A stretch of 64,000 nt of DNA, taken from assembly GCA_965644315.1 (NCBI GenBank), contig CBFFRQ010000081.1, positions 62,001-126,000 on the forward strand, given 5' to 3'. The translations under genes were made by a program, and so were the position numbers. Source of the stretch: Caecitellus pseudoparvulus. Its lineage: Eukaryota; Protista; Bigyra: Bicosoecida. The notes beneath the pieces are model-generated. The model worked only from the letters and a program-made list of their open reading frames with translations, ran no database searches and was not told the DNA's origin. Positions 1-64,000 of this stretch are shown piece by piece. Each line of letters starts with the position of its first letter. Position 1 is the first letter of the stretch.

Positions 1-485
1 CCTGCGTCGCTTTCCAGGCTGCCTCCCTGCTGCGACGGCCTTCAGGCTGATGGTGGTGGCCTGCATGGTGCTGGCGGTGTGCCGGCGCCGACACTGGTCG
101 GCGCAGTGCACAGCAGGGCCCTGCCTGGAAAGTGGGGACCAAGTCCTGCACACACACGTGTGTTTCTATCACTCTGGGCCTGTACTCTCTCGGCTCACAT
201 CGGCCAGGGGCTGCGGACTCGCTTGTGTTTGAGCAGCGAGAGACAATGCAGGGCTGCTGCAGCCCCACGACACCCCTCCACAGCTGCACCTTGCCGCTAC
301 TTCACCAACTCCCCACTGCACAGACAGCTGTGCATGGCTGCAGTACTCTGCTCAGCACACCCGCTCAGGCTCCCTGTGGTCAGGCCACCCGTCTGGCTCG
401 TGCGCCGAGTGGCGTTTCGTCGTTGCGTTTCACGTCACCAACTCTGCCACTGTCAGTGGTGAGGTGACGGGGACCCTCGCAGCCG

Positions 486-3400
486 ATGAGCCACACCATG
501 GCGTCTCTGGGCCCTTCGCCCCTGTTCTGGCACATCGCCACGACAGTGGCAGGGCTCTCCAAGAAGACCTACAAGGCCAGCGTGGAAGAGTTGGGGCAGC
601 TGTGCTCCCTGTACGGCGTGGAAGCCAGGATCTTCCTCGTCGCCTGTCTGCTGGCTGAAGCCCGGGACACGCGTGTGCCCCCTAACAGCATGAAGGTGCG
701 CGGCGGCAGGCTGCGCCGCCCTCCCCCGTCGCTGCACTGCACTTCCATTCCACACCATGCACCGCCCAGGCTCAACTGCTGAACACGGAGCTCAGCACGC
801 TGGCGGCGCAGTCGAACTTCGCCTCCATCATCACTCAGGTGTGTTTTTGCCTGTGCCTGGCTGGGTGGCGCGTGTGAGCACTGTGCGCCCTGGCACTCCC
901 GCCGCAGGCTTTTGAGGCGGCTTTTGGCATGGAGCCGCCCTCCGCCGCTGCCTCATCCCGCGCCCCCACGCTGCACTCCTCCATTTCTTCGGACTTCATG
1001 CACTCCCTCATCAAGACGGCCAAGCTGGATGCCGCCACTGCCGTCGTCATCAGCGTCGCCCTCATGCACTCCTCCCAACGCGAGGTGGCGCAGGTGCGTG
1101 CCTGCCTCACCAGCGCACTTGCCCCCAGCGCAACCCGCACCGCACCCCGCCGCCCCACACACAGGAGGGTTTCTCCACACTGCTGCCGGCCCTGGAGCGG
1201 TATGCGTCCAAGCAGGAGGGCGCCGCAGCAGCCACTGTCCCCGCGCACGTCGTGCAGACGCTGCTGTTCATCACGCGCACCCACAGCCTGTTCGTGGCAG
1301 ACCTCGCCAAGCAGCGCGAAGTGTGGGGGTACATCCAAGCCGCCCACCCAGACGTCGCGGGGGCGCCCGGCCTCTTCCCAGTCGCGCACGGCATGGTGAC
1401 CATCGTGGACAACGTGACCGTGCCGCCGCCCCTGCCTGCGGCGGGAGCTGCCGGAGGCGACGCTTCCAGCGCCTTGGCGGCAGCCCTCGCCCTGGGCTCT
1501 GGTCGCGTCGGCAGCGTGGACGTGGGGCACGCCCTGTCCATGGGCGGCGGCGCCGGCGTCGGCATCGTCGACATCCTCCTGGACATCGGCCCCCCCGCTT
1601 CCCTGTCCGCTGAGGTGTTCCGGGACGTCCTGCACTCCGCTGGCCGCGGGCGGGGCCCTGGCCTGCGCCCCCTCACCCCACGCGAGTACGCCCAGCTGTG
1701 TGTGCGCCTAGCCAACGACACGGTGCAGCGGGCAGCTGGCACGGCGCCGCCGGCTGCTCTGGGCGTCGCGACGCTCGCTGCCATCGCCCGCGCCGCTGGC
1801 CGCACCTTCAGCAGCAAGGCTGCGCGGGAGGTGACCGAGTGGAACCTGGGCGTCGTCAAGGGCGTGCTGGGGGAGGAGGGCCGCAAGGTGGACTGGGCCG
1901 CCGTCGTGCGGTGCATGGACCTGCCCCACGACCCTCTCGCCTCCCCCGCCGCCCACGCCCTGAACGTCGTCACCTCGGCACCCGCCTTTTCCTGCCTGGT
2001 GCAGCTGGTCAAGGGCGCCTCGGGGGCGCCCTTCCCCACCCACGCCCTGCTGGCGGACTGGAGCCACCCCCGTGCCCAGATGTCCCTCCTGGAGCTGGCG
2101 GTGGTGGCGGACCCCGCCCTGCTCACCTTTGCCGAGTGCCGCCCCATCGTGGAGCCGCTGACAGGCACGGAGTCCCGCGTGCCCCCCAACAAAGCCTGGG
2201 CCTGTGTGCCGCTGTACAGGTGCATCCTGCGCCTGGCGCATGCGGGGGGGCTGGAGGGCGCTGCCGTGCGCATGCTGGAGATCGGGCAGCGCCAGTGCCC
2301 CGAGCTGGTGCTGCTGGCCCTGTCCACTGTCAAGGTACAGGCCAACGTGCACGTGGCCATGGAGGACGGGCAGCCCCTGCGCACACGCGCCTTTGACACC
2401 ATTCTCACTACCGCCTACGGCAAGCTGTTCCACGTGGACTCGCCCCTGACGCCCTGCTCGCCCTTGCAGCAGGAGCTGCTCAGCCGCATGTGGGCGGTGT
2501 CCCCCACCCTCATGCTGAACAGCCTGCTGCGCCTGGCTGTGGCCCTGGCACGCACCGACACGCAGCGCCAGCTCAAGGCGGCGCCGCCCGCCGTCACCAA
2601 GGCGGAGGTGTTCCGGAACACCCACGAGGGCATCTCCCGCGTGGCGCAGCTGGTGAAGGACTTGCCCGGCTCCACCCACGCCTTGACGCGGTGGGCCACG
2701 CAGCCCGACGCCATCGCCCACGCTGGCTTCGTCGTGGCAGCCACTGCACCGGCCGGCACCTTCGATTTCGCCGCCTGGCTGCAGGACGGGTTGGCGGAGG
2801 GACACACTGTCTTCGCGCGCTCCCTCAGCGCCTGTGCGCGCGCCGCCATCAACTCAGCCACGACGCTGGGCGCCATGGCGCACCACAAGGCCGCAGCAGG
2901 CGGCGGCAAGCCCGCAGCCGACGCCGCCGCTGCCGCTGACGCACACCTCGCCATCAGCCCAGCACTGCTGGTGCAGGCGCTCATGGCGCTGGCTGGCGCG
3001 ACCCTGGGGCCCGCCTGTGCCTCCATCCCCCAGGACGCCAAGGCACTCCTCAACGCCGCATGCCGCAGCCTGCCCTCCGTCGCAGCTGCGTACACCGCCC
3101 ACGTCAAGGGCGAGGCTGTGGCGCTGCTGGGCACCCTGCTGCGGGGGGGCAGCTCCCCCGCCGACGCCGCTGACCGCATGGCGGTGTGGGCGGCCGCCGG
3201 CGAGGAGCGCCTGAAGGTGACCTTTGCCGCGGCGCTGCACCACCTGCTGGAACTGGTCACGCACCGCCTGCCGTCCCTGCCCAAGGAGCCGGCACAGGCG
3301 CTGGGGCGCCTGTTGGGCCTGCTCATCTCTCGGGAGGTCCTGCCTGACACCTCCCCCATCGGCCCTCGCCACGTGCTGGAGGCGCTGAGCCGGGACCCGG

Positions 3401-6400
3401 CAGGCGGCGCCCCCAACGCGGCGGTGTTTGCCTTTGGCGCCGCGGCAGCCACCTGCTTCAAGCCCAAGCTGTCGCGGTGGAAGCAGTACGCCAAGCACAT
3501 GGCTGCCATCCCACACCTGCACACAGCTGCGCCGGGGCTGGATGCCGCCGCACGCTCAGCCGTGGGCCTGCCGCCCCCCTCCAAGGCTGCGCCTGCCCCC
3601 AAGCCAGCGCCAGCACCAGCCCCTGCACCCGCCCCAGCGCCAGCCCCAGAGCCAGCTCCCGCACCAGCAACAGTGCCGGCACCTGTCCCCACCCCTGCCC
3701 CTGCCCCCGCACCCGTGCCAGCGCCGGCACCAGCCCCTGTCCCAGACGACGTCAGCCTGCCTGTGGTGGGCATGCCACCGGATGAGGCGCCCAGCCAAGA
3801 TGGTGGCCTGGTGGTGACTGACCCCACCCAGCAGCAGATTCGCGCTCGCATCCTGCGCCTCGGCGCTCCGCTGACCACTGCCCTCATGGCCGTCGCATCG
3901 GGGCAGCAGCCGCCGCCGCCACCCGCGCCTGCTGGGGCTGCTGCGGGGGGCGGCGCCTCTGACCAGCTGCAGATGGACCTCATCATGCCGGGGCAGGCGG
4001 GGGGGGGTGCTGCGCCTCGGGAGCCCCCTGCCAGCGTGCGGGACCGCTTCCAGATGATCGTGAACAACCTGACCGCGGAGAACGTACGGGACAAGGTGGT
4101 GGAGGGGCGGGCTATGGTGGTGCCCCCCCACATCCCCTGGTTCGCGCACTACCTCGTCGCGAAGCGCGTCGGCTCCCAGTTCAACTTCCACGACGTGTAC
4201 GATATGTGGCTCACGGGCATCGCCCTGCCTGAGCTGACGCGGCAGGTGGAGCTGGTCACCTTCAGGGAAGTGCGCGCCAAGCTCGCCGACGACCGCATCC
4301 GCACCTCCAAGCAGGAGCGCAGCACGCTGAAGAACCTGGGGGCGTGGCTGGGCCGCATCACGCTGGGGCGCAACCGGCCCCTGCTCACGCGCCTGCTGGA
4401 CGTCAAGGAGCTGCTCATGCAGGGGTACGAGACGGGGCGCCTGGTGGCCGTCATGGGCTTCGTGGCCAAGGTGCTGGAGCACGCCAAGCGGCCCTCCCTC
4501 TTCGCACCGCCCAACCCCTGGACCATGGCCATGCTGCGCCTGATGAAGGAGGTGCACGACGTGCCGCAGGTCAAGTCCAACCTGCGCTTCGAGCTGGGCG
4601 TCCTGTGCAAGGTGCTGCGGGTGGAGCTGGCCGACCTGCGCGCCTCCTCCCTCCTGCCCGCTCGCCTGCGCCCCACCCTCGCAGACAATCCTGACTTCCG
4701 CAAGGCCACGGCGGCAGAGGAGGCGTCAATGCCTGGCCGCGCCCGCGGCGCAGAGGCAGCCCCCACGGTGCTGCCGGGCATCCAGGCCCTCGTGCAGCTG
4801 CCAGAGGAGGTGCTGGCCGCCATCGGCTCCCACGCGCCCGCCCTGCGCCGGGCCCTGGCCGGCGTCCTGGACGTCGCCGTGCGGGACATCATGCAAGCCG
4901 TCGTGGAGCGCTCCGTCACCATCGCCTGCGTCACCTCCAAGGAGCTCGTCGTGAAGGACATGGCCACGGAACCCGCCAAGGGGCGCCTGGAGGGCGGCGC
5001 CCAGCTCATGGTGGCCCACCTCGCCGGCTCCCTCGCCCTCGTCACCTGCACCGAGCCCCTGCGCAGCAGCCTGTCCAAGCTCGTGGACAGCACCCTCGCC
5101 GGCCTGCTGGGCTCCGGCACCAACCCCCAGCACATGGCAGCCCTCACCAGCAGCCTGGCAGACAGCTTGCTGGCGGCAGGGCGCCTGCTCGTGGAGCGCG
5201 CCGCCATGCGCTGTGCTGCTCGGGACGTGGACCAGCGCCTGGCCCGGGCGTACGCGGCGCGGGACGAACACGCCGCAGCGCGCTCCGGCAAGCCCTTCGC
5301 CGACCCAGCCGTCTTCCCGCCCGGCTCCTCGTGGGCAGCCATGCTGCCCCCTGCCCTGCAGCCGCGGGCGGGCGGCCTGGACCAGCAGCAGCTCCGCGTG
5401 TACCAGGCCTTCGGCACCATGTCACCGTGGAGTGCTGCAGCCAAGGCGCCTGCTGTCGCCGCCGGCGGCGCGCAGGGGACGCCCAGGCCAGGCGTGGTCG
5501 TGGGCGCGCCTGGCGCTGGTGGCGCGGCCGGCCGTGACGCAGCAGCCCCCGCCGCCTCCCCAGAGCACGCCATCACGGCGGCGGAAGCCCGGGAGCAGTA
5601 CTTGGCCCTCATGAACAAGCTCACGGCTGGGGTGCGGGGGGCGCTGTCCCAGAACGCAGCCACCACCCTCGCCTCCCTGCCTGAAGACCACGAAGTGCCC
5701 CGCCTGCTGGCAGACATCGCCGAGGTGGCGCCCCGCGTGCACGCCGCCCAGCGCGACGCGGCAGGTGCCTCCTTCGTGCGGGGCCTCTGGTCCCAGCTGC
5801 TGGAGATGCGGGAGGACAGCCTGGCGCTGCAGGCGCTGCTGGCCATGCTCAGCTCCCTGAACCAGGCAGTGCCCCTGGTCACCAAGGAGCTGACGTCCTT
5901 CTTCAACGCCCTGCCCGCGGAACGCATGCCCTCCCCAGTGGTGCTGCTGGGGCTGCTGCGCACGGAGCCCGCCCTCGTGTCGCGGCCAGAGGTGGATGAG
6001 CACTTGGCCCGCCTGCTGGGCGACAGCGCCGCCCCCGGGCGGGCCCTGCCCCTTGTCTCCCACCTCCTGCACGTCCTGGTGGTGGAGGAGGGCGCCCTGC
6101 CCCCCACCACCTTCCGCACCACCATCGACGCCCTCGTGCTCCTGGCCCGCGCGTCCTCCTCTGCTGCCGCCCTCGCCCCCCTCACCTTCCTGCGCCCAGT
6201 GGCCACCACCCTCGCCGCAGCCCTGGGCGGCTCCCGCCCCTCCTCCGCTGACATCGAGGCGGCACGCAGGGAGCTGGCTGCGGCGCTGCGCGCAGCACCG
6301 GGAGCTGCCCCCGGCACCGTCGTCTCCGCCGTCACTGGTGTCGTGGACCCCGAGCAGGTGCGCCGGCAGGTGCTGTACCTGCTGGAGCAGTGGGTGCAGG

Positions 6401-7968
6401 TGTGTGCCGAGACGACGGCAGGCGGCGCCAGCAAGGAAGCCTACGCGCAGTACCTGCTGCTGCTTACCCAGGCTGGCGTGCTGTCCAACGAAGCCTCCAC
6501 GGAGCGCTTCCTGCGCATCATGATGGAGCTGTGTGTGCAGAGCTGCAACGCCACCGCCCAGCCGTACCCCGCCGGCACCGCCCCCGCCACGGCTGGCACT
6601 GCCCCCCGCAACAAGCTGCAGTACACCGGCGTGGACGCCATGTGCAAGCTCATCGTGCTGCTGGTGAAGGTGGCGGACTCTGTCGTGTCCAAGGTGACCA
6701 CCCTCTCCACCATCCTCGCCGTCGTCGTGCGCACGCTGCTGCAGGACTGTGCCCTGAACTCGGGCACCGACACCGCCGCCGGCGCCTTCGACCCCCGCCC
6801 CTACTTCAGGCTGCTCTCCGACCTCCTCTCCGACCTGCACTTCGGCGAGGGCGTCGCGGCGGGCGACAGCACTGCCCTGGCCTTCGAAGTGCAGTCCCTG
6901 GCCGCCATCGCCAATGTCCTGCATGCCCTGCGGCCCCAGGCCGTGCCTGCCTTTGCCTGGTGCTGGCAGGCCCTCGTCTCGCACCGCCTGCTGCTGCCGC
7001 GCCTCCTGGCCCTGCCCAACAAGGCTGGCTGGCCACACCTGCACCGCCTGCTCACTGACATGCTGCGCTTCCTGTGGCCGTACCAGGTGGGCAAGGTGAA
7101 CACGCCCGCCACCGCCCTGCTGTTCAAGGGCACCCTGCGCGTCATGCTGGTGCTCATGCACGACTGCCCAGAGTTCCTCTGCGACTACCACTTCTCCCTC
7201 TGCTGCGAGATCCACCCCAGCGCCATGCAGCTGCGCAACCTGGCCCTGTCAGCGTACCCTGCCGGCATGCAGCTGCCCGACCCCTTCCGGGCCGGCACCA
7301 GCATCGCCTCCTTCCCCGCCTGCAGCGTCACGCCCAAGCTGCCCGTGGACACCGCTGAGCTGCTGCAGGGCACGGGGGTCCTGGACGCCCTGCTGGCGTA
7401 CCTGCGCTCAGGCAGCCCTGCCTCCGGCCCGACCACTCTGTTGAAGTCTGTGGAGGCAGGTGCCGGTGATTGGCAGCGGGAGGCGCTGCCTGCCCTCATC
7501 CTGCACATCATCGCAGACGCCGTCCAGGGCGGCAACGCAGCAGCGGCGCCAGGCCCCCACATGACCCTCCTCAGCACCCTCGTGTTCGGGGCACCGCCGC
7601 CCCTCCGGCACCAGCTCCTGGAAGCCCTTGTGAACCAGCTGCGGTACCCCTGCTCCCACACCTGCTTCGCAGCGCATGCTGTGTGGGCTCTCTTCCTGGA
7701 CGGCTCGCCTGCTGTGCGGGAGCAGGTGACGCGGTGCACCCTGGAGCGCCTGCTGGTGCACCGGCCACACCCGTGGGGCCTCCTCGTCACGTTCGTGGAG
7801 CTGGTGTGCAACACCAAGTACGCCTTCTGGGACAACGCCTTCACCAAGGGCAACGCGGACATCGAGCGCCTCTTCGCCAATGTCTCCAAGTCCTTCTCCC
7901 AACAGCAGCAGCAGCAGCAGCAGCAGCCGGGGACTGGCCCCTCCGCTGGTGCGAGCTCTGGAAGGTGA
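486..7968 (+). CDS. CNOT1: CCR4-NOT complex scaffold subunit 1 (Not1); 4 exons (486-695, 770-838, 908-1093, 1165-7968)
   Basis: Recognisable motifs: CAF1-binding MIF4G (VRDRFQMIVNNLT..WFAHYLVAKRV..ERSTLKNLGAWLGRITL), DUF3819 (VVERSVTIACVTSKELVVKD) and the Not1 C-terminal domain (HDCPEFLCDYHF..QLRNLALSAYP..NQLRYP..LERLLVHRPHPWGLLVTFVEL). GT-AG introns at 696-769, 839-907 and 1094-1164 join the upstream ORFs in frame. The start could be 486 or 498. Confidence 0.95.
3586..3745 (+). repeat. Coding low-complexity (Pro-Ala)n linker in CNOT1
   Basis: Degenerate GCN-CCN repeats encoding APAPKPAPAPAPAP... Confidence 0.8.
7900..7926 (+). repeat. CAA(CAG)8 microsatellite encoding poly-Q near the CNOT1 C-terminus
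   Basis: caacagcagcagcagcagcagcagcag, translated QQQQQQQQQ. Confidence 0.85.
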
Positions 7969-8038
7969 AGTGCGCTGCCACAGCGTGGTGAGTGTGTGTG
8001 TGTGGAGGGAGCAATGCATTCCTTCGACGTTGGCGGGG

Positions 8039-8072
8039 TCACCGCTCGGCGTGGGCGGCGATGACGTCAGCG

Positions 8073-8103
<31 letters not shown>

Positions 8104-8631
8104 CCCCACTGAGGGGGGTGGCGTCGTTGCCCTTGGGGTGGATGAAGCACACGTCGTGCCCTGCAGCGCCCTTGCGGATGCCACCAGGCGTGAAGCGCAT
8201 GCCTTGCTGCCCCAGCCATGCCACAGCTGCAGGCAGGTCGTCCACCCACAGCCCGACGTGGTTCAGCGCAGGCACGTGCACCTTGGGGGACTTGCCTGCG
8301 TCCAGGGGCTGCATGATGTCCACCTCCACAGCGTGGGGGCCGTGGCCCAGGGTCAGGATGTCCTCATCCACGTTCTCCTTCTCGCTGCTGAAGGTGCCAG
8401 TCTTGGTCAGCCCGAGACTGTCCACCCACAGCGCCGACAGCGCGCTCTTGGACAGGCCCCCCACAGCAATCTGCTGCAGGCCAAGCACACGGAAAGGGCG
8501 TGTCTGTGAAGATTGCAAGGGAAGGAGTGGGCGTGTCTGTTCTAGGTCCAGGAGGGGCTTGGCGCCAGGGCACGCACGGCGCTGGCAGTGGACAGCGCTC
8601 GTGCGCCTCGTGCCACGGCGGAGGACAGCAT
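8039..8631 (-). CDS. VOC/glyoxalase-family protein (methylmalonyl-CoA epimerase-like) with a probable mitochondrial transit peptide; 2 exons (8631-8578, 8503-8039)
   Basis: [59 protein letters not shown]. Exon 1 ([18 protein letters not shown]) is spliced in frame through a GTGCGT...CACAG intron at 8504-8577. Confidence 0.85.
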
Positions 8632-8773
8632 GGCGTCCGAGCAGAGACCGCGCAGGTGCAATACAATGAAAACTCGCAGAGTTTGAATGCCAGTCGCATG
8701 TAGAAGAGCGCTGCGTTGTCGTGTGTGTGGGTAGTGCCGCGGCGGCGCTCTTGCTGCGCGAGCTGGAGAAGCG

Positions 8774-8782
8774 TGCGGAAAT
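8774..8782 (-). promoter_or_regulatory. ATTTCCGCA motif in the divergent promoter between the VOC gene and the ANK-kinase-KEN gene
   Basis: One of ten exact copies, all near gene 5' ends or in first introns. Confidence 0.55.
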
Positions 8783-8866
8783 TGGCCCAGCCGAAACGCC
8801 GAAGCACTCCGCTGCCTCGCCGAGAGGGAGCTGGGCTGGGCATCAGCAGCATGGCTGGAGAGCAAG

Positions 8867-11800
8867 ATGAGCGGCGTGGCGGCATCAACATCTGCGCCAG
8901 CGTCATTGAGGACTATGAAGGCCACCAAGCCTCACAGTGAGTGCGCAGACCAGGCAATCAGTGCCTGCTCTGCTTCACACACGTGGCCGCCCGCCCCCAC
9001 GCCCAGAGCGCAGCACAGCCCCTCCCAACTGGTCAGCATTTCACCCAACGTCTCTGTGTCCAGTAACCTGGCGCAGTTGTCTCTGCCCCCTGGTACAGCG
9101 CCTGACGCAGGGTCAGAAGGGCCACCTGGCAGCAGCACTGGCTCGCCAGCCTCTGCTCCACGCGCTGGCACCAGCGCCCCGAAGCCACGCGTGGTGCAGG
9201 GCAGCCGGCGCATGACCCGCACCAGCAGCCTCGTGTCGTCCACCTCCGCAGGGCGCTCCCGCGCTGGCGCCTTCTCTGAGGCTGGCAGCGAGGCAGAGGG
9301 GGGGTCGGACGGCGCCGGAGGGGACCTCATGATCGCCCTGCGCAGCGGCAAGGTGCACGCCGCCCTGGAGTTGCTGGAGAGCGACCCGTCCTGCCTGAAT
9401 GCCCGTGGCGCCAGCCCTCTGAACGATGTGCTGCCCCTGCTGCTGCACAGCTTGGCGGAGCAGTACGACACCTTCGGCATCACCGGCAGCGAGGCGGTGT
9501 TCTTCACCTTCTTCCGGCGCCTGTGGCAGTTCATGACGCCGCACGAGCAGACCAACAACCGCACGCTGGCGACGTTCTTCTACGCCGCCTGCAAGTTCAA
9601 CCAGCTGGACTTCGTGGCGTGGGTGCTGCCCATCATCGCCGCCCGTACCACCCTCTCCATCGAGCGCCTCATCGTGGACCGCCTGTACAGCTACAACCGC
9701 CTGCGGCACTGTGCGCTGCACTACGTCGCACGCAACGGCAACGTGCGCCTGCTGCAGTGCCTGTCCTCCTTCGTGGCGCACCCGCTGCTGCAGGAGGCCA
9801 GCCTGCTCATGCAGTTCCCGCCGGGGCAGGAGGGTATGGAGTTGTCGTCGCTGTACATCGCAGCCCAGCAGCGCCATGCCGGCTTCGTGCGCCACGCGCT
9901 GGCGCCACACCTGGAGGCCCAGGGGGGTGGCGGGGAGGGCGGCGCGTCACCCTTCACGCCCGCCCTGCGCCAGCTGGTGCTGTGCCTCATGGTGCACGGG
10001 CTCATCGCGCTGGACGACACAGCCACTGCCGCGTGGATGGTGGGGGAGGCGCTGCCGGGCCTGGACCCCCTCATCTTCGCCCTGCCCATGGCCTTCTCGG
10101 GCCCCATGTCCCTGCCAGTGTCCCTGGAAGCCAAGGCGCAGGCCAAGCTCAGCGCCGCGTCGGCAGGTCGCACCAGCCGACCGCCCAATGCCCCAAACTG
10201 CCTCGGCTTGCACTTGTGTGTGTACCGCATGCCGCCGTCCACTCACCAGGCGGCGTCGGTGCCCTCCGCTGCCGCTGCAGTGGGCATTCAGGGCGTGGGC
10301 GGGCCCAAGGAGACGGCGGTGGAGCGCGTGAAGGCGTTTGCAGCAGCCATGTCCGCCAACCCTGCCTCGTCCAGCGACGAGGAGGGCAGGGGGCGCGCGC
10401 TCACATCGCACCTGGTCAACGCAGCGGCAGCCACCACCCCCTCCGCGCCCCAGCCAGCACTGCGCCTGTTCACGTGGCTGCTGGAGCGCTTCCCCTGGTT
10501 GGCGTCGGTGCCCTTCGCCATCGCCGTGGGGGAGGGTGGCGCACAGCACATCGAGTGGCGCAATGCGTTTCACTCGGCCTGCTCGGTGGGGCACCGTGGC
10601 GCCGCCCAGGCGCTGCTGGCTGCAGACCGCACGCTGCTGCACACGTACACGACTTCGGGCGGCAGTGACAGCGCCGACGGCAGCTCGGCAAGTCACCGTG
10701 GCAGCGTGGTGGAGAACCACCCCCTGTGGCTGGCGCTGGGCCAAGCGCGCATGACGGGGCAGTATGACTTCCTGCGCTGGCTGCTGCAGCACTACCCGCC
10801 GCTGGTCATCGAGCGGGAGATTTACTCCCAGTGCGAAGGGCTGTACGCCGTCGTGCCTGACTTCGTGAAGGCGCTGTGCAAGGCGACTGGCCTTCGCCTG
10901 CGCAAGTTCATGCCGCCTGGCGCCGCCCGCCCGTCCGACAGCAGCAGCATCCCCCTGGACCGCAGCGTGTCCAGCGCAGGCTCCACAGACGGCGGCAGTG
11001 GCCTGACCGCGGAGCAGGCGGAGACACTGCGCGCGGCAGCAGAGGCGTCCCTGCTGGCAGACTTGGCGGCAGAGGAGGCGGCCAGCGTCGCGTCAGGCGC
11101 GTCGGCCAGCACCGGCAAGAGCAAGGGGTCGCGCCGGCGCCGTAGACGCGCCCGCAAGGGCAGCCACAGCACGCCAGGGGGCGCACCCCGCAGCCGGGCA
11201 GGCAGCGCACCTGACACGCTGCAGCCGCCCACGCCTGCAGGCAGTGATGGCGAGGCTGAGGCGCCGTCCTTCTGGAGGGGGGCGGGGGAGCACGCGGGCA
11301 CGCTGTACGTCGTGGGGCGTGCCACGGGGGTGGTGCCTGCCGAGGCCACACAGGATGACTGGCTGGACTTCACGCCTGTCACATCGGCCGCACGCCGCTC
11401 CGCCCGAAGCCACGCTGCCGCCGCGGCAGGTCAGGTGCGCAGGCGACGGGGCTCTGGCTCCGCCCCCCGCAACCCTGTCCCGGTGCGCCCACCCCACCGG
11501 GCGGGGGCGGGGGTGACTGAGGTCCCACCTGCGGCACAGCGGCCACCTCACTCCAGCCTTGAACCCACCGCCCAAGCAGTGCACAAGCCACCGCCTCAGC
11601 GAGAAGGGGTGAAACAGGCACCACCACCTTCGCCACAGCCAGCCCCGGCACCGGTTGTGGCAGAAGTGCCGCCGCCCCCCGCCCCAGCAGCTGCAGTGGG
11701 CGCTGGGTCCACCCCGCCGGCGCCGCTCCCACAGCCGCGCGAAGAGCACAGCGCAGGAGGGGGCAGCGGCCTGTCAGTGTCGGAAATGGCAGAGGAGCAC

Positions 11801-13288
11801 TTCTTCAGTGACGACGACGAGGGGGAGGAGGTCGTCATTGGCAGCATGCGCTTCCATGAGCGGGACGTCATCGCCGTGGGCAGCGGCGGCACGGAGGTGT
11901 TCCGGGGCCGCTGCGGGCGCCGCCCCGCCGCCATCAAGCGCATGCCCCGGCGCCAACACAAGCTGCGCGAGGGGGAAATCGCCACCATGCTGGACCTGGA
12001 CGACACCGATGCCCATGCTGCCTACGCTCGGCATGTTGTCCGGTACTACGACGACGCGCGGGACCGGCATTTCCTGTACTTGGCCATGGAGCTGTGCGAC
12101 TGCACTCTGGAAACAGCCGTGTGCACTGCCCGGTCGCCCCCTGCACACAGTCCAGCCACAGCCACTGCAAGCGACGGCGCAGCATCCCCCGATGACGACA
12201 TTGCCTCCAGCCAAGGCCCCAGCCAGGCGCCGGGGGGGGCAGGCGCTTGGCAGTCCGTGCAGGCTGTGAAGGCACACCCCATCGAGGTGTGTCGGCAGGT
12301 CGTGGCTGGCGTCGCGCACTTGCACACCCACGGCGTGGCGCACCGGGACATCAAGCCCAACAACATCCTCCTGAAGCGCGGTGTCGCCAAGCTCTGCGAC
12401 TTTGGCCTCGCCCGCAGCGCTGCCGCGGAACGGTCCCGACACACTGCCACCACCGCCGGCGGCACGCCTGGCTGGCAGCCCCGGGAAGTGGTGGCCGCTC
12501 GCATGAAGGGGAGAGCTGTCACGGGGGGCGTGCGCGCTGATTTGTTCGGCGTGGGGTGCGTGCTGTTCTTCATTCTGAGCGGCGGCGCACACCCGTTCGG
12601 CGAGGCGGTGCTGCGGGAAGGGCACATTCTCAAGGACCACTTCTCACCCTTCCGCGCTCTGAATGCCTCCTCCGGCACACAGGACATTCGCCTCGTCTCC
12701 CATGACGCCGCCTGCCACCTCATCCGGCAGCTGCTGCACCCGCAACCTGACAGGCGCATGCCCATGGTGCAGGCACTGGCACACCCTCTGTTCTGGGACG
12801 CAGCCTCCTCCATCGCCTTCACCGCGCACTTCTCTGACATTGCCAAGCGCCTGTACGGCGTCCTGCCTGACCCCGCTGTCAGTCCCGCCCTGCAGGCCCT
12901 GGAAGCCACCTACACTCGCATGGAAGGGGCTGAGGCTGACTGGGCTGCCAAGCTGGCGGCAGTGGATGCGGCAGCGGGCCGGACATGGCCTGCCGCGGGC
13001 GGAGGCAGTGGAGGGGGGGAGGAGGAGTGGAAGTCCCCCCTGGGATACCTGCGCATGTTCAAGCGGCGCAAGGCGCACTGCCTGGGGCTTGTGCGTGCTG
13101 TGCGGAACATTGCATTCAGCCACGCCGTTGCGTACGTGCACGCAGGCACCTTCAGCAGCGTCAAGGACGCGCACGAGTACTGGCTGGCGGCCTTTCCTTG
13201 GTTGCCTGTCACTCTGTACGAAATCGTGGTCAGCGGCGTGGACCACCGCCTCTCCGAAGAGCTGCGAGCGCTGCTTCCCACTGCCTAG
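8867..13288 (+). CDS. Ankyrin-repeat + IRE1-type Ser/Thr kinase + KEN (RNase) domain protein, RNase L/IRE1-like; start uncertain (8867 or 9212)
   Basis: Ankyrin-like units: ALHYVARNGNVRLLQCL, SLYIAAQQRHAGFVRHAL, NAFHSACSVGHRGAAQALL, HPLWLALG..FLRWLL. Kinase: IAVGSGGTEVFRG, AAIKR, FLYLAMELC, HRDIKPNNILL, DFG, GTPGW, DLFGVGCVLFFILSGGAHPFG. KEN: HPLFWD..DWAAKL..GLVRAVRNIAFSH..YWLAAFPWLPVTLY. Confidence 0.85.
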   Translation: MSGVAASTSAPASLRTMKATKPHSECADQAISACSASHTWPPAPTPRAQHSPSQLVSISPNVSVSSNLAQLSLPPGTAPDAGSEGPPGSSTGSPASAPRAGTSAPKPRVVQGSRRMTRTSSLVSSTSAGRSRAGAFSEAGSEAEGGSDGAGGDLMIALRSGKVHAALELLESDPSCLNARGASPLNDVLPLLLHSLAEQYDTFGITGSEAVFFTFFRRLWQFMTPHEQTNNRTLATFFYAACKFNQLDFVAWVLPIIAARTTLSIERLIVDRLYSYNRLRHCALHYVARNGNVRLLQCLSSFVAHPLLQEASLLMQFPPGQEGMELSSLYIAAQQRHAGFVRHALAPHLEAQGGGGEGGASPFTPALRQLVLCLMVHGLIALDDTATAAWMVGEALPGLDPLIFALPMAFSGPMSLPVSLEAKAQAKLSAASAGRTSRPPNAPNCLGLHLCVYRMPPSTHQAASVPSAAAAVGIQGVGGPKETAVERVKAFAAAMSANPASSSDEEGRGRALTSHLVNAAAATTPSAPQPALRLFTWLLERFPWLASVPFAIAVGEGGAQHIEWRNAFHSACSVGHRGAAQALLAADRTLLHTYTTSGGSDSADGSSASHRGSVVENHPLWLALGQARMTGQYDFLRWLLQHYPPLVIEREIYSQCEGLYAVVPDFVKALCKATGLRLRKFMPPGAARPSDSSSIPLDRSVSSAGSTDGGSGLTAEQAETLRAAAEASLLADLAAEEAASVASGASASTGKSKGSRRRRRRARKGSHSTPGGAPRSRAGSAPDTLQPPTPAGSDGEAEAPSFWRGAGEHAGTLYVVGRATGVVPAEATQDDWLDFTPVTSAARRSARSHAAAAAGQVRRRRGSGSAPRNPVPVRPPHRAGAGVTEVPPAAQRPPHSSLEPTAQAVHKPPPQREGVKQAPPPSPQPAPAPVVAEVPPPPAPAAAVGAGSTPPAPLPQPREEHSAGGGSGLSVSEMAEEHFFSDDDEGEEVVIGSMRFHERDVIAVGSGGTEVFRGRCGRRPAAIKRMPRRQHKLREGEIATMLDLDDTDAHAAYARHVVRYYDDARDRHFLYLAMELCDCTLETAVCTARSPPAHSPATATASDGAASPDDDIASSQGPSQAPGGAGAWQSVQAVKAHPIEVCRQVVAGVAHLHTHGVAHRDIKPNNILLKRGVAKLCDFGLARSAAAERSRHTATTAGGTPGWQPREVVAARMKGRAVTGGVRADLFGVGCVLFFILSGGAHPFGEAVLREGHILKDHFSPFRALNASSGTQDIRLVSHDAACHLIRQLLHPQPDRRMPMVQALAHPLFWDAASSIAFTAHFSDIAKRLYGVLPDPAVSPALQALEATYTRMEGAEADWAAKLAAVDAAAGRTWPAAGGGSGGGEEEWKSPLGYLRMFKRRKAHCLGLVRAVRNIAFSHAVAYVHAGTFSSVKDAHEYWLAAFPWLPVTLYEIVVSGVDHRLSEELRALLPTA

Positions 13289-13316
13289 ACGCCGCCAGCC
13301 CGGCACTGGCAGCCAC

Positions 13317-14501
13317 CTACTCCGACGGCGGCGTGTCGCCTGAGGGTGGAGCGCCACCCCCACCGCCCATCATGCTGGCCATTTGTGCCAGGGCAGCGGG
13401 GTCCATCCCGCCCCCGTTCCCGCCGCCGCCGCCCATCATGCCGCCCATCATGCTGGCCATCTGCTGCATGGCGGCAGGGTTGCTCATCAAGTTCTGCGCC
13501 ATCTGCTGGAACTGCGGGCTCTGCATCATCTGGCCCACAGCAGGGTTGCTCAGCAATGCACCCAAGTCAGGCATGCCGCCCGCCCCCATACCAGGGAAGC
13601 CTGCCGGCATGCCGCCGCCCATGCCGCCGGGAGCTACCGGTGGCGGCGTCGGTGGCGCGACCTGCTGCAGCTTGGAGGCGGCAGACTCCTTGCCCTGCAG
13701 CGCCGCAGCGTTGGAAGGCTCCAGCTCCAGCGCCGCCTCAAACGCCTGCACTGCACCCTCGTACTGGCCCAGGTGGAAGCGTGCCGTGCCCAGACGGTTG
13801 TGAGCCTTCACGTACTGCGGGCTCAGCGCAATGGCAGCGTCGGCGTCAGCGGCAGCCTTGGAGTACTCGTGCAGCGTCAAGTGGGCAGCAGCGCGGTTGC
13901 ACAGGTACGTGTGGGCGCTGGCCCCCTGGGGTGCCAGCTCCAGCGCCTTGGTGTAGCAGGCGATAGCGTCCTGTGTGCGGCCTTCTTGCAGGGCGGCGTT
14001 GCCCTCAGCTTTGGCTTTCTCAGCTGCCTCCTCGTCTTGCACCGTGGGCTGGGGCGCCTTGCCGGTCTCGCCACTTGCCATGCGCTGGCGAAATCGGTCC
14101 AGAGCTGCCTTGAACTTCCCGACGTACTCTGCGAGCAAGCAAGTGAGGCAAGTGAGGGCATGACATGCGCAGAAAGCCACCACGAGTCGAACGTGCGCAC
14201 CTGGCGATGCAGCAGCAGCCTCCCCGAAGTAGCCACGGCCCCGAAGGCTGGTAATGTACTTCTCGAATAGCTCCGGCTTTGCCACTCCGTCTCCACGGCC
14301 CGCTTCGAAAGCCTCGTTCAGAGGAGCATGGGTGGCAGCAGTGTCAAAATCCGCATCCGTCAAGGACACAGCTCCAGCCAGCGCATCAGCCAGCGCCACT
14401 GCCTCCGTCCCTGCGTCAGGCCCCACCGCATGCAGATACTGCACAATGGATGCAATCAGAGTCTTGTCCACCGCAGGTCCAGTGGAGCCTGCAGAAGCCA
14501 T
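13317..14501 (-). CDS. SGTA: SGTA/Sgt2-like TPR co-chaperone; intron at 14129-14200
   Basis: N-terminal dimerisation motif (DKTLIASIVQYL), three TPRs (AEKAKAEGNAALQEG..YLCNRAAAHL..YVKAHNRLGTA), Met/Gly-rich STI1-like tail (LLSNPAVGQMMQSPQFQQMAQNLMSNP). Confidence 0.85.
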   Translation of the reverse strand: MASAGSTGPAVDKTLIASIVQYLHAVGPDAGTEAVALADALAGAVSLTDADFDTAATHAPLNEAFEAGRGDGVAKPELFEKYITSLRGRGYFGEAAAASPGAHVRLVVAFCACHALTCLTCLLAEYVGKFKAALDRFRQRMASGETGKAPQPTVQDEEAAEKAKAEGNAALQEGRTQDAIACYTKALELAPQGASAHTYLCNRAAAHLTLHEYSKAAADADAAIALSPQYVKAHNRLGTARFHLGQYEGAVQAFEAALELEPSNAAALQGKESAASKLQQVAPPTPPPVAPGGMGGGMPAGFPGMGAGGMPDLGALLSNPAVGQMMQSPQFQQMAQNLMSNPAAMQQMASMMGGMMGGGGGNGGGMDPAALAQMASMMGGGGGAPPSGDTPPSE

Positions 14502-14981
14502 GGCACACGGGGAGATCCTGGAGTACCGCAACAGGTGGCCCGCACAAACAGGGTAGCTGCAGCGCTTCCTGCTGAAGGAGAGGGATTGGGGTGCAGTTGA
14601 TACGCTGGGAGCTAGACATGGGCGTCCGTGGGAAAGTGATAAGCACGCATGTCTGCTAATCTAGCGACTCTGATTGATAACAACAACGGCGCTTTTACTG
14701 AGTGTTTAGGTCGCTATTGACTAGAGTTTCAGCCTTTCGCAAAGCAAACAGGTGCATTACGTTGTCAATTTACGCGGAAGAAGGTTAATGACACAGTTCC
14801 CGGGTAGGAACGAAGACTGTGGGAGCGATACTCCAACGGGTCTGCAGTGTGACGGCGTCAAGCTGCTCTCCACGGTCTGCCGTGCATGGGACGCATAGGC
14901 CAAGGCAACTCTCCGCCCCTGCCAGATCCAAGCAAGGAAAACCCCTTCCACTGTCGAGGGACCGTGCAGTGGGCTGTGCCT

Positions 14982-15868
14982 TCATTCCGACAGCGGATAG
15001 CGGGGCGAGTCTTTCGGATGCAGGGGGGGTTTGGCGACGTGCACCTTGCTCTTGGGGACCAGGCGCAGGGTGGCGCGCTGTTCGTGGAACACTCTGCTCC
15101 ACGGCGCGGGCGTCTCCCACCGACCGGCCCTGCAAGCGGACAGCAGTGCACTCTGCGGCGCCACCTCGTACGACCCTCGGCGCCAGCACGCACCCAGGAT
15201 TCCACCATGCCTGCACTTTTTCTTCACGGGCGTCGTCCGAGGCCTGGTTGCCTGGGGCTGTGAGTGCCTGGACCAGCTGCGGAGCTCAGAGGGGAGAGGT
15301 GGGCTGGGAGTGGAGGCAGCACGCGCGCCGGCACGTACCAGTGCAAGCACAGGGATGGCGAGCATGAGTGACCAGGAGTGGATGTTGTACCAGGTCTGCC
15401 GGGTGGCGCGTGCATCTGTGTCGAACGGCGGCGAAGCGTCGGAATCGTGCGAAGTATGCAAACGTGACGTCAGGTGGCAAGGCACAACTCACAGCCTTGT
15501 CGGTGTCGAGTGAACCGCGCAGCTCGGGCATTCAAGTCCGCCACGTTGTATGTGCTGGCTTGAGGCATGCGACTATGCAATGCAGCCTTCGGGCCACGAC
15601 TGCTCAACTGCTCGTAGGCTTCCTGCACGGCCTGGAACTGTCTGGCGGCAGCTGGGGTTGGGTTCACGTCAGGGTGGAGCTTCTTGACTTTTGCCCGGTA
15701 AGCCGCCTTAATGTCCTTCTCGCTGGCATCAGCGGGCACGCCGAGCAGTGCATGGGGGTCCCTTGAAGCTGCACAAGCTCGCAGGAAGCGGACGGGCTGC
15801 GCTGCGGGGGGGTGCGCGAGGCTTCGCAGTGCTCCCCGAAACGCGAGCGAAACACTCAGGCAGGCCAT
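14982..15868 (-). CDS. J-domain (DnaJ) protein, probably mitochondrial, with one TM segment; 4 exons
   Basis: Transit-peptide-like MACLSVSLAFRGALRSL; J-domain DPHALLGVPADASEKDIKAAYRAKVKKLHPDVN. Three GT-AG introns give an open frame ending ..SLMLAIPVLALLVQAL..VQAWWNPGAGRWETPAPW..LSE*. Confidence 0.8.
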
Positions 15869-15968
15869 GGGCAGGCACAACGCTGTGCTTCGAGACAGCT
15901 GCAATGTTGCTTTCAATGCATTCCACAGGCATCTGCTGCAACCTTCCCTGCCTGCCTGTGGGGGCCAT

Positions 15969-17492
15969 TTACAATTTGGCGTCGTGCAGAGGCTGCGGAG
16001 GCTGAATGCGAACTCCCTGCGCAACAACGATGTCATGCAAGGCTGCCATGATGGCCTTCAGCTGTGCGTCCGACGTCTCGGCGGTGATGGGCAGGTATAC
16101 CAGGCCCGTCATGATGGCCTCCGCGACAACAGGCCAGTTCGCCTTGAAGTGCGGCGTCAGGTTGCTCGCAGCTGTGTACCTGCACACTGGGCCCAGTTGC
16201 GACGTGCCCTGCGTGACGTCGAAGCCCTTGAGCAGCATGGCCTTGCAGACCTCTGCAGGCTTCGGGACTAGGACAGGGAATAGCCAGAATGCGTGGTGGG
16301 TGGCTTTTGTGCCTGGCACCAGTGCTGTGCCGTGGGGGAACTTGGCCAACTCAGCAACAGCTGCCCACCCAGCTGCGACGCGTGCATGCAGGTAGTCGGT
16401 GGGAAACGCCTCCAGGCGTCGTAGGAGGAGGTGAAGGAGTGGAGTGGAGGGCGCGTAGCGGATGAGGTTGATGAGTTGAGGGCCAGGGAAGCCCCGGATG
16501 GCCCCCGTCACCAACTCATCCCAGGAGTGCCCCGTACCCTCCACCGCCTTGACCAGGGCGCCATACACGGCAGGGGTGGTGATGCTGTGCATGGCGCCAT
16601 ATCGGGCAAGACGGCCAGCCAGCACGGAGCGTGGCCGGAGCGGGTACCCCTCGTGCAGCTTGTGCAGCTGGCTGTGCAGGGTGGCGTCCTTGATGCTGGC
16701 GATGCAGGCGCCGAAGGCTGTGCTGGTTTTGATCGTGCCGAAGCTGAACAGGGTCAAGTCTGCGTCGGGGTGCCCCGTGTACCCCACAGGCAAGGTTGAC
16801 TGCTGGGTGTGGCCCACTGCAGCTGCCGGAGGGCCCATGAAGCACTCGGCACAGTCCTCAACCACCACAAGCCCATGCTTAGCGGCGACGCGGCAGACCT
16901 CTGTCATGTCATTCAGCACACCAAAGACATGGGCAATGACGATCATACGGGTGGAGGGGGTGATGGCAGCTTCCAAGGCTGCCGCTGTCACGCCGACCGT
17001 GTCGAAGGTGACGTCCACTGCGACAGGCTTGCAGCCATGGTGCTGGGCGATCTTCACCATGTCCTTGATGGTGATGCCGCTCATGAGCACCTCAGAGCCC
17101 ATGGGCAAGCGAAGCACCCGGAAGAGCAGGTCGAATGTGGTCCTGGGGAAGGCGCAGGGGCGGCTGCATGTCGGCGTCGGCATCACAGAAAGACCAGCCC
17201 ACCGCCACTCACCTCACGCTGAGGGTAACCAAGGAGTGCTTGCGCCCCCAAGCTGCCTGAATTGCGGTCGTGACATCCTCTCGGCCAGCATCACTGCACG
17301 TCAGGCACTTGCTCAGGCCAAAGGCGATGTCCGAGAAGTCTGCAAGCCAGGCGGGGCAACATGTTGCAGGGCTGGGGCAGGTGCCCAATTTCCGCACGCA
17401 CCCGTCTCCAGTCGTTTGCGAGGCACGATGCCCCATGGAGCAGCCTCTGACACTGCCTCGAAGCTGCCATACGGCTTCATGTACGCTGCCAT
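15969..17492 (-). CDS. DegT/DnrJ/EryC1/StrS-family PLP-dependent aminotransferase; 3 exons
   Basis: AAITPSTRMIVIAHVFG, GLVVVEDCAE, and ADLTLFSFGTIKTSTAFG (PLP lysine). The spliced N-terminus is MAAYMKPYG..PRKRLETDFSDI..LVTLSVRTTFDLL. Confidence 0.85.
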
Positions 17493-17758
17493 GCTGGACT
17501 AGCCACTACCGCTGAGCACACGGCGCCCCTTCGCAGCCTGCGCGGGCAAGGTCACAAAAGTCTGAGATGCGGCAGTGGCTGGTGCTGTCTGTGTTGGCAC
17601 AGGTGGCTGCTTGACGGGACGAGGACAGAGGGAGCAGTGAGCAATGCTGGGAAACCCAAAACGTTTTGCCACACCGTCTCTGCGTGCTCAGCAAGCCATT
17701 GCCTTTTGCCCTGCCTCGCTGCCACGCTCACCACCCATCGTTCGGCGGCAAGCCCATC

Positions 17759-20471
17759 ATGGCTGCAGTCGGGGACGCTGGCGGCAGCACAGTCCTCAGC
17801 ATGCTGCAGCAGCGCCAAGGCTCGACAGGGCCTGCTCCAGCAGAGAGCCAGGCTGGCCGTCCGGGGACTGGCGCCCCCGCCCTTGCCCAGGCTCAATCGC
17901 ACTTGCACATGCAAGGGTGGGTGGGCAGCACGCATCATTTTCCGCATATCACCATGCATGTGCCTCCCTTCCCATTGCCTGTGCAGCCACGCGCCAAGCC
18001 AGGTAGTCTCTGGACAACGAACAGACTTGAGCTGCTTTGACGTGCATGGCGCGCCGCACATCTCCCAGCGAACGCTCATCGAGTTTCCCTTCAAGACGGT
18101 GGCCTCAGCACGCAGAGTGGTTGCGCGAAGCGCCCACTTCACGTACAGCCACCTGAAGCCACACCAGCTGCGCATCCTGGACAACGCCAGCTCCAGTCGG
18201 GGCCTCTGGACCATGCCGGGGGCTTCCCTGCTGGACATGGAAGTGGCGCCTCAGACCGTGTCTACGTCCCTGGCTGGCAGTCCAGCGTCAGACGCCACGG
18301 CGCTGCTGACGGACAAAGGGCTGGTGGTGCTGGCAGTGTCCCCGCCCCACCCCAACAGCGACGGGAAGGTGGCAACGGAGGAGCTTTTCCAGCTGGAAGT
18401 CCCCGGCGCCACAGGCGTCGCGTGGCACCCCACCCTCCCCATCCTCTTTGCTGTGACGCCCGGTGCTTTGTACGCGGTGCACTTGGGGGCAGTGCGGCGT
18501 GCTGCTCGCCAGCGCCCAGGCCCCTCCCGCACTGGGTGTGTGGGGTTGGACGTCAGGAAAACCCACCCATCCCACGGCTTGTGTGTGGCCACCCCCCCGC
18601 CCTTCCAAGGGGTGCAGCTGCATGCGCTGGCTGTGGTGCAGGTTGGTGCGAGTGTGTGGGTGGCCCTGTCCACTCAGGATGGCGGCGGCTTTGTCGGGCA
18701 ATGGAACGCCCAGGCGGGTGGCCCTGGTGGCTTCCAGCTCTACGCCAGTCTCCAAGCCCCTGGAGGCCGGCAGCCTGCCAGCAGTGTCGGCGTGCTGAGC
18801 GCTGGCAGCGGCGAGGAAGTGTGTGTGGTGCTGGGGGGAGCAGGGGGCGGCATGTGGCGCACGTACACAGTGCCTGTCTCTCAGCCGACATCCAGTCGCC
18901 CCCCCCTGCTGCCCCCCACGCAACTCATCGCCATCGCAGAGTACAGCGGCCACGTCCACGGCGTGCCAGCCGCATCCTTCGTGTGCACGCCAGCAGGCTG
19001 CCTCGTGCAGTGCTTCGGAGACGGCCACGTCGTGGTGCTGCAGCTGGCTAGCAACGCCGCATCACTTGCCCGCGCGTACTTCTACCGACTAGCGCGCACC
19101 TCGACGCTCTCTGTGGCGTTGCCAGCCCCCGGCGCCGGCGCTGTGGATATTACCCCAGACGGCGCCACGCACTTGCAGGCACTGGCCATGCTGCAGGACG
19201 GGCTGGTGCAACTGGCATTCTCGGTGCCCGAAGCTTGCGCTGTGTCCCCCCCCCCTCCATCCACTTCAGCCGTTCCTGCCCCAACGCAGCCACAGGACAC
19301 AAGCCTCCCCGACGGCTCGCCTGCACCGAGCGAGCACGTTTCCCCGCCAACAAGCACACCCAACACACCACAGCCTGCAGGGGCATTGACCCCTGGGCAA
19401 GTTGCAGCAGCTGTGCAGCACACAGTGCAGCCCATGCTGGCTCACGCCGTGCACGCGCAGCGCGTGGAGCACGCCAGCGCCCTGCAGGCAGCTCTGGCCG
19501 ACCACACAGCCCGCCTGCGCTCTGCAGTGCAGGAGCAGCTCACCACGACGCTGCAGCCTGTGCAGGCCACTCTCGAGGCACTGCAGAGCCAGGTGACCGA
19601 GCTGCAAGCTGCTGTACGCGGTATGCAGGAGAGCCAGCGTGCTACTCAGGCCGAGCAAGTTGCGGTTCTGCGTGGTTTGGTGGCAGAGGAGGTGTCCGGC
19701 GCCGTCACCGCTGCTGTCCCGTCCATCACAACCGCGGTGGGGGGGGATGTCGTGCGACAGGTGACCAGCGCCGTCCAAGACACAGTGAGCCGGTGCGTAG
19801 CGGAGTCCATGGACCGACTGGTTGACGCATGCACCATGGCTGTCTCGTCTGCCGCATCCAGACCGCCTGCCTGGCACACGGAAGCGCTGCCGGACCAGAG
19901 GCAGGGCGCCGCGCAGCCCCCCCTCCCTCCGGCACCGCAGCCAAGCACCGGGCACATGTTCTCCGCAAGCACAGATCAGCCCTTGGCACACACGCCGCCG
20001 CCTATTGCCATGCCCCCAGGCCTGCCTGCCCCTGCCGAAGCTGACCTGGTGCGCCAGCTCAAACAGCTCACAGCCACGGCCAAGGTGAACCCGGGCAGCT
20101 TTGAGACTGCGTTTGTGAAGGCCCTGGAGAGCCCTGACCCCACCACTGTGGACTGGTTCTGTGTCTACGTCGCATCGGTGGGCCACGCACCAGCATCGGT
20201 CACAGCACACCTGTCTCCAGCTGTCCAGCTGTGCCTCGTGCAGCAGCTCAGCTTCAACCTCAGCGTGCCCCTCCCTGACATTGCGCAGCACCTGCTGCCG
20301 TGGATTGTAGCGGCCAAGCTTGCCTTGGACCACTGCACCAGCCTGCCTCAGCATGTGCACGCTTCCAGGCAGGACGTCTTCGCAAGCCTTGCCCAGCGCG
20401 TGGCTTCCCTGCTCACCTCCGGCGTCGCCCTGACGCCCCATGTGAGGCAGTCACTGCACAGCCTGCAGTAA
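17759..20471 (+). CDS. EDC4: EDC4/Ge-1/VARICOSE-like enhancer of mRNA decapping; intron at 17917-17986
   Basis: Divergent WD-like N-terminus (RRVVARSAHFTYSHLKPHQLRILD), central coiled coil, and C-terminal FETAFVKALESPDPTTVDWFC..LSPAVQLCLVQQLSFNL..LLPWI resembling the EDC4 C-terminal domain. Confidence 0.7.
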
Positions 20472-20581
20472 ATTCACCAACACATCCAATGCATAGTGGC
20501 AACCAAGGCATGCTCCTGTCAAACCCCTCTTAGGCATTTGCACCTTAGAGCCCCGCTTGCGCGGAGCGTTGAGCCTTGCCT

Positions 20582-20590
20582 TGCGGAAAT
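20582..20590 (-). promoter_or_regulatory. ATTTCCGCA motif (as TGCGGAAAT) 7 nt upstream of the TPC ATG
   Basis: Exact copy of the recurrent motif. Confidence 0.55.
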
Positions 20591-20597
20591 TGAGTGC

Positions 20598-23468
20598 ATG
20601 GACGCCCAAGGAGGAGCACAGGATGCATTCTACACGCGTCGCTGGGCATTCTGCGGGTGCTCTGAGGATTCACTGGAAAGACATTTGGCATGGCTCTTCC
20701 CCCAAGCTAGCGCTGCTCCCAGTAAGCCCGCATGTGCTTGGCCAATTCGTGGCTCATGGCAGATTGCCACCGCTTCGCTGCTCGTCACAGCTTCTTTCCT
20801 CCTCGGCACCACCCTCCTCAAGGACTCACTGAAAGGAAGGAAGGCCAGCTATGGTTTCGACAAAGTGTCACTCTTGCTGCGCAAGCTTTGGCATCGGAAG
20901 CTGTGGCGCAACTGGATCACACTCCTGGCAGTGGGGCAGATGTGCCTGGCCTTCATCGAGCGGCCCAGTGGCTTCACCCTGCACAGCCACCAAAAAATCT
21001 TCTCTTCCTGGCCGCTGGAGCTCGTCATTTGCTTGTTTTACGTCCTGGACCTGTGGCTCAACGTTGTGCACAGGGGGTGGCGGAAGGCTATCTTCGGATG
21101 GCACAGGGTTGAGGTGGGCATCACGTGTGTCTTCCTCCTGGACATCATCACCAGCGCCAGTGGCTTGATCCCCTTCCAGTTCAGCCGCTTCTTCCGGCCC
21201 CTATTCATCATCTCCAAGCGCAGGCACATCCGTTTCTACTTCAGCAGCATCCTGGCAGCCGTGCCGTCCATGGTGCCGGTCATGATGTTCCTCCTTCTCA
21301 CCATTTTTGTCGGCGCCTTCATGGGCACAGTGCTCTTCTCCTCCAACACTGTCGGAGCCGGCGCACTGGCTAGCTTGAACTCCACACGCATCGACGCACC
21401 CCCGTATTGCTCAGTCTTCACCACCGAGTGCACGGACTACTTCCAGGACGTCTCCATTGCCATGTACACCACCTTCGACCTTACCAAGAAAACGAACTGG
21501 CCCCTCGTCATGCTGCCGCTGCTGGAAATTGCCCCGGCGTCAGGCCTCTTCTTCGTTGCCTTCCAGCTGTTGGCCCATTTCTTCGTCTTTCGCTTGCTTC
21601 TTGCTTCCGCGTTCTCTTCCTTCACCGCTCAGAACAGCGTCAAGTTCCTCGTTAGGCAGCACCTCACCCGCGCAGCGGTGCACCAAGCCTTCACATTGCT
21701 GGCTGATGCGCCAAATGGTATGACTCTCAAAATGTGGCGGAAGGTTGCAGCAGAAGTCGCCCCCTGGCACTCGCAAGATGCGTTGGATGTCCTCTTCATC
21801 ACAGCCCGAGGCCAGCAAGAGCTCCTTCGCGAAGAGGGATTTGCCTTGGCCTCGCGTTTGCTCAGTCTGGGCAGCACGCCCAGCCACATGTATGAAGATG
21901 CCGCTTTGCTCCCTCAAGACATGCAGGGCCGAGCAGCATCCACGGCACAATCCGCAGAAGGTCAGCTGCAGCAGAATCGGACAGGGGGGGACGCTGCGCA
22001 GCCACTCCTCGGGCAGCCGGCCCCTGCTCGTGCACAGAGTCAAGTGGCCCGCTGTCGAGCTCGCCTGCGAGACTTCTGCCAGTGGAAAGCGGTCGTGTGG
22101 GTCCTCGATGCAGCGATCCTGGCCGCGGTCGGCATTGAGCTTGCGCTGACGGCAGCTGTCTTTGACGGCAGCGGGTCAGCAACAGCACTCCGGAACTTGG
22201 TCGTGCTGTCTGACTTGGTTGTCATCGCGTTCCTAGCGGAAGCTATACTGAAAGTGTTCGCGCTTGGACCTACAGCGTACTGGTCGGATGCATGGCACAA
22301 GCTTGACGCGACAGTTGTGCTGGCGTCCACAGCCGCGCTCATCCTGCAGTCTGTCAATGCGCAGCGCTCCGCAAGCATGCTGAAAGTCACCATTCTCCTC
22401 CGTATGGGCCGCCTTCTTCGCGTGCTCCGTGTCCTCAAGCGTTTCGACACTGTACTCATGGCCATCCGGCGCATCTTGCCCATGATCTGGCGCCTTGGCT
22501 GTGTGCTCTTCATTGTGTTGTACACCTGGTCTATCTTGGGCATGGAGGCATTTGCAGGCACTCTGAGCCGGTCAAACACTCGAGTCGTGGCCTCCTCGTA
22601 TGGTGAGCGAGGCTTCTGGGTGCTGAACTTTGACAGCTTCTACTCCGCGTGCATCACCGTCTTCTCGCTCCTGCTGGAGACGCAGAGTCCCATGCTGGCA
22701 GAAGGCGCCATGGCAGCGTACGATTCATGGGGCCCCATGGTGTTCTTCGTCGCGTACACTGTCACCGTCGTTTGGCTTGTCTCCACAGTCATCGTCGCAC
22801 TGATCGTGCAGGGCTTCTCGGCACAGATCGTGGACTTGCAGCTCACCAGTAACGGCGCTGTGCACGTCTGGCGCCTGTTGACAGCCCAAGCGCAGATCAA
22901 ATGGAGCCGAACTGGCTCTCAGCGTCGCATGCGCCAATGGTTGCAGTTCCACCAGCGCGGCAAGCTCATGAACATAAACAACCGCCTGTACGGGCGATCG
23001 GCCATGGTCACCCTGCACGCTTATAAAGGCCACCACGTGCAGGTGCACTGGCCAGACATCGCACAAGCCGACAGTGCTTCACAGCTTGCCCCCCCGAGCA
23101 GTGGAAGCGCTGAAGAAAGAGCCCGGCTGCCGGGACATGGTGTCGAACTCAGCCCATCGCCAGCTGCCAGGAGCACGTCACAGACGTCACGACACGCAAA
23201 CCATGCTTCAGATGCTCCTGACCACCAAGCCGAGCTCGTCGGACTGCGGCATTTGGCCTTGTCAGAGTTTGTCTCCCTTCCTCACTTGTTTGCAGAGGCT
23301 GTTGAGGCGGACGCAGACGGTCCGGAAGCTGCTGCCACCATTCAGCACGTGCAAAGCTTGCTCAACGCAGCATCCAAGCAGCTGCAGCAAGTGCAGCCGC
23401 ACCTCCGCTCCCACATTGAGATGCCACAGAATTTGTACGAACTTGAGCTTCGATCCAGCTTCACTTGA
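20598..23468 (+). CDS. Two-pore channel (TPC)-like 2x6TM cation channel
   Basis: LAFIERPS after S1. S4 segments SRFFRPLFII and LLRMGRLLRVLRVLKRF. Pore helices YFQDVSIAMYTTFDL..NWPLVMLP and LNFDSFYSACITVFSLL; YTWSILGMEAFAG. Confidence 0.85.
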   Translation: MDAQGGAQDAFYTRRWAFCGCSEDSLERHLAWLFPQASAAPSKPACAWPIRGSWQIATASLLVTASFLLGTTLLKDSLKGRKASYGFDKVSLLLRKLWHRKLWRNWITLLAVGQMCLAFIERPSGFTLHSHQKIFSSWPLELVICLFYVLDLWLNVVHRGWRKAIFGWHRVEVGITCVFLLDIITSASGLIPFQFSRFFRPLFIISKRRHIRFYFSSILAAVPSMVPVMMFLLLTIFVGAFMGTVLFSSNTVGAGALASLNSTRIDAPPYCSVFTTECTDYFQDVSIAMYTTFDLTKKTNWPLVMLPLLEIAPASGLFFVAFQLLAHFFVFRLLLASAFSSFTAQNSVKFLVRQHLTRAAVHQAFTLLADAPNGMTLKMWRKVAAEVAPWHSQDALDVLFITARGQQELLREEGFALASRLLSLGSTPSHMYEDAALLPQDMQGRAASTAQSAEGQLQQNRTGGDAAQPLLGQPAPARAQSQVARCRARLRDFCQWKAVVWVLDAAILAAVGIELALTAAVFDGSGSATALRNLVVLSDLVVIAFLAEAILKVFALGPTAYWSDAWHKLDATVVLASTAALILQSVNAQRSASMLKVTILLRMGRLLRVLRVLKRFDTVLMAIRRILPMIWRLGCVLFIVLYTWSILGMEAFAGTLSRSNTRVVASSYGERGFWVLNFDSFYSACITVFSLLLETQSPMLAEGAMAAYDSWGPMVFFVAYTVTVVWLVSTVIVALIVQGFSAQIVDLQLTSNGAVHVWRLLTAQAQIKWSRTGSQRRMRQWLQFHQRGKLMNINNRLYGRSAMVTLHAYKGHHVQVHWPDIAQADSASQLAPPSSGSAEERARLPGHGVELSPSPAARSTSQTSRHANHASDAPDHQAELVGLRHLALSEFVSLPHLFAEAVEADADGPEAAATIQHVQSLLNAASKQLQQVQPHLRSHIEMPQNLYELELRSSFT

Positions 23469-23570
23469 ACAGCGTAACTTTGTCCAAATGTACATGTTTT
23501 TCGCAAGTCCCGGAATGAGTAACTTGCATGTCGAACTTCATATTACCACTTTTGTTCGTTATTCGTAGAA

Positions 23571-23652
23571 GCGCAGATGCCCGAGCGGTCTAAGGGGTTG
23601 TGTTCAGGTCGCAATGTATTCGTACTCGTGGGTTCAAATCCCACTCTGCGCA
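23571..23652 (+). tRNA. tRNA-Leu(CAG), copy 1
   Basis: Acceptor GCGCAGA/TCTGCGC with A73; anticodon arm TTGTG-TTCAGGT-CGCAA; long variable arm GTA-TTCG-TAC; T arm GTGGG-TTCAAAT-CCCAC; followed by a T6 Pol III terminator. Confidence 0.95.
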
Positions 23653-23658
23653 AGCTTC

Positions 23659-23673
23659 TTTTTTCTTCTTTTT
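23659..23673 (+). terminator. RNA polymerase III oligo-T terminator of tRNA-Leu copy 1
   Basis: TTTTTTCTTCTTTTT starts 6 nt after the tRNA 3' end. Confidence 0.75.
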
Positions 23674-26600
23674 CCATGGACAAAGTGGTCGACTGGATCT
23701 GACACCACAAACCGATACCCATTTCCTGAACTACGCAGCCACAGCCACACCAAATCTCAGCCGACGACAAAACCGAAAAGCAACGCAATGACCGAGAAAG
23801 ACACTGCAAGCTCAGAAGGGTGACCTGTCATTCTGCATCGAAACTCAGCCATGACTTCCACTGCCCTCTCAACACCCTCAGCCAAGCACTGCCATGCGCA
23901 TCACTCGTTCAACAACACAAACTGCCAATAAAACCTGCACCCCACAAGCCGCATCGATGTGCAGTGGTGCAGAAAAGCTATCCGACAACAAAACAACACC
24001 AAATGTCGCGCTTGAAGCACACAACAAAGGGCACATTCGATGCGCTCAGCGAGTGGTAATTGCGAACCAAGCGGGCTACAAACCAGTCAATTAATACCTC
24101 TGGCTGATAACGTGATGTGAAAACACGGCCCCGATCACACAGTGCAAGCTCTGCAATTAGCTGTCTACGCCTGAACAGCATCTGACAGAAAGCAAAGATG
24201 TACTGAAGAGAGCTGAGCGCCAAAGGTAGTTCCTTTGACGCTTCCAGGTTGATAGATACACATGTAATCGTGTAACAGCCAAATGAATGATGTTCTGCAA
24301 TGACATCCCGACGGAATTTTTTGTCACAGAAATAGGTAGCGGAATCGCAGGGTAAATATTCCCCGAATCGATACAAATATGGCACAACAAGTCATGATTT
24401 GCCAGCTGAACGCTCCAGAGAGTGACCCTTTGCACACAAAAGAACAATCCTTGCGCAAATAATTTCTCACGGTTCTCGAACAAACATCACTGCTACTCTG
24501 CTCAACGTGCTTCCGATGGCAATGGCATTGTTGAAATCAGTAGACTACCTTGAGGATGTAGGAACAAGCTATTGGTCGCAAGCAACATTTACTCCTTGGG
24601 TTGGATACTAGTCCGGTGCATCTTATCTGTGATGATCTTTTGAAGAGTGTGAAATCATCAATTCTTCCTCAATAAAGTTTCATCAGAAAGCCAGTTAAGA
24701 CTACTTCTTGAAGAATTGGTGAACAACAATCTCAAAAGCGCTGCAACGAACGTTGGAGAATCACACCAGATATAGGGAAAAAGCAATTTGTACGATACAG
24801 AGTTTGGTCAAGAACATGATTTGCTTTTCAACATCACACACAAGGCATTTGGTTGCAAGGAAGAGATTCATCCCTCTACAGTTAGGGAATCACGGCTCAA
24901 GCTGTCTGCGCAGACAGAATTACTCCTTGTTTGACACCACCCGTAGAACTTACATCGTACACAGTACGAATTCTTGTATCAGTGCGCTTGAGAAAGTGAG
25001 AAAATCAGGCAATTCAGAATGAAAGCACTCGATACTTTTCACCAGCAGCGTTATTTTCTTGGCTTTAATCTCCCTGCAAGTTTGTTCATGAAAGCCATGG
25101 ATTCGCAGCATTTTGGAAGCAATCTTGGCTTCTTCTTTCACTGGAACCCGACATTAACTCTATATCAACCCGCCATGCATTCATTGAAGAGGAAGTGGTT
25201 CTCCAAGTTCGGACGATATTCTCGGTTGATTTCTTTAAGAATTATTTGGCTACAGAGTTTGAATCGGGTCAAGTCTAAACCTCAAGCAAGGCATGCAGTG
25301 ATTTTGCTTAACATGGCTCAAGTGGGCCATAACTTCGTGAAGTGGGGTTTGGTTCTTGCCTCTCTGGAAATGCAACAAAGTATTTGAATGAAGAATGCTT
25401 TAGCATGGCATGCATTTAATAACCTGAAGTATTGTTCAAAGTGTAGAGCTTGTCTTGTTGACTTGAAGGAACTGTTCTTTTTGGCATCGTGAGGCGCTTT
25501 CTTTTGCTTGGTCCTTGTTTTAAAAGCTGCACAGGTTGAGGTAGTGAAATGATTTCATTCGACAAGAACCGATCTCGATCTAGGACTGATTCATGCGCAC
25601 TAAGATAGATATCTTTTGATGCACGTTGACCTCTTTAAATCTCTACTTGGTCTTGTTCAACATCAAGATTCCAGTGCAATGTGGAGCAAGGAACAATGCT
25701 TTGGAGTGGATACGATGTGAGATGCATCCACTTGCTTAAATCAAGGATCGCAAGTCTATTCAATGTCGCCTTTACTTGCTGAAAGGTATATTCCCAAGGA
25801 AGTTGAAGGACTGCGAAGGGTTCTCAAGCAAGATCCCGCATACATTCTTAAAGTATGTTTTGGTACAGAGGACATCGAAGGAGTGATTTGCGTCTTACAT
25901 TAGACTTGGTCCGGTTGCGCTTGAACGATTTCTTGGTTTTTCTGTCCTATACCATTCTTTTCTGACTTGTCACATTTAGCAAAGAGTGTAAGGATGTGTA
26001 CGCATGAATCGTCCAAGTTTCACGCATTGTTGGGAGTAGTTGGATGTTTTAGACTTTTTCCGGCTCACTACTTGTCCTTCCCAAGTTTGCAAGAGCATTC
26101 ATGCTTCTGGTTAAGTCGCGTGTTTCGTTTGTTCTCCTTGAGAAAGGAAGAGCATCATACAATACTCCATGTCTTTTCTTCTCGTAAATGCAGAGGGAAG
26201 GGATATCGTCCTCTTTGGGAAATTGTCCAAATGCCGAATCCTTTCAGCCGTTTTGACTCGAAAGATCTCGCTAAATGGATTCATGCTGTGCATTGTTTGC
26301 ATTCAGCGCAACATCAAGTTTCAGGAACGGTTCCTGCACGATGGACTGTCCATGGTCAGTCTGTATCCGCTGTACAGTTTAAACCATTATGTGCAAGTTA
26401 TCATGAAAATGTTTTGCTGGACGTTCCTGCCTTTCTTGGCAGACTGATTGTGTTTGGCTTTTGGCCGCGCATTTGATGACATCAGTGTTGAATTGTTCGT
26501 TTGGGAGTTGCTGCTTTTGGGTGGTATTCTTATGCTGTGTTTTGTTGCCTGCATGCTTTCAGTGTGGTAGAGTGCTAAATGTTGGTGGGAACTGAGATTG

Positions 26601-27414
26601 AGGTGTGTGTCATGGTGATCCCAATAAGTTCAGGATCAACAGATGTCTGTTCTTCCCCGCTTGGTTTCCTAAAGCTTCTTCAATGGACACATTGTTGTGT
26701 TAGAGGTCTTTTGTGGTGTTTGGCTGCAGGCTTTGGGCGTTGTGAAGTTGACATGCGAGGAATTTCTAGGGTTGAACGCATTGGTTTCTGGCATAGCGAA
26801 CGTTCCCATTAGCATGTGCGCTGTTTGACGTTTCAGGTGTTCATCTCTCTGCGCTCTGTCCGAATGGGGGCATTCTTGCATGTGCTTTCGGCGATCAGGC
26901 AGGCACCCTTCGCTGGGGTTTTCACGTTAACGGATGGGTCGACTCACTCAATGTTTCTTGTCGTGAAGACTTGTTCGCACACAAATGATGTAAAAAAAGG
27001 TTGTGGTCTACGTGAAGCAAAATCTTGGGCACTTCTGAAGTATTTCCTTGGGCTGTAACGCAGTGCTAGGTTGCCTTTGGCTGTAGAGGAAGCGAGTCAT
27101 CCAAAATGACGCTGCGTACTTCTGAAAGCCATGTGCGTGTAATATATATGCTGCTTGAGCTTTCGCTTCTGTCTTGCTTCTGTAGCTCAGGGGTAGAGCG
27201 TCGCTTTCATAAGGCGCAGGTCAAGGGTTCGATCCCCTTCAGGAGCACCTTTTTTCACTCACGACATCCGATTTTTGTCCGTTCTTTTGGATGGGAAGCA
27301 AGAATTGACGTTCGCATCCTTTTTTCAGAACTTGTCCGTTCGATGGGGCTTTCTTTTGTGATTCGTGATACTAATTCGCCGTGTGGTTCCTGTTCCAATG
27401 CCAGGCACGGCCAT
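23666..27414. other. Low-GC, apparently non-protein-coding island; candidate centromere/replication origin
   Basis: Sampled core lines are 30-42% GC (25381-25440: 18/60; 24661-24720: 20/60; 25801-25860: 25/60), against roughly 60-70% elsewhere. Only short ORFs with no recognisable motifs. The left arm is C/A-rich and the right arm G/T-rich. Confidence 0.55.
27176..27247 (+). tRNA. Elongator tRNA-Met(CAT)
   Basis: Acceptor GCTTCTG/CAGGAGC with A73; D arm GCTC/GAGC; anticodon loop TTCATAA; T arm AAGGG-TTCGATC-CCCTT. G1:C72 and a TTC T-loop argue against initiator. A T6 terminator follows, and a TATA-like AATATATA lies about 30 nt upstream. Confidence 0.9.
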
Positions 27415-27427
27415 GAAAAAAGAAGCT

Positions 27428-27509
27428 TGCGCAGAGTGGGATTTGAACCCACGAGTACGAATACATTGCGACCTGAACACAACCCCTTAGACCGCTCGGG
27501 CATCTGCGC
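27428..27509 (-). tRNA. tRNA-Leu(CAG), copy 2 (identical to copy 1, inverted)
   Basis: Exact reverse complement of 23571-23652, with an oligo-T terminator on the minus strand (A6 at 27416-27421). Confidence 0.95.
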
Positions 27510-27652
27510 TTCTGGGGATGATGTTAAGTTTTGCATACATAAGAAAGAATGCGTGTTTTGTACGTATGTCCATTGCGCCTGAACTGTCTGAGGTAGGCAT
27601 AGTCTTTCATTTTTGATTTCATGCCATAGGGATTGTTGAGCATGAAGGTAGA

Positions 27653-29200
27653 TTGAGAGTATGCAGAGTAATTATGTCTTTCCTTCACGCAGCGCATTTT
27701 GTGATTGGTTTGCTGCACGCTGCGGAATTCGCTGGTCCTGGTCCGTGTGTGGAGCACTTGTTAGCGCACGCTGAAGAATGTTGTGGAGTGCTCCGACTGC
27801 TTTTCGGGTTGGAGCAGTATAAGAGGCGGTTTGAGTTGGCCTCTTGGGCTTCGTCTCTGATCTCTTCGTTGCGGGGTCGCCTAACTGCGCAGATTTCAGG
27901 CGATGCTCTGCGGAGCGTGGTTGCCGCACATGCTCAAGAGGGCCGCATTGAAAGGTCTCGGAACGGTGACCCCTGGTCGGCTTGCCTCTACATGTGTTAT
28001 ACCGTTGACCAGCTTCCACGGTGCTTGCCAGCGTTGCTGCATTTGCAAGGCGGACGGACAGACAAGGCGTCCACAGTGTTGCAGCTGGCCCTGCTGATGC
28101 TGGGCATCGCAAACACTGACCCTAGTGAGGGGAGCCCCTGGTTTGAGGCATGCACGGTCCAGAAAAGCTTCTGCCAGCCTGTTACTGAACAGCGTGCTCC
28201 TCTGGCACATGTTTTGGTCGTGGCCAAGGTGCCTCGGGCTGGAAAGTGCAAGACCAGGCTGGCAGCGTCTTTGAGCGGGTCGGGCTTCTCCACCCAAGCT
28301 TGCCATACAGCGGCCGAGGCATTTGCTCGAGCAAGCATCCAGGACCTGGTGACGAGGTACGGCAGTTTCGAATGGTGCAGGGCAACGTGGGCGTTCTTGT
28401 CCAGGCTTGATGATGCGAGGCAGCTCAGAGCTGACTTCGACGAAGCCGAGGGAGTGCTTCGCGCCTGTGATCTGCATGTTCCTAGCATCCAACTTTGCGC
28501 TGTTTCGAGTGCTGGGCTCGCGACTTCTCCACAGCCTCGTGACTCCAGACACGAGGCAGGTACTTGTCCAGCACATGGGTGGCAGTGCCGACAGACGAGG
28601 ACACAGTGCAAGAAGATGCACGATGCGCCATTCGCGCTTGGTTCTGTGTTGAGCTGGTTGGTGCCACATGCTTTATTTGTTGCTGATTGCCCCTTCAGGT
28701 CAGTTGTTTTGCTGGGCATGGACTCACCGACCCTCCCTGGCCATGTTGTTGAGCTTGCGGCACGACGAGCCGCCGCTTGTGGCGGCGCTGTCGCTCTGCC
28801 TTCCTCTGATGGTGGATACGTTTGCCTCGCGCTTGGGGCGGCAGCTGTGGTTGCCTGCAGCCACATGTGCCCAGGGGTTGGCGGCAGTCCTCGGCTGCGC
28901 GCAGGTGCGGCTTTCGACGGGGTCGGGCGACACCAAGCGTGGTCGACAGCCCGTGCCTTGGACCACCAGCTTCGCTGTGTCTTGCAGACTGGCCTACCAG
29001 TGTTTTTGCTGAATGAGGAGGGGGAGTTCGCCCAGGTTACCACTCCTTCGCTTGGCAGCATTCCAGCAAGCGGCTTCGTCGATGTCGACGAATTGAAAGA
29101 CTTGCTGTGCATTGTCGATGAAGCTTTGGGCGGTTCGGCGCAGCATGTTGCGCGCTGCCTCCGCTCAGATCCAGTGCTGCAGGCTGCCATCAAAGTATGA
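27653..29200 (+). CDS. DUF2064 / TIGR04282-type glycosyltransferase-like (CofC/GT-A fold) protein with an N-terminal extension; start uncertain (first ATG about 27674)
   Basis: VLVVAKVPRAGKCKTRLAA, VVLLGMDSPTLP, LPSSDGGYVCLAL, AWSTARAL, FVDVDELKDL. Confidence 0.75.
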   Translation: MRVCRVIMSFLHAAHFVIGLLHAAEFAGPGPCVEHLLAHAEECCGVLRLLFGLEQYKRRFELASWASSLISSLRGRLTAQISGDALRSVVAAHAQEGRIERSRNGDPWSACLYMCYTVDQLPRCLPALLHLQGGRTDKASTVLQLALLMLGIANTDPSEGSPWFEACTVQKSFCQPVTEQRAPLAHVLVVAKVPRAGKCKTRLAASLSGSGFSTQACHTAAEAFARASIQDLVTRYGSFEWCRATWAFLSRLDDARQLRADFDEAEGVLRACDLHVPSIQLCAVSSAGLATSPQPRDSRHEAGTCPAHGWQCRQTRTQCKKMHDAPFALGSVLSWLVPHALFVADCPFRSVVLLGMDSPTLPGHVVELAARRAAACGGAVALPSSDGGYVCLALGAAAVVACSHMCPGVGGSPRLRAGAAFDGVGRHQAWSTARALDHQLRCVLQTGLPVFLLNEEGEFAQVTTPSLGSIPASGFVDVDELKDLLCIVDEALGGSAQHVARCLRSDPVLQAAIKV

Positions 29201-29202
29201 GC

Positions 29203-30476
29203 TCAGTACCTGGAGTCGTCCAGAACAGTTTGGATGGTGGGAGGTATGTCCAGCGCAACCCGCAAGGTTCTGTTGGCCCTCTGCGCAGCAGTGAGCGCGT
29301 CAATCCACATGAAGGACAACAGCTCACCGTCATCAAGCTGCAGCTGGTCAGCCAGCAGCTTGTAGGATGCGCCTTCTGCCTGAGTAATGTTGGTCACTTC
29401 GAAGATGGAGGCCTGGTTGTTCTGCGTGATCTCTGTAGCGTCTGCTCTGGCTGCCTGCAAGATGAGCTCTGCCTCATCAGGAGCTCTCGTCACGACACCA
29501 TTGGCGTCAACAGTGGCACGGGCCAGGTTCTCCAAGGCTTGCTGAGCGTCCTCCTGTGCCTGCGCCTGCCGGTTGATGCTAGCTTCCAGGCCGGCTGGGA
29601 AGGTAAAGTTCAGCAACTGAAACGTCTGTGAGGAGCCCTGGAAGTTGATGATGCCCTCGTTGAGTCGGGTCTCCATCTCTGTCGCGACTGCTGTGCGGTT
29701 TGTGATGAATGCGAAGGCTGAGAAGGTGGCCGCTGCATCGCGCACCGCGCTCTTTGCAATGCGAACATAGAGGTCCTGGACCGCTTGCAGCTCTCCAAAG
29801 TTTAGCTGTTGCGTGCAGGGAAAGGGGTGTGCTGTGGTGCGTTGACTCGACGGCGGGAAGGGTCGACACGCACGTAGAGCGACACCAGGTCGGCGATATC
29901 GGAGGTGATGCGGTAAGAGAACGATACGTCCACGGAAATGAACAGCCCATCGGCACTGCGCACTCCCAAGTCTGCCGTTGTAACAGTCTGAAGTGCTTTG
30001 GGGTACTTGAAGAAGGTCTGGCCGACACCTGCAGGAGTGGCGCGATTAGGGGCCGTTGGGCAGCGCTACCGTGGGCGCTGCGGTGGGACACCGTACCCAA
30101 GAAGTATCGACCTGAGGTGTACAGTCTCTGATCATTCAGGGATTGTGCGACGGGGTCGTACTGGATGCCAACCTCGTTGGGCTCCAAGGAGCCGAAGCTG
30201 AGCGGGAAGGTGGAGCACAGATTGCCCCGGTGGGTGAGACAGGCCTCGCCAAGCAAGCTCACCTGATCCCCAGCAGCACAGAGCTCACAATGAGCAGCAC
30301 CACACAAGAGCAGCCTGGGCCAGGGGCGGCGGAGGCGATCGTGCACGCTGATTGAGCAGGGTGTGAAACGTGCGCTCTGAGTACTCACCCGCACAGACAT
30401 ACTTTGGCCTGTCTCGTCGGTCACAGCACGAGAAGCAGTCACAGAAGTCGTCACAGAAGTCTTCACACAAGACCAT
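29203..30476 (-). CDS. SPFH/band-7 domain membrane protein; multi-exon
   Basis: Cys-rich N-terminus (MVLCEDFCDDFCDCFSCC) and TM segment (VVLLIVSSVLLGI), then SFGSLEPNEVGIQYD..LYTSGRYFLGVGQTFFKYP..VRSADGLFISVDVSFSYR..VRDAAATFSAFAFITNR and an alanine-rich coiled coil, joined by GT-AG introns. Confidence 0.75.
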
Positions 30477-30678
30477 CTGCGATACTTTCCTTTAGCTGCC
30501 TTGCACGCCGATGCGTGTGTGGAGAACGAGGCCGTGTGCACGCCAAGCTCCAACGTCGCGGCGACTGGCTTGTCGGGCCGGCAGGGTGGCAACGCTCCCT
30601 AGCTGTGCAGGGCAGAGGAAGCCCACGACGAAGCCATTCACTGCCTGATCGGTTCCGCTGCAGTTTGGTGAATTTTGA

Positions 30679-33600
30679 TTACTTGGCTGCTGGAGCCAGG
30701 GGCATGCCGTGCTCGTGCCTGAGAGCAGAGTACGCCATGAGTTTGCCGGACGCTCCTGCGGCAACGAGCAAGCCAGCTCCAAACGAAAGGTCAGTGACAC
30801 CCACCGAGGAGAAAAAAGACGAAGACAGTTTGTGGTTCACGAAGGTCGCGCTTTCAAACGCCCGGGTCCGCTGCACCGGCCTGCCCAGAGTGGGCTGCCA
30901 CACCTGAACCAATCCATCTGAACCCCCTGACACTATCGTGTGTTCGTCGGAGAACATGGCGATGGCGGTCACAGACTTCGAGTGGCTGGATGTGGGCGCG
31001 GTTGCCACAGGGCATTTGAGGCTTCTCAGGTCAAAGCCTTGGATGGCACCATCTTCAGTGCCAAGGAAGACGGTGCTTGACCGGCTCGACAGCGCCAGAC
31101 ACGTCAGACTGGAGCCTGGCAGGGCTGCGCCGAGGGCCATGCCTGCCGCACGTGTGTCAAACACCTGCAAATTCGCGAAGGGGGACGTGGCAGTCAGGGA
31201 TCCTCCAGGTGATGCTGCCCTGGTCGCCTTGCCACAGACAGCCAGGCAGTGCGGGCCGCCCATGAAGTGCACGCCAGCCGCACTGCGCATGCCCAGTGTC
31301 AGCGAGTACACCGGGTTGGTTGTTCGATGTGCATCCCACACAGCTAAGTGCTGGTCATCAAATACTGCTGCGATGCGGTCGCCCAGGGGGTCCCAGTCAA
31401 CACTGAGCGTCCGCACTGTTTCGACGGGTTGGCCTTCAGCTCCTACCGAGTGCCTGTTGAACCGTGCATGCCCTCTGCTTTGATGCCCTTCCCACAGAAT
31501 GACTTGCCCTGCAGCCCCACCCGTGACGTATGCGGGAAAGTGTGGGTGCATCTTGACCCGTGTCACTGTCGCCTTACTGGTGATGCTGGCACTGCCCGGC
31601 TGTGGCGTCGCAAGAAAACTTGACAAGCCAGGTTGATGAGCTGCTGGGTGCGGCATCTGCCCCACAGGCAGCACACCCATATTGAGGTTGGCAATGGAGA
31701 GCCTTGAGCTGCCCATGCCAAGGGAAGGCAGGGGCCGGCCCACGACCGCGCTGTCGAGCGGGACGACCAGAGATGTGTCCTCTCGCGCGACAATGCCAGC
31801 CCGAGGAGCCATGGGCGAAAAGCACAAAGGGAGGAAGCTGGGCAGGAAGGCTGAGGGCTGCGAAAGCACCGGGGACGAGGGCGGTGTCAAACTTTGCCCC
31901 GTGCTCCCACTGTGCAGTGTCGGGGGAACCTCCAAGCGGATCACACCTGAAGAGCACGCTGCTGCAATGTACCCTGGGATGCGGGGGTGCACCGCAACGC
32001 AGGAGTGGAAGTCACTTGGGGCCGTGTGAAGCACGCGTGGCACACCAAGCAGTCCGTGCTGGGGCGACTCTGCAGAAGGGGACACACCAGCGGCTGCACC
32101 AGCGCCAGTACTTGGTGCACGTGCTGTAGCAGGGGAGGCAGTCGAACCAACAAGCTGGATGGGAGCATGCACACTGTGCAGTGCGATGGCCCATGAACGG
32201 AGGGCGGGCACACGCTCACTTCCACTCGCACTTGCCAGGGTGGCCGCCAGCTCCCACAAAATGTGCGGCCCCCCTACCGTGCTCCACAGGGCGTCCAGTG
32301 CAGTCGCATCTGCTAGTCGCAAACCCGACGCGGGGGCACAGAGCAGGTCCCCGAGGGTGCGTGCTTGGCCCCCAAACGCTGTTGGGTGAACAAGGTGCTC
32401 CAGCAGGCGTGATACTGGCACGCCCACCACACTGGAGTGGGCAAGGCTATCCAGAAATGCTGCACGGCACACTGTCACACCCTTGACAAGCTCATCGATC
32501 ACGCTGGGGCTGTCAGGGTGGAACTCTTCCGCAGCGGCCGCTTCCAGTGAGCAACCATCCCCAGCTTGGCTCAGCACGGAGAAGACTCCGCGCGTCATTC
32601 TCCCAAGCCTGCCGCTGTCAGGATGCGCTTTGAAGGGCGCGACAAGGCCACCTCGCAGCGCTGCGCAGATGCGTGGGGACGCCCTCGAAGCGACACGGAC
32701 CAGTTGCTGGACTCGTGCCGCTGCATGCCGCCACACAAGAGCCGACAGTAGCGACATGAAGACAAGGTGGCCTTCGGACTTGGAACTCTGTGCCGGGCTA
32801 CCACCGCTTGGAATCCTCAACACCGGCCAAGCTGCAGTGCCCTTGGATTGGGCGCTATCGGGCAGTGCTACGAGGAGGCCAGTCAAGTGCCCGACAATGG
32901 CTGAAGCTTTCGAGGATGCGCAAATTCCAGAGGAAGGCCCTGTCGACCCTGGCGCCTGGGGTGTGCTGTCACATGGCCGCAAAAGAGCGAGGCAAGTCGC
33001 CCAGCTTTCCGACATGATCGCAGTGCGGAGTGTGCGTGTGTACGTTGCAACTGCTCGTGCCAGCCCTGACAAAACTGAGCTCAGGTCAGGCGCGATAACC
33101 ATACCTGGAACATGATCTGCAATGGAATGCTCAGCTGAGGCTTCGAGAAGCCCAGCCCAGTGCTCAGGGGCGGATAGGCGAGGCGCAGCGTGCGACCCTG
33201 CAGCGACTCCCGCTCGCTGTAGCCCAGCCGACACCAGACCTGTCAGGAGCGCCTTAGCGCGAGCTCTTGAAGTGCCAGGGCACGTGGCAGCCAGCGCCTG
33301 CTCCATAGTCACGGACGGAAATGCAGCCGAGTCAAGAGCATGCTCCAACAGGTGGGCTTCAGCTGGGTGTACGGCCGCTTCACTGGCGCTCGGCGACTCA
33401 AGCGAGCATGCCGACACTCCCCGAGCGACAGCCTCAACAAGGGACTGCTCAAAAACACCAATCACAAGTTGGCGCGCGAATGGAACACCATCGTCTCCCG
33501 CTGCAACAGGTGGGAATATCGAGCTCGTGATGGTTGCTGCTTCGGCGCGCCACTTCTCTTCAGCCTCGCCGGGTGCAGCTGCGACATCCTCTTCAGCAGC

Positions 33601-36600
33601 CGCTCCTGACTCGTGTACAGGAAGAGCCGTATCAAACTCACCAAAAATAGAGGGCTCGCCTCCACCCGAAGTATCGTGAGGTTCCGGGGCAGTGTCAAAG
33701 TCCCCAAACACCCCGCCAGAGCCCATGTCCGGCTCGTACGCATCGAAAATGGAGCTGGGCGCGCCACTTTCCTGGCTCACTTCAAAATCATCAAAGATCG
33801 AACCACTGAGGGTGCTTGTGTCCTGAGCGTGTGCTGCGTAGGCCTCGGTTCCTGCCCCGGTCGCCGCGCCCCGTGGCAAGACCCGAATCCAGCTTGCGGC
33901 TGCCACAGATTCCCGCACAGATGCCGGTGCAAAGTGCACAGAACCTTGTCGATGCACTAGCAGTGCAAGCTCGGGGTCATTGGCGTGGTGCATGGCTATG
34001 CTCGCCGCATCAGACACTTCGCCCGCCAGAAGCATGAAGGCGATGGCCAAGTGGTACCTGTGGACGGCCAGCAGGCCCATGGCATTGCTTAGCGCATTCT
34101 TCCTCGCTTTCTTGTCCGTGGTGAAATCCTTGCGAATGAAGTCCCCAATCTTGCTGGCTGCCTTGACGTCCTTGCGTGAGACACCCCCCGGCAGTCCAGT
34201 GCTCTCCACGCTGACCCCACGTTTCAGCAGCGCGGCTGCCACAGACAGCTTGGAGGGACCCTGCAACACATACCACAGCAAGCATACGTACGGATTTCTC
34301 TGCGAGTGTGTGTACTCTGCGCGCGCAATGCTGGCAAGCATCGTCTGCACATCCTCCGCGTCGGTCAGCCAAACAGGCAGCGCACAAGCTCTGGCTTGCC
34401 ACCACAGCAGGTCACCGCCCTGCTGACCCCATCCGCTTGCCCCGAGTTGGACGGTGCAAGTCCGGATGACGAGCGTGAGCAGTTGCTTCTTGCACTCCGA
34501 CAAGCATGCCCAAGCGGCGTCGAGGGCTCGAAACGGCGACCACGGCACGGCGGCTTGTTGACCGACCGCCTGGCGTGGAGCCTTAGCCAATGGGTGCGTA
34601 TGCAGGAGCCCTAACATGCCCCACGCAGCCACCCGAGCGGGGTAATCTAGACTCAAGCCTACGCCTGGGCCTGTTCCAGCAAGCGCTGCCGCTCCTGCGG
34701 ATGTCGAGGAGCACAGGTACAGCTGGTCAACGAAGGCAAACAAGTCCAAGCTTTGCTTTGGGGCGACATTTGTCAGTCGCACCTGTGAGAGAGCATGCTG
34801 TAAGACAGGTGACGAGGATTCAGCCCACTTGAGCCCATCCACTCCTCTACGTGCCCATTCGTTCGCAAGCGCCTGCCAGCTGTGCGTTTGCCGTGGGTCA
34901 GCCAAGAATGCCACCGCTGCTGCTTGAGGGTGGGATTGGAACAGGGCACCCATGGATGGCCTAGTCAGTTCCTCACGTGGCAAGGGCCCGCCCAGAGCCG
35001 GGTCAGCCGCTTCTTCCATGAACACAGTCGGCAGGCACAGCGACTGTGCACGATCTTCCGCCTCCATTTGCAGGGCCGTGCCTGCCGCGATAACTGACAA
35101 CAGTCGTGGTACAATGAATGCTTGACCACAACGAACAAGCATCTGCATAGCGGCAGGTTGCAGTGCCCCAACGCGACTGCGCGCTTGGGACAGGGCAGCT
35201 GCAAGCCTGCTTTGGTCGACAAAGGAGCAGAGCACTCCTCCCTCTTCACGTGGAGCTCCTGCTGGGAGCAGCAGCACACCTTCCTTGGAGAGGCCAATGC
35301 ATGCCCATTGCCGAGACGCAGTGTGCTTCGGAGCTGTGGGGGGTGGTTGCCACTCGCCTGAGAATGCGGGCCGAATGCCCAGCGTGCCGGCTCGGCGTGT
35401 GACCAGAGTTAGAATTCTCCAGTGCTCCGGGCAGGCCACGAGCAGCAGGGGTGGGTCGTGCTGCCCAGCGTCTGCCTGTGGAACCCACTGCAACCATGCT
35501 TGCTCCGGCATCCAAGTGGCAGGCAGGGAGTGTGTGAGGCGGGTAACAGAGGACATGGCAGTGCCAGCGACAGCCACATCCAACTGCAACGTGCTACCCA
35601 GCACTTGTGCTTCCAAGTCAAGCGAAGCCCATCGCAAGGGGGCACACGGCAGTGGCTGACAGTCGTAGTGCATGGGCTTCCAGTCCCACAGGTTTTCGAC
35701 GGTTCTCTTCGCGACAGACCATCGCAGTGCTTGAGCACAGTTGCCACCAGCGAGCACAACAGCAACGTCTTCTGGTCTGAGCTCCTGTTCAGGCAAGACA
35801 CCTGCCCGCATGGAAGCAGCGGCCACTTCCAGCATATTTGCTGAGGGGTCCAAAGCTGCGGGGGGTGCTTGCGGCACGCAGCACTGCGTCGCCATCCACT
35901 GCTGAACCCCCAGTGCCGTGCTCGGCGGCGCCCCGGCAGCGTGCTGGATGGCAGTTGTGACTAAGTTGCTCGCCACCTCACTGACGTCTGCCAAAGTATC
36001 GTACCGCGTTGACAGCGCGCCAGCCTGGTCGAGCACGCTCCCTCCCTCCACACACGCCAAGAAGGGCAGTGGGCGGCTGCTGTGCTGGTGTGACAATGGA
36101 ACGGCCGCTGACAACGCGTGCAGAGATGTGACGCTGGGAGGGAGCGAAGGGAGCTGACAAACAGTCCCCACTTGTTCTATGGTCGGACAAGAGCTGTACA
36201 TGTTGTAGATGTGCAAGCAGTGCAGTCCACCCCGCCAGAGGATAATGCAGTGCTTTGACAGGCGCAAGGAGTCGTGCATCTCTGAAGCCGAGCTGCGCTG
36301 GCCGCGTGGAGTCACAGGCAGAACACTGCTGCTGCTCAAATGCCCATCTTCGACCCACCCTGAGCACTGCTCGAAGCAAAACTGGTCCTCTCCAAGCGTT
36401 GACTGCAGCCAGCAGATGCATGCAGCCTCTTCGCTTCCAGGGTGCTCTGCAGAGCTGGCACTTGAGAGTTGCACGGTGCACTTCTGCACAAATGCCAACT
36501 CCTCGTCATTGGGCCCTTCGTGCCACAAGGACACGCTGCCAGTCGTTGACAATGTCAACAAGGCCACGCCCGGCAGACCGCTGTGCCACGCAAAAGCAGC

Positions 36601-37290
36601 GCAGGAGTCAACAGGCACGAGGGCAAAGCTCAAGGACGCATCTGCCGCACCACGTTGGGCAGAGCCCACCTTGTGCCGACTCCCCCTTGATTGGCGATGC
36701 AACACCACCAGGTGAGGCGCTGCCTGCGACTGCACGCCCACCAGTCTGGCGTCCGCTGTCATGCGCCAGGAGCCAGGCGACAGGACAAGAGGGCTCCCTT
36801 CGGGGTGTCCAGCGAGCAGCACATCAGGAATGGAGAAGGGGGCTGCTGAGAGTGAAGGTGCACCTTGAGCAGGAAGAGTAACAACCAAGTGCTGCAGCCC
36901 AGAGTCGGTGTAGAGCACAGCTGCAACGAGTGTCTGTGTGCCGGTGCGGCGTACCCACCCACAGCCGCCTGCCACGCCTTGAAGAGAACTGCAGGGTAAG
37001 GCAACCTTCTCTGGAGGAGCAAGCCCACTGCCCACATGACACCACACCACAGCCACGCACGTAGAGCTCAGCTGCAGCGTGTAGTGGGACAGAAGGCCTG
37101 GCTGATGCTCCAGCGCCACAGTGACTGGCACCTCCGCATCCGGGTCCTCCACAGCGTCCACCATGCGCCGGACAGGACTCTCCCCTGCCCAAGCATCAAT
37201 CTTCTGTTGTGTTAACCACGCGGCACCAGAGGGCGTTGTCTGGCAAAAGCTCCAGCTGCGGTGCAGTGCGTGGAGCACAGAGCTGGCCAT
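30679..37290 (-). CDS. DMXL/Rabconnectin-3 alpha/Rav1-like WD40 protein (V-ATPase assembly)
   Basis: Rav1p_C-like core (LLWWQARACALPVWL..IARAEY..PYVCLLWYV..KIGDFIRKDF..KNALSNAMGLLAVHRYHLAIAFMLLAG..DPELALLVHR) and C-terminal WD40 repeats (HPHFPAYVTGGAAGQVILW, IVSGGSDGLVQVW). Confidence 0.85.
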   Translation of the reverse strand: MASSVLHALHRSWSFCQTTPSGAAWLTQQKIDAWAGESPVRRMVDAVEDPDAEVPVTVALEHQPGLLSHYTLQLSSTCVAVVWCHVGSGLAPPEKVALPCSSLQGVAGGCGWVRRTGTQTLVAAVLYTDSGLQHLVVTLPAQGAPSLSAAPFSIPDVLLAGHPEGSPLVLSPGSWRMTADARLVGVQSQAAPHLVVLHRQSRGSRHKVGSAQRGAADASLSFALVPVDSCAAFAWHSGLPGVALLTLSTTGSVSLWHEGPNDEELAFVQKCTVQLSSASSAEHPGSEEAACICWLQSTLGEDQFCFEQCSGWVEDGHLSSSSVLPVTPRGQRSSASEMHDSLRLSKHCIILWRGGLHCLHIYNMYSSCPTIEQVGTVCQLPSLPPSVTSLHALSAAVPLSHQHSSRPLPFLACVEGGSVLDQAGALSTRYDTLADVSEVASNLVTTAIQHAAGAPPSTALGVQQWMATQCCVPQAPPAALDPSANMLEVAAASMRAGVLPEQELRPEDVAVVLAGGNCAQALRWSVAKRTVENLWDWKPMHYDCQPLPCAPLRWASLDLEAQVLGSTLQLDVAVAGTAMSSVTRLTHSLPATWMPEQAWLQWVPQADAGQHDPPLLLVACPEHWRILTLVTRRAGTLGIRPAFSGEWQPPPTAPKHTASRQWACIGLSKEGVLLLPAGAPREEGGVLCSFVDQSRLAAALSQARSRVGALQPAAMQMLVRCGQAFIVPRLLSVIAAGTALQMEAEDRAQSLCLPTVFMEEAADPALGGPLPREELTRPSMGALFQSHPQAAAVAFLADPRQTHSWQALANEWARRGVDGLKWAESSSPVLQHALSQVRLTNVAPKQSLDLFAFVDQLYLCSSTSAGAAALAGTGPGVGLSLDYPARVAAWGMLGLLHTHPLAKAPRQAVGQQAAVPWSPFRALDAAWACLSECKKQLLTLVIRTCTVQLGASGWGQQGGDLLWWQARACALPVWLTDAEDVQTMLASIARAEYTHSQRNPYVCLLWYVLQGPSKLSVAAALLKRGVSVESTGLPGGVSRKDVKAASKIGDFIRKDFTTDKKARKNALSNAMGLLAVHRYHLAIAFMLLAGEVSDAASIAMHHANDPELALLVHRQGSVHFAPASVRESVAAASWIRVLPRGAATGAGTEAYAAHAQDTSTLSGSIFDDFEVSQESGAPSSIFDAYEPDMGSGGVFGDFDTAPEPHDTSGGGEPSIFGEFDTALPVHESGAAAEEDVAAAPGEAEEKWRAEAATITSSIFPPVAAGDDGVPFARQLVIGVFEQSLVEAVARGVSACSLESPSASEAAVHPAEAHLLEHALDSAAFPSVTMEQALAATCPGTSRARAKALLTGLVSAGLQRAGVAAGSHAAPRLSAPEHWAGLLEASAEHSIADHVPGMVIAPDLSSVLSGLARAVATYTRTLRTAIMSESWATCLALLRPCDSTPQAPGSTGPSSGICASSKASAIVGHLTGLLVALPDSAQSKGTAAWPVLRIPSGGSPAQSSKSEGHLVFMSLLSALVWRHAAARVQQLVRVASRASPRICAALRGGLVAPFKAHPDSGRLGRMTRGVFSVLSQAGDGCSLEAAAAEEFHPDSPSVIDELVKGVTVCRAAFLDSLAHSSVVGVPVSRLLEHLVHPTAFGGQARTLGDLLCAPASGLRLADATALDALWSTVGGPHILWELAATLASASGSERVPALRSWAIALHSVHAPIQLVGSTASPATARAPSTGAGAAAGVSPSAESPQHGLLGVPRVLHTAPSDFHSCVAVHPRIPGYIAAACSSGVIRLEVPPTLHSGSTGQSLTPPSSPVLSQPSAFLPSFLPLCFSPMAPRAGIVAREDTSLVVPLDSAVVGRPLPSLGMGSSRLSIANLNMGVLPVGQMPHPAAHQPGLSSFLATPQPGSASITSKATVTRVKMHPHFPAYVTGGAAGQVILWEGHQSRGHARFNRHSVGAEGQPVETVRTLSVDWDPLGDRIAAVFDDQHLAVWDAHRTTNPVYSLTLGMRSAAGVHFMGGPHCLAVCGKATRAASPGGSLTATSPFANLQVFDTRAAGMALGAALPGSSLTCLALSSRSSTVFLGTEDGAIQGFDLRSLKCPVATAPTSSHSKSVTAIAMFSDEHTIVSGGSDGLVQVWQPTLGRPVQRTRAFESATFVNHKLSSSFFSSVGVTDLSFGAGLLVAAGASGKLMAYSALRHEHGMPLAPAAK

Positions 37291-37298
37291 GGCGACCG

Positions 37299-37610
37299 AT
37301 TTCCGCACAGCCCCACGCCTCTGCTAGCAACAGATCCACGTCTCAGCCCCTATCTGCCAAAGGATCACGAATTTGCTCTAGGTTACTTGTTGCTGCTGAA
37401 GTCCCCTCTCCTGCAGGTTTGTTGGCAGCACGTTTGATGTCTGCACATGGTGCTGCCCCCCTTCATGGCACACAGCTTCATTGCACTTTGGCAAATAAAT
37501 CCCTTTACAAATATCAAGCGATGCATTGTCCAGATCCCTTCCGATTACCTCCACCCGTTCACCTGTCGGTCAATCAGGCCAAGGTACGCTGGTTGAAGGC
37601 AATTTCCGCA
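37299..37610 (+). promoter_or_regulatory. Divergent DMXL/copine promoter with two ATTTCCGCA motifs (37299-37307, 37602-37610)
   Basis: The copies lie 8 nt from the DMXL ATG and 25 nt from the copine ATG. Confidence 0.6.
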
Positions 37611-37635
37611 CCTTCGCACTCGTCACGACACCACA

Positions 37636-38702
37636 ATGGACGGCGCCGAGGATGGCACGGCAGAGATGCTCTCACTGCTGGTTTTGTTGTCCATGGTGAT
37701 TGTAGGATGCGTGCTTACGGATGGGTTCGGCTTCTTGTCGGGAGGACTGAGCGCGGCCTTTAGCTCCGTGGTGGGCTCAGGTGGCGCAGGGCAAAGCTCC
37801 GTGACTAAGGCTTGCCCTGCCTTTGCTGTGAACCCTGACATGTATACGACGCTACCTCAAGTGACACAGGCACTGCGCACAGCGGGGCTCGAAGCCAGCG
37901 AACTTGTAAGCGGCCCTCCGCGCGCAAGGCACATGTGGCGTGTCACGTGGCACACTGAGTGCACACACGGATGCCGGCGCAGGTGATCGGCGTGGATTTC
38001 ACCAAGAGCAACGAGTGGCAGGGCAGCAGGACTTTCGGGGGGAAGAGCTTGCACACCATCGAGCCCGGCGTGCCGAACCCGTACGAGGAAGTCATCGCTG
38101 TCATTGCCGCAACTCTGGCTGACTTCGACGCAGACAATTTGGTGCCCGTGTACGCTTTTGGCGACGACCAGAGCAGGGACCGCCACGTCACACCCCTTCA
38201 CGGGAAAGAACTCTGCAAAGGCGTCGATGCAGTGCTAGAGGCGTACCGCTCCGCAGCGCAGCGGCTGCAGCTGAGCGGGCCAACATCCTTTGCTCCGATC
38301 ATTCGCCAGGCATGCCGCATTGCCGGGCAGGAGGGGCACTTCCACATTCTCATTATCATCGCAGATGGAGCTGTGACGGCGGAGAGGGAAACTGCCGCTG
38401 CCATCGTGGAGGCGTGTGCATATCCGCTGGCCATCATCATGGTCGGTGTTGGCGACGGTCCGTGGGACACCATGCAGAAGTTCGACGATGAGCTGCCAGA
38501 GCGGCGATGGGACAACTTTCAGTTCGTGCAGTACGCAGATGTTATCCAAGGTCGGAAGCACCCGCGGAGCGCCTTTGCTGTGGCTGCCCTGCAAGAAGTG
38601 CCGGCACAGTTCTTGACCATCAAGCGCCTTGGCTTGCTCGGGCAGCCATCGCCACAAGACTCGGCCATGCCCATGTCTGGCGAAGGAAACGGCGCAGAGT
38701 AG
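37636..38702 (+). CDS. Copine/RGLG-type vWA protein with an N-terminal hydrophobic anchor and no RING; intron at 37906-37982
   Basis: YTTLPQVTQALRTAGLEASEL|VIGVDFTKSNEWQG..NPYEEVI..FDADNLVPVYAFGD..LSGPTSFAPII..HILIIIADG..YPLAIIMVGVGDGPWDTMQKFDDELPERRWDNFQFV. Confidence 0.9.
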
Positions 38703-38738
38703 GGCAAACGCACCAACAGGCTATTGCTGTGCGCATGC

Positions 38739-41618
38739 TCATGTGTGGCCGAGCAAATAAAGCTGGGCGCGTGCTGCGTGAAGCCATGCGAGAGCTGTGG
38801 CCATGCGAGGCGGTAGGTGGTAGGACGCGGTCTTCGTTCCTCCCGTGATGTTCAGGCCGGGAACCGGCGTGCCTTTGTCTGCCATTGGCGGCCTTGAGAG
38901 CAAGTACGCCTCCTCCATCGTTGCGATAGTGGCCATGAGCACTGGGGGGGGAGGGAGGTGAGCAGGAAGGCAGTGTGCAGAGCGCCCTGCAAGCGCCTTG
39001 AGGACACTGCAGGCGCCACTCACCGACGTAAATGAAGATGCACAAGAACAAGTACAGGAACAGCTGCACAATGACGTGCATGACGGCCAGGTACTCAAAT
39101 GCAAGTGTCTCCTGGTACGTTTCGCGCACGACATCTCCATTCAAAATCTGCGAGAGGCGCGGGGTCAAACATGCGAAGGGCTCAGGGCTGCATGCACAAG
39201 AGACGTACTGCAAAGAGGGTGATGGCAGTGTGCTCCATGCCGTCGAAACGAATCGTGTTAGTGCCAAAAACTGCCGCAGCAAACACGACGCACCCAGCGA
39301 AAATGGGCAGCACCCCTGCCAAAAACTGCACGAGCGCTGGCGTCCCTCTGGCCAGCGTGCGCATGACGATGTAGAAGTGCGCCTGATGGCGCAGGTACTG
39401 TGCCAGTGTCAGCCACTGCAAGAAGGCCCCGAAGGCAAATGCGGCCGCTGCCTCGGGGGGCACAGACACCTCACCCAGAGTGATGACCATGACAGCGTAA
39501 ATGAGAGTCATGAAGTTGGCGGCTGTGGAGAGAAGGGTCCACGGGCTCAGCATTTCTGCAAGTTCCCAGGCCGTCAAGTGCCCGCGAGTGTAGGGTGAGG
39601 TGAGCAGGAGCGTAATGGCTGAGAAGGGAGCGCCGCCCCCCTCCCCTCCAGTGCTTGCCTCACGCAGCTCTTCCTTGACCACACTGAGCAGCTGCACCTC
39701 TGCGCTGGACAGCGAGGAGGGTTCATCACCCAGCGCAGCACCACTTGCTTGCCGGGAGATGCACTCCACAAAGCAGCAGTGGAAGGCGATGCTGTCTCCA
39801 TCCTCCAGGCCATCCCGCTCGAACACCTCATCCAGCGCAGGCTGATCCGCAAGTGCCACGGCCGCCGCCATGCTTTGCTGGGGTGCGGGGGCAGCATCTG
39901 CTGCAGGGCCTTGAGCTGATGCAATGCAGGTCGGGGGCGCAGCTGCCCGCCCCTCGTCATCCTCGTCGTCTTCCGTCGGACCCACGTACGGGTCGCCCCA
40001 CGCTGCCAGCCAGTGCACGCCATACCAGGTGCTGTCCATGAGCAGCTGCACGACGGTGTATGAACTGCCCAGCACGACTCCTTCGAGCTGCATGGAGTTG
40101 GCCCATGTCCAGTGCTGGCTGTCCAGGCTGCCAAGGGGGGGTGAAGGGGGCTCCTGCAGGTGCCCAGAGCCTGACAGCTGCACCTCCGCCTCACGGTGCT
40201 CATGTGCAGAGGGGCTCCGTTCGCTTGCAGAGACGGGGGAGTGACACAGGAAAGAGATGCACAGGTCCACCCAGTGCAGAGGCCACCAGGAACCCGGGCC
40301 GCATGTCCACAGGCACCGTCGGCACGGACCAGGCGTGGGCCCCACAAGTCGGCGCGGAGCACAGGGTATGGGGAGGCACACTAGCCCATAGCAGCTGGAA
40401 GGCAGCGGCGCCATTCCCCCGTCACCCCCACACGCCACCGGCGACGTGCACAGCTGGCGGGCACGAATAGCCGCCACAGCCGCTTCCGTCGTCGAGGGGG
40501 AGGGAGTCGCGGTCTGTGCACGGCACGCAGCGCGCTCTTTGGCACCCCCATGCACCGCAGTGGACGCCTGCACCCACGCAGCATGGCGCGCAGTGACCTC
40601 TTGGGCCAGGGAGTCAGGCACCACCTTGGCCAGTTTGGACAGCAGCATGAGGTCGCGCACGACGCCCCACTCGCGCAGGCCCCGCCCAGTGAGCATGCCC
40701 TGGTGCAGCAGTACCACAACGACAAGGGCGATACAGAGGGCAAATGCCGGGGAGTGTGTCAGGTCAAAGTCCGGGCACGCTGACATGTCGTTGTGAACTG
40801 ACACTCGGGCTTGGGCAGGTGTGGGCAGCTCCACTCGCACAACCACAGACCACAGAGTGCACGCTGCAGAGGTGACAAGAACCCGCCTAGGGTTAAATCC
40901 CTTGAACTGCATGGCCACCGTCACGCGCTCCGTGTCGTGCAGCCAGTGGGCCAAGTTGCAGTTGCCGGACCACTGCAACGGCGCTGGGCACTCGGGAGCT
41001 GGGAGGGCGTTGCCCTTCGTCCCTGCCAGGCACGTGCAGGTGGTGGCGTCTGGCAGCTGCCCATCTCGCCATGCCTCCCAGGCAGCCGGGGAGTGCAGGT
41101 GCACCTCGTGCACCTGGCCTGACCGGGACACTTGCCGCAGCACGGGGGTGGCTTCCATGGACAGGCTGCTGACAGAGCGATTGGCCAGGCGGAATGCGCC
41201 GTGCACGATGTGGTCCAGGGAGTCCACAGCCTCTCCGGCGCGAGTGATGAAGAACTGGTCAGGGTAGTACGTGAGCTGGTTGCTGGTCAAGGTGTCAAAG
41301 CCAGGCGGGAAGAGCAGCTGCACCCAGGCTTGGTGCATGTTTCGGATGTACGCCGAGTCTGCTTGGTTCACGAGGACCACTATGGAGGTCGTCACTGCCA
41401 CAACAACAATGTGCAGGATTGAAGCCCACGGTAAGATGCACTGCCTGCAAGCGAGGTGTGCCAGTCACGCAAGGTGTGCAGCGGGGAGGGTGCGGAAATT
41501 GAGCCGCTCTGCCGCACCTGCGCAGCTGCCTCCCAATGGAGTACTCCCATGCTTGCACGAGGTTGATGTGGTGCTCCGCTGCATTCTTGTCCACACCCCC
41601 TGCACTGATCACGGACAT
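38739..41618 (-). CDS. Mucolipin (TRPML)-like channel; 4 exons
   Basis: Spliced S1 (LPWASILHIVVVAVTTSIVV) and a large luminal loop; FGAFLQWLTLAQYLR, YIVMRTLARGTPALVQFLAGVLPIF, RFDGMEHTAITLFA|ILNGDVVRETY (pore), FLCIFIYV|VLMATIATMEEAY. Confidence 0.8.
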
Positions 41619-41824
41619 GGCATGCAACGCTATCGGTCAGGGCCCTGTGCTGCTTGGTCTAGGTCTGCAGCCCTGAGGAGAGCCTGGGCGGAGCTGCGAC
41701 AAGGTCTCCTTCAGAACAACCCTGCAGTTCAAAATAAAACCAGCGCACACATGGTAGCTCACTTCTATATCTGGGGCATCTTGGTTGTGCGCGCTGGCAG
41801 TGTGTGTGTGGTCACAGGCAGCCA

Positions 41825-41833
41825 ATTTCCGCA
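41825..41833 (+). promoter_or_regulatory. ATTTCCGCA motif 9 nt upstream of the hydrolase ATG
   Basis: Exact copy of the recurrent motif. Confidence 0.55.
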
Positions 41834-41842
41834 GACTGCATC

Positions 41843-42962
41843 ATGGACTTGCTTCGCACAGCTTGGAAGCATGCAGTGGAGAACCCTGTCACAACGGCAG
41901 TGGCCAGTACAGCTGGGTTGGTTGGAGCAGGCATTCTGACTGCGCACGCGCTGGGCCTGACGACTCTTGAGCATTCCCTGCCTGAGGCAGGTGAGTGGCC
42001 CTGCGTGCACGGCACGAGACGCTCGCCCGCGCACCCTGCCGAGCCCGCTGCAGGTGCACACCGCACGCCCTTCCCACCTCCCCTGTTGACCAGACTTTGA
42101 CAGTGACAGTGCCGCTCTGGGGGGGCAGTTCTTCAAGTCCTCTGCCACGGGGCTGCTCGTGTACAAGCATGCGTGGACTGTGCCTCAGCCCACAGGAGCA
42201 GTGCTCCTGCTGCACGGCGGTGGGGAGCACTGTGGACGATATGCGCATGTTGCGGCATTTCTCAACTCACGGGGCCTCTCTGTGTACAGCTTAGACCACG
42301 CAGGGCACGGCCGGTCAGAGGGTGACCGCATGCACACAGAGACATTCGACCACTACGTGCAGGACGCAGCTCAGCGCGCGCAAGACATGGCGGACGACCT
42401 GCCCAAGGGCCTGCCACTGTACCTCCTGGGGCACTCTGTGGGCGGCCTACTGGCTGTCCTCCTGCAGGCCGCTTGCCCGGGCCAGTTTCAAGCCGTCGCG
42501 GTCACAGGCCCTTGCATCGCGCTGGCCAGTGGCACAGACGACCCCGGCACGCGCATGGCATTGCCCCTGGCTGCAGCCGTTGTCCCCAAGGCCCGCATTG
42601 CGGGGCCGGCCCCGGATCTGCTGAGTCACGACCCTGCTGTGGTGGCGCAGTATCGGCGTGACCCACTGAACGCCACTTCCTGCACCTTGGCGTGGGTGCG
42701 AGCCCTCCTGCAGGCACAGGCCAGTGCACTGCACGAAGCAGCGCCGTGCGTCACAGCGCCAGTGCTCGTCTTGCACGGTGCTGAAGATGGCGTATGTGAC
42801 CCCCAAGGTAGCCAGGCGCTGGTGGAGGTGCTGGCAACGAAACACAAGGAGCTGCAGCTGGTGCAAGGCGGCCTGCACGAGATTCTCAATGATGAGGGGT
42901 TCGAAGATCATTTGCAGCGCATTGTGGACTGGTTTGAGGGGAGTGTTTCCTCCCAAACGTGA
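41843..42962 (+). CDS. Monoglyceride lipase/lysophospholipase-like alpha/beta hydrolase; intron at 41991-42093
   Basis: LLLHGGGEHCGRY, SLDHAGHGRSEG, nucleophile motif GHSVGG, LVLHGAEDGVCD, GGLHEILND; hydrophobic N-terminal exon. Confidence 0.9.
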
Positions 42963-43258
42963 CCTGCGCTGCGAGAGGTCCTCCGCCATCGCTTCCAGCT
43001 CAAGCGCTGGCATGTCGTGGCACCTCTCATGAGTGGATAAATCCACACAAAAGACTTGACTCCACCCCACCTCCTACTTGCGTGCACAGCCTCTCTCGGC
43101 TGTCCCCGACGAAACACTCCCTTGCTTGCTGCATTGGGCTGCTCGCGAAGTACCAAGTGCAGTGCAGCGCGAAACGCCAGCGCAACACGCCCAGCGCCGT
43201 AGCATCGGCTACCAGTTGCTGGAGTCCCCACGGCTGGGTCTCATGCAATCTACGTGTG

Positions 43259-45112
43259 ATGGCATCTTTTCAAGAACCTCAGACTGATGACTACCTCGGC
43301 CAGGTGGTCGAGTTTGGCAGCACCCGCGTGACACTGCAGGCAGTGCTTGCAGAGGGGGGCTTTGCCACAGTCTACAGCGCCGCCGACGAGGCTGGCACCA
43401 AGTACGTCGTAAAGAAAGTCATTGCAAGTGCACCTGAAGTTGAGCGCCAGACAGCACTGGAGGTCAAAGTGCACAGCGCGATGAAACACGAGCACATTGT
43501 GAAGCTGCTGGGCTGGCGCGCCTTCCCGCTGCCGAGCGGCGGCAAGACCTTCCTCTCCCTGCTGGAGTTCTGCCCGCACGGGGACTTACTGCAGCGCATG
43601 ACGGCTGCAACAGGCCCCCTCTCGCAGAACAGTGTCCTGAAGGTCCTCGTTGCCGTGTGCGGGGCTGTGGACCACCTGCACAGCGAGACGTCGCCCCCCG
43701 TCGCGCACCGCGACATCAAGCCCGAGAACATCCTTATCGGCGAGGGGGGCGTCCTGAAGCTGTGCGATTTCGGCAGCTTGAACGAGCATGCTGGCCCCGT
43801 GACCAAGGCTGACAGGGTGCAGGTGGAGGATGACATTCTGCGCTTCTGCACGCCGCAGTACCGCTCGCCCGAGCTGGTGGACACGTACAGCGGGCACGCT
43901 GTGGACAACCGCGTTGACATCTGGGCCATCGGCTGCCTTGCGTATGCCCTCATGTTCCAAGAACACCCCTTTGACATCACCTCCTCCTTGGCCATCCTGT
44001 CTGGCAAGTACTCAGTCCCTGCTCGGCACACTTACGCTCGTGAGTTGCTGCTGGCTCTGGACTGTTGCCTGGCCCTGGACCCCGAACACAGGCCGACGGC
44101 AGGCTCTTTGCACGAGTATTTCCGCGCCCTGGAGGCAGGGGTAACCCCCCTGCCGCCCCTCGTCGCTGCCAACGGCGACCGCGCTGTCCCACAAGCTCAG
44201 GAGGAGAGTTTCGCGGACAGGGACACTCACAGGCATGTTGGCCCGCGCAAGCACAGACACGCCGCCCCGGCTGCCGTCGTGAAGACGGACGCCTCCAGCG
44301 CCGCCCTGCAGCGTGTGCTGGCAGCGCGTGGAGTGTCCGTGCAGCAGCCTGCCCAGCCAGCGTCTGCTCCCGACTCGCCTGGGGATGCCTTCGACCCCTT
44401 CACATCCCAGGCCCCAGCCCCAACACCTGCCCCTGCTCCTGCTCCTGCGGTCCAGGCGCAGCACAGCCCGGTGTGGGGTGGCGATGGAGACGACCCCTTC
44501 GCTTCCATGCCAGGTGCCGCCCCTGCTGCCAGCGGAGGTGCCGCAGAGGCTGATGCGAGCACAGCTCCGGGACTGTTTGGAGACGACCCGTTCGGGGCGC
44601 CACTGGAAAGCACCTCCGCACCTGCACCTGCGCCCGTCGAGCAGGATGCGTGGGGTGCCGGCGATGACCCGTTTGGCATGCCAGAGGCAGCGGCTGCCAC
44701 CCCCTCCGGCGCGCCCACCTCGGCTTCGGAACTTGCAACCCAGCAAACACAGCACACGCCTAGCAGACAGGCCCCGCGGCCTCCCAGCGTCGCATCGCAG
44801 TCAGAGGAGTCGGGAGACGATGATTTGCTGGCTGGGGCACAGCCATCAACTCCAGCAACCACTGGCACCGCCCCACAAGGCAGCGTGCCTGTGCCGCAGG
44901 CTTATGGCGCGCCTGCAGGCTATGGTTACGGCCAGCACCCAGGATATGCACCTGGCTTCGCCCCTAGAGGGCATCCAGGTGGCTATGGGTATACCCAGCC
45001 TCCCCAGCAGCCCCTCACAGCTGCAAGTCGGATTTCTGCCATGGGGCCTGTGCCGGGTGGGTACGCGTATGGGCGCCCTCCTGCCCAGGGTGCGTACTAC
45101 GGGTACAGGTGA
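43259..45112 (+). CDS. NAK-family (AAK1/GAK-like) Ser/Thr kinase with a DPF-motif tail
   Basis: LAEGGFATVY, PPVAHRDIKPENIL, KLCDFGS, TPQYRSPELVD, DIWAIGCLAY; disordered tail with FDPF and three DDPF AP-2-binding-type motifs. Confidence 0.9.
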   Translation: MASFQEPQTDDYLGQVVEFGSTRVTLQAVLAEGGFATVYSAADEAGTKYVVKKVIASAPEVERQTALEVKVHSAMKHEHIVKLLGWRAFPLPSGGKTFLSLLEFCPHGDLLQRMTAATGPLSQNSVLKVLVAVCGAVDHLHSETSPPVAHRDIKPENILIGEGGVLKLCDFGSLNEHAGPVTKADRVQVEDDILRFCTPQYRSPELVDTYSGHAVDNRVDIWAIGCLAYALMFQEHPFDITSSLAILSGKYSVPARHTYARELLLALDCCLALDPEHRPTAGSLHEYFRALEAGVTPLPPLVAANGDRAVPQAQEESFADRDTHRHVGPRKHRHAAPAAVVKTDASSAALQRVLAARGVSVQQPAQPASAPDSPGDAFDPFTSQAPAPTPAPAPAPAVQAQHSPVWGGDGDDPFASMPGAAPAASGGAAEADASTAPGLFGDDPFGAPLESTSAPAPAPVEQDAWGAGDDPFGMPEAAAATPSGAPTSASELATQQTQHTPSRQAPRPPSVASQSEESGDDDLLAGAQPSTPATTGTAPQGSVPVPQAYGAPAGYGYGQHPGYAPGFAPRGHPGGYGYTQPPQQPLTAASRISAMGPVPGGYAYGRPPAQGAYYGYR

Positions 45113-45196
45113 GGAGATAATGCAATGAATTGGAAAGAACGACGTGGGCTGGGTCGCGGAGAACGGGGCACATGGGCAGGCTGCCAGCGCGCAGCG

Positions 45197-48087
45197 TCAC
45201 TGGCCCTGCTTGCGCAGGCGTGCGTTCTCGGCCTTGAGAGCCTCCAGCTCACGGCGGATGCGGGCCAACTCCGGCTCCGCCTGGGACTCTGCAGAGGCTG
45301 ACGGCTCGCTCTCCCCCGGCCCCATCACCGCAGACGGCTCAGGCTCAGGCTCGTCCTCGCCCAGCGCCCCACTCGCCTTGCCGTGAGCGTTGTCCGTCGC
45401 TGCAGCCGCCACCGGCCCCTCCTCTTCAGCGGGCGGTCCCGACCCGCCACCACCCGCTGCAGCTGCCGCGACACTGGTGCTAGTGGGCGCTGTGCCTGCC
45501 GGTGCGGCACTGGTGGCGCCCGATATCGCTGGGCGAGGCGTGCCCAGAGCCCTGCCTCCGCGACGAGCTGTCGCTGCGCCATGGGCGTCGGAGGACAGGT
45601 GAGCCGAAGCTGCACGTGCAACCGACTCGTGGCCTGTGGGCGCCACCTTGCCGGGTCCAGAGGAGGAGGAGGGCGCGCTGGGCGGCGCCTTGGCAGAGGG
45701 CACCGCCTCGAACTCCTCGCTCAGAGTGTACAGCTGCCCCAGCATGGAGGACATCTTGGTCAGGTCTGGGCGGTTGCCGTCCAGGCGGAAGCAGGAGGAG
45801 GGAATGCCCAGCTGGGCCAGGCTGACCTGCATGGGCCCAGTGGTCACGCTGGTGGGCAGGAAGGACACGAAGAACACACGGGCACCAGCGTGCACGTCCT
45901 TGCGGTACTGCCGGAACAGCTGGGCGAAGCTGGAGCCCTGGCTGGTGCCATTCTCCTCCTCGTCGGTCACCATGACGAACAAGTCGATGGGGGTGCCCTC
46001 ATCGTAGTACTTGCGCAGGCCCGCGGCAGGGGCGGTGGTGCCAGTTGCAGGCGTGCCCGTGGACACCTTGAGCACGTCGGCAGCAGAGCGAGGCTGCAGG
46101 GGGGACGGCCGCACCGCCTCGTCGAAGAAGTCCAGTCGGGCGTCCAGCACCACCGACAGCAGCGAGCCCAGGATGCTGGCTGTCCGAATAGCCACCTCCA
46201 TGCTGCCAGAGGCGTCGCCCAGCACTGCCACGCGCAAGCCCCGCTTGGGGGATGCCGCCGCCAGCGCGGTCAGCTGCTGCTCCGCGAAGGGTGCCAGCAA
46301 GGAAGCAAAGGCGTACCCCCTGGAGGTGAACTCCAGGTACCGCTCCATGAGCTTGCCGAAGTTGATGTCGTACTGGCCTTGAGACAGGTCCACATCCCCC
46401 TGCCCCAGGCGGGCCATGACCGCCGCCTCGGCGCCGGGGCAGTGCAGCTCCTCGTACCACCACAGCACCTCTCCCAGGGGAGCGTGGGCTGCAAACCATG
46501 CCTTGGTGGCGGGGTGCATGGCTGCGGGGTCCACCTTGCGGTGCACGAAGGAGTACATGTTGGCGATCTCGGGCCAGGATGTGGTCATGGCCGTTAGCGT
46601 CTGAGGGCTCAGCGTCTCCAGCTGGCGCACGACGCTGTCCTGGGGCACGGCGTCCATGCCTGTGAAGACCACCGCCGCAAAGTAGGGCAGGGCCAGGTTG
46701 GCGGGCTTCACGTGGGCGATCTTGAAGATGTCCCGCCACACAGACAGGGCAGCAGTCACATCCGCCCCTGCCGCCGACAGCTGCAGCAGCAAGTACTCCA
46801 GGCGCTCACGGGGCACCGCGGCGGCCCACCGGCACACCCGCTTGCACAGGGAGGAAGTGACAGTGCGGGAGTTCTCAGACGCCTCCAGCAGGATGTGGTG
46901 GCGGGACCGGGCGGCGGCGGAGTACGCGGCACTGGCAGGGCGCATGGACACCAGCCCCGCCTCCTCTGGTGCCAGCGTGGTCAGCACGTCCGACAGCGCC
47001 CCAGGCCGGCGCTCCACTGCCGCCTGCACCACAGCCCGTGCCGAGGCAGGCACGAAAGCGGAGCCATCTGCCGTCACGTGTACCTCGTCGTCATCGTCCC
47101 CTGGGAGGGGGGCCTCGCCCCGCTCCGCACGCCAAGCTGCGCGCCCAGTCTTCAGCATGGCGCGGGCTGACGTCACCGCTGCCCTGCGTGCAGCTGGCGT
47201 GGTGTAGGCACTGGGACCCCACGTGGCAGTGGCCTCCGCCTCGCCGCTGGAGGGCATGTCGTAGGCGTTGATCGGCGCGGCGTCGGAAGACGCAGCTGCC
47301 GGGGCGGCTGCTCCCTGCTGCCCCGGCTTCTCCACGCGGCGAAGAGCATCCAGGGGGAAGTGCCCCTTGGCAGCCCGGCGCTGCAGGGCGGAGCGGTTCA
47401 TGCGCCGCAGCAGGGCGCGGGCGGCCCGCACGCCGTCCAGGAGGGACAGCGCCTTGGCCAGCACTGGGGCATCCATGAACGTGGCGTCCTCCATCAAGTC
47501 ATCAAAAGCGTCTGCCTCGCCTGCTCCCCAGCATGCAGCGAGAATGCGCCCGCGAATGGGCACGGCGATGGCGATGTTGTTGTCCAGGCGCGAGTTCACC
47601 TCCTTGAAGTATGCCTGCGGATGAAGGAGGGGCGGCAATGCATGCAAAGCGTATGGAAGGCGGGCAGAGTGCAGCACGCACTGCGCGGTCTTGGCGGATG
47701 TGCTGCAAGTGGTCCACGAAGGACGCGTTGGCGTCATACAGCAGTTGCCGGATGGCGTGAGCCTTCGCGGCCTCGGAGCTAACCTCCTTGCCAGCCAGAC
47801 CAGGCCCTGAAGGCAGCTTCGGGAGGTCCTTGCCCTTCTCTACACTGCAGTACTCGCAGTCTGAGGAACCAGGGAGCGCGAGCAATGATGTGGTGCGGTG
47901 TACGGCGCAGGCATGGTTGGCGTGGTGGGTTGGCGTGGTGGCACGTGATGTCGGCACGTGTTCCTCGGTCGCCGACCCGCACCACCTTCACACAGTACTC
48001 ACACGGCATGAATTCGCTGTTTCGAAATGCGCACACCCTGCACTTCCAGCCGCCCACTGCTCCTCCGTGCTCCCAAGCAGCAGCCAT
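45197..48087 (-). CDS. RanBP2-type zinc finger + TROVE-like helical region + vWA domain protein; 3 exons
   Basis: Spliced N-terminus WKCRVCAFRNSEFMPYCEYC (W-x-C-x2-C-x3-N-x6-C-x2-C). WRDIFKIAHVKP helical region. vWA MIDAS-type motifs VAVLGDASGSM, GTTAPAA, DLFVMVTDEEEN. Short C-terminal coiled coil. Introns at 47861-48002 and about 47615-47680. Confidence 0.7.
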
Positions 48088-48356
48088 GGCGAAGCGGACG
48101 AGGTGGCTCTCGATCTGTCGCTGGCTTGCTGGCCAACGGTGGTTCACTAGCGTGAATAAAATCTTCACGAACACCGACAAACAAAGGCGTGGGCAATGAG
48201 AGAGAATGGTACGGACTCTTATTGTGCCACTTCGGAAGCTGTTGCTTCGCTGCGTTGCCTGCATCCTGGAAAATCGCACCCCCCTTGACAAGGAGAGAAC
48301 AGCTGCATTGAAAGTGGGCAGCAAGCGTATTCACAATCAGAAATGCCACATGCACA

Positions 48357-51300
48357 CTACACAAGCTTTCTCGAGCTGCCACGAGTGGTGGGTCGCCCCA
48401 GCAGCTTGTTGGATGACTTTGCGTGAGCCACGCTACTCAGCAAACTCGTTCGCCTTGCCTGTGCCTTGCCGTCCGCGAGGGCTGCGACTCGGGAGGAGCG
48501 ATTTGCCGCGCCGGACGGACCCTTTCGGGCGGGCACTGGGTCGTGCGTGAGCTTGTCTGACACTTGTTCGAGCGAACCTGTAAAGCTCGGGCCTGACCGC
48601 AGCGGGTTGGCTGTCAAGATGTCCCTGCTCTCAGGGAGCGAGGAAAGAGTGTCAGGACTGCCAGCGGGCAATGCAGGAGGAGCACTGCCCCCTTTCGAGG
48701 GCTTCTTGCTGCTTGCCATGGAAGCATTGGGGTTGCGGGCTTGGGTGACCTTGGCAATGGAGCTCACCGTCACGGAGCGCGTCTTCTTCGCGCCAACCTG
48801 GGGCGGCGGCTTCAAGAAGAAGTACACAAACATGAGGAAAACACACAGGTGCAGTGCCAGCAGCATGTACCCTACACCATTTACGACGATTGCTGAGATG
48901 CCACCCGACACACCCTCTGCCTTGGCTGACTCGTCGCCGATCCCGTTGACCAGGGACATGGACATCATCTGCGCGAAGGCAACGGAACTCAGCGACACGG
49001 TCTCAACTTGGTTGTACAGCAGCACAGTGTACGGGAGGAAGGCAAGGTGGAAACATAGCGCAGTTGTGGTCACCAGGATGCTGCCCATGAGCTGCAGCTG
49101 CGGCTCAGAAATGCTACGCACGACGGCCACAAGTGCGAAGTTGCGCAGCATGATGACCGCCTGCCACGCGAACGTGCCGTGGTCGGCGTCGAAGCCATCG
49201 AAGAGCGCCCCCATGAGCGAGTAGATCTGGGGATCATACAGCGCCTTGCGGTTCTTGTACAGGATGAAAGCAAAGAGGGCGGGGGTGCCCAGGCAGACGG
49301 TGATGACTAGCACGACAGATGCTGACACCGCTGCAAGGTGGGTCGGTGTGCCACACTGCACGTTCAAGTCTGCAGTCAAGTATCGTACGCCGTTCACCGG
49401 CGCAGTGCATGAAAACACGGCTACGACTGCTCGAGCGAAGGAGTTGTACGTCAGGTACAGCAACACCAGCAGAGGGGGCACAATTTCTCTCCGATGGAAC
49501 AAGCTCTCCCATGACCTCAGCCGCGCTTGTCTGAGAATGGCCCCCTCCTTGAAGCGCCGCACCTGGTACGCGACGGCTCGCACCAGCGGGTGTCCCTTCT
49601 TCTTCGCAGAACTGCTGGCAGCTCCCACAGCTGCAGCCGCTGCTTGGTTGGACGCGGCAGTGCGGCCTGTGCGCATGGACAGCCGGCGTGGGGGCGGGGC
49701 GGGTGCGCCAGCCGGTGCTGGCTCTGCTTTGCTGACGGATGTGGTCTTCACCACAGCTGCGATGCGCTGCGCAGCCTCATCCTGGGCTTTCTCGTCCGTT
49801 GCACCATCGCGGTCGATGTTCAGGCGCTGAATGTGATCCTTGATGAGGTGCTCAGGGACAGGCGGCGGTTCATCGCCATAGCGGACTCGGGAGTACGCGA
49901 CGAAGCTTACTTGGGCAATGACTGACACCAAGCACACCAGCACAGGGAACACCAGCCCAAGAGCATACTGCGTGAAGAAGCTATCCGGAAAGAAGCACTG
50001 GAAGGTCGGAAGCTGCATGAAGCTGCCGGATGCGGCGTCAGAGGAGGAGAACAGGGTGCGGATGGCGGAGTTGAACTCCACTTGCAACAGGTTCATGCTG
50101 CTCACCAGCTGCAGGTGGTTCAGCAGCAAGCGCAGGATGATCTTTCGCGGAGAGCGCCGGCCAAAGTTCTGGCAGATGGAGAAGAACGTGATGAGCAGGC
50201 CCATCAGTAGCGCAGTCACCACTGCAATGGCAGTGAGGGACGGCAGGTCCAAACACTCCGCACACCCATCCACCTCCCGCGTGTACCCGAACCCTTCATG
50301 CGGATCGCATGCGCCGCAAAATGCTCCCCGGTACCCCGTCTCGCATGTCAAGCGAAGTTGCTCACTGTCAGCTTTGCAGACATCTTGGAAGTAGCAGGCA
50401 AATGTCGCAAACTCCCCTTCAAGGATGCGCTCAAGGCGACTAGCCATCTCCACCTGGCGAGGCTGAAAACCATCAGAGGTGTTGGCAGAGGCGGGAGGAA
50501 GCGCTGGCAGGTCGTGCAGGGCAGGGAAGTATATGCGGCCGAGGAGCGAAGCCACACCCGAGACGCACGAGACGCCAAAAGGGCACGCAGTGCACTGCAC
50601 AGGGCCCACGTATCCCGATCCGCTACTGTTGGCGCGCAAGTACGACATCTGCCCAGAAGGGCAGAGAAGGCACGCTGCCTGGCCGTCAGTTGGGGAATAC
50701 TCCCCATTGGAGCACTGCTCACATGGTGCGCCTGCTTCAGCGGCAGCGCCAGGGGGGCACGTCTGGCAGCTGACCCCACCTGGCGCTGCCTGCTGGCCAC
50801 CTGGACAAGCCGTGCAAGCTTCCTGGCCAGGACCAGACACCAGACCGGGTGGACAAGGCGTACAGGAGGCGGCCCCTTCCTCGTCGGAGTAAGTCCCTGC
50901 AGGACACGGCTCACATACGTCAAAGCTGGGGCGCGCTGAGAAGGCACCTGGTGGGCAGGAAGCACACTCGCCTTGGGCATTCAGCCCGCTGCTGCTAGCG
51001 CAGGGGCCCATACTGACAGATTGCCGGAGGGGGGCGATGGATGAACTGTCGCCGTCGGCGGTGAAATCGAAGCGAGGGCTGGGGATGCGGCTTCGCACGA
51101 CGAGACCAACGAACGTCGCAAGCCCAGTCACCGGGTCTGCCAAGGCAGTTGTCACCCCTGCCACAGATGCATCCGCGGCATCCACGTCCGCAATGGCAAC
51201 CCGCACCGTCACAGCCGGCAGGTTTAAGCCTGGGACCTGGGTCAGAGTCGGGTTCCCGTCGCTGTCCAGCAGCTGAACCGATATGGAGTCTGTCGCTGAG

Positions 51301-54300
51301 CTTGCTACGCCCGCCACAGGGCGTGTGTTGTCACTCAAGCCAAGCTGGGTGGGCCGATTCAAAGCCTGAGACGGGGTGCTGGAGGTACGGGCTGGCGGGT
51401 CAACAATGTCCAGTTGCCCGCCAGTGGCGATGACGTCAACCCGCATGACCCGCTGCGCAGATGCATCCTCAGCGTGGGCCGTCGCGGTGTTGTCAGAGAT
51501 GGCCGTGGAGGCAGCTGAGGCGGCGCTGGTCAGCGAGCCCACAGCTGCTTGAAGCGCGAGCACCACTCCGCCCCCAGTGTTGTTTGCAATGGTGGAGTTT
51601 GCTAGCTCAACGGCGTAACCTGGTGACACATCACTGTACAGGGCACCGCCGACTCTAGGTGCTAGGAATCGAGTTGTCCCCGCCTGAGCCTGCCTCCCAA
51701 GGAAAGCACTTGCGCCGCTCTGATCGGGATCACAGCGACTTCGCATTGCTGTGTTCAGGCCCTGAGCGACCAAGAATGCGTCTTCGACGCTCTCAGTTGA
51801 AGAGAGCTCGTCCGAGAAAGTGGATGCAGCAGCGACAGCCAAGCTAGGGACGCAGTTCCGGCGCAGGTCGCCGCTGCGCAGCCTCAGGGACGATGAGCCC
51901 CGGACGGAGACGACGGCACCTGAGTCCCCCGCCATGTTCTCTCCAAGCTCTGCTTTGGCGGCTTGCAGATCCGCTGTGTCCACAAGTAGAACACACCCAT
52001 CACTGGCAGTGCCGACGCCACCGTGGGAGCTAGCCACGTTGCCTGACGTGGGCCCCGTGCCAGTGCCTGGCAACCATTGCACCAGGGCGTCTGCACAGAA
52101 CACCCCACCTCCATGCTGCGCAGTGTTGTTGCGGAAGGCGACGCTGCCAAGGAAGAGGGCAGTGACGCTCCCTGCGTCCGCCGGCGAAAGCGGGCCAGAC
52201 ACTGAGGCGGACATGAGGGAGGCTGCTTCGGCCGCCGCGAGGCTTGTCGCGCCTTCCACGAACACGCCACCACCTCGTCCGCCTGCGACATTGCGTTCGA
52301 AGGAAGCATCTGAAACTTCAAAGGCTGTGCCGAGAGCGGCGGTGAGCTGCAAACCACCCCCGTCACCTGCACGCGCAACGTTGCACTGGAACGCGGTTCG
52401 GGTGAAGGAGGCAGCAGTGGGGAACTGCAACGTGCCCCCGGCACCTTCGCGGGCCGAGTTCCCCCACAGCGTCCCGCCCGACACGCTGAGGCTGTCGCCA
52501 GAGCGCAGGTCCAAACCGCCAGCGGAGCTGCCAGCTTCGTTCGCGACAAAGTTGCTGTCGGTGAAGTTGGCAGTTGAAAGGATGGAGGTAAACCCACCGC
52601 CTCGGGCGGCATCGTTGAAGCACATGGATGCTCCGACCAGCTCCACTTCAGACAGGAGCGAGAAGATTGCCCCGCCTTCCGTGGCAGCAGAGTTTTCCAC
52701 AACGGAGAACCCCGCCGAAGCTCGCCCACTACACTTCTCCTGGAATGCCGGATCCAAGCTTGCACACGTGGCCGCCCCCATACCAGCACCACTGAATGTA
52801 TCCGGTAGGGAGCTGCCCAAGTACGCTCTCTCGAGGTAGACAGCTCCACCGCGGGTCTTTGCGGTGTTGTTGTGAAGCAGCACTGCCCCAGACACTTGCA
52901 CCTTTGAGCCGCTTGACACTGCAAGAGCCCCCCCAGACTCGGCTAATCCCTGGGCAAGCACCACCCTTGGGCTGGACATGCTACCTTTCCAGCTTCCAGC
53001 GTCACCCCCAAGCAGCATGAGCTCTGAGCTGTCATCCAAGGCAAAAGCCCCACCGAATGACGCCTCAGATCCTAGCACCAGCACACTTTCGCCGGGAAGA
53101 GATGCCCTGACAGTCGCAGAGCTGCCTCGCAAATGCACGGCGCCGCCTCGAGACTCTGTTCCGCTCGTCGGCACAGCCTTGGCACCCACAATGAGCGATG
53201 CGCCTTGGATGGTGAGCTGCGCGCCATTTTGAGCAAAGACTGCCGCGCCTGGCCCCATGACGCCCTGCAGCAAGCTGTCCTCCACGACCAAGCTACCGCC
53301 TGACAGGCTGGCAAGAGTGCCCGCTTCTGAGCCTGCCAGCCCACCTGCAGAGCTCCGCACCTGGTGCACATGCGACTGTGACAGGGTCAGATTGCTGCCT
53401 GCGCCGACGGCGAAGGCAGACGCAGTGAGCGAGGCGGGCGAACTGGCATGCGACACGTTTCGGAATGCGGTCTGGGTGACCTGTGCTGTGCAGCTTTCCA
53501 CAGTCAGGATGCTCGCCGGGGCGCCTGGCGCCGCAAGCGTGTCAGACACGAGCACACGGCGCAAGTCCACTCTTGCAAGGTCGCCAAGCGAACCCTTACA
53601 GCGCAGCAAGGGTGTCGAGCTTGCGGCCCCCGTCCCCTTGATATGCAGCTGCGCAAGTTGCAGCGATGCGCCAGCTGTGACGGACAGGAACGTCTCACCC
53701 GCACCAACCTGCACTACAGGGACGCTTGCCACTGTCGCTGAGGTCGCAGGAGTCAGGAAGCCCGAGAAGCCATTCGCCGTCGGATGCAGCCAGGAGGCAG
53801 GGATGGAAGGCAAGCTGGACCCGACTGTGCCGGGCGCGCTGGTCGAGCTGCTCAGGTTGACGGAGGCGGCACTCTGCGGAGTAGCGCCCAGCACTCCGAA
53901 CGGAGCAGTGTCAGACGCCTGCGGAACTAGGGTGAGATCCGGCGTCGCTGCTTCCAACACAGTGCGTCTGTTCGGCCTGATCTCCAAACCTGCGTTGCCT
54001 GCTCCCTCATACGTCCCGGGGAGCAGCGCAATGGTGTCCCCTGAAGCTGACAGCTGCAAGGCGCGCCCAATGCTGCCACACGGATTCCCCAGTGCACCGC
54101 AGCAGCCACTGGAGGTGGTAGCAGAGGACGCTGCGACAAACCAACGCGTCACTTGCGCCGAGGCGGCAGAGCAAATGTCAGAGAAGTTCCCAGCCTGCAG
54201 CTGTGCAACGTTGGGGAAGACCCGCAAGGCGCATTCCCCAGCTGAGCAGGCAACATCGACGCCTGCATCTTGTTCTGCTTCATTTCCTGAGATCGCCGTT

Positions 54301-57300
54301 GCCAGCAAGTCCACCGAGCCGTACGCTGCAAGGACACTTTCACTTGTGGACTCACACGTTAACCCGCCCTTGCTGCAATCGGCAACGTTTCCCTGGATGG
54401 CCGTCCCCTGCAAGGACAGGCCGACAGGTGCCCCTGATCCACCGAGGATGGTGGATCTCATGACCCAGCCAGCGCTTGAGAGGGCAGAATTGTTCTTCAC
54501 GGAGAGGCCGGCGAAAATGCCCCCCACAGCATCTGTGCTCAAGCCACCACCGCTGCTGCTACCCAGTCCTGTGACCTTGTTCTCGCTGATAAGCGCCTGG
54601 CACTGGCCTACACCAGCACCTTGCATGTTCGCCACCAGGGCTGTGGCATCGGCGATGTCAAGGCCCCACAGAGCGGCGCTCGCAACAAGATCTTGGGCGG
54701 TGCCTTGTGCCTCCCCGCTGGCCGCCGCCTCCTCGGGGCACATTACAACGAGCGCGGACTGCAGGAACAAGCCTGCGCCAGCGTCAGTCGCAGAATTATT
54801 GCTGACGTGCAGTGTGGGGCCCTCCCACTGCCCAGTGTGCAAGTCGGCATCTCCGGCGTCTGGCCGCACCAAAAGGCGACCCCTGTGGCCGCCAGGGACC
54901 GTGTCTAACATGGCGACCCCGCCGCCAGACCCACCTGCGCTGTTTGAGGAGAAGGTCGCATTGTGCAGCAAGACGCTGTTGCCTCCGCACGAACCAACGC
55001 CCCCGCCGTGTCCTTGTGTAGCAGAGTTCATGGTCAACTCCGACCTCAGCAGCCGGACAACTCCACCAAGCCCCAAACTGACTGCACCCCCCATACACAA
55101 GGATGCATCGTCGGCTCGGGCAAGCACTGCTTCGGTGGCCACGCATGCAGAAGAGGTGGCGGCTGAGTTCTCGCTGACCTGGCCGTCTTGGAAAACGAGC
55201 TGGCCAAGGACGTGTGCGCCGCCACCGCTGCGATGGGCTGTGTTCTTCACCAAGCTTGAGTTACGCAACGAGGCAGCGGCCCCTGACCCTAGCCAAAGTC
55301 CCCCCCCGTCAGCTTGCCCTTCTGCGCAACTTCCTGATGGGGGGCAGGTAGCCGCATTTCCAAGCACGAGACAGTGGGACATGAAGACTGTGGAGGAGTC
55401 CCCCACTGCGAACACTGCGCCCCCTCGTGGTGCTGTGTTCTCTACCAACTGTGCCATACTCAGCGTAGCGGTGCCGGCGCTAGCAACTGAGACAGCACCC
55501 CCACCTACGTCAGTGGCAGCTGTGTGCATAACAATGTTTCTCCTCCATACCGTGCTGAAGCTGCCATCGCCTGCTTGGTCGACAAGAAGGTTTGAGCCAG
55601 ACTGGACTGCCGCACCACCGCCTTCAGACGCAGAGTTATCCTCGATAATGTACGGCTGCGCTACATCTGGAGACATCCTGAAATGCCCACCAGATGCGAG
55701 CGCGATTGCACCCCCGGCGCTGCCAGCTGCGTTGCCTTGCAAGTGAAGCGTACCACCACGTACGGTAACGTTGCCGCCTGTGGAGACAACAATGGCGCCG
55801 CCATCGATTGCTGCCTGGTTCCCGGAGAACTTGACATCGGCCCCCTCCTGCAGCCACAAGGCATTGTCCACTTGCACAGCCCCAGCGCTTCCGGCCACGG
55901 AGCACCCGGTGGACACCAGCCGCGAGCCAGGCAACATGTGCAGTGAGGAGTCCGAGGAAATGAGCAGGCAGCCTGCCCCACCTGTCGCAGAGTTGAACGA
56001 ACACGTCATGTTGCTCCCTGGGTGAAGAGTCATGCGCCCACTGGTCTCGACGACCCCCCCCGACCCCTCCCCCTGGGAGAAGGAGCCCAGGGACGAGTTG
56101 GAGACGCGAAGGGTCCCAAATACATCGAAGGTCGCATCTTTCACCAGGAAAGCCCCAGCACGAGGGGCGGTGGCATTGAAGATTTCCAAGTGGCCCGTTG
56201 CTTCCACTGTGAATGAGGCCTTATCGAAGATGGCAAAGCAACCACCGGCTGAAACTGACGCAGCAGCCTGGAACACTGTGCCAACTAGCGCCGAATGCTC
56301 CACCCGAACAGCATTAGTGGCTCCAGACGCCGATACTCCGCCGCCAGAGGCAGCCGCGGGGTTGGAGATTACGTTCCAACCCTGCAAGCTAAGCACTGCA
56401 TCACCTGAGCCCTGCACGCCCAAGGCACCGCCAGAGAAAGATCCCACCGTTGAGAGGTACGACGAGTTGGCCAGTTCGGCATAGCAGCCAGCTCCCACTG
56501 AGACAGCGCCTCCTACACCAGGAACTGCTGCAGTGAAGAGGTACTGGTTCCTTGCCATGCGCACTCCAGGCCCTGGACTTGTCCCGGAGCACAACATGGC
56601 GCCACCCCCCGCGCTTCCGTGCGCCTCTCCTTTGATGAAAATGGAATCATCCACTTGCGTCAACCCCGTGGAAACTGTGCGGATGCACCCCGCTAGCAAT
56701 TCAGCTGCAACAGGGGCGTAGGTGTGGCTGTTTGTCATGACAAAGGCTGAAGTTGTGGAAGCAATGGTAGCACAAGGGGCCGTTTGTCGAGCGTTTGGTT
56801 CACGCATAATAACACGGTCAGCCACAAAGCGGTCGCCATCGTGGGAAATGCCGCCGCCAGCGCTGCTCGCAAAGGGTTTTTGCATGTACACATACTGCAG
56901 TGTCATGTTGCCGAGCAGAGACGCCTGCACACCGCCTCCTAAGTTGTCTGCAGCTGGCTCGATCATGGCCGTGTGGCGCATGGCCATCTCAGAACTCAAC
57001 ACCGAAATGCCCACGACCCCATTCAAAGCCGTGTCATGGTAGCTCAGGGATCCCTGGATGTTCAACTTGGCATTGGAAGTACATGAAGCATGGGCGCCTG
57101 CACCGCGCGACACGTGGGAGCCGTGCGACACCAGCGCTGGCACGAGAACCCGCCATGTTGCACAAAGAGCTGAGCGTGGTTGGCCTTGGTTCGCCTCTGC
57201 CCAAGTGCGCACGACGTCCCACTTAAAGTTGTCGGAGAGGTCGGGGGAGGGCTCGGGCTGGCAGTAGTACTGTGCGAAGGTCAAGGAGGACTGCACAGCA

Positions 57301-60300
57301 CTTGGCCACATGTATGACTCATTGTATGGCAGGCCAAGCGTAACAGTGTCCCGCGGTGTGTACACACGCACATGGGGAATGGACTGTGCCCACGGCTTGC
57401 GCGCTGTCGAGATCGGCTGCCCGAAGTCGGCGTTTTCTGGCAGCATGTCCCACCAGGCTGGCGTCAAGTACTGTGGTGCGTAGCAATTCAGCAACTCAGC
57501 AAGCTGCAAAATTGTCAGGTCCCGCACGTCCAACGTGGCACCAATGATGCGGGCTGAAGGATACTCGATTATGCCCAAGCCGCCAGCCAGGTCATCAGCC
57601 TCGTTTCCACGGGAGAGCCACCGAGAAGCGAAGCCTTGCGTGTTCAAGTCCAGCTTGAAGATTGGGTCCATGCCCTGGGAAGGAGGGCTCCCAGGCGTCT
57701 GAGAGGCAAGAGCAACAGCCTCCTGCACGAGCTCCTGGATGGCTTGTAGGCCCAGGGCCGGACCCGCGCTGAAAGGCTGTGGTCGCGACGGGTCCAACGG
57801 GCGGCGGTCCATGTCGGAGGGTTCGAAGATGGCTGAGTGGTTGAATGGACCCCATATCGACAGTCGGCACTCACGAATTCCGTGGTAGGAGATGCCTGCC
57901 CCTTGCGCCGCTTCATTGTACATCAAATCCACGCCTTCAACGACGGACATGGGCGCGGGGCACTGAAGCAACACAACACCGGAACCAGCTCCCTCTGCCA
58001 TGTTGTACGCAACTCGACTCCACTGAAAGACGCCTAGCCCTGAGAGCGTTATGACAAGTCCCGCTGACAGGCCGCTGTTCAGGACGCGGTTGCCCTCCAC
58101 CCACATGTAGCTGCCCAGCAAGACCGGAAGCTGCCCAGTCTCTGCCACTGTGGGTTCCGTGACGAGCCCAACCACACCAGAGAAAGACACGGTGCCGATG
58201 TTGTCCAGAGATGCCAGAGCGAAGGGGCCTGCGACGTTGCCGTCCCGAAAACTGGCTGGCACACCAGTCAGGACTTGACTGCCTAGACCTTCAGTCAGAT
58301 TGACAGTGAGCTCCCTGTGCAAGGGAATCAGGTACTCAGATAGCGGCACCGGCGTTTCGCCGAAAAGGAAGCCCTGGAAGACGGCGGGGCTGGCGGTCGT
58401 GAAGTTCACCGCCCAGCGGGGCATGCACTGCGAACCGTTCACGACCATGAGCCCCTGCACAGTGCCGATGCCACCGTTCAGCTCTGCAGTGCTGCCTTGC
58501 ACGACGTTGCTGACATTCAGGGACGAAAACCCCGCGGCATCCCACTTGGTGTCGTGCTGGACATCCCAAGGCTCTACCGTGCAGTTGGCAGGCAGTTGGG
58601 CGACAGAGGTCAGGGGCGGCTGGTCGCACTGGTGAGGGCAGGCAGGCAGAACCCACAGCTGGCCTGCAGTGGGCTCCGTGGACGTGTCGATCTTTCGGGA
58701 CACGTGCAGCCCGACGCCCCCCGATGCGCCTTGCACTGCGCTGCAGCCGTGCACCCGCACGTTCCCCAGCAAGTTCAGGTGTCCATCCCTCACACCGATA
58801 CCACCACCATGCGTGCGGAGGGATGTTCCGGAGAGAGCACACGATGACACAGTGGAGTCCATGATTTTGGCCAAGGATTGGCCGCCCGCCACGCCGATGC
58901 AGCCGCCAAGCTCCAAGGCTGACCCGCCAGACACCTGCATGCCATACATCTCAGCCACGGAGAAGTTCCCGCCGATGAAGATACAGCCGCCATCCAGAGT
59001 GGATGCGCACGTCGCGATGGTGCTGTTCAGGAACATGCTCTGCGCGTAGTTGCCAGAGTACACTGCCCCGCCACTGCACGCCGCCCCGGTGCACGCAGCA
59101 TCAGCAATGTGAGCCCCCGGCCCCAGAACCATGCGCACATAATCATCTGCGAAAACTGCGCCTCCGTGCCCGGTGGATCTACATCCTGTCAGGTGAACGC
59201 CGTCCATCCAAGCGGCAGCCTGCGCAGAGAGATGTACACAGCCTCCTTCAGCCGGAACGCCTGCCGGGCCCATGCCAGAGGTTGCCGAAACACCCCAGGA
59301 AATGGATGTGCCCTGCAGGCGCACGACTGATGCCGCGCCAGAAGCGGAGACGACGCCGCCTGACACGCCTGCAGCACTGGACAGCTGCCTCACTGTGGTG
59401 GACCCCCAATCCATCCAAATGCCCGTGCGGCGAAGGGTCGCGAACGCGGAACCAGCCCGAGATGTAGCATCTTGCACGTGCAGGGAGCGGGTGCCGAGAA
59501 TGGCGGTGTCCGAGGCAAACACAAAGCCGCCCATGCCGCCCGCCGTGACGTTGACTGCGGTGAGACCGTCCAGCAGCAGGGAGGTGGAGAAATCTGACAG
59601 GTGCAGTGCGCCACCGTCGCCCCCGGAGAAGGTGTCAGACATGCTGCCCGGCCACTTGCGACCTTGGCGAGAACCTGGGGCAATGGCTCGAGACGTGTTG
59701 GCGACTGACACAGCACCGCCAGGCCCAAAGCCTGCCACGGAACCAGTGATGTTCACCGCGTCCAGGACAATACTGGAGCCATTGTTGGCGAGAAAGGCGC
59801 CACCCCCCGCAGTGCCAAGGGCTGCAGAGCCAACAACTGCCACATGGCTCAGCAGCAACCCTGCCCCGTCCACAGCAGCGCCGGTGCCGCCTCCAAGCGC
59901 GGAGAGCGAGTCGTTCAGCTTGCTGTGGGCAATGCACATGGAAGCCCGCCCACGAAGGGCGATAGCGCCGCCGTGTTCCGGGCCACCTGGAACTAGGAGC
60001 GGGACGAGGGCAGGTGACCAGGTGCTGCCGGCGCCGCCATTGCAGCCAGAAATGTCCCAACCGTACACCTGCACCGTGATGTGCGAGGGGGGCGCCGGAC
60101 CAGGGGAGTTGCTTGCGACAAACTGGGCGTATGTGTTAACGTCCGACGTGATGGTAGGGACGACACCCTCCATGATGCTGCCACTGCACAGTGTCGCGCT
60201 CAGGAGCGAGGGCGTCAAGATGGATGAGGGAAACGCGAGCACCTCCAGCGGCGGCAGCGCGGCGGTAATGTTCAGTTCACCGCCCAGTGTGGCCATGGAG

Positions 60301-61621
60301 AACGCGAAAGCCTGCGGCACATTGCACTGCATGCCGCTGTCATAGTTCTGCAGCGGGATCTGGGCTGGCACTCCCAGTGCTGCGGCGGCCTGCTGCAGCG
60401 GGCTTGCAGCGAGCTGAGGCGCCGTTGGGGGGAAGGTTGACCCGTCCGGCCTGTGCAGCGTCCAGAAGGCGCCGTGAGGGTCAGAGGCCGGGCAGGCAAA
60501 GGAGCACGTTGGCGGCCCGTAGAGAGCCTCGGCCTGTGCCACGCCAGCCTCGGACAGCCAGTACTCCAGCTCCGACTTGGCCAGCTCGACGTCCACGACA
60601 GAGTCCCCGGTCCAGGATCCGGCGCCCGAGCCCACAGGCACGCCACTGGCAGCCAGGGCTGCAGCAAATCCATCCAAAGCAGGGAGATATGGCGATGCGT
60701 TGGCACTGGGCGGCAGTGTACCGAAGGCTAGAGCCTCGGAAGGCGCGCAGGAAGCCCGCGGCACAGAGAAGAGCGCGAACGAAATGACGGGGCGGCTCGG
60801 CTGAAGCCCCTGGCCCTCTACCAGCTGGATGATGGTGGACATGCCCGCATTCAGACGATACAGCCGTTGCAGGTGCGTGAACATGGTGTCCTGAACGCAG
60901 TGCAGCGCAAGGTGCGGCAACACAGTCGAAGCTTCGGTTGCGACACGCAGCACTGCGCGCTGTAACTCCGAAGCCGCGGTGCCACTGTGGTCCCCCCCCT
61001 TGACCACAACGTAAGACCGAGGAGCCAAGTTGCACTGTAAAGCGTCCACTCCCACTGTGGGCTGCGTCCACCAGCCCAAGGAGCGGGTGATGTACCACGC
61101 CAAGTCCACTGCCGCGGCGATCGTGGCGCACGGGTTGCACGACGTGTCATCGCCGGTGGCAGGGTCCACGAACACCATTGCAGCCACTGGACTGATCAGG
61201 CCACATCCTTGGCCTGGCGATAGCTGCGTCCGCCTGGCTGCTGGCGTGGAAGGCGCTGCTGCAGCAGCGTTGGCAGGCCACGCTGTTACACGGCCGGCAG
61301 CCTGCACCCTCGGCTCCTGCGGAAGCTGGCCCAGCGCGCGGACCTGCGAGAAATCTGAGTAGAAACTGGCCCTCTCGAGTGATCCATGGTGTGCCGGGTC
61401 CTCGCCTTTGCTCTGCAGCCAGCGTCTGTGGATGGCCGGCCAGGACCAGCGCTCTGTGTTGCCAACTCCGTCGCAGCGACAGGGAACGACGCAGAGGGCC
61501 GCTGCGAGCGCAGGAGAGTGAGATGGGGTGAGCACGCGCACCAATCACATGCATCTTCCCACGTTCACGCACTAGCAAGCAGGGCAGACACCAGGCGGGC
61601 GCCTGGGCTGCGGAGCGTCAT
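48357..61621 (-). CDS. Giant (~4400 aa) surface protein: signal peptide, polymorphic-membrane-protein-like beta-helix repeats, GCC2/GCC3 Cys-rich repeats, C-terminal multi-TM domain; intron at 61502-61572
   Basis: Spliced start MTLRSPGARLVSALLATALCVVPCRC. Many GGA(I/V/L) and FxxN motifs. DUF1565-like GNPCGSIGRAL..GDTIALLPGTY. CPPGAFS..CEPCPAGTYS repeats. CETGYRGAFCGAC, KIILRLLLNHLQLV and YLTADLNVQC followed by many TM helices. Confidence 0.8.
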
Positions 61622-62164
61622 TGTGGGCGCTGTCTGCTCGGCAAGCAACGGAGCGACACTGTTGCCCGCTGCCCGCTTGCCACTGGCGCGCCTCCGCTGC
61701 GGTTCAGGTGGAGACGTCTGAAGCACACTTCAGTGTGCAGCTGGATGGGCCGCTGCTGCCACGTGGGCGCGCTGGGCGCCAGAAAGGCGAGTGACGTTCG
61801 CGGGAGCTTCCGCAACAAGCAAGACGTTTGCAAAGCAGGGCGATGCGGCAGGAAGGCCTCCGCAGGCTACATGCATCGAACGCGGACCTCTATCTCAAAG
61901 GTATCGTGCATCGAATTGATGGGCGTGTTGGATTGCATGCCGGCAGCTTTGGCGACATCGCGGCCGTTGGGGCAGGCAGCATGGCAGGCGCTTGCGCAAC
62001 CCCCTCGGCGCGGAGGACTGAACAAGGAGGTGCAGGACCAAGTGGCACAGCTGGAGGCACGGTGCAATTCACGCCCATGTCCTGCACTGCTTCCAGGTTG
62101 CCTCACCGAGCAGCCCCTCCATTGTGCTTGTGCAAAGGATGGAGGAGGCAGGGTGAGTCGGTCG

Positions 62165-62173
62165 ATTTCCGCA
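62165..62173 (+). promoter_or_regulatory. ATTTCCGCA motif upstream of the ZIP ATG
   Basis: Exact copy of the recurrent motif. Confidence 0.55.
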
Positions 62174-62216
62174 CTGCGCGAAGTGGACGCCAAGTGGAGA
62201 GCAGGGCCGGCGCGTC

Positions 62217-63531
62217 ATGGGGCCAGTCCTGCAAGCGCTGCTCGCGACGACATTTACGTACCTGCTCACGGCAGTGGGTGCGAGTCTGGTCTTTTGCGTT
62301 GACACTCTGGGCAATGACCACCAGACCAGCGTGGTCATGGGCGTTGCGGCTGGCATGATGCTTGCAGCAGTGAACGAGCTGCTGACGTCCATGGCAGAAG
62401 AGAGTGCCCCCATGGGCATGTGGTCGTGGCTGCCCCTGGCGGTGGGCTTTGCCGTCGCGTGTGCCATGATGCGTGGCATGGACTGGTGCTTGCAGCAATC
62501 GGTGGCGCCTGTGTCTGGGCCCACAGCTGCGCTGCAAGGGCACCGGCCAGCGCGATCCAGATCAGGATCCCACAGCGGACATATGGAACTTACGGTAAGT
62601 GCTGGCACGTCCCTTGTTTCCATGCAAGGCGCCCTGGAGTGTGCAAGCAACGCGTGTGACCGTCCCGATTTCCGCACAGGCTCCACTCGCTGCAAGCCCC
62701 GCCTCGCATGGCCTGAAACAAGCAGCACCCCAGGCAAGTGGCCCAGGGGGTCAAGCATCGGCCATCCTTGCCGCATCAGGGTACCACACAGCCTCCAGCT
62801 CGCCAAGTCGACCCACCGGGCATGAGGTGGTGGTGGCCATGGCCAGGGGCAGCGGCGCAACGCCACCTCAGCGATCCCGCACTGGTTCCAGCGCGTCAGC
62901 CGACGGCCTGTTGCTGGGAGCAGGTGGAGAGGAGGGTGTACGCATGCTGGGCAGCTCGGGACCCGTGGCTGGCACCGGCTCCACCGCCGAGGCAGGCGAA
63001 GGGAGCGTGGAGCCGGTGGCGGAGCCCACGCCCGAGGCTCTGCGCAAGGCCCAGTTGCTGGTGTTCGCGCTGGCTGTGCAGCACATCCCTGAGGCCCTGG
63101 CGTGCGGCGTGGCGTTCGCAGCGGTGACGCCCGCCGCAGACAAGGACGGCGACGGCGCCACGCTGGGCTCTGCGCTGTCCCTCACCCTGGCCATTGGCCT
63201 GCAAGACATCCCCGAGGGCATGATGGCCGCCTTTGTCCTGCGGAATCTGGGGTGGAGTCGCTGGAAGGCGTTCGCGTACGGGCAGTTGACGGGCCTGGTG
63301 CAGCCGCTGGCGGGGATGGTGGGCGCGGCAGCAGTGCTGGCGGTGCAGAGCGCGCTGCCATACGCGCTGGCCTTTGCCTCAGCGGCCATGCTGTTCGTAG
63401 TGGTGAAGGACATGGTGCCAGATGTCCTGGAAGGCACCAGCGACCGCGGCTTCCTGACACTGGTCATGATGGGGGCCTTTGTGTTCATGGCAGCGGTCAG
63501 CACACTCATTGACCAGGTGGACTTCCTGTAG
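62217..63531 (+). CDS. ZIP-family (ZIP11/GufA-like) metal transporter; intron at 62595-62679
   Basis: PVLQALLATTFTYLLTAVGASLVF, GVAAGMMLAA, TM4 AVQHIPEALACGVAF, TM5 AIGLQDIPEG, GWSRWKAFAYGQLTGLVQP, LPYALAFASAAMLFVVVKDMVP. Confidence 0.9.
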
Positions 63532-63810
63532 CAGAGCCTTCATTGTGCATGGATGGGGGACTGCGTGTCGTGCGAATTCACGGTGTTTAGCAGTGCAGCC
63601 GGGACGCCAGGCATAGCACGACTGGAAGGCTGCTGAGCGCGGAGGATTGACCCCTCCTGTCGCTCCTCCAATCTGAAGACACCAAAGTGAGAACTGACCT
63701 GCCGTTTGAATTAATGCATGTGGCATCAGGCGTGCTTCGTGGTGCAGTAACCGGTCACTTGTTTCCGGCTGGCACCGTTGCGGGTAAATTCAGCAGGATT
63801 GTGCACGTCA

Positions 63811-63819
63811 ATTTCCGCA
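63811..63819 (+). promoter_or_regulatory. ATTTCCGCA motif upstream of the putative ATG at 63918
   Basis: Exact copy of the recurrent motif. Confidence 0.5.
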
Positions 63820-63917
63820 CACTTCCTACTCTGCACCAATTTCCACCCTGCCGCGATCTACCACGAACCCTCGTCCGCGCCCCTACGCATGTGCGTGGTT
63901 TTACCTTTGTCGTAGTC

Positions 63918-64000
63918 ATGGCCATCTCCGCTCAGCCCGCCAAAGCTGGCCGCACCAGGGCCGGGGTGGCCGCGACCTCCGAGCCGTCAGCTCAGCCAAG
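63918..64000 (+). CDS. Probable 5' end of the next gene (MAISAQPAKAGRTRAG...), truncated by the window edge
   Basis: ATG in a gtcATGg context with an open frame to the window end; ATTTCCGCA motif about 100 nt upstream. Confidence 0.35.
   Translation, partial: MAISAQPAKAGRTRAGVAATSEPSAQP

What the first reader, a model, noticed from the sequence alone, without database searches (positions are those of the whole stretch)
8867..13288. RNase L-like architecture (ankyrin sensor + kinase + KEN ribonuclease) in a microbial eukaryote
Seen: ankyrin-like repeats (about 9330-10800), an acidic-helix/basic linker (AAEASLLADLAAEE..KSKGSRRRRRRARKG), an IRE1-type kinase with intact AAIK, HRDIKPNN and DFG motifs, and a KEN domain with R-N-I-A-F-S-H (13103-13123, an Rx5H HEPN-type motif). 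No signal peptide or IRE1 luminal domain is evident. Established: ANK-kinase-KEN is the layout of vertebrate RNase L (2-5A-activated, pseudokinase, RNLGEH), whereas IRE1 is an ER membrane protein. IRE-like kinases without the standard luminal layout also exist in Dictyostelium (irl family). Inference: a cytosolic, ligand-gated ribonuclease, possibly an independently assembled antiviral or stress effector that kept an active kinase. Its ligand is unknown, and no OAS/cGAS-like gene is visible in this window.
Basis: partly seen in the sequence, partly recalled or inferred. Interest (0 to 1): 0.8.

Follow-up and report, generated by a model that had tools for sequence, protein, structure and literature searches.

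The report
Soluble ankyrin-kinase-RNase in marine protist
A marine single-celled eukaryote has a membrane-free relative of the stress sensor IRE1 with ankyrin-like repeats at the front, the same layout as our antiviral enzyme RNase L but probably assembled separately; whether it cuts RNA and what switches it on are not shown.

Summary
A conserved gene encodes degenerate ankyrin repeats (Pfam Ank_2 E=2.5e-7, over cut-off), a 300-residue linker, an IRE1-type kinase with intact catalytic residues and a very divergent KEN domain (below the Pfam cut-off; the modelled kinase-KEN matches Ire1 at Z=26.9). It has no signal peptide or membrane helix, and the genome has a separate membrane IRE1. The true start is probably a short upstream exon (ATG 8851). 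Syntenic orthologs in two related marine species are under purifying selection. A second soluble paralog (pseudokinase-KEN) exists; this scan noted it, and a further one, before.

It is not RNase L: active kinase much closer to IRE1, long linker, interrupted repeats, no OAS/cGAS/CD-NTase found. The nuclease motif is Rx5H rather than Rx4H and the catalytic Tyr is displaced, so cutting is uncertain. Most likely it is a cytosolic, dimerisation-gated IRE-family kinase-RNase. Soluble IRE kinases (Dictyostelium) and independent ankyrin gains are already published. Nothing here supports an antiviral role specifically. New variant of a known kind; moderate interest.

The parts
8851..8936 (+). Probable true first exon (28 codons, acidic and hydrophilic, no signal peptide), out of frame with the long ORF until spliced
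   Evidence: Inferred: equivalent short first exons with a shared N..IE[DN]Y motif and a phase-2 donor in both other species; in one of them the long ORF has no usable in-frame ATG for about 290 codons. No RNA coverage here.
8937..9006 (+). Probable 70-nt intron (GTGAGT...CAG; alternative acceptors 9018, 9036)
   Evidence: Inferred; the length fits the 74-nt intron shown by RNA contigs in the neighbouring gene.
8867..13288 (+). Long open frame, 1473 codons; residue numbers in this report count from 8867
   Evidence: orthologs 53-54% identical over the full length.
9007..9316 (+). Low-complexity Ser/Ala/Pro N-terminal tail, poorly conserved except an Arg/Ser-rich patch at aa 111-141
9317..10921 (+). 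Helical domain with 5-6 recognisable, degenerate, interrupted ankyrin-like repeats (about aa 153-180, 232-262, 279-305, 324-350, 563-592, 616-645); most conserved part of the protein
   Evidence: Pfam Ank_2 E=2.5e-7 and Ank_4 over cut-off, 3 of 3 orthologs match; ESM Atlas feature hits 0.95-0.96 to ankyrin clusters, with low recognition score; 67-89% identity, dN/dS 0.10-0.36. Fold not confirmed: single-sequence model pLDDT 44.7.
11009..11161 (+). Acidic helix (AAEASLL) followed by a poly-Arg run
   Evidence: Conserved in all three orthologs; coordinates.
11162..11821 (+). Low-complexity Pro/Ala-rich linker with small conserved islands, ending in an acidic patch
   Evidence: 40-63% identity over aa 686-985.
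11822..12796 (+). IRE1-type Ser/Thr kinase: K1024, alphaC E1037, HRD 1159-61, K1163, N1166, DFG 1178-80 invariant in orthologs; APE altered to PxE; invariant Ser/Thr in the activation loop; disordered insert aa 1090-1125
   Evidence: Pkinase E=1.2e-30; best PDB match IRE1 E=2e-34, profile 2.5e-40; alignments.
12797..13285 (+). Divergent KEN (HEPN-type) domain
   Evidence: Pfam E=0.044, only hit; profile-profile to IRE1 KEN P=95%, E=3.4e-8; W1310, S1323, W1359, R1410, R1413, N1414, F1443, P1444, L1446 invariant with canonical IRE1s; model pLDDT about 78-94 apart from one loop, matching Ire1 to the C-terminus.
13094..13123 (+). Putative RNase motif R1410-x2-R1413-N1414-x4-H1419 (Rx5H; IRE1 has Rx4H)
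   Evidence: invariant in orthologs; the paralog on contig C53 has R-N-x3-H.
13046..13048 (+). Y1394: Tyr invariant in all four soluble proteins, candidate stand-in for the IRE1 catalytic Tyr
   Evidence: role is inference only.

Best explanation
A cytosolic member of the IRE kinase-KEN family that has a degenerate ankyrin-like interaction domain in place of the ER-luminal sensor. Likely mechanism, by analogy with IRE1: a protein partner or cellular state acting on the ankyrin domain brings copies together; the kinases phosphorylate each other and pair back to back; two KEN domains form one composite site in which R1413, N1414 and H1419 cut single-stranded RNA, leaving a 2',3'-cyclic phosphate; the poly-Arg linker may help recruit RNA. 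It would serve a standing stress or RNA-control function rather than a 2-5A pathway. Shown: the domain order, absence of membrane signals, intact kinase motifs, KEN fold, conservation, a separate canonical IRE1. Inferred: dimerisation, kinase and RNase activity, the trigger and the substrates.
For: Kinase best matches IRE1. The modelled kinase-KEN aligns to Ire1 over residues 4-485, Z=26.9, rmsd 3.3, 376 aligned, against about 250 for ordinary kinases. R, N, H invariant in three species, KEN dN/dS 0.14-0.53. No hydrophobic segment above 1.57 outside the kinase versus 2.35 for the real IRE1. Canonical IRE1 at G000:C31. Basic and acidic residues at the IRE1 dimer face are kept (R1019, Asp 1045-1048, R1059; their role in IRE1 is from my own knowledge). 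RNA-run contigs lie inside the ORF, in runs that also show the neighbour's spliced transcript. Precedent: soluble IRE kinases with RNase domains in Dictyostelium (PMC1420674).
Against: The His is one residue further from the Arg than in IRE1, and the general-base Tyr has no counterpart at its usual distance (11-13 extra residues precede the motif). The structure model was built with IRE1 rows in its alignment, so it leans to that fold, and active-site distances could not be measured. The ankyrin fold was not confirmed by structure. Only three species are known, so invariance is weak evidence.
Confidence: 0.5

Rival explanations
1. An active cytosolic kinase whose KEN domain is a catalytically dead or feeble structural appendage (dimer or RNA-binding surface); signalling is by phosphorylation.
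For: Rx5H spacing with Ser at the usual His position; the K-K-H-H-type polar stretch is replaced by I-A-F-S; displaced Tyr; Pfam score 14.3 vs cut-off 23.3. In Ire1 the His is worth more than 3e5-fold, so its geometry matters (PMC3149027).
Against: R, N and H are all kept, also in the 28-30% identical paralog with canonical Rx4H spacing. HEPN motifs span Rx4-6H (PMC3710099). The Tyr hydroxyl is worth only about tenfold in Ire1. The motif region is more conserved than the rest of the KEN.
Confidence: 0.3
2. A functional analogue of RNase L: the ankyrin domain binds a nucleotide second messenger or a viral product and unleashes broad RNA decay to stop giant-virus or virophage infection.
For: Same domain order as RNase L; KEN fold also matches RNase L (4o1o, Z=21.9); the ANK domain is the most constrained part, as for a binding site. 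Earlier scan notes report many virophage elements in this genome (unchecked).
Against: No OAS1_C, Mab-21 or SMODS match in the genome (the first two had no positive control). No similarity to the RNase L ankyrin domain. A 300-residue linker separates ANK and kinase, whereas they abut in RNase L (own knowledge). Single copy, syntenic among housekeeping genes, divergence similar to neighbours, no sign of positive selection. No viral homologue of the KEN found.
Confidence: 0.12
3. The ordinary ER-membrane IRE1, mis-read because exons with a signal peptide and membrane helix were missed.
For: An NCBI fragment of a near-identical protein is named IRE1A; a 5' exon was indeed missed.
Against: The missed exon is hydrophilic in all three species; there is no membrane helix; a complete IRE1 with luminal-type region, membrane helix, kinase, KEN (E=3e-16) and CCCH finger lies on another contig.
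Confidence: 0.02

Closest known systems
IRE1 (yeast Ire1, human IRE1-alpha; PDB 3fbv, 2rio, 6w3c)
   Same: Kinase family, kinase-KEN fold and order, R-N..H residues, long linker with a basic patch before the kinase.
   Different: No signal peptide, luminal domain or membrane helix; ankyrin-like domain instead; Rx5H; insertion before the motif; displaced Tyr; APE altered.
Vertebrate RNase L (PDB 4o1o, 4oau)
   Same: Order ANK - kinase fold - KEN; soluble.
   Different: Kinase motifs intact rather than pseudokinase; sequence far closer to IRE1; repeats degenerate, interrupted and not alignable to RNase L; 300-residue linker; twice the length; no OAS found.
Non-RNase L ANK-kinase-RNase proteins (Chu et al. 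2023, PMC10400998; chordate ANK-kinase clusters of 895-924 aa among the top shape matches in the ESM Atlas)
   Same: Ankyrin repeats gained independently on a kinase-RNase core.
   Different: The clusters seen are chordate; the paper's text does not name the other cases and its figures were not readable. This one is in a marine protist and too divergent for the Pfam RNase model at the 1e-5 cut-off that study used.
Dictyostelium soluble IRE-family kinases (PMC1420674)
   Same: Non-membrane IRE kinases with RNase(L) domains next to one canonical IreA; function unknown.
   Different: From memory they are of similar length and not known for ankyrin repeats.
Paralog in this genome, G000:C53 about 128010-130049
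   Same: Closest relative outside the orthologs (kinase-KEN E=1.4e-23 one way, 1.2e-21 the other); shares KEN features.
   Different: Pseudokinase (HGN, no DFG), canonical Rx4H, no ankyrin or other N-terminal domain evident.

Membership tests
IRE kinase-KEN family (broad) | Kinase whose best relatives are IRE1 | tested here: met
   Top 16 PDB sequences are IRE1, E about 1e-34 vs 1e-13 for the next kinase; tree support 100/99 against other kinases of this genome.
IRE kinase-KEN family (broad) | KEN domain directly after the kinase | tested here: met
   below the Pfam cut-off; model guided by IRE1 rows.
IRE kinase-KEN family (broad) | Catalytic set R, N, H (Rx4H) plus general-base Tyr | tested here: inconclusive
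   R1413, N1414, H1419 present but Rx5H; Tyr displaced.
IRE kinase-KEN family (broad) | Endoribonuclease activity | not testable with these tools
   Needs an assay.
Canonical IRE1 | Signal peptide, luminal sensor domain, one membrane helix | tested here: not met
   Hydropathy scan only, no SignalP; first exon hydrophilic; separate IRE1 present.
RNase L | N-terminal ankyrin repeats | tested here: met
   Pfam over cut-off on the isolated domain, ESM features; fold unconfirmed, internal-repeat test inconclusive.
RNase L | Ankyrin domain homologous to RNase L's, with 2-5A-binding residues | tested here: not met
   No match to any PDB ankyrin chain, RNase L included, at E up to 10; residues could not be mapped.
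RNase L | Pseudokinase | tested here: not met
   VAIK-Lys, alphaC-Glu, HRD, DFG all present and invariant.
RNase L | Belongs to the jawed-vertebrate RNase L clade | tested here: inconclusive
   No RNase L sequence was available for the tree. By score, RNase L is absent from hits at E below 1e-15 where IRE1 scores 1e-37 to 1e-40.
RNase L | OAS partner making 2-5A | tested here: not met
   No OAS1_C, Mab-21 or SMODS match; weak negatives, divergent or spliced genes can be missed.
RNase L | Activation by 2-5A | not testable with these tools
   Needs an assay.
Dictyostelium Irl-type soluble IRE kinases | Shared descent with the Irl proteins | not tested
   No Irl sequence was returned by any search.

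The most novel reading that the evidence does not exclude
A marine protist independently built a working RNase L equivalent: an ankyrin sensor for an unknown infection signal that switches on a KEN nuclease with a re-wired active site, possibly pairing with the sensor-less pseudokinase-KEN paralog, as an antiviral RNA-decay pathway that needs no OAS.
Probability: 0.12. Interest if true: 0.85.

Novelty: new variant of a known kind. Interest (0 to 1): 0.48.

Why it matters
If the KEN domain cuts RNA, this is a protist case of the same domain assembly that gave vertebrates RNase L, with the kinase still active. It would offer a natural comparison for how an ER stress sensor becomes a cytosolic RNA-decay switch. 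It also shows that Pfam-threshold surveys miss divergent kinase-KEN proteins: two of the three found in this genome fall below the cut-off. Heterotrophic marine protists are hosts of giant viruses and their defences are little known, so a small soluble kinase-KEN family is a concrete target to test. If the KEN is dead, it is an ordinary lineage-specific kinase with a relic domain.

Tried and rejected
Slip: the single large representatives search and one own-genome search were sent with a start one base out of frame. They say nothing about the KEN domain. Single-sequence AlphaFold of the N-terminal domain gave pLDDT 44.7 and only generic helical-repeat matches: uninformative either way. PDB, NCBIfam and PHROGs searches with that domain found nothing relevant. 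My internal-repeat test was not significant (best P=0.056, and repeats were picked by eye; first attempt timed out). ESM Atlas did not recognise the KEN (scores under 0.8). Word searches found only the three species plus one fragment; P0053/P0054 are unrelated double kinases. No KEN relatives in viral contigs. I looked for the further soluble kinase-KEN of note s1-661142 and did not find it: candidates were a MAP2K-like and a GCN2-like kinase. The organism could not be named by a tool. No search was run with the joined spliced model; the junction was only inspected in a script.
Full report
Observation. The + strand frame 8867-13288 is open for 1473 codons. It sits among housekeeping genes: CNOT1, a glyoxalase-fold (methylmalonyl-CoA epimerase-like) gene, an SGTA-like TPR gene, a DegT aminotransferase and an EDC4-like gene. 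Copies 99% identical exist in other assemblies, and an independent contig spans the stretch with no indel listed inside the ORF. Residue numbers below count from 8867.

Host. The genome is 30.6 Mb with eukaryotic rDNA arrays, and the stretch occurs in marine metagenomes. No tool named the organism. My reading of the short 18S gene, the gene style and the CCCH-tailed IRE1 is a heterotrophic stramenopile; this is inference. A fragment of nearly the same protein is filed under Symbiodinium sp. KB8 on a 1.8-kb contig, most likely as a co-cultured contaminant (inference).

Gene model. The start at 8867 is probably not the real one. In all three species a short hydrophilic exon with a shared N..IE[DN]Y motif ends at a phase-2 GT donor and splices in frame to the long exon. 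Here that is ATG 8851, exon 8851-8936 and a 70-nt intron 8937-9006. In one ortholog the long frame has no in-frame ATG for about 290 codons, so an upstream exon is needed. No RNA contig covers the junction. The exon is not a signal peptide, which strengthens the soluble reading. I did not search with the joined model.

Orthologs and selection. Two related marine species carry full-length orthologs, 53-54% identical to this protein and 75% to each other, in the same gene order. Pairwise dN/dS is below 1 in every domain: 0.10 for the N-terminal domain, 0.21 for the kinase, 0.24 for KEN and 0.14 for the KEN core in the closer pair; 0.22-0.53 in the distant pairs, where synonymous sites are partly saturated. 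Divergence is similar to the neighbours. Beyond these, word searches found no family member. That negative is weak, because my one exhaustive search was sent out of frame.

N-terminal domain. Residues 151-685 are helical and the most conserved part. Pfam Ank_2 scores 24.7 bits on the whole protein (cut-off 27.3) and 31.6 bits, E=2.5e-7, on the isolated domain; all three orthologs match five ankyrin models. ESM Atlas features give ankyrin clusters at 0.95-0.96, with a low recognition score. Five or six repeats can be read by eye, separated by long loops. They are not significantly alike in a shuffle test, nothing relevant in the PDB matches by sequence, and the single-sequence model was too poor to judge. 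Ankyrin-like is the best call, at moderate confidence, and it is not the RNase L array.

Kinase. The best matches are IRE1 by more than 20 orders of magnitude over other kinases. K1024, E1037, HRD, K1163, N1166 and DFG are invariant in the orthologs; APE is changed to PxE; activation-loop Ser/Thr are invariant. It reads as an active kinase, unlike RNase L.

KEN domain. Pfam gives only Ribonuc_2-5A, at E=0.044. Profile comparison with IRE1 KEN domains gives P=95%, E=3.4e-8, and nine hallmark positions are invariant with canonical IRE1s. The AlphaFold model (pLDDT 76.6, pTM 0.81) matches Ire1 over its whole length (Z=26.9, rmsd 3.3, 376 residues) and RNase L at Z=21.9. IRE1 rows were in the alignment, so the model leans that way. 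In Ire1 the catalytic set is R1056, N1057, H1061 (Rx4H) and Y1043; the His is worth over 3e5-fold and the Tyr hydroxyl about tenfold (PMC3149027). Here R1413 and N1414 are kept, the His is one place later (Rx5H, within the HEPN range Rx4-6H, PMC3710099), and 11-13 extra residues displace the Tyr; Y1394 is a candidate stand-in. Activity is plausible, not shown.

Family in this genome. A canonical IRE1 lies on contig C31, with a membrane helix (hydropathy 2.35 against at most 1.57 outside the kinase here), kinase, KEN at E=3e-16 and a CCCH finger. A third member on C53 is a pseudokinase-KEN with Rx4H and no evident sensor. In a small tree the four soluble proteins separate from three IRE1s at 94/93, just under the firm threshold, with the paralog on a long branch and no RNase L or Irl included. 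No OAS1_C, Mab-21 or SMODS domain was found; two of these searches had no positive control. Earlier scan notes describe the pseudokinase paralog and one more soluble kinase-KEN that I could not locate.

Expression. Contigs from RNA-type runs lie at 11536-11762, 12670-12915 and 13100-13348, in runs that also hold the neighbour's spliced transcript. This supports transcription; contigs give no strand or level, and the last piece could belong to the convergent gene.

Mechanism. Most likely (0.5) a cytosolic IRE-family switch: a partner or stress acting on the ankyrin domain clusters the protein, the kinases trans-phosphorylate and pair back to back, and the paired KEN domains cut RNA. The 300-residue linker with a basic run resembles IRE1 more than RNase L (own knowledge). 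Rivals: active kinase with a dead KEN (0.3); a true RNase L analogue gated by an infection signal (0.12); mis-read canonical IRE1 (0.02).

Comparison and verdict. It works like IRE1 in its catalytic half and looks like RNase L in domain order, but it is a member of neither. Soluble IRE kinases with RNase domains are published for Dictyostelium (PMC1420674). Independent ankyrin gains on kinase-RNase proteins outside RNase L are published too (PMC10400998), and chordate ANK-kinase clusters are among the top shape matches. I found no paper describing this protist protein. What is new is the lineage, the re-wired motif and the pairing with a pseudokinase paralog. New variant of a known kind; interest 0.48.

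Noticed in passing
L015:4011-6049 (G000:C53:128010-130049, +): Soluble pseudokinase-KEN paralog (HGN in place of HRD, no DFG, R-N-x3-H motif) with a probable short first exon and an acidic/basic C-terminal tail; below all Pfam RNase thresholds.
   Followed up: partly
L014:1633-6576 (G000:C31): Canonical membrane IRE1 with a C-terminal CCCH zinc finger; its 5' end with the signal peptide probably lies in an upstream exon.
   Followed up: partly
window 8504-8577: 74-nt intron (minus strand) in the glyoxalase-fold gene, shown by RNA contigs in two runs; the transcript reaches at least 8723, head to head with the kinase gene.
   Followed up: yes
window 8520-8850 versus L016:8425-9750 and L017:8111-9391: Both related species have a Bin3-type RNA methyltransferase gene between the glyoxalase-fold gene and the kinase gene; it is absent at this place in the window.
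   Followed up: no
window 23571-27509: Low-GC stretch (41-50%) bracketed by two inward-facing tRNA-Leu(CAG) genes with a tRNA-Met inside; already noted by the scan.
   Followed up: no
window 13288-13317: The kinase gene and the SGTA-like gene end about 30 bases apart, tail to tail, in all three species, so their 3' ends probably overlap.
   Followed up: no
window 45197-47737 (-): 846-aa ORF with weak DUF3291 (E=2e-4) and vWA_Ro60 (E=0.03) matches.
   Followed up: no
L005, L006, L007 (G000:C11, C54, C7): Near-identical ATG1/ULK-like kinase on three contigs, perhaps haplotypes or a duplication.
   Followed up: no
other contigs of G000 (notes returned): Earlier notes report virophage polyproteins with a Pol-beta-type nucleotidyltransferase; unchecked, and no link to this gene was found.
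   Followed up: no

What the first reader, a model, noticed from the sequence alone, without database searches (positions are those of the whole stretch)
23567..27513. Low-GC island bracketed by inverted, inward-facing tRNA-Leu genes: candidate tRNA-bounded regional centromere
Seen in the sequence: intergenic gaps elsewhere in this window are under about 600 nt, yet here ~3.9 kb has no recognisable protein gene. Its core drops to 30-42% GC in sampled lines, against roughly 60-70% outside. It is delimited exactly by two identical tRNA-Leu(CAG) genes in inverted orientation, with a third tRNA (Met) just inside the right border. All three tRNA genes I found in the 64 kb sit on these borders. Established: diatom and Cyanidioschyzon centromeres are few-kb low-GC unique regions; fission-yeast centromere cores are flanked by inverted repeats whose tRNA genes act as chromatin barriers; Komagataella and Candida tropicalis centromeres are inverted repeats around a unique core. 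Inference: this may be a small regional centromere whose inverted repeat is reduced to the tRNA genes themselves, acting as TFIIIC/Pol III barriers. I do not know of this arrangement being described in a protist of this kind.
Basis: partly seen in the sequence, partly recalled or inferred. Interest (0 to 1): 0.85.

Follow-up and report, generated by a model that had tools for sequence, protein, structure and literature searches.

The report
tRNA-bordered candidate centromere of marine protist
In the gene-packed genome of a marine protist, a 3.9-kb gene-free, AT-richer and unusually variable stretch closed at both ends by facing tRNA genes is likely a small centromere with its own replication origin, which would be a new layout for this group, though no direct test of centromere function was possible.

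Summary
Two identical tRNA-Leu(CAG) genes face inward across 3.75 kb, with tRNA-Met inside the right end. No protein family, repeat or other RNA family was found in the core. A distant relative has a degenerate tRNA-like gene at the same left border. Against: the 99-nt 'inverted repeat' is only the tRNA-Leu family unit, shared with a third copy elsewhere. The relative's next 0.9 kb is not low-GC, and one core frame is marginally stop-poor. One-per-chromosome and CENH3 binding could not be tested. Verdict: probable centromere with a fixed origin (about 0.6); barrier role of the tRNAs untested.

The parts
20601..23468 (+). Left flanking gene, two-pore-channel-like ion channel; start approximate, 5' end probably split by a small intron or frameshift
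   Evidence: Pfam Ion_trans, 2 stretches, E 1.8e-38; same-species proteins differ only at the N-terminus; 4-fold sites C-rich, GC4 0.72 falling to 0.60 toward the island
23567..23665 (+). Left copy of the 99-nt tRNA-Leu unit (4-nt leader, gene, 13-nt trailer with T run)
   Evidence: 100% complementary to 27415-27513; unit shared with a third locus (loose ends)
23571..23652 (+). tRNA-Leu(CAG), facing into the core; B box at 23631
   Evidence: ARAGORN; cmscan 50.1 bits; B-box scan
23666..27175 (.). Unique, non-coding, low-GC, highly polymorphic core (candidate CENH3 domain)
   Evidence: No family, repeat or RNA hits; 5.7% vs 0.57% differences in listed contig pieces; depth about equal to the flanks
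24600..25900 (.). GC minimum (38-44% per 200 nt) and strand-skew switch (A/C-rich left, G/T-rich right); predicted constitutive replication origin near 25050-25400
   Evidence: cumulative keto minimum at 25047, 0 of 2000 block shuffles at each of four block sizes; strongest switch in the window, 476 against 184 for the next
24422..26473 (+). Marginally stop-poor reading frame, possibly a trace of an old orphan gene; not an intact gene
   Evidence: 11 stops per 600 codons against 17-27 in other frames; 7 of 1000 dinucleotide and 36 of 1000 trinucleotide shuffles reach it; only hits are ORFs on other haplotypes of this island, two of them frameshifted relative to the window
27176..27249 (+). tRNA-Met(CAT), elongator type by its G1-C72 pair (criterion recalled), pointing outward toward the right tRNA-Leu
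   Evidence: ARAGORN; cmscan 64.3 bits with alignment
27415..27513 (-). Right copy of the 99-nt tRNA-Leu unit
27428..27509 (-). tRNA-Leu(CAG), facing into the core; B box at 27449
27674..29200 (+). Right flanking gene, DUF2064 domain protein (508 aa); lowest synonymous GC of 16 genes (0.52) and G/T-rich at 4-fold sites
   Evidence: Pfam DUF2064 E 9.4e-08; 99% identical 508-aa protein in the collection; keto fraction 0.61 against 0.43 in TPC on the same strand, Fisher p 1.7e-6

Best explanation
The 3.5-kb stretch between the tRNA genes is a single-copy, non-coding, AT-richer and fast-changing region with a strand-skew flip near its middle, and it is likely a small regional centromere that contains a constantly used replication origin. 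Shown: its composition, skew, lack of recognisable genes, allelic variation and tRNA borders. Inferred mechanism: centromeric chromatin would hold an early origin at a fixed place. Forks leaving it would enrich each leading strand in G and T, giving the mirror skew. Suppressed crossing-over and a raised mutation rate would lower GC and let alleles diverge. The two tRNA-Leu genes would meet the outgoing forks head-on and carry TFIIIC/Pol III, so they may act as fork-pause and chromatin-boundary sites between the centromere and genes only 100-160 nt away. This last step is the weakest (about even odds if it is a centromere).
For: Skew: left part A 0.33 / C 0.28, right part T 0.35 / G 0.28; 0 of 2000 shuffles at each block size; strongest switch in 64 kb. 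The polarity is the one expected for an origin with G/T-rich leading strands, and C. albicans centromeres show this paired GC and AT flip (PMC2924309, section read). It is opposite to what read-through from the inward tRNAs would give (inference). The flip also shows at 4-fold sites of the two adjacent + strand genes. Variation: 620 differences in 10,803 nt of island pieces against 205 in 35,829 nt of flank pieces, over 51 listed pieces from 7 runs. In X8, mostly one haplotype, it is 5.6% against 0.75%. 11 of 20 classified flank SNPs are synonymous, so synonymous divergence is about 1.6% and the core is about 3 times that; yeast centromeres evolve 3 times faster than unconstrained DNA (PMC3155921, abstract). 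Single copy: in X1 two half-depth alleles sum to about flank depth. GC4 rises with distance from the island, Spearman 0.56, p 0.02, 16 genes. Size and GC trough fit diatom (2.4-5.6 kb) and Blastobotrys (about 6 kb) centromeres. A distant relative keeps the left-flank gene order and has a tRNA-like gene 15 nt after TPC in the same orientation.
Against: No chromosome-wide count and no CENH3 data. In the relative L001 the 928 nt after the tRNA-like gene are 57% GC and carry short inverted and direct repeats, so a conserved low-GC core is not seen there, although the contig ends early. The GC4 gradient is uneven: 0.85 at 21 kb left, but 0.64 at 30 kb right. The skew does not extend beyond the nearest genes. 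One frame is marginally stop-poor. In Cafeteria burkhardae 85-93% of low-GC regions are virophages (PMC8547959, passages). Divergence counts come from the longest listed pieces only, which favours diverged stretches in mixed samples. X1 and X3 may be the window's own source.
Confidence: 0.6

Rival explanations
1. A non-centromeric, constantly used replication origin or divergently transcribed spacer in a tRNA cluster. Being the only large unconstrained stretch, it drifts to low GC and high diversity.
For: A skew flip marks an origin or divergent transcription, not a kinetochore as such. Koren et al. found weaker skews at two internal origins and one-sided skews at telomeres. tRNA flanks are hypermutable (PMC6130373). 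The flanks are coding, so part of the tenfold contrast is purifying selection.
Against: tRNA-linked mutagenesis was measured within 40 nt of the genes, whereas the core centre, over 1 kb from any tRNA, is 4-11% diverged in most listed pieces. The core exceeds the synonymous estimate about threefold. In C. albicans the strongest skews are at centromeres. Other gaps in the window are 55-65% GC.
Confidence: 0.17
2. A decayed foreign insert (virophage, polinton-like virus, transposon or organellar DNA) that landed between tRNA genes and now evolves neutrally.
For: Low-GC islands in bicosoecid genomes are mostly endogenous viruses. One frame has 11 stops in 600 codons (36 of 1000 trinucleotide shuffles). 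The relative has repeat-like DNA at the matching place. A Gypsy element lies 13 bp from a tRNA gene in Blastobotrys.
Against: No hit in Pfam or PHROGs in six frames, NCBIfam (8 ORFs), PDB sequences, phages or plasmids, or IMG/VR (2 ORFs). Among 1.84 billion representatives only 3 proteins matched the stop-poor frame, all 81-87% identical copies from this island. No terminal repeats other than the tRNA unit. Codon-position bias is weak (chi-square 149 on 128 df). Present at single-copy depth in all four deep runs, with no joint across it in 8 runs. An insert does not explain the symmetric skew or the lowered GC4 of the host genes. It could still be the origin of a later centromere.
Confidence: 0.17
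3. An assembly artefact: unrelated pieces joined through the identical tRNA-Leu copies.
For: No listed contig spans the island. A third tRNA-Leu locus shares the unit. Same-species TPC and DUF2064 proteins lie on contigs of different lengths.
Against: Both flanks run into the tRNA-Leu 5' part and the core's left end starts inside a tRNA-Leu 3' part in runs of separate studies. GC and skew of both flanking genes match the side of the core they adjoin. The repeat is only 99 nt.
Confidence: 0.06

Closest known systems
[quoted passage not shown]
   Same: Few-kb unique non-coding region, local GC drop, fast sequence change, paired GC/AT skew flip marking a fixed origin.
   Different: Different eukaryotic supergroup and a 64% GC background. 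In the passages read, tRNA genes are not described as their borders. CENH3 is shown for Candida, not here.
Phaeodactylum tricornutum centromeres (bioRxiv 10.1101/096016)
   Same: 2.4-5.6 kb, mostly intergenic, low GC, no conserved repeat or motif.
   Different: The word tRNA does not occur in that paper's main text. The core here is 41-45% GC, low only relative to its host. Kinship of the host with stramenopiles is probable but unverified.
Schizosaccharomyces centromeres with tRNA boundaries (PMC6538654; PMC2040200 by listing only)
   Same: Intact tRNA genes at the edges of a non-coding core; tRNA position kept between species while intervening DNA is not.
   Different: No imr or outer repeats and no tRNA clusters; about 4 kb in total with genes 100-160 nt away. 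S. pombe centromeres lack a skew.
Inverted-repeat centromeres of Komagataella phaffii and Candida tropicalis (PMC5010909)
   Same: Symmetric layout around a unique core; early replication is predicted here and shown there.
   Different: Their repeats are 2-6 kb (in K. phaffii unrelated between the four centromeres); here 99 nt shared with another locus. K. phaffii centromeres are not GC troughs, and tRNA does not occur in that paper's main text.
Endogenous virophages and polinton-like viruses of Cafeteria and Halocafeteria (PMC8547959; bioRxiv 10.64898/2026.07.28.741278)
   Same: Low-GC islands in a flagellate genome, bounded by inverted repeats.
   Different: About 24 kb with 485-808-bp terminal repeats and capsid, ATPase and replication genes; none of these found here.

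Membership tests
Small regional (unique-sequence) centromere | Binds CENH3/CENP-A | not testable with these tools
   No ChIP or CUT&RUN data available.
Small regional (unique-sequence) centromere | Exactly one per chromosome | not testable with these tools
   No genome held; it is the only such trough in 64 kb.
Small regional (unique-sequence) centromere | Few-kb gene-free region, the longest gap locally | tested here: met
   4.1-kb gap against 87-1308 nt elsewhere; no family hits.
Small regional (unique-sequence) centromere | GC trough relative to the genome | tested here: met
   40.7% lowest kb against 64% outside.
Small regional (unique-sequence) centromere | Unique, non-repetitive sequence | tested here: met
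   No tandem or long internal repeats; depth about equal to flanks in 4 runs.
Small regional (unique-sequence) centromere | Origin-type paired GC and AT skew flip (Candida type) | tested here: met
   pattern as in PMC2924309.
Small regional (unique-sequence) centromere | Faster change than synonymous sites | tested here: met
   About 5.6% against an estimated 1.6%; a rough estimate from listed pieces and 20 SNPs.
Small regional (unique-sequence) centromere | Position kept in relatives with unrelated core sequence | tested here: inconclusive
   One relative: left-flank synteny and a tRNA-like gene kept, next 928 nt unrelated but 57% GC, contig ends there; no relative found for the right flank.
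Small regional (unique-sequence) centromere | Transcriptionally quiet core | tested here: inconclusive
   The one RNA run laid covers 3 of 30 bins; too shallow.
Inverted-repeat centromere (Komagataella, C. tropicalis, S. pombe imr) | Kilobase-scale inverted repeat around the core | tested here: not met
   99 nt only, shared with a third tRNA-Leu locus.
Fission-yeast tRNA-barrier centromere | Intact tRNA genes at the domain borders | tested here: met
Fission-yeast tRNA-barrier centromere | Outer heterochromatic repeats that the tRNA genes separate from the core | tested here: not met
   Protein genes directly adjoin both tRNA-Leu copies; no flanking repeats.
Fission-yeast tRNA-barrier centromere | Barrier activity dependent on TFIIIC/Pol III | not testable with these tools
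   Needs deletion or ChIP.
Endogenous virophage / polinton-like virus | Long terminal inverted repeats with capsid, ATPase and replication genes | tested here: not met
   a very old remnant cannot be excluded.
Retrotransposon or DNA-transposon remnant | RT, integrase, recombinase or transposase domains, element repeats, extra copies | tested here: not met
   Six frames read through stops give no Pfam domain; single-copy depth.
Organellar insert (NUMT/NUPT) | Recognisable organellar genes or RNAs | tested here: not met
   No Pfam or Rfam hit in the core; the host's own mitochondrial genome was not available for a direct comparison.

The most novel reading that the evidence does not exclude
This lineage uses a minimal centromere: a 3.5-kb unique core with a fixed origin, fenced directly against neighbouring genes by single head-on tRNA genes, with no repeats or heterochromatic flanks. 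The fence position would be kept across distant relatives while the tRNA type changes (Leu here, a degenerate Ala-anticodon gene in L001). Fission-yeast-style tRNA boundaries would then have arisen independently in a protist, and centromeres of uncultured relatives could be found from sequence alone.
Probability: 0.25. Interest if true: 0.8.

Novelty: new variant of a known kind. Interest (0 to 1): 0.55.

Why it matters
I found no description of a centromere in a bicosoecid-like marine flagellate in the searches run, and a 2026 atlas calls the centromere state of all 3 protists it sampled cryptic. A candidate with a sequence-only signature (GC trough, skew flip, tRNA borders, allele divergence) can be tested at once on a chromosome-scale assembly. 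If real, it would offer a 4-kb centromere-plus-origin fragment for episomal vectors in a widespread marine protist, and a second lineage in which to ask whether tRNA genes bound centromeres by convergence.

Tried and rejected
No whole genome was held. The tRNA-Leu pattern and the TPC alignment found nothing in viral contigs. Runs X13, X14, X17 and X20 are too shallow (10-23 of 30 bins for the three non-RNA runs, 3 of 30 for RNA): their gaps in the core are no evidence of absence or silence. Apparent homozygosity of the X1 flanks beside a heterozygous core suggested loss of heterozygosity sparing the centromere; rejected as unproven, because contigs drop simple variants and X3 shows mostly half-depth flank pieces. 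An apparent four-gamete pattern at 24198/24233 was dropped, because the window may be a mosaic of two alleles. A TGA=Trp gene in the core was suggested by P0133, which has W at 4 of the 5 window stops it spans; this is best explained by the gene caller's code choice (inference), since TAA+TAG depletion is not significant (51 and 97 of 1000 shuffles). Second- and third-order Markov controls reached the stop count in 53 and 59 of 500 runs. No enriched 6-8-mer motif stood out in the core. Extra B-box-like words are not enriched: 1 in the core against 3 in the left flank. The ESM Atlas gave no result. The IQ-TREE run did not finish; the tree used is FastTree on 34 of those 46 rows. The organism behind the TSA prefix GECG could not be confirmed in papers. 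Earlier scan findings: none bore on this locus.
Full report
Observation. The stretch between the TPC stop at 23468 and the DUF2064 frame is the longest gap in the window. GC is 45% across the finding and 40.7% at the lowest kilobase, against 64% outside and 54.8% for the lowest outside kilobase. The drop is real but shallower and more gradual than stated. Rfam finds nothing in the island above a family cut-off except the tRNAs, and Tandem Repeats Finder lists no array there among its 13 rows.

Host. The window is a gene-dense, intron-poor eukaryotic sequence: 17 of 22 ORFs tested have Pfam hits, among them CNOT1, kinases, Rav1 and copine. It occurs in marine metagenomes and in several coded organism runs. 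In a FastTree of 34 CNOT1 rows the window groups with three unnamed relatives (100) and then in a 7-row set (100) with a EukProt entry of TSA prefix GECG. I recall that prefix as Halocafeteria seosinensis, a bicosoecid, but no call confirmed it, and the tree warns of compositional bias. No protein named as Cafeteria appeared in the 120 rows listed. The host is therefore probably, not certainly, a heterotrophic stramenopile. Paired half-depth alleles in X1 fit a diploid.

Is the core coding or foreign? 27 core ORFs gave no Pfam hit better than E 0.02. The six frames read through stops gave none in Pfam or PHROGs, and 8 ORFs gave none better than E 0.04 in NCBIfam. blastn against phages and plasmids was empty, and two ORFs found no relative in IMG/VR. 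One frame (24422-26473, +) is stop-poor: 11 stops per 600 codons, reached by 7 of 1000 dinucleotide shuffles, 36 of 1000 trinucleotide shuffles and about 11% of Markov controls. phmmer of most of this frame against 1.84 billion representatives returned 3 proteins, all 81-87% identical ORF calls from other alleles of the island. Two of them change frame relative to the window, and single-base indels are common among alleles. So the core is not a working gene. An old orphan gene underneath remains possible. Only this one frame had the deep search.

Strand skew. The left 735 nt of the core are A 0.33, C 0.28, G 0.20, T 0.20; the right 775 nt are A 0.19, C 0.19, G 0.28, T 0.35. The cumulative G+T excess bottoms at 25047, and none of 2000 shuffles reached the observed swing at block sizes 1, 10, 50 or 100. 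Across the window the switch scores 476, the next best 184, sd 106. TPC and DUF2064 lie on the same strand, yet their 4-fold sites are 0.43 and 0.61 G+T (p 1.7e-6), although CNOT1, far to the left, is also 0.44. Koren et al. describe this paired GC and AT flip, with G and T enriched on leading strands, at all C. albicans centromeres and tie it to a constantly used origin (PMC2924309, passages and section 8 read). Divergent transcription from the centre could give the same polarity; read-through from the inward tRNA genes would give the opposite (inference).

Variation. Over 51 listed contig pieces from 7 runs, the island differs from the window at 620 of 10,803 nt (5.7%) and the flanks at 205 of 35,829 nt (0.57%). 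These are the longest pieces; 478 and 25 further pieces were not shown. Runs from four other studies agree: X5 4.8 vs 0.8, X8 5.6 vs 0.75, X13 5.8 vs 1.0, X17 10.0 vs 0.4 per cent. X1 and X3 may be the window's source. In X1, the 29 listed island SNPs that the run carries each sit at about half depth, and two alleles of 25683-26286 carry 66 and 9 differences, so they are 9-12% apart. Of 20 flank SNPs classified, 11 are synonymous, which puts synonymous divergence near 1.6% for X8 and the core at about three times that. Bensasson reports the same factor for Saccharomyces centromeres (PMC3155921, abstract only). tRNA-linked mutagenesis was measured within 40 nt of the genes (PMC6130373, abstract and section 5) and does not account for the centre. 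Depth in the core is close to flank depth, so it is not a repeat family. No contig joins across it, though contigs break at the tRNA copies.

GC of neighbours. 4-fold GC is lowest in the three genes right of the island (0.52, 0.57, 0.59) and rises with distance over 16 genes (Spearman 0.56, p 0.02), unevenly. This fits reduced recombination near a centromere, but it is weak on its own.

The tRNA borders. All three genes have intact B boxes. Loose ends show a third tRNA-Leu locus matching to the same 5' and 3' limits, and further tRNA-Met copies. The 99-nt identity is therefore a gene-family feature and not an imr-like repeat; still, two copies of a small family sit at the two ends of this one gap. 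In L001, a relative with 46-47% TPC identity, the order TPR, two small genes, DegT, a 1006-aa ORF and TPC is kept. A tRNA-like gene with a shortened D arm (32.7 bits, cut-off 29; anticodon TGC) follows TPC after 15 nt in the same orientation. The next 928 nt share no similarity with the window, are 57% GC, and hold 30- and 31-nt inverted repeats and a 23-nt direct repeat. This supports an old Pol III-type element at the left border, but neither confirms nor excludes a low-GC core. No relative of the right-flank gene was found among 7995 candidates.

Mechanism. Most likely a small regional centromere with a fixed origin (0.6). The skew, low GC and divergence would be its mutational footprint. 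With an origin in the middle, both tRNA-Leu genes face the outgoing forks, and head-on tRNA genes pause forks in yeast (recalled). They may thus act as pause and boundary sites next to genes only 100-160 nt away. That role is inferred from fission yeast, where tRNA clusters lie at CENP-A/heterochromatin transitions (PMC6538654, passages). Rivals: a non-centromeric origin or spacer (0.17), a decayed insert (0.17), misassembly (0.06).

Comparison and novelty. It works like Candida, Blastobotrys and diatom small centromeres (passages or one section of each). It is not a member of the inverted-repeat class (PMC5010909, passages) and lacks the outer repeats of fission yeast. Membership among centromeres rests on CENH3 binding and one-per-chromosome, neither testable here. 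Literature: 0 papers held centromere, tRNA genes, low GC and stramenopile together. 3 held centromere and bicosoecid; I read passages of one and saw only listings of two. The Halocafeteria assembly preprint never uses the word (first third read). The Cafeteria virophage paper uses it twice, only in passing. The oomycete paper (PMC7082073, passages) and the 2026 atlas (passages) describe no tRNA-bordered protist centromere in what I saw. Searches were seen as listings. Subscription papers and preprint supplements were not searched, so a prior description cannot be excluded.

Verdict. A real and unusual locus, probably a centromere, rated a new variant of a known kind. Interest 0.55: the case rests on one locus and indirect signals, but it makes a sharp and cheap prediction.

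Noticed in passing
L001:10778-10844 (+): tRNA-like gene with a TGC anticodon, a perfect anticodon stem, about 6 nt missing from the D loop and a T run soon after; it could be a pseudogene, a TFIIIC-binding relic or a tRNA-derived SINE head.
   Followed up: partly
L001:10975-11778: Two short inverted-repeat pairs (30 and 31 nt) and a 23-nt direct repeat in 800 nt; the contig ends at a repeat arm, as at a small mobile element.
   Followed up: partly
window 24422-26473 (+): Marginally stop-poor frame with no homologue outside this island; possible trace of an old orphan gene.
   Followed up: yes
window 20472-20700 (+): The TPC frame is open from 20472, but same-species proteins use another frame for the first residues, suggesting a small intron or frameshift near the 5' end.
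   Followed up: no
window 27176, 27502 and 27514 (loose ends): The 5' flanks of other tRNA loci differ strongly between runs within 10-30 nt of the gene, as expected from tRNA-linked mutagenesis.
   Followed up: no
window 48357-61544 (-): A 4395-aa open frame without stops, with ephrin-receptor-like cysteine repeats and a beta-helix region, probably a giant surface protein.
   Followed up: no
window 15969-17213 (-) and 27674-29200 (+): A DegT/DnrJ aminotransferase and a DUF2064 protein, families mostly known from bacteria (recalled); the DegT gene is syntenic in L001 at 66% identity, while DUF2064 had no relative outside the species.
   Followed up: partly
window 1-14000 versus 27600-64000: Synonymous GC is 0.78-0.85 in the two leftmost genes but 0.52-0.76 in all genes right of the island, so the two sides differ in base composition.
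   Followed up: no
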